Shown piece after piece: positions 1 to 22,117 of a stretch of DNA of 22,117 nucleotides (position 1 is its first letter; each line of letters begins with the position of its first letter). This DNA is from an uncultured archaeon (GTDB taxonomy: Archaea; Asgardarchaeota; Jordiarchaeia; Jordiarchaeales; Jordiarchaeaceae): NCBI GenBank assembly GCA_964510585.1, contig CAZECW010000158.1, positions 1 to 22,117 of the forward strand, read 5' to 3'. Under the pieces are notes generated by a model. That model saw only the letters and a program-made list of their open reading frames with translations. It was not told where the DNA came from and ran no database searches. The translations under genes and the position numbers were made by a program.

Positions 1-2
1 AC

Positions 3-239
3 CCAGAGAAATGTGTCGGTTGCGGAACCTGTGTTGACAGGTGTCCTGTGGGGGCAATAACTCTAGAGGAAACCGCAACTGTGAATAGAGATAAGTGCTT
101 GGGATGTGGATTATGCGCCACTGCTTGTCCTGAGGAAGCCATCACTCTAAAACTGAGGGAAGACCGTGAGGAGCCCTTCGACAGAGTATATGAGATGGGC
201 CTAGCAATTTTGGAGGCTAAAAAGAGAACTTCTAAATAA
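3..239 (+). CDS. 5'-truncated 4Fe-4S dicluster (bacterial ferredoxin-type) domain protein, C-terminal part
   Basis: Frame is open from base 3: PEKCVGCGTCVDRCPVGAI...RDKCLGCGLCATACPEEAI, i.e. two CxxCxxCxxxCP motifs; stop TAA at 237-239; the start lies outside the window. Confidence 0.85.
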   Translation, partial: PEKCVGCGTCVDRCPVGAITLEETATVNRDKCLGCGLCATACPEEAITLKLREDREEPFDRVYEMGLAILEAKKRTSK

Positions 240-511
240 CCATTCTTTAAGCGGCTACAGCTACACTTTCCACTTTGGGCTATGGACTTGATGCATTTGG
301 AAATTTTGGGGATGGTTTCGATTAGGCGGCTGGCCTCTTGAGGGTTTCGATTGTTTTACAAAAAGAGGCTCAAAGGACTCCTCTTGACAAAAGAATAAAA
401 AGTGTAACTGGAGAAACAGCGCACAACCCCGGGCCGCCAAACAAGCCGAAAAACTATTCACAAACAGGCTGCGCCAGAAATTTTTTACTTCCTTTTTTTT
501 CAAAATTTGGG

Positions 512-527
512 GAAAAAGGTAAATAGT
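512..527 (+). promoter_or_regulatory. Putative archaeal BRE/TATA promoter of the acyl-CoA dehydrogenase gene
   Basis: Purine run GAAAAAGG followed by TAAATAGT about 60 nt upstream of the TTG start; SD GAGGTGG just before 586. Confidence 0.35.
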
Positions 528-585
528 TATTTTCGATTCTGTTTTCAGGTTTTCATTTATTTGAATTGGTTAGAGGTGGTTCCTG

Positions 586-2142
586 TTGGAGAAGTATCCC
601 TGGTTTAATGAAAGGCAAAAAAGGCTTGTTGATGAGGTTAACGAATTTGTGGATGAAATAACTCCCAGAGCTTATGAGGCTGCCGTTAAACAGGAGCATC
701 CCCGGGATCTAATTAAGATGGTTGCGGAAAAGGGATGGTTTGGGGCCCTTGTACCAGAAGAGTATGGCGGTATGGGAAAGGAAGTTGGGGTAACAGGTTG
801 CCAGATTATTTGTGAGGGTTTGACTCGAGCCGGGACGATAGGCGGCATATATAGTGCGACTTCCTTCGGCGGTGTGGAGCAAATATGTATGTTTGGTACA
901 GAGGAACAGAAGCAGAGGTGGCTACCTAAAATTGCCAGAGGTGAGCTACTGGGAGCCATAACTCTCACAGAACCATTTGTGGGCACTGACGCTGCAGGTA
1001 TCAGAACCACAGCCAGACGCGATGGCGACTACTATATATTGAATGGGAAAAAAAGGTTTATTTCAAACTCGGGAGTGGCAGACATTTACATGGTGTACGC
1101 GAAAACCAGCGAAGACCCCAAAGATAGAGCATCCTACAAGCATTTATCAGCTTTCATAGTTGAGAAGGGTACTCCAGGCTTCACTGTTGAGAGAATAAAT
1201 GAATTGGCTGTGTTTAGAGGCATACGTAACGGAATTTTGGATTTCGACAACGCACGGGTCCCAGCATCCAACATGCTGCTGGGAGAAGGAAACGGCTGGG
1301 GAGTTATGACTGCGGGTTTAAACTTTGAGAGGCTAACGGTGGCAACCCAGATAATTGCGGGTATGAGGGAGGCCTTAAGATATGCGCTATACTTTGCAAC
1401 TAAGAGGGTGCAGTTCAACCAGCGCACCATAGATTTCGAATCCAACCAGTACAAACTGGCAGACATCATAATAAGGCTGAAAACCGCCAGACTCCTTACC
1501 TATTACGCCGCATGGATGATGGACCAAGGATTAAACCCGGTAGTTGAAGCCAACGCAGCCAAAATATACGCCACAGAAGCCTGCAGGGAAGCGGCTATAG
1601 ACGCACTCCAAATCATTGGAGGAGACGGCTTCACAAAGTTCTACCCAGTAGAACAGATACTGTTAGACGCCAAAATATTAGAAGTTGGTGCGGGTACCAA
1701 TGAAGTTCTCAGGAGGCTATTAACTGCCCAGGCTAGAAGAATTATGGCTGATGAGCTTAAAGCTCCCCGAAGGCGGATACACAAGGAATTGAGGATCCCG
1801 ATACCCTATTATAAGCCCTCACCAGAATTTGCTCCAAAAAAGGTTCCCAAAGATTTGCAGGGCATGGAGGAAGCTATTCTTGAGGCTCTAGCAGCAGACT
1901 ACTTTGTTAATCCCGGTCTCCACATGAAGAGGGAAGAGTTAATCGAGGACACAGGACTCGACGAAGAACAGCTTGACGAAGCCCTAGTATCGCTTGAGGA
2001 AAAGAAACTGGTTGATCTCTACAGAACAAGGCAGGGCGTAATAATACTTGCAAAAGCCACCTACGAAGGTCTCAAAAAAGCCAAACCCAAAGAGTACTAC
2101 CAGTGGTATCCACCCTGGAGCAAGGAGGACGAAAGATTCTAA
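586..2142 (+). CDS. Acyl-CoA dehydrogenase with a C-terminal winged-helix-like extension
   Basis: ACAD motifs ITLTEPFVGTDAA, YILNGKKRFISN, GLNFERL, RVQFNQ, QIIGGDGF, GAGTNEV; about 130 extra C-terminal residues; TTG start with GAGGTGG SD. Confidence 0.92.
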   Translation: MEKYPWFNERQKRLVDEVNEFVDEITPRAYEAAVKQEHPRDLIKMVAEKGWFGALVPEEYGGMGKEVGVTGCQIICEGLTRAGTIGGIYSATSFGGVEQICMFGTEEQKQRWLPKIARGELLGAITLTEPFVGTDAAGIRTTARRDGDYYILNGKKRFISNSGVADIYMVYAKTSEDPKDRASYKHLSAFIVEKGTPGFTVERINELAVFRGIRNGILDFDNARVPASNMLLGEGNGWGVMTAGLNFERLTVATQIIAGMREALRYALYFATKRVQFNQRTIDFESNQYKLADIIIRLKTARLLTYYAAWMMDQGLNPVVEANAAKIYATEACREAAIDALQIIGGDGFTKFYPVEQILLDAKILEVGAGTNEVLRRLLTAQARRIMADELKAPRRRIHKELRIPIPYYKPSPEFAPKKVPKDLQGMEEAILEALAADYFVNPGLHMKREELIEDTGLDEEQLDEALVSLEEKKLVDLYRTRQGVIILAKATYEGLKKAKPKEYYQWYPPWSKEDERF

Positions 2143-2150
2143 GACTACAC

Positions 2151-2170
2151 TTCTTATCCTTTTTATTGCC
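2151..2170 (+). terminator. Possible U-rich archaeal terminator between convergent genes
   Basis: TTCTTATCCTTTTTATTGCC directly after the ACAD stop, in a 32-nt gap between convergent ORFs. Confidence 0.3.
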
Positions 2171-2174
2171 TTTG

Positions 2175-3299
2175 TTAACCTGATTCTAGAGCGGCTTGGC
2201 AACCAGCAACCAGAGCTTTCAAAAAGTCTTCTGGACTAATTTCAGATGTTTCCCAGTTGGGTTTCTGGTAAGCTGCCTTTATCTTTTCCAGCATAGTTTT
2301 TTCATCTTTTGCTGAGACGCCCTTTAGGGATTCCTCCATCTCCCTTAGAACTGGTACGGGTTTAGCGTAAAAGTCACCACAGAAAAACATGTCCTTGATT
2401 ATTCCTTTGCTATCTAGTAGTACTCGGCTCTCTACCAGTTTGCGTGACTTGTATCTACCGATACCATATTTGTGGTCGGGTGGAATTTTTCCGAATCTTC
2501 TCTTGCTGGAAACGGCGAACATGTGTTCATCGGATTGAGCCTTTACTGCGAAGTCTTCGCACATTTCCCACTCTTCTTCAGTGTACTCACCGATTCTGAA
2601 TTTTACACCAAAAACTTTTCCAAAAGCCTTATAGGCGGCGCTTGCAAACTCATAGGGATCTGGTCTGTGTCCAGTTTCGGCCTCCACACCACCCTGATAC
2701 TCTCCAAAAGATTTTATCTTCTTATCTTTCCACTTCTCCTCTGGTATTCTAGCTATCTGTGGCAATAAATCGCTGCTAATATATCCAGGGAAGTTGGAAG
2801 AATTAATTAGATATAATCCTCCCACTTCCGTAACTCCTACGGCTCCCATTTTTCTACCTGAACGCTCAGCCCTCACATCATCCGGAGGATAATACTTGGC
2901 ATCTTTAACACCCAGAATCTTGTACATTTCTGTTAGTGCGGTTCCAGACTTGTAAAATGCTTCCTGCATACTTGAAAAAATAGTTTTATCAGCCAGTATT
3001 CCGATGCCCATGAACCCCTCTGGGTCTAAGAAAATTACTCCTCCGCCCATACCCTCAAGTCTCCTGCAGATTTCAATATTGTGCTTTTTTGCCAGTTCTA
3101 GGTCTATATCCGTGTCTATGTCTTGGAAGTAGCCTAGAGATATGCTGGGTTCCGGAAAGTACCATACTGAGATTCCATTTGGCACTTTGCCCTGCATTCT
3201 GAGGCTTATGGATGCTATACTCATACCTAAAATTCTGGTTGCGGTTCCCTTAGTGAAAAGGGTGAATTTCATTTCGTTGCTTTTCCAATCTTTAAGCAC
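2175..3299 (-). CDS. lplA: Lipoate-protein ligase A family protein (BPL/LplA catalytic domain plus C-terminal LplB-like domain), divergent
   Basis: RRLEGMGGGVIF (variant of RRxSGGGAV), GRKMG with the conserved Lys, C-terminal IIKDMFFCGDFY...LEESLKG domain; GTG start with GGAGGGAG SD. Confidence 0.8.
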   Translation of the reverse strand: MLKDWKSNEMKFTLFTKGTATRILGMSIASISLRMQGKVPNGISVWYFPEPSISLGYFQDIDTDIDLELAKKHNIEICRRLEGMGGGVIFLDPEGFMGIGILADKTIFSSMQEAFYKSGTALTEMYKILGVKDAKYYPPDDVRAERSGRKMGAVGVTEVGGLYLINSSNFPGYISSDLLPQIARIPEEKWKDKKIKSFGEYQGGVEAETGHRPDPYEFASAAYKAFGKVFGVKFRIGEYTEEEWEMCEDFAVKAQSDEHMFAVSSKRRFGKIPPDHKYGIGRYKSRKLVESRVLLDSKGIIKDMFFCGDFYAKPVPVLREMEESLKGVSAKDEKTMLEKIKAAYQKPNWETSEISPEDFLKALVAGCQAALESG

Positions 3300-3392
3300 T
3301 TTTCTCCCTCCAAATAGGAATAGATTACTTTTATTATATCGTTATAATATTAAAATTTATCTACGGAAAAAATTTTGAGATTTTGTTTCTCT

Positions 3393-4322
3393 CTAGTAGT
3401 TTATTGTAACATTAAGTCCGTAGGACTCTATTATGTTTTTTATCTCTTTGAGTTCTTCCTCACTTAATGGTTTGGTTCCAGTAAAGGGGTATTTTCTGCC
3501 TAGAAGCTTGTATTTGTGTCTTCCCCATTCGTGATAATTTAAAATTGATACTTTTTGGAATGGCCTTTTGGATAGAAATTTTGCTAGGGTCTCTATGTAT
3601 TGGCGGGAATTGTTGAAGTTGGGGATAATGGGAATTCTTGCCCAAACTGTTACTCCCTTTTTCAGAATTTTGTCTAAGTTCTTTAGAATCAGCTCATTAC
3701 CGACACCAGTGCCTTTCTGATGTATTTCTGAGTCTAGATGCTTTATGTCGAAAAGAACTAAGTCCGCATAATTGGAAACTTCATTTAACGCCTCCCACGC
3801 AGCGTGTCCGGAGGTGTCTAGGGCAGTGTGTAGTCTTCTATCCCTACACTCTCTTAGCAGGTTAAGGGTGAATTTCGCCTGGTAAAGTGGTTCGCCTCCG
3901 GATACTGTTATGCCTCCGCCAGAATTTCTGTAGAAAATTTCGTCCTCCATAACCTCTTCCACGATTTCTTCTAAGGTCATCTTTTTCCCTATTTGATTTA
4001 TTGCTCCTGTTGGGCAGGCTTCTTCACACTTCATGCATAAATTACACTTAGTCCTATCTATTTGGACACCATCTTCATTCATCTGAATGGCCTTTAGTGG
4101 ACAGGCCCCAATACACCTCTCACACTTATTGCATTTTTCCTCTCTGAAAAATATGTCGGGGAAGGGGTTTATTGATTCGGGATTGGCACACCATCCGCAT
4201 CTTAGGGGGCAACCTTTTAGAAATACTGTGGTTCTAATTCCCGGGCCGTCATGAATGCTATATTTCTGAATATTGAATACCATTCCCTCTCTGCCTGTAG
4301 GGTCATTCCTCCAATTATGCAT
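3393..4322 (-). CDS. Glycyl-radical enzyme activating enzyme (radical SAM) with a 2x[4Fe-4S] ferredoxin insert
   Basis: IQKYSIHDGPGIRTTVFLKGCPLRCGWCANPES (CxxxCxxC), two CxxCxxCxxxCP motifs, SGGGITVSGGEP, HTALDTSG; 21 nt downstream of the GRE. Confidence 0.95.
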   Translation of the reverse strand: MHNWRNDPTGREGMVFNIQKYSIHDGPGIRTTVFLKGCPLRCGWCANPESINPFPDIFFREEKCNKCERCIGACPLKAIQMNEDGVQIDRTKCNLCMKCEEACPTGAINQIGKKMTLEEIVEEVMEDEIFYRNSGGGITVSGGEPLYQAKFTLNLLRECRDRRLHTALDTSGHAAWEALNEVSNYADLVLFDIKHLDSEIHQKGTGVGNELILKNLDKILKKGVTVWARIPIIPNFNNSRQYIETLAKFLSKRPFQKVSILNYHEWGRHKYKLLGRKYPFTGTKPLSEEELKEIKNIIESYGLNVTINY

Positions 4323-4343
4323 ACCTTTTCACTGTGCTTGGTG

Positions 4344-6701
4344 TTAGAAGCAGTGGGGAGTCCGTGCAATGATTGAATCCTGTAAATCTTTGCTCAGATC
4401 CACGAAATAAGCTGAATATCCACATACTCTTACCATAAGGTTGGAGTGTTTTTCTGGGTGCCTTTGGGCCTCCTCCAAGGTTTCTCTCCCCACCACACTG
4501 AATTGGATATGATGGATTCCCAGATCTGCCCATGTTCTCAGGTACTGGGCAAAGACCTCTGCATTGTGTCCCTCCAAGTACTGGGGCATAAAGTTTTGGT
4601 TGAGTAGGTGATTCCAACTAATTAATGGATCAACTTTTGAAACTGACTTTAGAACAGCGGTCGGTCCCTTATGGTCCCTACCCCCCACCGGTGAGACACT
4701 TCCATCATGGAAAGTCTCTCCTGCTTTCCTCCCGTCTGGTGTGGCTTCGCATATTCTTCCCCAGAGCCAGAAGGCTGAAGCCACAGTCCCATCTGGAATC
4801 ACGGGCGTTCCAAGATTTGTTTTGCACTTCATGGTTTCTTGGGTCACCCTTTTCGCCACTTCTCTTGATATTGAGTCCACGTAATCGTCGTCGTTGCCAA
4901 ATTTTGGTGCCTCTAGACACATTTTTCGAATTTCCTCGTAACCTTCCCAGTTATTCTTCAGGGCTGCGATCAATTGTTTCATGGATATTTTTTTCTCTTC
5001 AAACACTAGTTTTTTGATGGCGGCTAGGGAGTCTGCTACATTGTTTAGTCCCAGTATAACTACGTCTCTGTAGTCTGGATTATAATTCCATTCTCGGATG
5101 TCCTGTGCCCTCTCTATCGAGTCGTCAAGCACTGCTGATAGAAATGGTCTGGGTACGTATTCTTTGTAGAGGCTGTCCGCAATGTTTGATAGGAAGACCA
5201 GTTTCCGAATTCTTGTTGCATATTTTTCTATGAAGGCGTCTATGAGCTCCTCGATTGAGTTAAATTCTTCTCCCCTCGATATCAATACTTCGTATAGGAG
5301 TTTGGGAAGAGGAACTGCGTTGGCCCACGCCGAGCGGTGGTTAAGGTTTTTTCCCGGGATGGTAGGAACCATACAATTATTTATGGAATAGTTCCTAGCG
5401 TCACTGAGGGGTACGCCAAGACTAACCAGTCGGGGTATGTTCACCTTGTCGTTGAAGAATGCGGGTTGAGGCATTCCTGTTGCCAATACCTCGATAGCTT
5501 TGTCTATTAGCTTCTTTGGAATTTTATCATGCCACCTTAAAGCTATTGGAGGAGTTACTGTTCTCACGCTTTTCATTGCGTCTAAAACTATGTAACTCAT
5601 CTCATTGGTGACATCATTTCCCTCAGAATCTGTTCCCCCGATGGTAATGGTTTGGAATCCTATAGCACCTCCTCCGGCGCCGGACCATACGGGTGGGTGG
5701 AGGAAACCGGTTTCTTGGGATTTCACGAATATGCATTCCACAAGTTCTTGGGCTTGTTCCCGAGTTATTCTTCCCTCTTTTAAATCCTTTTCGTAGTAGG
5801 GATTAAAGCATACATCGAATCTTATGCCGTCTCCCACCATGGGTAATTCGATGAAATTGACGATGAGGTGAATTAGCCAATAGCACTGAATAGCCTCATG
5901 TAGTGTGCGTGGAGGGTTCTCGGGCACCCACTCACAGTTTTTCGCTATGGTTTCAAGTTCCCTTCTTCTCGCCGGGTTTTCTTCACGCTCAGCCAGCTCT
6001 CTTGCCAGCTTCGCATATCTTTTAGCCCAATTTATTGCCGCCTCCAAAACAATGATTACACTATCCAAAAATCTGGTTTTCTTCACATATTCTTCACCGT
6101 TGATCTCTCCCTCTACCAACTCTTTGACAAGCCTCTCCTTTCTCTTTTGAGCTTCTTGAATGATTCCCCTTAACCCTATTTGGAATATTTTTTGATAATT
6201 TGGAGTAGCGCACTCCCAATTGAAAACATAAACTATTTCGTCGGCCACGCCTTTGGGAATCATTCTCTTAAATATGTGGTGTACCGCTAATTTGTCCCAG
6301 TACGAGTCTATTTCTTTAAGCTCCCTTCTTCCCTCATCGGTCAACATTTCACTATAAACATTTCCGGGCTCTGTTTCTCTTTCCACCCATTTCCAAGCAA
6401 ACTCCGGGTAGTGAACAACTGAATCCGGAGTGGATGCAAAGTTTCCCACCACCAACTCGTCCTGCCGAATATATATTGTCATTTTCTCCAAAATGTGTTT
6501 CAGTCCTTTAGCCCTCCTCAGAATCATGGGCTCCCCCTCGGTTTGCTTGTAAGACTCTGTTAGCAGTCTAGCCCTCTCTAAATCCAAGACCCATATCATA
6601 CCAGGTCTGCGGGCTCGAGCATCTTGGGCTATCTGAATATTAGAAACTTGGAGAGCTTTAATAGGAGTGCTCAACATTAATCTTTGGGTTCTTTCAGTCA
6701 T
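4344..6701 (-). CDS. Glycyl-radical enzyme, BssA/AssA (fumarate-adding)-like branch; substrate unknown
   Basis: Gly loop VRVCGYSAYF (Gly codon 4419-4421); Cys loop NYSINNCMVP (Cys codon 5373-5375); ATPDGRKAGE, KGPTAVLKSVSKV, LLNQ, TWADLGIHHIQF; start probably ATG 6701 (GGTGTGGAG upstream), alternative GTG 6716. Confidence 0.9.
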   Translation of the reverse strand: MTERTQRLMLSTPIKALQVSNIQIAQDARARRPGMIWVLDLERARLLTESYKQTEGEPMILRRAKGLKHILEKMTIYIRQDELVVGNFASTPDSVVHYPEFAWKWVERETEPGNVYSEMLTDEGRRELKEIDSYWDKLAVHHIFKRMIPKGVADEIVYVFNWECATPNYQKIFQIGLRGIIQEAQKRKERLVKELVEGEINGEEYVKKTRFLDSVIIVLEAAINWAKRYAKLARELAEREENPARRRELETIAKNCEWVPENPPRTLHEAIQCYWLIHLIVNFIELPMVGDGIRFDVCFNPYYEKDLKEGRITREQAQELVECIFVKSQETGFLHPPVWSGAGGGAIGFQTITIGGTDSEGNDVTNEMSYIVLDAMKSVRTVTPPIALRWHDKIPKKLIDKAIEVLATGMPQPAFFNDKVNIPRLVSLGVPLSDARNYSINNCMVPTIPGKNLNHRSAWANAVPLPKLLYEVLISRGEEFNSIEELIDAFIEKYATRIRKLVFLSNIADSLYKEYVPRPFLSAVLDDSIERAQDIREWNYNPDYRDVVILGLNNVADSLAAIKKLVFEEKKISMKQLIAALKNNWEGYEEIRKMCLEAPKFGNDDDYVDSISREVAKRVTQETMKCKTNLGTPVIPDGTVASAFWLWGRICEATPDGRKAGETFHDGSVSPVGGRDHKGPTAVLKSVSKVDPLISWNHLLNQNFMPQYLEGHNAEVFAQYLRTWADLGIHHIQFSVVGRETLEEAQRHPEKHSNLMVRVCGYSAYFVDLSKDLQDSIIARTPHCF

Positions 6702-6802
6702 AATACTTCTCCACACCTTCGTTCTATTATGTAGGAATTGGGCAATGAAAAAAATAAAAACTTATGCCCTAGAACTCTGAATTTAGAAAGCATAGCTTAT
6801 TT

Positions 6803-8653
6803 TTAGAGATACCTCTCTATTTCTCGAATTATGTAATTTGTGTACCAAAGTGCCTCTTCTAGTGTGTCTTGTACCTTGTTCTTTTCTTGGACTAGTTTTG
6901 TGGTTAGTAGCTTGTACCTTTCCGAGTCGGGACTCAAATTTGCATACTCCAGTAGTGGTAGTAGTACGGGTATGGGCTTATTTACATAGGTGGCTCCGTA
7001 GGGGTCTCTTTCGTATCTGCCGATGTAGGTGTAGTTTATGGGTATCAGTATTCTGCTGAGCTTCATAATGGTTTGGTTGATTTCTTTGAGCAGCTCTTTT
7101 CCCTCTTTTGAGGGCTGGCTTTGATACTTGTTCCAGAACTTTTGTATGGCTTCGTCCAGCTCTTTGGTTCTTTTTTCCAGTTCTTCAGCTGTTCTGATCA
7201 ATGGTTTCAAATCCATTCTTCCCCGGGCTTCCTCGTTTAATTTTATGAGCCTATTTTTAAGAACACCAGCAAGTGAGAAGAACTCGAAGGGAATTATGGG
7301 TGTATTCATGAGTCTCAAAAGAAATATGGAGTCCGCCTTCATAACCTTCTCCAACATTTTGGGATCCACTTTGTCGATGGTGTCTTCAATGCTTTGGTAC
7401 CACCATCCCAAAACCGCCATATGCTCCTTGGTAAGGGTTTCCACATCAAACATTGTTCGAGCATCAACCACAGGAACGCCAAGTCCAAAGAATGAACCAT
7501 TATCCGCCACCTTGCTTGGACGTAAACCAACATCAAAACCAATGCTCCTGGCAAACTCCCTTGTATCCATTATCTGCTTAACTTCATCCTTCCCCAAAGT
7601 GTCTTCAATTACCTTCATAAGGAATCTTTCAACTTCCTCGTGGTATAGCGGAAAGTATAGTTTGCTTCCAACCATTCCTGTAGAGTCACAGTTAAGGTAG
7701 GCTATACAGTTCTTGTTTAAGTCCGACCAGAAGTTATCTGTGTACCAGGTGGAGCCCTCCATAATGCCGGTTTCGTGGGCTGCCCAGAATCCAAATTTTA
7801 TGGAACGCTTTAGTCTGTCTCGGTATTTCTGGAAAATCCGAGCCATCTCCATCATGCAGACAATTCCTGTTCCATTATCCGTTACTCCCCCACCCCACGC
7901 ATCCATATGCCCACCCATCATAACAAACTTTTCAGGCTCCTCAGTACCCTTAATGGTTGCAATGGGCATAGGAATTTTTATCCACTCCCGTGTTGCTTCA
8001 ACCCTCAACCACACTCTCACCTTTCCTTTGCTCAAGAGTTCTTTTAGCCACTCTCCACTCTTGCGGCTGATAGCGAGGCCGGGAATGGTGGGCATCAATC
8101 CTATCGTGTCGGGTGTAGGGTTACCCCACACTGGCTTCATTGTTCCCATGGGCAGGACATCATGTTCCAGGGAGCCCCAGTTCATCTGGATTTGGGCTTT
8201 AACTCCGTGGTCTTGGGCTATCTTATACTTGTATGGTCGGGGTGGATCATAGGAGATTTCTGCTAAGGCTATTTTGCCCTCTGCGTCCACCTTTTCATAG
8301 TCTTTTTCTCCCCCAGCTCCCACATAAACCAGTTCTCCGCTTATGCCTGAGGCTGTTGTGGAGGCACTGTGTGCGTAGGCAACAGCATCTATAGATCGTG
8401 GCGGACCAGGAGATAAAACTTTTAACTCCGCATAGATGGGGAAACTTAGGAAGGCTTCAAACTCGTACATATCAACATGAACTCCGTAGCTTTCAAGGGT
8501 GCTTTTAATCCACTCCGCAGTTTTTCTATCCTCTGGACTTCCTGCTAAGCGCTGAGGCACCTCTTCCGCAAGCCACTTTAGGTTCTTCATAATTTCTTTA
8601 ACAGATATTTCATTCATTATTTCCTTCTCAAGCTTCGGGTCTAGCCCGTACAA
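6803..8653 (-). CDS. M28 peptidase-fold protein with PA domain and GCPII/TfR-like C-terminal helical domain; non-canonical active site
   Basis: RLAGSPED, ELVYVGAG (PA domain), GGHMDAW, TDNGTG, WAAHETG, YLNCD, WYQSIEDT; start reassigned to TTG 8653 behind GGAGG SD (the ORF track starts at 8734); no signal peptide evident. Confidence 0.85.
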   Translation of the reverse strand: MYGLDPKLEKEIMNEISVKEIMKNLKWLAEEVPQRLAGSPEDRKTAEWIKSTLESYGVHVDMYEFEAFLSFPIYAELKVLSPGPPRSIDAVAYAHSASTTASGISGELVYVGAGGEKDYEKVDAEGKIALAEISYDPPRPYKYKIAQDHGVKAQIQMNWGSLEHDVLPMGTMKPVWGNPTPDTIGLMPTIPGLAISRKSGEWLKELLSKGKVRVWLRVEATREWIKIPMPIATIKGTEEPEKFVMMGGHMDAWGGGVTDNGTGIVCMMEMARIFQKYRDRLKRSIKFGFWAAHETGIMEGSTWYTDNFWSDLNKNCIAYLNCDSTGMVGSKLYFPLYHEEVERFLMKVIEDTLGKDEVKQIMDTREFARSIGFDVGLRPSKVADNGSFFGLGVPVVDARTMFDVETLTKEHMAVLGWWYQSIEDTIDKVDPKMLEKVMKADSIFLLRLMNTPIIPFEFFSLAGVLKNRLIKLNEEARGRMDLKPLIRTAEELEKRTKELDEAIQKFWNKYQSQPSKEGKELLKEINQTIMKLSRILIPINYTYIGRYERDPYGATYVNKPIPVLLPLLEYANLSPDSERYKLLTTKLVQEKNKVQDTLEEALWYTNYIIREIERYL

Positions 8654-8702
8654 AAAATAACCTCCTTCCACTTTGAAATCGACATAATTGAAATTGAACC
8701 TT

Positions 8703-8720
8703 CCTAAATTTAAATTTAGG
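8703..8720. promoter_or_regulatory. Perfect 18-bp palindrome containing a TATA-like core, upstream of the M28 gene
   Basis: CCTAAATTTAAATTTAGG is its own reverse complement; it lies 50 nt upstream of the TTG start. Confidence 0.5.
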
Positions 8721-9125
8721 GGTATCCCGCTCAAAAAATTGGTGTGACAGAATCCTGTAACCCTTCAAAAATATACGATATACATTTGGGCATTCCTTTT
8801 CACTTGTCTGGTATCCATAAATAAAGTCGAAACAGCCCTTTCTTCAGTTTTTGTAGACTCCTCACCCTCTTTTTGACCAAAAATGGTTAAATGTTTAGCA
8901 AAAGTTTTTATATGACCTAAAATAACAAATGAGAGTAGCATATTATAATATTATATTGCATTTATATCAGTTATTATTTAAGAATTACTTCAATGTAATA
9001 AATGGCCAAACTGGCAACGGCTACCTGCCAAGCATCACAATAAAGTTACCACCACTAAAATACAATAAACATTGAAGCAAGTAAACACGCCAAATTCAGT
9101 AGAAACAAATAATGGAGATGCTGTG

Positions 9126-9500
9126 ATGAGAGGAGTTTTTCTAAGTAGTTTAAGGAAACTCTTGAACGACATAGAGTGTGGAGAGTTGACAGACATAAAC
9201 GAATATCTTAGTGATTGCTGGAAGGAGTTGAGTCTAAGAGAAAAAGATAGCTCCATAAGTAGGGAAATCCTATCTAAAAATAGAGAAATATTGGAAAAAT
9301 TGACTCAAACCCTCCAAGAACACAAAGAGAGACCCCTAAGTGAAGAAAAACTACACCTAGTAAAATCAATTATTTACGGAGAACCAGCAAAACTGCAATA
9401 CGCCGAAAAGCCCCCAAACCTTAGTGAAATCTCAGAATTAAAAGACTTATTAGAGGAAATAGAAAGAAAAATGAAAAAACGCGGCAAACCAAAAAGGTAG
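9126..9500 (+). CDS. Hypothetical helical protein with a basic C-terminal tail
   Basis: Only long ORF in a 0.9-kb gap; GGAGA upstream of ATG 9126 (GTG 9123 is possible); A-rich coding-like composition; no recognised domain. Confidence 0.6.
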   Translation: MRGVFLSSLRKLLNDIECGELTDINEYLSDCWKELSLREKDSSISREILSKNREILEKLTQTLQEHKERPLSEEKLHLVKSIIYGEPAKLQYAEKPPNLSEISELKDLLEEIERKMKKRGKPKR

Positions 9501-9686
9501 TAAACGCTAACCCCCTTCATTTTCTAGTGTCGGTACACTTCCTGTTATGTTTCACTCTTTTACCATACTGGAGATACTCCAAGGCGCGAAGGGTTGGGAG
9601 GTTATCCACAATGCTCTTATTTTTCAACTTGAAACGTTTCTCCTGTGAATCTCTTTGATTCTTTTCAGTGGTAGGAGATTTGGCTT

Positions 9687-11789
9687 ATGGTTGACATGTC
9701 CGCGGAGAGGCGTCCTAATAGGTTGATTTTTCAGAAAAGTCCTTATCTTTTGCAGCATGCTTATAATCCTGTGGATTGGTATCCTTGGGGTGAGGAGGCT
9801 TTTGAGAAGGCCAGGAGGGAAGATAAACCCATTTTTCTTTCCATAGGCTACTCCACTTGTCACTGGTGCCACGTAATGGAAAAGGAATCATTTGAAGACC
9901 CTGAAGTAGCTAGACTGATGAATGAAACATTTGTTTCCATTAAGGTGGATAGGGAGGAGAGACCGGACATAGACAATGTTTACATGATGGTTTGCCAAAT
10001 GATGACTGGCTCCGGCGGTTGGCCCCTAACCATAATTATGACGCCTAGTGGGAAGCCCTTCTTTGCAGGCACATACATTCCTAAGGAGAGTAGGTTTGGT
10101 TTAACTGGGATTAAGACTCTGGTACCAAGGATTAAGGAGTTTTGGGAGAAACGTAGAGAAGAGGTGGAGAGTTCGGCTGAGCAAATAATCGCGTCAATCA
10201 AGTCTGCTTCAATGGAGACTCCGGGCGAAGATTTGGGCGAAGAAATTCTCCACAGATGCTACGAAAATCTTTACGATATCTTTGATGAGCAAAACGGGGG
10301 CTTCGGGTACGGTCGCAAGTTTCCCACGCCACACCACCTCTATTTTCTGCTCCGCTACTGGAAGCGCACCGGTGACGGTTGGTCTCTAAGAATGGTGGAA
10401 AAAACTCTTCAAGCTATGCGTCTTGGCGGCATATATGACCATGTAGGTTTTGGCTTCCACCGATACTCGGTGGATAACCAGTGGCTGGTTCCACATTTTG
10501 AAAAAATGCTTTATGATCAAGCATTGCTGGTGTTGGCTTACATAGAAGCCTATCAAGCCATTGGAAAATTGGTGTACGCCCAAACGGTTCGCGAAGTGTT
10601 GATCTATGTTTTGCGAGACATGGTTTCCCCAGAAGGAGGGTTTTACTCTGCTGAGGATGCCGATAGTGAAGGTGAGGAAGGGAAGTTTTACCTTTGGAGA
10701 GAGGAGGAAATCAGACAAATACTCTCGAGGGAAGAAGCGGAAGCCGTAATTAAAATCTACAACATTAGCAAGGAGGGTAACTTTGAGGAGGAGGCATCAA
10801 GGAGGAAGTCTGGAAAAAACATATTCCACCTCAGAAAACCACTCACCGAAATAATTTTGGAACTTCGAATGCCCTTGGAAGAAACATTAAAACTCTTAGA
10901 GAATGCGAGGCAGAAACTCTTTCTAGAGAGGGAGAAAAGGGTTCACCCACACAAAGACGACAAAATTTTAACCGATTGGAACGGTTTAATGATTGCGGCA
11001 CTGGCTAGAGCAGCTCAAGTCCTTGAAAAGCCGGAATACCTGCAAGCGGCCCAGAGGGCAGCTGATTTCATACTTGGGAAAATGCGCAACACAGAGGGAC
11101 GCCTTTATCACCGTTACCGTGAAGGTGAGGCTGCTATACCTGGCTTTTTGGATGACTATGCCTTCTTCATCTATGGACTCATTGAACTTTATGAGGCAAA
11201 CTTTGAAGTAAAGTACTTGAGGGAAGCTATCACCCTAGCTGGAGAAATGATTGAACATTTCTGGGACGATGTGAATGGAGGATTCTACTTTACTGCGGAT
11301 GACGCGGAAAATGTTCTTATCCGAAAGAAAGAAATATATGATGGTGCTTACCCCTCGGGGAATTCTATAGCAATGCTGGATCTGCTTCTCCTCAGTCGCT
11401 TAGCGGCAAACCCAGAATACGAAGATAAGGCTACACAAATAATGCGTTCCTTCTCTAGAACCGTCTCCATAAACCCCATGGGGCACACACAGTTAATGGT
11501 GGGATTAGATTTTGTATTAGGGCCTTCCTATGAGGTAGTCATTGTGGGTAACACTCATACTGATGATACCAAAACTATGCTAATAGCCCTCAGGGAAAAA
11601 TTTATTCCCAACAAGGTGGTGCTCTTTGTTCCAAGCGATGTAGAATCTCCCGAAATAACGGGAATTGCAAAGTTTACTGGAAATCAGAAGGTTGTTGGGG
11701 GAAAAGCAACAGCCTACGTGTGCCAGAATTATGCCTGCAAGCTCCCAACTACAGATATTGGAGAAATGCTCGAATTCCTAAAGGCATAA
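9687..11789 (+). CDS. yyaL: YyaL/SSP411 (SPATA20-like) thioredoxin-domain plus six-hairpin glycosidase-fold protein
   Basis: [97 protein letters not shown]; start could be ATG 9696. Confidence 0.93.
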
Positions 11790-11811
11790 AGAGGAGTAAA
11801 ATGAGGTGTTC

Positions 11812-12663
11812 TCACCTCTTCCCATATTTTGGGCTTCTTTTCTCCATAAAGGCCGTTAAAGCTTCAAAAATGTCTTTGGTACTCATGCAAACTACTTGGT
11901 TCCGGTTCTCAAGATATAATGCTGCTTCAAGGCTTGGAGCATCTATATTCATGTTTATTGCTTCCTTGGTTAAGCGTAGTCCGAGGGGGGTTTTCTTGAG
12001 CATTTCTCGTGCTAGTTCTAAAGCGGCTTCCATTAACTTGTCGTCTGGAACTACTCTGGAGACGAACCCTATTCTTTCAGCTTCCTGTGCATCTACGAAT
12101 CTTCCAGTGTATAGTATTTCTGCAGCTCGTGACAATCCGATTAGTCTTGGTAGAAAGTAGCTACTGCCCACATCGGTTCCCGACATGCCAATGTTGATGA
12201 ATGCGTTGTTAAATCTTGCACTTTCACCCGCTATCCTAATATCTGCAGCCATGGCTAGGGCGAAGCCTCCACCAGTTGCGGGGCCCTTCACAGCGGCGAT
12301 CACTGGCTGATTGATTTTCCTCAGCTGAAGTATGACATCAGCGATTCTTCTTTGTCCATACATTTTTCTCTTCGCTTCGTCTTCCACATTCAAATATTTC
12401 AACTTCGAATATTTATCTGGAAGATTGTCTAGGGACGCAAATAGAGAAGCTTCCTTGAGATCCGTTCCGGAACAAAACGCTCGGCCTTCCCCAGTAATTA
12501 TTAGCACTCGACAATCTACGTTCCACTCTAACTCGCCTAATAAGTCGTGAAGTTCCTCAATCATCTCAAAATTAAGTGCATTAAGTCTCTCCGGCCTATT
12601 AAGAGTTAATATACCTATACCTTCCTCTAATTCCTGATACCTAATAGTATTGTAATCCTTCAT
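11812..12663 (-). CDS. Enoyl-CoA hydratase/isomerase (crotonase) family protein, paralog 1
   Basis: LTLNRPERLNAL, GEGRAFCSGTDL, PVIAAVKGPATGGG, DAQEAERIG; SD GGAGG. Confidence 0.92.
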   Translation of the reverse strand: MKDYNTIRYQELEEGIGILTLNRPERLNALNFEMIEELHDLLGELEWNVDCRVLIITGEGRAFCSGTDLKEASLFASLDNLPDKYSKLKYLNVEDEAKRKMYGQRRIADVILQLRKINQPVIAAVKGPATGGGFALAMAADIRIAGESARFNNAFINIGMSGTDVGSSYFLPRLIGLSRAAEILYTGRFVDAQEAERIGFVSRVVPDDKLMEAALELAREMLKKTPLGLRLTKEAINMNIDAPSLEAALYLENRNQVVCMSTKDIFEALTAFMEKRSPKYGKR

Positions 12664-12712
12664 TTAGAAACCTCCACTAAGACAAGTTTGCTTAATTCAA
12701 CGTGATTAGAAA

Positions 12713-12720
12713 TTTATAAA
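12713..12720 (-). promoter_or_regulatory. Putative TATA box of crotonase paralog 1
   Basis: TTTATAAA 50 nt upstream of the ATG. Confidence 0.45.
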
Positions 12721-12841
12721 ATTGTAGGCAAGTCCCAGAAAAAATGGGTTAAAAAGTTGTAAATTGGTAAACGTTTTGGAAAAAATACTAAAAACTCTCA
12801 AAATTTGCCATCAGAGAAAAAGGTGGAGAGGGAATTATCTT

Positions 12842-14026
12842 TTAGGCCTTAAATTTTTCCCTCATGATTTTTTCTAACTCTTGTACTTGCACTTGTTGTC
12901 TCTTTTTAATTGCTTGTTTTACTTTTTGGATTGCCATTTCTTTTGCCACTTCGGTGGGAACTCTTTTCTCTTTGAGAGCCTTGGACAATACTTTTTTCAC
13001 TGAATCCGTTATTTTTTCCTCTACCAATTTGAAAGCCTGATCCTCGGTAGCACTCATGCGGTCTAAAGTGGCTGCAATGACGCCTCCAGAGTTTGAGATG
13101 AAGTCTGGAATAACAACTACTCCCTTCTCCAAAAGGATTTTTTCAGCCTCATCTGTGACTGGAATGTTGGCTCCAGAACTAATTAGTTTAGCCTTAATTT
13201 TACCTGCATTTTTCTTGTTTATCACGTATGGTCTGGCGCCAGGAACAAGTATATCTACAGGCAGAGTAAACAGCTCCTCTTTTTTGATTGGTTTGGCGTC
13301 CTTATACTCAAGAACCACTTTATCTCCATACTTCTTCCTCATGGTTAACATTTTTTCTACATCTATACCATTTGGATTATATATTGCGCCCTCAATTGTA
13401 GATAATGCCACAACTTTGGCTCCCGAACGAGCCATATATCTCGCTACTCCCCCGCCGACTTTTCCGAAGCCCTCTATAGCCACGGTTGCATCCTTTATGG
13501 GAAGCTTTATTTGTTGGCAGGCAACTTTGGCAGCTACAACTACCCCGTATCCTGTCAGGTGATCTTCTAGAGGCATACCTTCCTTTTCTTTGAGAGTTAA
13601 CCCACTGGGAGCTATTTCACTCATACCTGCATACTTGTATATTTTGCCCACATCCTCATCCGAAGTGCCCATATCCGCACCAGGAATATACATGAGTTGC
13701 TTCAAAAAGGGGGCGATTTGCCTACCATAAGCGGCGAGTATTTTTTCCCTGTTGGGAGCAGCAGGATCAGCGAATATTCCGGATTTAGCACCGCCCACAG
13801 GCATGTCCAATGCTGCAAACTTATAGGTCATAGCCCTAGCAAGGTGGAAGATTTCCTCGGTGGTTATATCGGGAAGCATTCTGATACCACCTGCAGCGAC
13901 CCCAAAGGCGGCGGTATCAATTACTATTACGCCTCTCATACCAGACCCGGGATCATACATTTGAAGTATGTACTCTGGACCCATATCATCCTTCAATCTA
14001 TCGATAATGTCAACTGACAACTTCAC
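12842..14026 (-). CDS. Glu/Leu/Phe/Val dehydrogenase family; probably not glutamate-specific
   Basis: AAGGIRM, MTYK, GGAKSGI (catalytic Lys), GADMGT, TGYGV, AIEGFGKVG (Rossmann), GANIP, PDFISNSGGV; GTG start after GGAGGT. Confidence 0.9.
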   Translation of the reverse strand: MKLSVDIIDRLKDDMGPEYILQMYDPGSGMRGVIVIDTAAFGVAAGGIRMLPDITTEEIFHLARAMTYKFAALDMPVGGAKSGIFADPAAPNREKILAAYGRQIAPFLKQLMYIPGADMGTSDEDVGKIYKYAGMSEIAPSGLTLKEKEGMPLEDHLTGYGVVVAAKVACQQIKLPIKDATVAIEGFGKVGGGVARYMARSGAKVVALSTIEGAIYNPNGIDVEKMLTMRKKYGDKVVLEYKDAKPIKKEELFTLPVDILVPGARPYVINKKNAGKIKAKLISSGANIPVTDEAEKILLEKGVVVIPDFISNSGGVIAATLDRMSATEDQAFKLVEEKITDSVKKVLSKALKEKRVPTEVAKEMAIQKVKQAIKKRQQVQVQELEKIMREKFKA

Positions 14027-14585
14027 ACCTCCAAAGGAAGCGAATAAATTCAGATTCTTTTTCCGTCATTCAAAGATAAAATATTTTCGATAAACTTCCA
14101 AATTTAAGAACCAATCACAGAACTAATTAGAAAAATCACATAAGAATAAGTGTGAAACCACTCTTGGAAAGCATTTAATATGAGTTACTCAATAGAAGTG
14201 TTGCTGTAAAGCCTTAAGGGTCAACTATATGCAAGATAGCGGGTATCTCTGGATAGGTGGATCTGTATTTTGAGTTTTCTGGTTTCTTGCAAGGGAGAAG
14301 GAGGACTGGGTTTAATGAGCTGCTTGTTTTACCAACCGGGTGATGTATATTCGCACGATTCCACCCCCCTATTTTGAGGCTCTAAATTTGAAAAGAAGCT
14401 GTATAAACGCTCTTTTTTAAGCAGAACTCTTCCAGATCACTCTGCCAACTATTCCTCTGGTGTGTAAGACTTTTTGGCATTTTAAGCATTGAAAATTGAA
14501 CATCATAAAGGGGTTAAAAAAAGATGTTTTTCTTTGGAGACCCATAAGTATGTGTGGATTATAAAAAAATGTCGAGGTTTTAGGG

Positions 14586-15434
14586 TTACCTTCTGGGATA
14601 TCTGGGTTCTCTTTTCTCAAAAAATGCTGCGATACCCTCTTTGGGATCAGTGGTGCCCATGCATATCACTTGAGCCCTGTTTTCCATGGCAAGAGCGGTT
14701 TCTAGGTTGGGGGCGTTAAAGTTTATATTTATGGAGGATTTAGTTAGCCTTAGACCTAGAGGACTTTTTGCCACAAGAATTTTTGCCATTGCTATCGCTT
14801 CATCCATAAGTTTGTCATCTGGAACCACGCGGGAAACAAGGCCGATTCTCTCTGCCTCCTGGGCATCTACAAACCTCGCAGTATAAATAATCTCCGCTGC
14901 TCTAGACCAGCCCACCAATCGGGGTAAAAAGTAGCTATTGCCTATATCCACTCCTGATAGTCCAAGCAGAAACACTGAGTTTCTAAACCTTGCGCTCTCC
15001 CCTGCGATGCGTATATCTGCAGCTAGAGAAAGAGCGAAGGCCATGCCCACCGCGGGACCCTTTATAGCGGCAATAATGGGCTGGGGTATCTGGCGCATTT
15101 TTAAAGCAAGCTGGGAGGTGCGCACCTGGGCATAGTATTGCCTTTTGGCCACTTCTGGAATATCCATGTACTTAATATGTTTGTAGTTCTCAATTATTTC
15201 TGGGGCATAGATTCTTGCACACTCGTTGAGATCCGTTCCAGCGCTAAATGCTCGTCCCTCACCGGTTAGGATCAGCACCCGCACATCCAAGTCCCACTCC
15301 AACTTGTTGAAAAGGTCGTGGAGCTCCTCAATCATCTGAATAGTGAAGGCATTCAGCTTATCTGGACGATTTAAGCTCACAACGGAGATTCCATCCTCTA
15401 ACTCCTTATACTTTATTGCTTCATAACTCTCCAC
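14586..15434 (-). CDS. Enoyl-CoA hydratase/isomerase (crotonase) family protein, paralog 2
   Basis: SLNRPDKLNAF, GEGRAFSAGTDL, PIIAAIKGPAVG, SYFLPRLVG, DAQEAERIG; GTG start with GGAGGT SD; collinear with paralog 1. Confidence 0.92.
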   Translation of the reverse strand: MESYEAIKYKELEDGISVVSLNRPDKLNAFTIQMIEELHDLFNKLEWDLDVRVLILTGEGRAFSAGTDLNECARIYAPEIIENYKHIKYMDIPEVAKRQYYAQVRTSQLALKMRQIPQPIIAAIKGPAVGMAFALSLAADIRIAGESARFRNSVFLLGLSGVDIGNSYFLPRLVGWSRAAEIIYTARFVDAQEAERIGLVSRVVPDDKLMDEAIAMAKILVAKSPLGLRLTKSSININFNAPNLETALAMENRAQVICMGTTDPKEGIAAFFEKREPRYPRR

Positions 15435-15493
15435 AAATATTACCTCCTTTTTAGAAAATATGTGTTAAACTAATTATTTTCACTACTCCTCCG

Positions 15494-15500
15494 TTATAAA
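15494..15500 (-). promoter_or_regulatory. Putative TATA box of crotonase paralog 2
   Basis: TTTATAA on the minus strand about 60 nt upstream of the GTG start. Confidence 0.4.
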
Positions 15501-15711
15501 TTTAGAGCTAGAAATTAAGCATCTAAAAGCTGAAATCTAAAAGTTTTCAGAGCAAATTGTTTGGGGAGGAAGTTTTTAAGAGGGAGATCTTTTATCATGT
15601 TCTTAGAAAAACAATTATTCCTTCCCTCTAATACCACAAAGCATTTCTTTAGCTTCTTTTGGGCGATAACCAAAATTCTCCAAAACTGTACACTAAGCGA
15701 AAGCATATTAT

Positions 15712-15844
15712 CTTGACAATGTTAAATTAGGTTGGTTTCCTTCCCAAAATTACCAAAAACAGGAGAAAAGTCACTTTCCCTCAAGATGAAAAGGGGAAGA
15801 AACTAGGGGAAAATTGCTAAGAAAACAAATTTAACATTGTCAAG
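15712..15844. mobile_element. MITE-like non-autonomous element, 133 bp, with 17-bp perfect terminal inverted repeats and 4-bp TTAT target-site duplication
   Basis: CTTGACAATGTTAAATT (15712-15728) and AATTTAACATTGTCAAG (15828-15844) are exact reverse complements; TTAT flanks both ends (15708-15711, 15845-15848); no coding capacity. Confidence 0.75.
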
Positions 15845-15907
15845 TTATCCAAAACTCCTAAACAAAAAATTGGAGGGGAAAAATGGATTTTATTGTGTTC
15901 TCTTATT

Positions 15908-17401
15908 TTATGGTAGATTGGGTAGTCCGGTTGGTCTTCTCTCGATTCCTTCAGCTTTGAAGTAGTCGTCTAGGGTTCTTTTCTTCACCATTTCCAGGTA
16001 GTCTAGGAGATTTTTCTCAATGCTTTTATCTAGTGGTTCGGGTTGATGTTCTTTCAATATTTTTTGCCATTTTTCCCTCGCAACATCAATGATGCTTTTT
16101 GAGCCTCGCTTTTCCCACACTTCCCTCTTGCTCCTATCTATTAGGAAGGGTATGTACTGTTCCTTCTGGAAGTTTTTAAGGGTGTGTTTGTGGCTTAGAT
16201 ATGAGCCGCCTGCACCCACCTCTTTTATTACGTCTACAGCTAGGGTGTTTTCGTTTACCTCTATGCCTTCCAAGGATCTTCTTATCATTCCTATGAGTTC
16301 CTCGTCAATCATTATGAGCTCCATGTTTGTTGTTATGCTGGATTCGATGGTTCCAGCGCAGGTGATGTAGTTTATTCTGGCAGCAGCCGCCATGAAGAGG
16401 GTGAGAGCCTTCTCAAATCCCGCTTGAATGTCCACAAGCATCGACTCGCTTGTTCCCGCTAACGCCCTCGAGGGAAGGCGATAGAACTTCGCAAGTTGGG
16501 CTGAGGCAGCATATATTAGTCCGGTTTCTATGGAGCCCAAGGCTATGTTTCCGGTGCGCATATCCGTTATGGTTGAGACGGTGCCATAGAGTACTGGTGT
16601 TCCCGGACTCACAAGTTCGCAGAGAACCAAGCTGCTGAGTATTTCGGCGTTTTGTTGGACTAGGAGGCCGGCGAGGGTTGAGGGTGCTGTGGCTCCAGCT
16701 TGGGCTTCAGGTGCAATTATCATGGGTTGCTTGTACCGGTTAAAAATCATCATTCCTCTCATAACAATGTCCGAAGTTTGCAGGGGACTAACGGGATTAT
16801 AGAAACCAATTATGCGGGGCTTCTTTATGAGCTCTTCCTCTCCTCCCGCAACCATGGAAACCATATTTATTACGTCTTGGGAAGCCATAACTCCATAGGG
16901 GCCTATGCCGAAACACTTTATCGTGTTTTTAGCCCAAGTCAATATCTCATAGGCGTGTATGGTTGTGAGGGGAACATCGTGGGCCCAAACATCAGTGTGG
17001 GAGGTGTTAATGTATTTTAGAGCGTCTATCAATCGGTACTTGTTCTCCACATCCTTAAGTGTGGTTTCTCTGACCTTTCCCGTTTCGGAATCGATAATCT
17101 TAACGGGGGTGGGTGAAAAGGTGAAGGTTAGTGTATCGCCTCCCACTCTCAGCTTGAACTTTTCCTCGCGACCGTATAGTATGAATTGGCTGGGAGCCTT
17201 GTTCAAAGCTTCTTTAACCATGTACTCCGGCATTTTCACCATGTGGCTTTCCTCGTTTACTTCCGCTCCCGCCTTCCTCAATATTTCTCGTGCCTCACCT
17301 ACATCTATTTTGACTCCCACATCCTCCAGTATTTCCATGGAGGCATTGTGGATCTGTGTAATATCATCGCTACTTAAAACCTCTAATCTTGGAAGCTTCA
17401 A
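15908..17401 (-). CDS. mttB: Trimethylamine methyltransferase (MttB) superfamily, non-pyrrolysine member
   Basis: IHNASMEILEDVGVKI, NPVSPLQ, QAGATAPSTLAGLLVQQNAEILS, PGTPVLYG, DMRTG, DIQAGFEK, IDEELIGMIRR, VGAGGSYLSHKHT; no in-frame TAG. Confidence 0.9.
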   Translation of the reverse strand: MKLPRLEVLSSDDITQIHNASMEILEDVGVKIDVGEAREILRKAGAEVNEESHMVKMPEYMVKEALNKAPSQFILYGREEKFKLRVGGDTLTFTFSPTPVKIIDSETGKVRETTLKDVENKYRLIDALKYINTSHTDVWAHDVPLTTIHAYEILTWAKNTIKCFGIGPYGVMASQDVINMVSMVAGGEEELIKKPRIIGFYNPVSPLQTSDIVMRGMMIFNRYKQPMIIAPEAQAGATAPSTLAGLLVQQNAEILSSLVLCELVSPGTPVLYGTVSTITDMRTGNIALGSIETGLIYAASAQLAKFYRLPSRALAGTSESMLVDIQAGFEKALTLFMAAAARINYITCAGTIESSITTNMELIMIDEELIGMIRRSLEGIEVNENTLAVDVIKEVGAGGSYLSHKHTLKNFQKEQYIPFLIDRSKREVWEKRGSKSIIDVAREKWQKILKEHQPEPLDKSIEKNLLDYLEMVKKRTLDDYFKAEGIERRPTGLPNLP

Positions 17402-17415
17402 ATCACCTTCCTCCT

Positions 17416-18069
17416 TTATGTTACTCCTAGAAGTTCTTTGGCTAGTTTTACCGCCTCCACGGCGTCGGTGGCGAATCCATCGGCTCCAATCTCTTCAGCC
17501 CACTTCTCGGTGACTATGGCTCCGCCAATAATGTATTTGACCTTGTCGCGGATTCCATATTGTTCAAGGGCTTTTGCCACGTTGAGCTGTTCTTGCATGG
17601 TCATGGTGAGCATGGCGGAGGCTCCAACTATGTCTGCGTTTAGCTCCTTGGCTTTTTTGGCGAATTCTTCCGGCTGGACATCTTTGCCCAAGTCGTAAAC
17701 CTCAAATCCATTTGCGAAGAGCATGGAGGCCACAATATTTTTCCCTATGTCGTGGATGTCGCCAAAAACTGTGCCAATAACCACCCTCCCTACGGGTTCC
17801 CGTGATTCTCCGCTTTTCTTGAGAGCAGGTTCCAAGACCTCTTTTATTGCGCCCTGAGCAGCATCCCCAGCAGCTATTAGCTGAGGCAGGAAGAACTCCC
17901 CACTCTCAAATTTGTCTCCGAAATCTCTCAAAACATCGGTTAGCACATCTATGAGTTTCAGGGGACTCACACCCTTATCTAGGGAGTCTTTGAGGATTTT
18001 GGCCAGCTTTTCCTCTTCAAATTCCAGCAATGCTTCCTCAATATCCTTTCGGATTTTCTCCTCGGACAA
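17416..18069 (-). CDS. Methyltransferase cognate corrinoid protein (MttC/MtbC-like)
   Basis: N-terminal cap (GDKFESGEFFLPQLI) plus B12-binding GTVFGDIHDIGKNIV (DxHxxG), DLGKDV, IVGASAML, IIGGA; TTG start with GAGGTGA SD; 14 nt upstream of mttB. Confidence 0.93.
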   Translation of the reverse strand: MSEEKIRKDIEEALLEFEEEKLAKILKDSLDKGVSPLKLIDVLTDVLRDFGDKFESGEFFLPQLIAAGDAAQGAIKEVLEPALKKSGESREPVGRVVIGTVFGDIHDIGKNIVASMLFANGFEVYDLGKDVQPEEFAKKAKELNADIVGASAMLTMTMQEQLNVAKALEQYGIRDKVKYIIGGAIVTEKWAEEIGADGFATDAVEAVKLAKELLGVT

Positions 18070-18160
18070 AACATCACCTCAAAATACCCACAATTACGGT
18101 ACATTTTGACTATGACAAAGGTGGTCACAGTTCATTTTCCTATTATCTTATGCTCTACGA

Positions 18161-18168
18161 ATTTAAAA
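18161..18168 (-). promoter_or_regulatory. Putative TATA box of the corrinoid protein-mttB operon
   Basis: TTTTAAAT on the minus strand about 92 nt upstream of TTG 18069, within the divergent intergenic region. Confidence 0.3.
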
Positions 18169-18421
18169 TTATTCTCTTCCTAAAAAAGCGGAGCGGAATA
18201 ATTGTTCGGGTTCCTGTTTCCTCCTTTAGGAGGCGCTTTTGCAAACTCGCCTTTAAAATCTCCTTGAGAGCGTTTCCATTTTAGAGTAAATATTAGGAAA
18301 AATGAACGAAAGCAATGCAAAAGGAATAAAAATAGGATTGAGAATTTCTCTATCGGTTTTCCTTGCTTACTCATCGGCGACGATGGCTTATGGCTGAGTG
18401 GCTTGTGTGAGGTGGTTTCGA

Positions 18422-19735
18422 GTGAAATATCTTTACTGGAATAAGGACGTGGAGCTTTTTTCAAGGGAAGAACTTGAGAGGATGCAATCTAAGAGATTGA
18501 GGAGCATGGTCAAATACTGCTGTGATAATGTTCGCCTGTATAATGAGAGGTTTAAAAAGGCTGGGCTGAATCCCGAGGACATAAAATCCGTTAAGGATGT
18601 CACTAAGATTCCCTTCACCTTTAAGGATGACCTTAGAGAAAACTATCCCTTCAAAATGTTTGCTAAACCCTTGGAGGAAATCGTTAGGCTACACGCCAGC
18701 TCGGGGACAAGCGGCTCCCCCACAGTTGTGGGGTACACTCGCAACGATATTGAGACCTGGACTGAGCTTATGGCTCGCACCATCACCTGTCCAGGAGGTC
18801 ATAAGGGAGACATTTTGCAGAACGCCTACGGTTATGGGCTTTTTACCGGAGGCTTAGGATTCCACTATGGTGGTGAAAGAATTGGGGCCGCGGTCATTCC
18901 AATCTCGGGCGGAAATACCAGTCTCCAGATTAAGTTGATGAGAGATTTTGGCTCAACCATCCTTACCTGCACCCCATCCTACTCCCTATACATTGCGGAA
19001 TATGCGAAGCAGGAAGGAGTAAATATAGAGAAGGAAATCAAACTGCGACTGGGAATTTTTGGAGCTGAACCTTCCTCAGAAACTCTGAGAAATAAAATTG
19101 AAAACTCCCTAAACATTGATGCCTTCGACATATACGGACTCTCAGAAATATATGGTCCAGGAGTTTCCGTTGAGTGTCCTGAGAAGAACGGGTTACACAT
19201 ATGGGAGGACCAGATACTTCCAGAAGTTATCGATAAAGAAACAAGGGAACCGGTTTCACCAGGAGAGAAGGGAATCCTACTTTTCACACCCCTCACCAAG
19301 GAGGGTGTTCCACTCTTGAGATATATTACAAATGACATTGCCTCCCTGAACTATGAGAAATGCAATTGCAACCGCGAAATGGTTAGGATGTCTAAGGTTA
19401 CGGGAAGAGCTGACGACATGCTCATAGTCAGAGGAGTTAACGTTTATCCCTCACAGATAGAGCATGTCCTAATGGGAATACCTGGCGTTGGTGAGAATTA
19501 CCAGATAGTTGTTGACCGAGACATTCTTGACACTCTGACAGTTAGGGTTGAAGTTACTCAGGAAAAGTTTTCCGATAGAATTAAGGATTTGGAGAACTTT
19601 CAGAGAATGATTGAGGAAAGATTGTTTGAGGCGCTTAGGGTTAAGGTTAAAATTGAGCTAGTCGCTCCCGGCGAGATTCCCAGGTCTATGGGGAAGGCTA
19701 AGAGAGTTATAGACTTAAGGAAGGAAAACATTTAA
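18422..19735 (+). CDS. paaK: Phenylacetate-CoA ligase family (PaaK-like adenylate-forming enzyme)
   Basis: RLHASSGTSGSPTVV, YGYGLFTGGLG, DIYGLSEIYGPGV, GRADDMLIVRGVNVYPSQIE, GKAKRVIDLR; GTG 18422 follows GAGGTGG SD (the ORF track starts at 18398). Confidence 0.9.
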   Translation: MKYLYWNKDVELFSREELERMQSKRLRSMVKYCCDNVRLYNERFKKAGLNPEDIKSVKDVTKIPFTFKDDLRENYPFKMFAKPLEEIVRLHASSGTSGSPTVVGYTRNDIETWTELMARTITCPGGHKGDILQNAYGYGLFTGGLGFHYGGERIGAAVIPISGGNTSLQIKLMRDFGSTILTCTPSYSLYIAEYAKQEGVNIEKEIKLRLGIFGAEPSSETLRNKIENSLNIDAFDIYGLSEIYGPGVSVECPEKNGLHIWEDQILPEVIDKETREPVSPGEKGILLFTPLTKEGVPLLRYITNDIASLNYEKCNCNREMVRMSKVTGRADDMLIVRGVNVYPSQIEHVLMGIPGVGENYQIVVDRDILDTLTVRVEVTQEKFSDRIKDLENFQRMIEERLFEALRVKVKIELVAPGEIPRSMGKAKRVIDLRKENI

Positions 19736-19754
19736 AATATGGAGGAATGAGCTG

Positions 19755-20174
19755 ATGGTTAAACAGATTTCTGTTTTTCTCCAGAACAGACCCGGCACTC
19801 TGGCAAACTTAACAAAAATACTCCTTGATAAAAAAATAAACATAAGGGCGCTTACCGTTGCAGATACCTCGGACTATGGAATCATCAGGATGATTGTGGA
19901 CGACCCCGAAAAAACCCTAAAAGTTCTGAAAGACAGTGAGTACTTGGTTTCAGAAACAGAAGTCGTAGCAGTGGAGGCTCAGGATAAGCCAGGCGGACTC
20001 TACGAAATAGCATCCACCCTAGGAGAAAAAAACGTGAACATAGAGTACCTATACACCACACTGAAAGAGGGAAAAGCCATAATGATAATAAGGGTCTCAG
20101 ACATCGAAGCAGCCATAGAAGCCCTAAAGAGCGGCGGATTCAAACTGGTAAGCGAAAAAGAACTCTACGAATAA
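19755..20174 (+). CDS. Tandem ACT-domain protein (type commonly paired with paaK)
   Basis: KQISVFLQNRPGTLA...INIRAL and DKPGGL...NVNIEYLY, two ACT repeats; GGAGG SD; 19 nt after paaK. Confidence 0.9.
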   Translation: MVKQISVFLQNRPGTLANLTKILLDKKINIRALTVADTSDYGIIRMIVDDPEKTLKVLKDSEYLVSETEVVAVEAQDKPGGLYEIASTLGEKNVNIEYLYTTLKEGKAIMIIRVSDIEAAIEALKSGGFKLVSEKELYE

Positions 20175-20271
20175 CAATATAAATCCACACCCCACCGTCT
20201 AATGGGATAAAAAGGTCTAAACGCTGGAACCCTGATTAGAAATGTAGACGCTTAAAGGGGGCTTTTGAAGA

Positions 20272-20898
20272 TTGTCAAAAATTGAACAGGACTTGGAAGA
20301 ACTAAGCAAAATAGCTTTGAAGGAAGGAGCATCCAGAGCCAAAGCCATAGATACAAGCCTAATTGTGGTAGACGAGAGAGTGCAGCTGAAATGCAAGTAT
20401 CCACCCTGCATCAATTATGGAAAAAACCTCATGTGCCCTCCCCACACCCCAACTGCCAAAGAGTTCAGAGAGATCCTCCAAAAATATAAGCACGCCATAA
20501 TCTTCCAAATAGACAAAACAATAAACAAAGAAATACAAGACTACCTCAAAAACAAGGCAACAACCCTCCTAGACCTAACCAAAGACGAAAAATTCGCAGA
20601 ACTACTACTAAGTAAAGGCTTAGGAAACGAAGGAGCAGAAGCCAACAAAATAATAACTGCCATAGAAAGAGAAGCATTCAAAAGGGGATACCGCCTAACA
20701 CTAGGACTTACAACAGGACCCTGCATACTTTGCAAAGAATGCAACCCCCAAAACACCTGCAAACACCCCTTTGAAGCAAGGCCATCAATGGAAGCCGTAG
20801 GAATAGACGTCTCAAAAACCGCGGAAAACGCGGGGTTCAAAATACAGTGGGGAACAAAAGAATCAATGAACCTCACAGCCCTAGTACTAATCGATTAA
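20272..20898 (+). CDS. DUF2284 family predicted metal-binding protein
   Basis: VVDERVQLKCKYPPCINYGKNLMCPP and GPCILCKEC...CKHPFEARPSMEAVGIDV. Confidence 0.85.
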   Translation: MSKIEQDLEELSKIALKEGASRAKAIDTSLIVVDERVQLKCKYPPCINYGKNLMCPPHTPTAKEFREILQKYKHAIIFQIDKTINKEIQDYLKNKATTLLDLTKDEKFAELLLSKGLGNEGAEANKIITAIEREAFKRGYRLTLGLTTGPCILCKECNPQNTCKHPFEARPSMEAVGIDVSKTAENAGFKIQWGTKESMNLTALVLID

Positions 20899-21199
20899 AA
20901 ACAACTTAATTTAGAAATAAAGCCTCTATACCCCATTCATATCCAGCCACTACACGAAAAATCCATTAAGTTTCGTCTAAAACACACAAATAGATAAGAA
21001 TTTGCTGTGTCAATTAATTGATGAGTCCTGTATTTTGGTGTAGCCTTACTATTTTAAACCACCCAAAAACGAATTAAAAAACAGACCACATCAAAACACT
21101 ACCTCGCAAAGATTGCAGAACCCTGTGAAAATAAAATTAGGAAAAAAGAGAGGAGATATTTTCTCCCCTATATAAACTTTTGACAAATCTTAAAAATTA

Positions 21200-21904
21200 C
21201 TAAATCATGTAGCACTTGAATATACAATGTGGTTTGTAGGATTCTTCTCGTTCGTAGTCCCAGTCAAAACCTGTTAAAATTTTTAGAAATCGGCATGTAA
21301 CTGCTCCAGTACTGCACCTTAGCCTGCCGTCTGGTCGTTTAAGCAACCCCTCAACAAAAGCTTTTTCACACGCTTCTCTTGTGGGGCAGTCTATAAAGAG
21401 GATTTCTACACTTCCATCTCCTTTTTTCCTGTACCCCATTTCAGCTGGGGCAACTTTTAATCCAACTATGGTATTGCGAAACATTGATAGACTTTGTTCT
21501 AGGTCAATGTTTCGTTCTTTAATGGTTGAGATATCCACCATTTTCTTGGTAACACCTATTGCTTGGAGGAAGGTTCCGGCTCCAGTTTGTCCCTGTAGCT
21601 CATTTTCAGTCTTTATTTGGGCATAGGACAATGCACAAATTGGTTTATCGTATTTGATGGTTTCTGAAGATAAATAGTTTTCCAGTTGGTCTAGGTCTTT
21701 AATGCCTTGGGGTTGCGGTTCTCCGGTTTTTTGGGCTAAAAACTCCAAGCTATTCTTTATAATTTTGGCGGTGAATACTGGACCATACATTTTTTCTTGG
21801 TCTTTCATTCCTTTGATCATTATGTCCACTAGAGCCTTTTTGTCAATCTTTTCGTACGGCGGCTTTTCAAACATGGTGAAACCATGTAAATCCATAATGG
21901 TCAC
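21200..21904 (-). CDS. Hypothetical protein with a C-terminal V4R/MetOD-like Cys-containing domain
   Basis: 234-aa ORF; VEILFIDCPTREAC...RLRCSTG...LTG...HCIFKC pattern; start could be ATG 21895. Confidence 0.65.
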   Translation of the reverse strand: MTIMDLHGFTMFEKPPYEKIDKKALVDIMIKGMKDQEKMYGPVFTAKIIKNSLEFLAQKTGEPQPQGIKDLDQLENYLSSETIKYDKPICALSYAQIKTENELQGQTGAGTFLQAIGVTKKMVDISTIKERNIDLEQSLSMFRNTIVGLKVAPAEMGYRKKGDGSVEILFIDCPTREACEKAFVEGLLKRPDGRLRCSTGAVTCRFLKILTGFDWDYEREESYKPHCIFKCYMI

Positions 21905-21920
21905 TCTCTCACTTGCATTG

Positions 21921-21949
21921 ATGTGTATATACTTTGGTATGTGTATATA
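21921..21949. repeat. 11-bp direct repeat ATGTGTATATA x2 (period 18) in the promoter region of the V4R-like gene
   Basis: Copies at 21921-21931 and 21939-21949. Confidence 0.6.
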
Positions 21950-22034
21950 TATGTTATACTATTAATTAAATTTTTCGGGCATAAAAAGTTTTTAGTGCAC
22001 TTTGGGGATTGGATTGTCCAACAACCTTGGTACG

Positions 22035-22115
22035 TCACGCCTTAAAGACCTTCTTGAGGCGTATTTTCTCCCACGCAGTCCTCTTAAACCCTCCTCCGAG
22101 GAGCCTGAGGCTTAA
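22035..22115 (-). CDS. Possible C-terminal fragment of a gene truncated by the window edge
   Basis: Open frame LSLRLLGGGFKRTAWEKIRLKKVFKA* running in from the window end; no recognisable motif. Confidence 0.3.
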   Translation of the reverse strand, partial: LSLRLLGGGFKRTAWEKIRLKKVFKA

Positions 22116-22117
22116 TT

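Follow-up and report, generated by a model that had tools for sequence, protein, structure and literature searches.

Phylogeny places an archaeal glycyl radical enzyme in an orphan clade beside the X-succinate synthases

Positions 4344-6701 of the window (the whole 22,117-nucleotide stretch of DNA analysed here) encode a complete, oxygen-sensitive PFL2-type glycyl radical enzyme (GRE), which comprises the barrel, the RVxG-bearing Gly domain and the catalytic Cys and is adjoined by its activase gene. Phylogenetic analysis assigns this GRE to a family, termed NNCMVP after the invariant Cys loop of the enzyme, that lies in a large orphan clade, termed clade X. Judged from the trees, clade X is the sister of the clade containing the X-succinate synthases (XSS, the benzyl- and alkylsuccinate synthases), and the family does not fall within XSS. 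The interpretation towards which we lean, with modest confidence, is that the GRE and activase of the NNCMVP family carry out radical chemistry free of acid/base catalysis on a carboxylate-bearing substrate or co-substrate. This would most likely involve the making or breaking of a C-C bond, with the product or substrate handled as a CoA thioester, and would proceed without small Fe-S subunits.

Gene integrity, sequence motifs and predicted fold

Features of the locus, numbered along the window:
3393-4322, minus strand: GRE-activating radical SAM enzyme, 309 residues, located 21 bases downstream of the GRE gene (TIGR02494)
4344-6701, minus strand: GRE, 785 residues, a single open frame (Pfam PFL-like and Gly_radical)
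6701, minus strand: likely ATG start codon of the GRE, in line with the MSxRTQxLM beginning of homologues; stop codon, 4344-4346
5373-5375, minus strand: codon of Cys443, the thiyl-radical cysteine, in the loop YSINNCMVPTIPGKN; aligns with GDH Cys433 and BSS Cys493
5334-5336, minus strand: codon of Arg456, probable positional homologue of BSS Arg508 (hhalign, family profile against XSS profile)
4419-4421, minus strand: codon of Gly761, the glycyl radical site in RVCGYSAYF, a position invariant in the alignments
6803-8734, minus strand: M28 peptidase, upstream of the GRE (Pfam Peptidase_M28)
9687-11789, plus strand: DUF255/thioredoxin-domain protein (Pfam Thioredox_DsbH, E 2.2e-79)

All of the strings quoted in the initial annotation are present in the 785-residue frame (DARNYSINNCMVPTIPGKNLNHRS, RVCGYSAYF, KGPTAVLKSVSKV, LLNQ, YLRTWADLGIHHIQF, PEKH, WSGAGGGAIGFQ and GTVASAFWLW), and the codons that it had assigned to Cys443 and, 13 residues further on, to Arg456 are correct. 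Pfam identifies a PFL-like domain (PF02901, E 5.5e-166) and a Gly_radical domain (PF01228, E 4.1e-27) extending over residues 668-767. NCBIfam holds no equivalog for the GRE, the top model being the PFL2-3 subfamily with 567 bits against a cut-off of 678. Identity as a pyruvate formate-lyase was ruled out by the presence of a single Cys, rather than a Cys-Cys pair, and by a score of 107 bits on the PFL model, whose cut-off is 994.

The AlphaFold2 model of the GRE (pLDDT 91.5, pTM 0.93) displays the full GRE fold and superposes on all solved PFL2-type GREs with TM-scores of 0.87-0.92. When scores are taken by query length, BSS and MASS are marginally at the top (0.92) and GDH reaches 0.91; as every PFL2-type GRE lies between 0.87 and 0.92, the fold comparison has no power to separate candidate functions. 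A scan for sigma-70 promoters and terminators was uninformative, the host being an archaeon. The archaeal origin of the GRE, proposed from the start, agrees with its closest matches, which are Jordarchaeia/Freyarchaeia MAGs.

Phylogenetic placement and distribution

The careful IQ-TREE analysis (47 rows, LG+C20) recovered both the NNCMVP family and clade X with 100/100 support and joined clade X to the XSS-containing clade at 100/99. The eliminases included in the comparison (GDH, PflD, YbiW, CutC and HypD) and the decarboxylases, represented by verified HPAD and IAD sequences, fell outside this grouping. Two quick IQ-TREE runs gave the same topology, as did a FastTree phylogeny of 179 rows, in which the 150 cluster representatives closest to the GRE among 1.84 billion proteins were included. 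An exclusive clade of the NNCMVP family with canonical Bss, Ass and P0151 was rejected by the AU test (p-AU 0.0005), the group having been named after the tree was seen. Of the two relationships offered in the initial annotation, that the GRE either belongs to the fumarate-adding clade or is its sister, the sister relationship is therefore supported by the 100/99 node while membership is contradicted by the AU test. As that annotation had anticipated, the GRE was not found among PflD or the eliminases in the IQ-TREE phylogeny.

The best PDB match of the GRE is GDH, at 471 bits. PD was missing from the trees, as were IslA, HpsG, PhdB, HplG and Archaeoglobus PflD, whose distance was judged from PDB scores alone (313-421 bits against 640-867 bits inside clade X). 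The plasmid collection, which contained no XSS, served as the reference source for GDH, HypD, PflD, YbiW, PflB and CutC only. In pairwise and HMM comparisons with the GRE the eliminases outscore XSS; because the trees consistently join clade X and XSS, this ranking was treated as a probable effect of faster XSS evolution.

The NNCMVP family is widespread, being hosted by Asgard archaea, Dehalococcoidia and Desulfobacterota, and it is strongly conserved, with 60-96% identity from Asgard archaea to several bacterial phyla. It was found in 8 of the 301 Asgard genomes sampled, and Hermodarchaeota MAGs carry orthologues of the GRE at 75% identity. Clade X as a whole comprises at least about 20 half-identity clusters. 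Matches in the ESM Atlas were to generic GRE clusters only, and no characterisation of the NNCMVP family was found in the literature on glycyl radical enzymes and alkylsuccinate synthase in Dehalococcoidia and Lokiarchaeota.

The Cys loop and the predicted pocket

Among 117 family members Cys443 itself is invariant and its loop is invariant or nearly so. The N-C-M-V-P loop of the GRE retains the Met and Pro of the XSS C-M-S-P loop, with Val in place of Ser (Ser495) and Asn instead of Leu/Ala (Leu492) before the Cys. The CMSP loop, which the initial annotation had given for XSS, was confirmed in a genuine BssA (1571 bits to TutD), which reads LCMSPG...KTRSEGGG, and in AssA-like proteins, which read ACMSPCP...R. 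The spacing given there requires correction, as the XSS Arg is placed 15 residues past the Cys, compared with 13 in the GRE, a difference that reflects the 2-3 additional residues of the XSS loop.

The residue at Cys+2 is Val445 in the GRE and Val or Ile, never Glu, in 117 of 117 NNCMVP members. To our knowledge, every characterised GRE eliminase presents Glu at this position. Since Val replaces it, base-assisted 1,2-elimination of the GDH, CutC, HypD and IslA type is predicted to be impossible from the Cys+2 position of the GRE. A sister subclade with the loop GCVY(I/L)E displays a Glu at Cys+4. Several polar residues of GDH are also substituted in the GRE, namely His164 by Cys, His281 by Met, Ser282 by Val, Tyr339 by Phe and Tyr640 by Thr. 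The predicted pocket contains several invariant acidic residues, Glu163, Asp543, Asp546 and Asp637, any of which could represent a relocated base, and is otherwise aromatic and hydrophobic (Trp162, Trp339, Phe349 and Trp645).

Arg456 and the other fumarate contacts

The distal carboxylate of fumarate is held by Arg508 in BSS and by Arg492 in MASS. Alignment with hhalign sets Arg456 of the GRE opposite both residues, while MAFFT instead pairs His455 with Arg508, one residue off. The MAFFT pairing was dropped because the hhalign solution needs a single 2-residue gap, places R-S over R-S and preserves a shared R-x-A-W. The H-R-S-A-W segment around Arg456 also matches K-R-N-A-W or R-R-D-A-W in basal members of the XSS-containing clade. 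The archaeal subfamily retains Arg456, which covaries with position 291 (Asp291 vs Ser291), and Asp291 could hold it in a salt bridge. Over the family as a whole, 79 of the 117 members have Ile, Met or Val here, with Ile in about two thirds of the bacterial ones. Most bacterial members lack the Arg yet present an otherwise near-identical active site, and it may thus be dispensable for the shared chemistry.

The remaining fumarate contacts described in XSS are Trp613, Asn615/Thr and Gln707/Glu690 (PMC4848970, PMC12358834). In the GRE these correspond to Asp546, Val548 (Val or Thr in this comparison) and Thr639, respectively, so that the XSS-clade hallmarks P-W-x-N (Trp613, Asn615) and P/G-Q/E (Gln707/Glu690) read YRDVV and DGT. 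Asp/Glu546 and Thr639 are invariant across the NNCMVP family. The fumarate-binding Arg of the initial annotation is supported in its position in the GRE by profile-profile alignment with BSS Arg508, but the residue gives way to Ile, Met or Val in 79 members. The other contacts are replaced, and no small subunits were found in the genome.

Activase and gene neighbourhood

With the GRE-activase model TIGR02494 (cut-off 174) the activase reaches 374 bits, and with the BssD model 272 bits; Pfam identifies in it a Radical_SAM domain and two ferredoxin-type cluster motifs. An activase is located downstream of the GRE in 48 of 57 loci of the NNCMVP family. The M28 peptidase likewise precedes the GRE in Lokiarchaeia locus L006; this adjacency is lineage synteny. 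The DUF255 protein is the most conserved Asgard neighbour, being near the GRE in 13 Asgard loci, and the Asgard loci present the peptidase, DUF255, nitroreductase and AhpC alongside. These neighbours are silent on the pathway and their role may be just oxidant protection. Nothing around the archaeal gene points to the hydrocarbon substrate that was initially suggested.

A PaaK-type aryl-acid CoA ligase with an ACT protein and an amino-acid dehydrogenase are located 8-13 kb from the GRE in the window. Genes for a CoA-transferase or mutase of the succinyl-CoA type are absent from the window. The GRE is not flanked by small Cys-rich ORFs, and no small ORFs of any kind separate the GRE, the activase and the adjacent genes. 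In the 96%-complete genome of the GRE, PF08201 (BssC) and PF18512 (BssB) gave no match at E<=1. As a positive control, both families were recovered in the bssDCAB locus L095; this operon was reached with the BssD model TIGR04003 on 401 Desulfobacterota genomes, through one near-cut-off match.

Bacterial loci of the family comprise, recurrently across phyla, AMP-forming CoA ligases, enoyl-CoA hydratase and acyl-CoA dehydrogenase. They also contain an NMO-type FMN enzyme, an OYE-type enoate/dienoyl reductase, a thiolase with a DUF35-like partner, Liv-type binding proteins and MarR or TetR regulators. This CoA-enzyme context comes from bacterial loci that belong partly to closely related Dehalococcoidia, and these are non-independent observations.

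Comparison with characterised glycyl radical enzymes

By phylogeny, the closest characterised relatives of the GRE are the XSS (TutD/BssA, PDB codes 4PKF and 5BWE; MasD, PDB code 9O8U). The GRE resembles them in the Met and Pro of a thiyl loop devoid of Glu (Cys-Met-x-Pro), in the probable position of Arg456, in fold (TM 0.92) and in its BssD/PflC-type activase. Differences are its length, which is shorter by ~75 residues, a low similarity (~30% identity, 355-362 bits), the substitutions at the five XSS positions described above and the absence of beta, gamma or delta Fe-S subunits. The highest pairwise scores, in contrast, were obtained with the B12-independent glycerol and 1,2-propanediol dehydratases (PDB codes 1R8W, 5I2A and 9RCO; 471 and 451 bits, 34-36% identity). 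With these and the other GRE eliminases (CutC, HypD, IslA/IseG, HpsG and PflD/YbiW) the GRE shares protein length, the loop that follows the Cys (PxxPGK) and the two-gene layout of GRE and activase. It departs from the GDH type in Val445 and in its less polar pocket, and the eliminases are outside the superclade in every tree. HPAD (PDB code 2Y8N) and indoleacetate decarboxylase (PDB code 7E7L) are, like the GRE as interpreted here, non-eliminase enzymes, and IAD also lacks Glu at Cys+2. They belong to a separate clade and are larger (870-900 residues), and HPAD requires a small Fe-S subunit.

For five Hermodarchaeota sequences termed "Ass/Bss", fumarate addition was proposed from 29-33% identity to AssA/BssA and a single Cys; no XSS-specific residues, subunits or biochemistry were given (Zhang et al. 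2021, PMC8163825). Archaeal homologues are described there as having GC-type loops, in which Gly precedes the Cys (PMC8163825); this position is Asn in the NNCMVP family. The earlier statement that Asgard genomes are predicted to carry similar genes, with none characterised biochemically, agrees with that study (PMC8163825).

Proposed chemistry and alternative interpretations

As is general for GREs, a radical would first be generated on Gly761 by the radical SAM activase and passed on to Cys443, and the resulting thiyl radical would then abstract a hydrogen atom from the substrate. The substrate, or a co-substrate, would bear a carboxylate and react with no need for acid/base catalysis, and C-C bond formation or cleavage, related to, yet distinct from, fumarate addition, appears the most likely outcome. 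The bacterial operons suggest that the acid product or substrate is handled in CoA-thioester form, and the GRE would act without the small Fe-S subunits of XSS.

An unlikely alternative to this acid/base-free chemistry is a single-subunit hydroalkylase operating in an archaeon. Such an enzyme would take hydrogen from an unactivated C-H substrate, which could be a hydrocarbon, an isoprenoid or an alkyl-aromatic compound, and couple the resulting radical to fumarate or a different enoate, with Arg456 on one side and the amides of the Cys loop on the other holding the acceptor. The sister position of clade X relative to XSS, the Glu-free Cys-Met-x-Pro loop, the hhalign placement of Arg456 opposite BSS Arg508 and MASS Arg492 and the largely aromatic and hydrophobic pocket are all consistent with it. 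So too are the TM-scores by query length, highest for BSS and MASS by a slight margin, and the bacterial context of CoA ligase, hydratase, dehydrogenase and thiolase, which resembles alkyl- and benzylsuccinate pathways. The AU test (p 0.0005), however, opposes an exclusive clade with canonical XSS, both fumarate-contact hallmarks are replaced and the Cys-to-Arg loop is shorter by 2-3 residues. The change of Arg to Ile in so many bacterial members, the missing BssC and BssB families and flanking Cys-rich ORFs, the window's lack of succinyl-CoA-type genes and the restriction of the family to few of the sampled Asgard genomes also argue against fumarate addition.

We consider it doubtful that the GRE is a Kolbe-type radical decarboxylase of arylacetate or another carboxylic acid, evolved apart from HPAD, IAD and PhdB. 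Indoleacetate decarboxylase, with the loop GGCVLHQVPGK, presents the same lack of Glu at Cys+2, Arg456 could bind a carboxylate and the pocket contains aromatic residues; the PaaK-type ligase, ACT protein and amino-acid dehydrogenase of the window, and the MarR regulators, Liv-type binding proteins and CoA ligases of the bacterial members, which are typical of aromatic-acid catabolism, point in the same direction. HPAD and IAD nevertheless form a separate clade, and NCBIfam scores are far under cut-off for both (IAD, 390 vs 1100; HPAD, 305 vs 1150). Such a reaction would release a volatile hydrocarbon and no acid, a poor fit with the CoA-ligase/hydratase context, and the Arg is not conserved across the family.

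More improbable again is a dehydratase or lyase of the 1,2-eliminase kind in which another active-site acid, such as Asp546, Glu163 or Asp637, has taken over as general base from the Cys loop: the top scores (GDH, 471 bits; propanediol dehydratase, 451; HpsG model, 514), the GDH-like loop length and PxxPGK motif, both unlike XSS, the invariant pocket acids and the Cys+4 Glu of the sister subclade suggest it, but every eliminase sampled in the tree lies outside the superclade of clade X and XSS, Val/Ile is invariant where characterised eliminases have Glu, and polar substrate-binding residues of GDH have become hydrophobic. The NCBIfam eliminase models give 514 bits for HpsG (cut-off 1000), 471 for HypD (1100), 431 for CutC (1050) and 463 for PflD (1109).

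Significance

GREs perform the hardest anaerobic reactions, including hydrocarbon C-H activation. The fumarate-adding branch appears, from the trees, to be the sole characterised branch adjoining the NNCMVP family. Clade X, which has its own invariant active site and is found in Asgard archaea, Dehalococcoidia and Desulfobacterota from anoxic sediments, is a concrete target for new anaerobic carbon chemistry. Metagenomic studies often call the GREs of Asgard archaea and Chloroflexota alkyl- or benzylsuccinate synthases. The features that justify this label are P-W-x-N, Q/E707 and the small subunits, which the NNCMVP family does not have, and claims of archaeal hydrocarbon degradation based on such GRE genes require biochemical support. 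If the hydroalkylase reading were true, the GRE would represent fumarate-addition-type chemistry for the first time in an archaeon and for the first time free of accessory subunits, and clade X as a whole would comprise a so far hidden group of anaerobic enzymes that form C-C bonds.

A GRE gene partnered by its own activase

The glycyl radical enzyme (GRE) of the window, termed here the query, is encoded by a real, intact gene that is partnered by its own activase.

6701-4347, minus strand: GRE gene, translated as 785 residues without internal stop
4419-4421, minus strand: codon of Gly761 of the GRE
3393-4322: GRE activase, starting 21 bases downstream of the GRE gene

All GRE peptides quoted in the initial annotation were recovered in the translated frame, and the Cys (codon 5373-5375) and Arg (codon 5334-5336) that it singled out are Cys443 and Arg456. 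The protein comprises the Pfam domains PFL-like (E 5.5e-166) and Gly_radical (E 4.1e-27). The activase scores 374 bits with TIGR02494 (cut-off 174 bits) and contains a radical SAM motif and two ferredoxin-type cluster motifs. An AlphaFold2 model of the GRE, obtained with a 54-sequence alignment as input (pLDDT 91.5, pTM 0.93), presents TM-scores of 0.87-0.92 to every one of the solved PFL2-type GREs. No NCBIfam equivalog was reached by the GRE; the top model was that of the generic PFL2-3 subfamily (567 bits, below its cut-off of 678), and the HpsG, HypD, PflD, CutC, IAD and HPAD models gave at most half of each cut-off.

Phylogenetic placement

NCBIfam holds no model for the alpha subunit of the fumarate-adding X-succinate synthases (XSS; Bss and Ass/MasD), and the BssD model was therefore used to search 401 Desulfobacterota genomes. 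This revealed locus L095, where the genes follow the classical bssD-bssC-bssA-bssB order, the alpha subunit matches TutD (PDB code 4PKC) with 1571 bits and the small ORFs match PF08201 (BssC) and PF18512 (BssB). The L095 BssA, used as query, retrieved one Bss-like protein (50% identical) and ~15 AssA/MasD-like proteins. Annotated plasmid records supplied the references for GDH, HypD, PflD, YbiW, PflB and CutC; those for HPAD and IAD were taken from Bacillota genomes and checked against NCBIfam cut-offs.

Two quick IQ-TREE trees, one FastTree (179 rows, among them the 150 cluster representatives nearest to the query) and one careful IQ-TREE (LG+C20+F+G4, UFBoot/SH-aLRT) were all concordant on the placement of the query family, which is monophyletic with support of 100/100. 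It is most closely related to a "CMWP" group (L119, P0122) and P0135 (100/97), which join it in clade X (100/100) together with "GCVY(I/L)E", "CMRW" and several other groups, the first including L002, a second GRE of the window's genome. The XSS-containing clade (99/99) comprises canonical Bss and Ass (100/98) and some basal members, and forms with clade X a superclade (100/99). HPAD, IAD, GDH, PflD, YbiW, CutC and HypD lie outside this superclade, and the query family is thus not placed among PflD or the eliminases. An exclusive clade of the query family and canonical XSS was 256 log-likelihood units worse and was rejected (p-AU 0.0005, for a group defined only once the tree had been seen). 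Of the two placements initially proposed relative to the fumarate-adding clade, "sister" is therefore supported and "belongs" is not. Basal members of the XSS-containing clade (L111 on contig C5 of genome G072, and representatives P0141, P0143, P0149, P0195 and P0221) retain the XSS Arg, P-W-x-N strand and Q strand but display the short loop of eliminase length and G-C-(I/V/M)-S-P; they may represent intermediates linking the canonical fumarate-adding enzymes with clade X.

The active site

The thiyl loop of BssA and AssA-like sequences is (L/A)-C-M-S-P, with the fumarate-binding Arg at Cys+15 (Cys493/Arg508 in benzylsuccinate synthase, BSS; Cys477/Arg492 in (1-methylalkyl)succinate synthase, MASS; PMC12358834). 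The query family displays an invariant Y-S-I-N-N-C-M-V-P-T-I-P-G-K-N loop, which has Met and Pro in common with XSS but agrees with the eliminases in its length and PxxPGK motif. When the profile of 117 family members was aligned with that of 15 XSS-clade sequences, one 2-residue gap sufficed to bring Arg456-Ser457 opposite Arg508-Ser509 of BSS, a pairing that MAFFT by itself displaces by one residue. Basal members of the XSS-containing clade display K-R-N-A-W, R-R-D-A-W and K-R-H-A-W, to which the H-R-S-A-W of the query corresponds. Because of this pairing and shared motif, Arg456 is accepted as the putative homologue of BSS Arg508, probably ancestral to the whole superclade. Only 38 of the 117 family members, comprising the Asgard sequences and a small number of others that include the early-branching bacterial P0089, carry Arg at position 456; most bacterial members, which are derived, have Ile, Met or Val there. 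Covariation links Arg456 to Asp291 (replaced by Ser in the Ile type), to residues 640 and 644 and to the Gly loop (CGYS vs AGFA). Patchy presence and covariation both make Arg456 weak as evidence for fumarate binding.

The remaining BSS fumarate contacts (PMC4848970, PMC12358834), mapped through profile-profile alignment, are not retained in the query family.

Residues of the query family at BSS fumarate contacts
Trp613: Asp/Glu546, invariant
Asn615: Val/Thr548
Gln707: Thr639, invariant
Tyr197: Trp162
Ser199: Cys/Ser/Ala164

The P-W-x-N and P/G-Q/E-S/N-V strands, kept across the entire XSS-containing clade, are absent throughout clade X, whose members have D-G-S/T in common instead. Where GDH has polar substrate ligands the query has Cys, Met, Val, Phe and Thr, and Val takes the place of Glu435. 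With both sets of residues replaced, the pocket is unlike either XSS or eliminases in detail; its predicted make-up is aromatic and hydrophobic, apart from an invariant acid, a Thr and, in archaea, an Arg.

Gene neighbourhood

The GRE and activase pair is the only universal element of the 57 family loci, an activase being present in 48. In Asgard genomes the GRE is accompanied by conserved genes for a DUF255/thioredoxin-domain protein, a nitroreductase, a peroxiredoxin and, in Jord- and Lokiarchaeia, an M28 peptidase; none of these indicates a pathway, and their role may be to shield an oxygen-sensitive enzyme. The window also contains the following genes.

2175-3299, minus strand: lipoate-protein-ligase-like gene (LplA-B catalytic domain)
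12842-14026: Glu/Leu/Phe/Val dehydrogenase
15908-18069, minus strand: MttB-superfamily methyltransferase and adjoining corrinoid-binding protein (B12-binding domains)
18398-20174, plus strand: PaaK-type aryl-acid CoA ligase (AMP-binding and AMP-binding_C_2), then ACT-pair protein

The ligase, ACT-pair protein, dehydrogenase and two enoyl-CoA hydratases look like amino-acid/aryl-acid fermentation genes. The methyltransferase is uninterrupted (497 aa) and, since it has no in-frame TAG, of non-pyrrolysine type; the orthologous Lokiarchaeia locus L006 has instead a B12-binding protein and a URO-D-type methyltransferase immediately after the activase. In both loci a lipoate-protein-ligase-like gene (12299-13423 in L006) and an acyl-CoA dehydrogenase lie downstream of GRE and activase.

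In Dehalococcoidia a conserved same-strand cluster (L029, L051, L058 and other loci, at about 1500-18000) encodes, in this order, an AMP-forming ligase, NMO-type FMN enzyme, enoyl-CoA hydratase, 881-aa fusion, GRE, activase, RlmN-like radical SAM gene and up to three further AMP ligases. The fusion joins a CrtI/amine-oxidase-like flavoprotein, an FNR-like module and a 2Fe-2S domain, and is reminiscent of limonene dehydrogenase CtmAB with its ferredoxin and reductase. Further bacterial neighbours are an OYE-type enoate/dienoyl reductase, acyl-CoA dehydrogenase, thiolase with a DUF35-like partner, Liv-type binding proteins, ABC transporter and MarR or TetR regulators. Some Chloroflexota carry tandem GREs upstream of one activase (L017, 5503-10397; L007, 6109-12397); both L017 copies are of the query family, while the first copy in L007 and L019 is of another type. 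Because CoA-thioester enzymes recur beside the GRE in several phyla, its substrate or product is suggested to be a carboxylic acid; the many Dehalococcoidia loci are not mutually independent observations of this link.

Distribution

The closest database proteins (96-97% identity) are from Jordarchaeia/Freyarchaeia MAGs, followed by copies in Lokiarchaeia, Hermod-, Hod- and Thorarchaeota (75-89%) and, at 60-68%, in Chloroflexota (mostly Dehalococcoidia), Desulfobacterota (Smithellaceae, Syntrophia, Syntrophobacteria), SAR324, Spirochaetota and others, all uncultured organisms. At 50% clustering of 1.84 billion proteins the family is a single representative. With the three best candidates scored per genome, it was found in at least 8 of 301 sampled Asgard genomes, two of them of the window's own genus. 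It is an accessory, patchily distributed gene.

Five GREs, none matching a characterised type, are encoded in the 3.78-Mb genome of the window (96% completeness). The other four, on contigs C117, C172, C125 and C62, attain no NCBIfam equivalog cut-off and display GCVEP (L001), GCVYIE (L002, of clade X, 731 bits to the query), GCVEP with ~200 additional N-terminal residues in a 1001-aa open frame (L003) and GCLEN (L004) loops. Three bacterial genomes with the query family are unusually GRE-rich: PFL-like matches number 9 in G002, 7 in G003 and 8 in G004, a Dehalococcoidales MAG whose size is only 2 Mb. G002 and G003 additionally have genes for canonical AssA-like proteins.

Proposed mechanism and implications

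We lean towards a radical reaction independent of acid/base catalysis, acting on a substrate or co-substrate that bears a carboxylate and distinct from the canonical XSS reaction. Cys443 would abstract hydrogen from the substrate, and the ensuing reaction would probably form or cleave a C-C bond and feed CoA-dependent catabolism. True fumarate addition, to which the sister-clade relation and the Arg508-equivalent Arg might point, seems rather unlikely, the other XSS contacts and the XSS subunits being lost: no BssC or BssB homologue was found in the window's genome, and there is no space for small ORFs flanking the GRE. A decarboxylase is improbable, the arylacetate decarboxylases HPAD and IAD branching outside the superclade, and an eliminase with a relocated base, with which the loop length would agree, is decidedly improbable, there being no Glu at Cys+2.

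Asgard "Ass/Bss" genes were previously proposed from metagenomes with 29-33% identity and a single Cys (PMC8163825), a weak basis. The query is a further, archaeal member of an orphan family to which XSS is the closest characterised family; the PDB has no structure, and NCBIfam no equivalog model, for any member of clade X. The query GRE is a target for enzymology and calls for caution before such genes are labelled hydrocarbon-activating enzymes.
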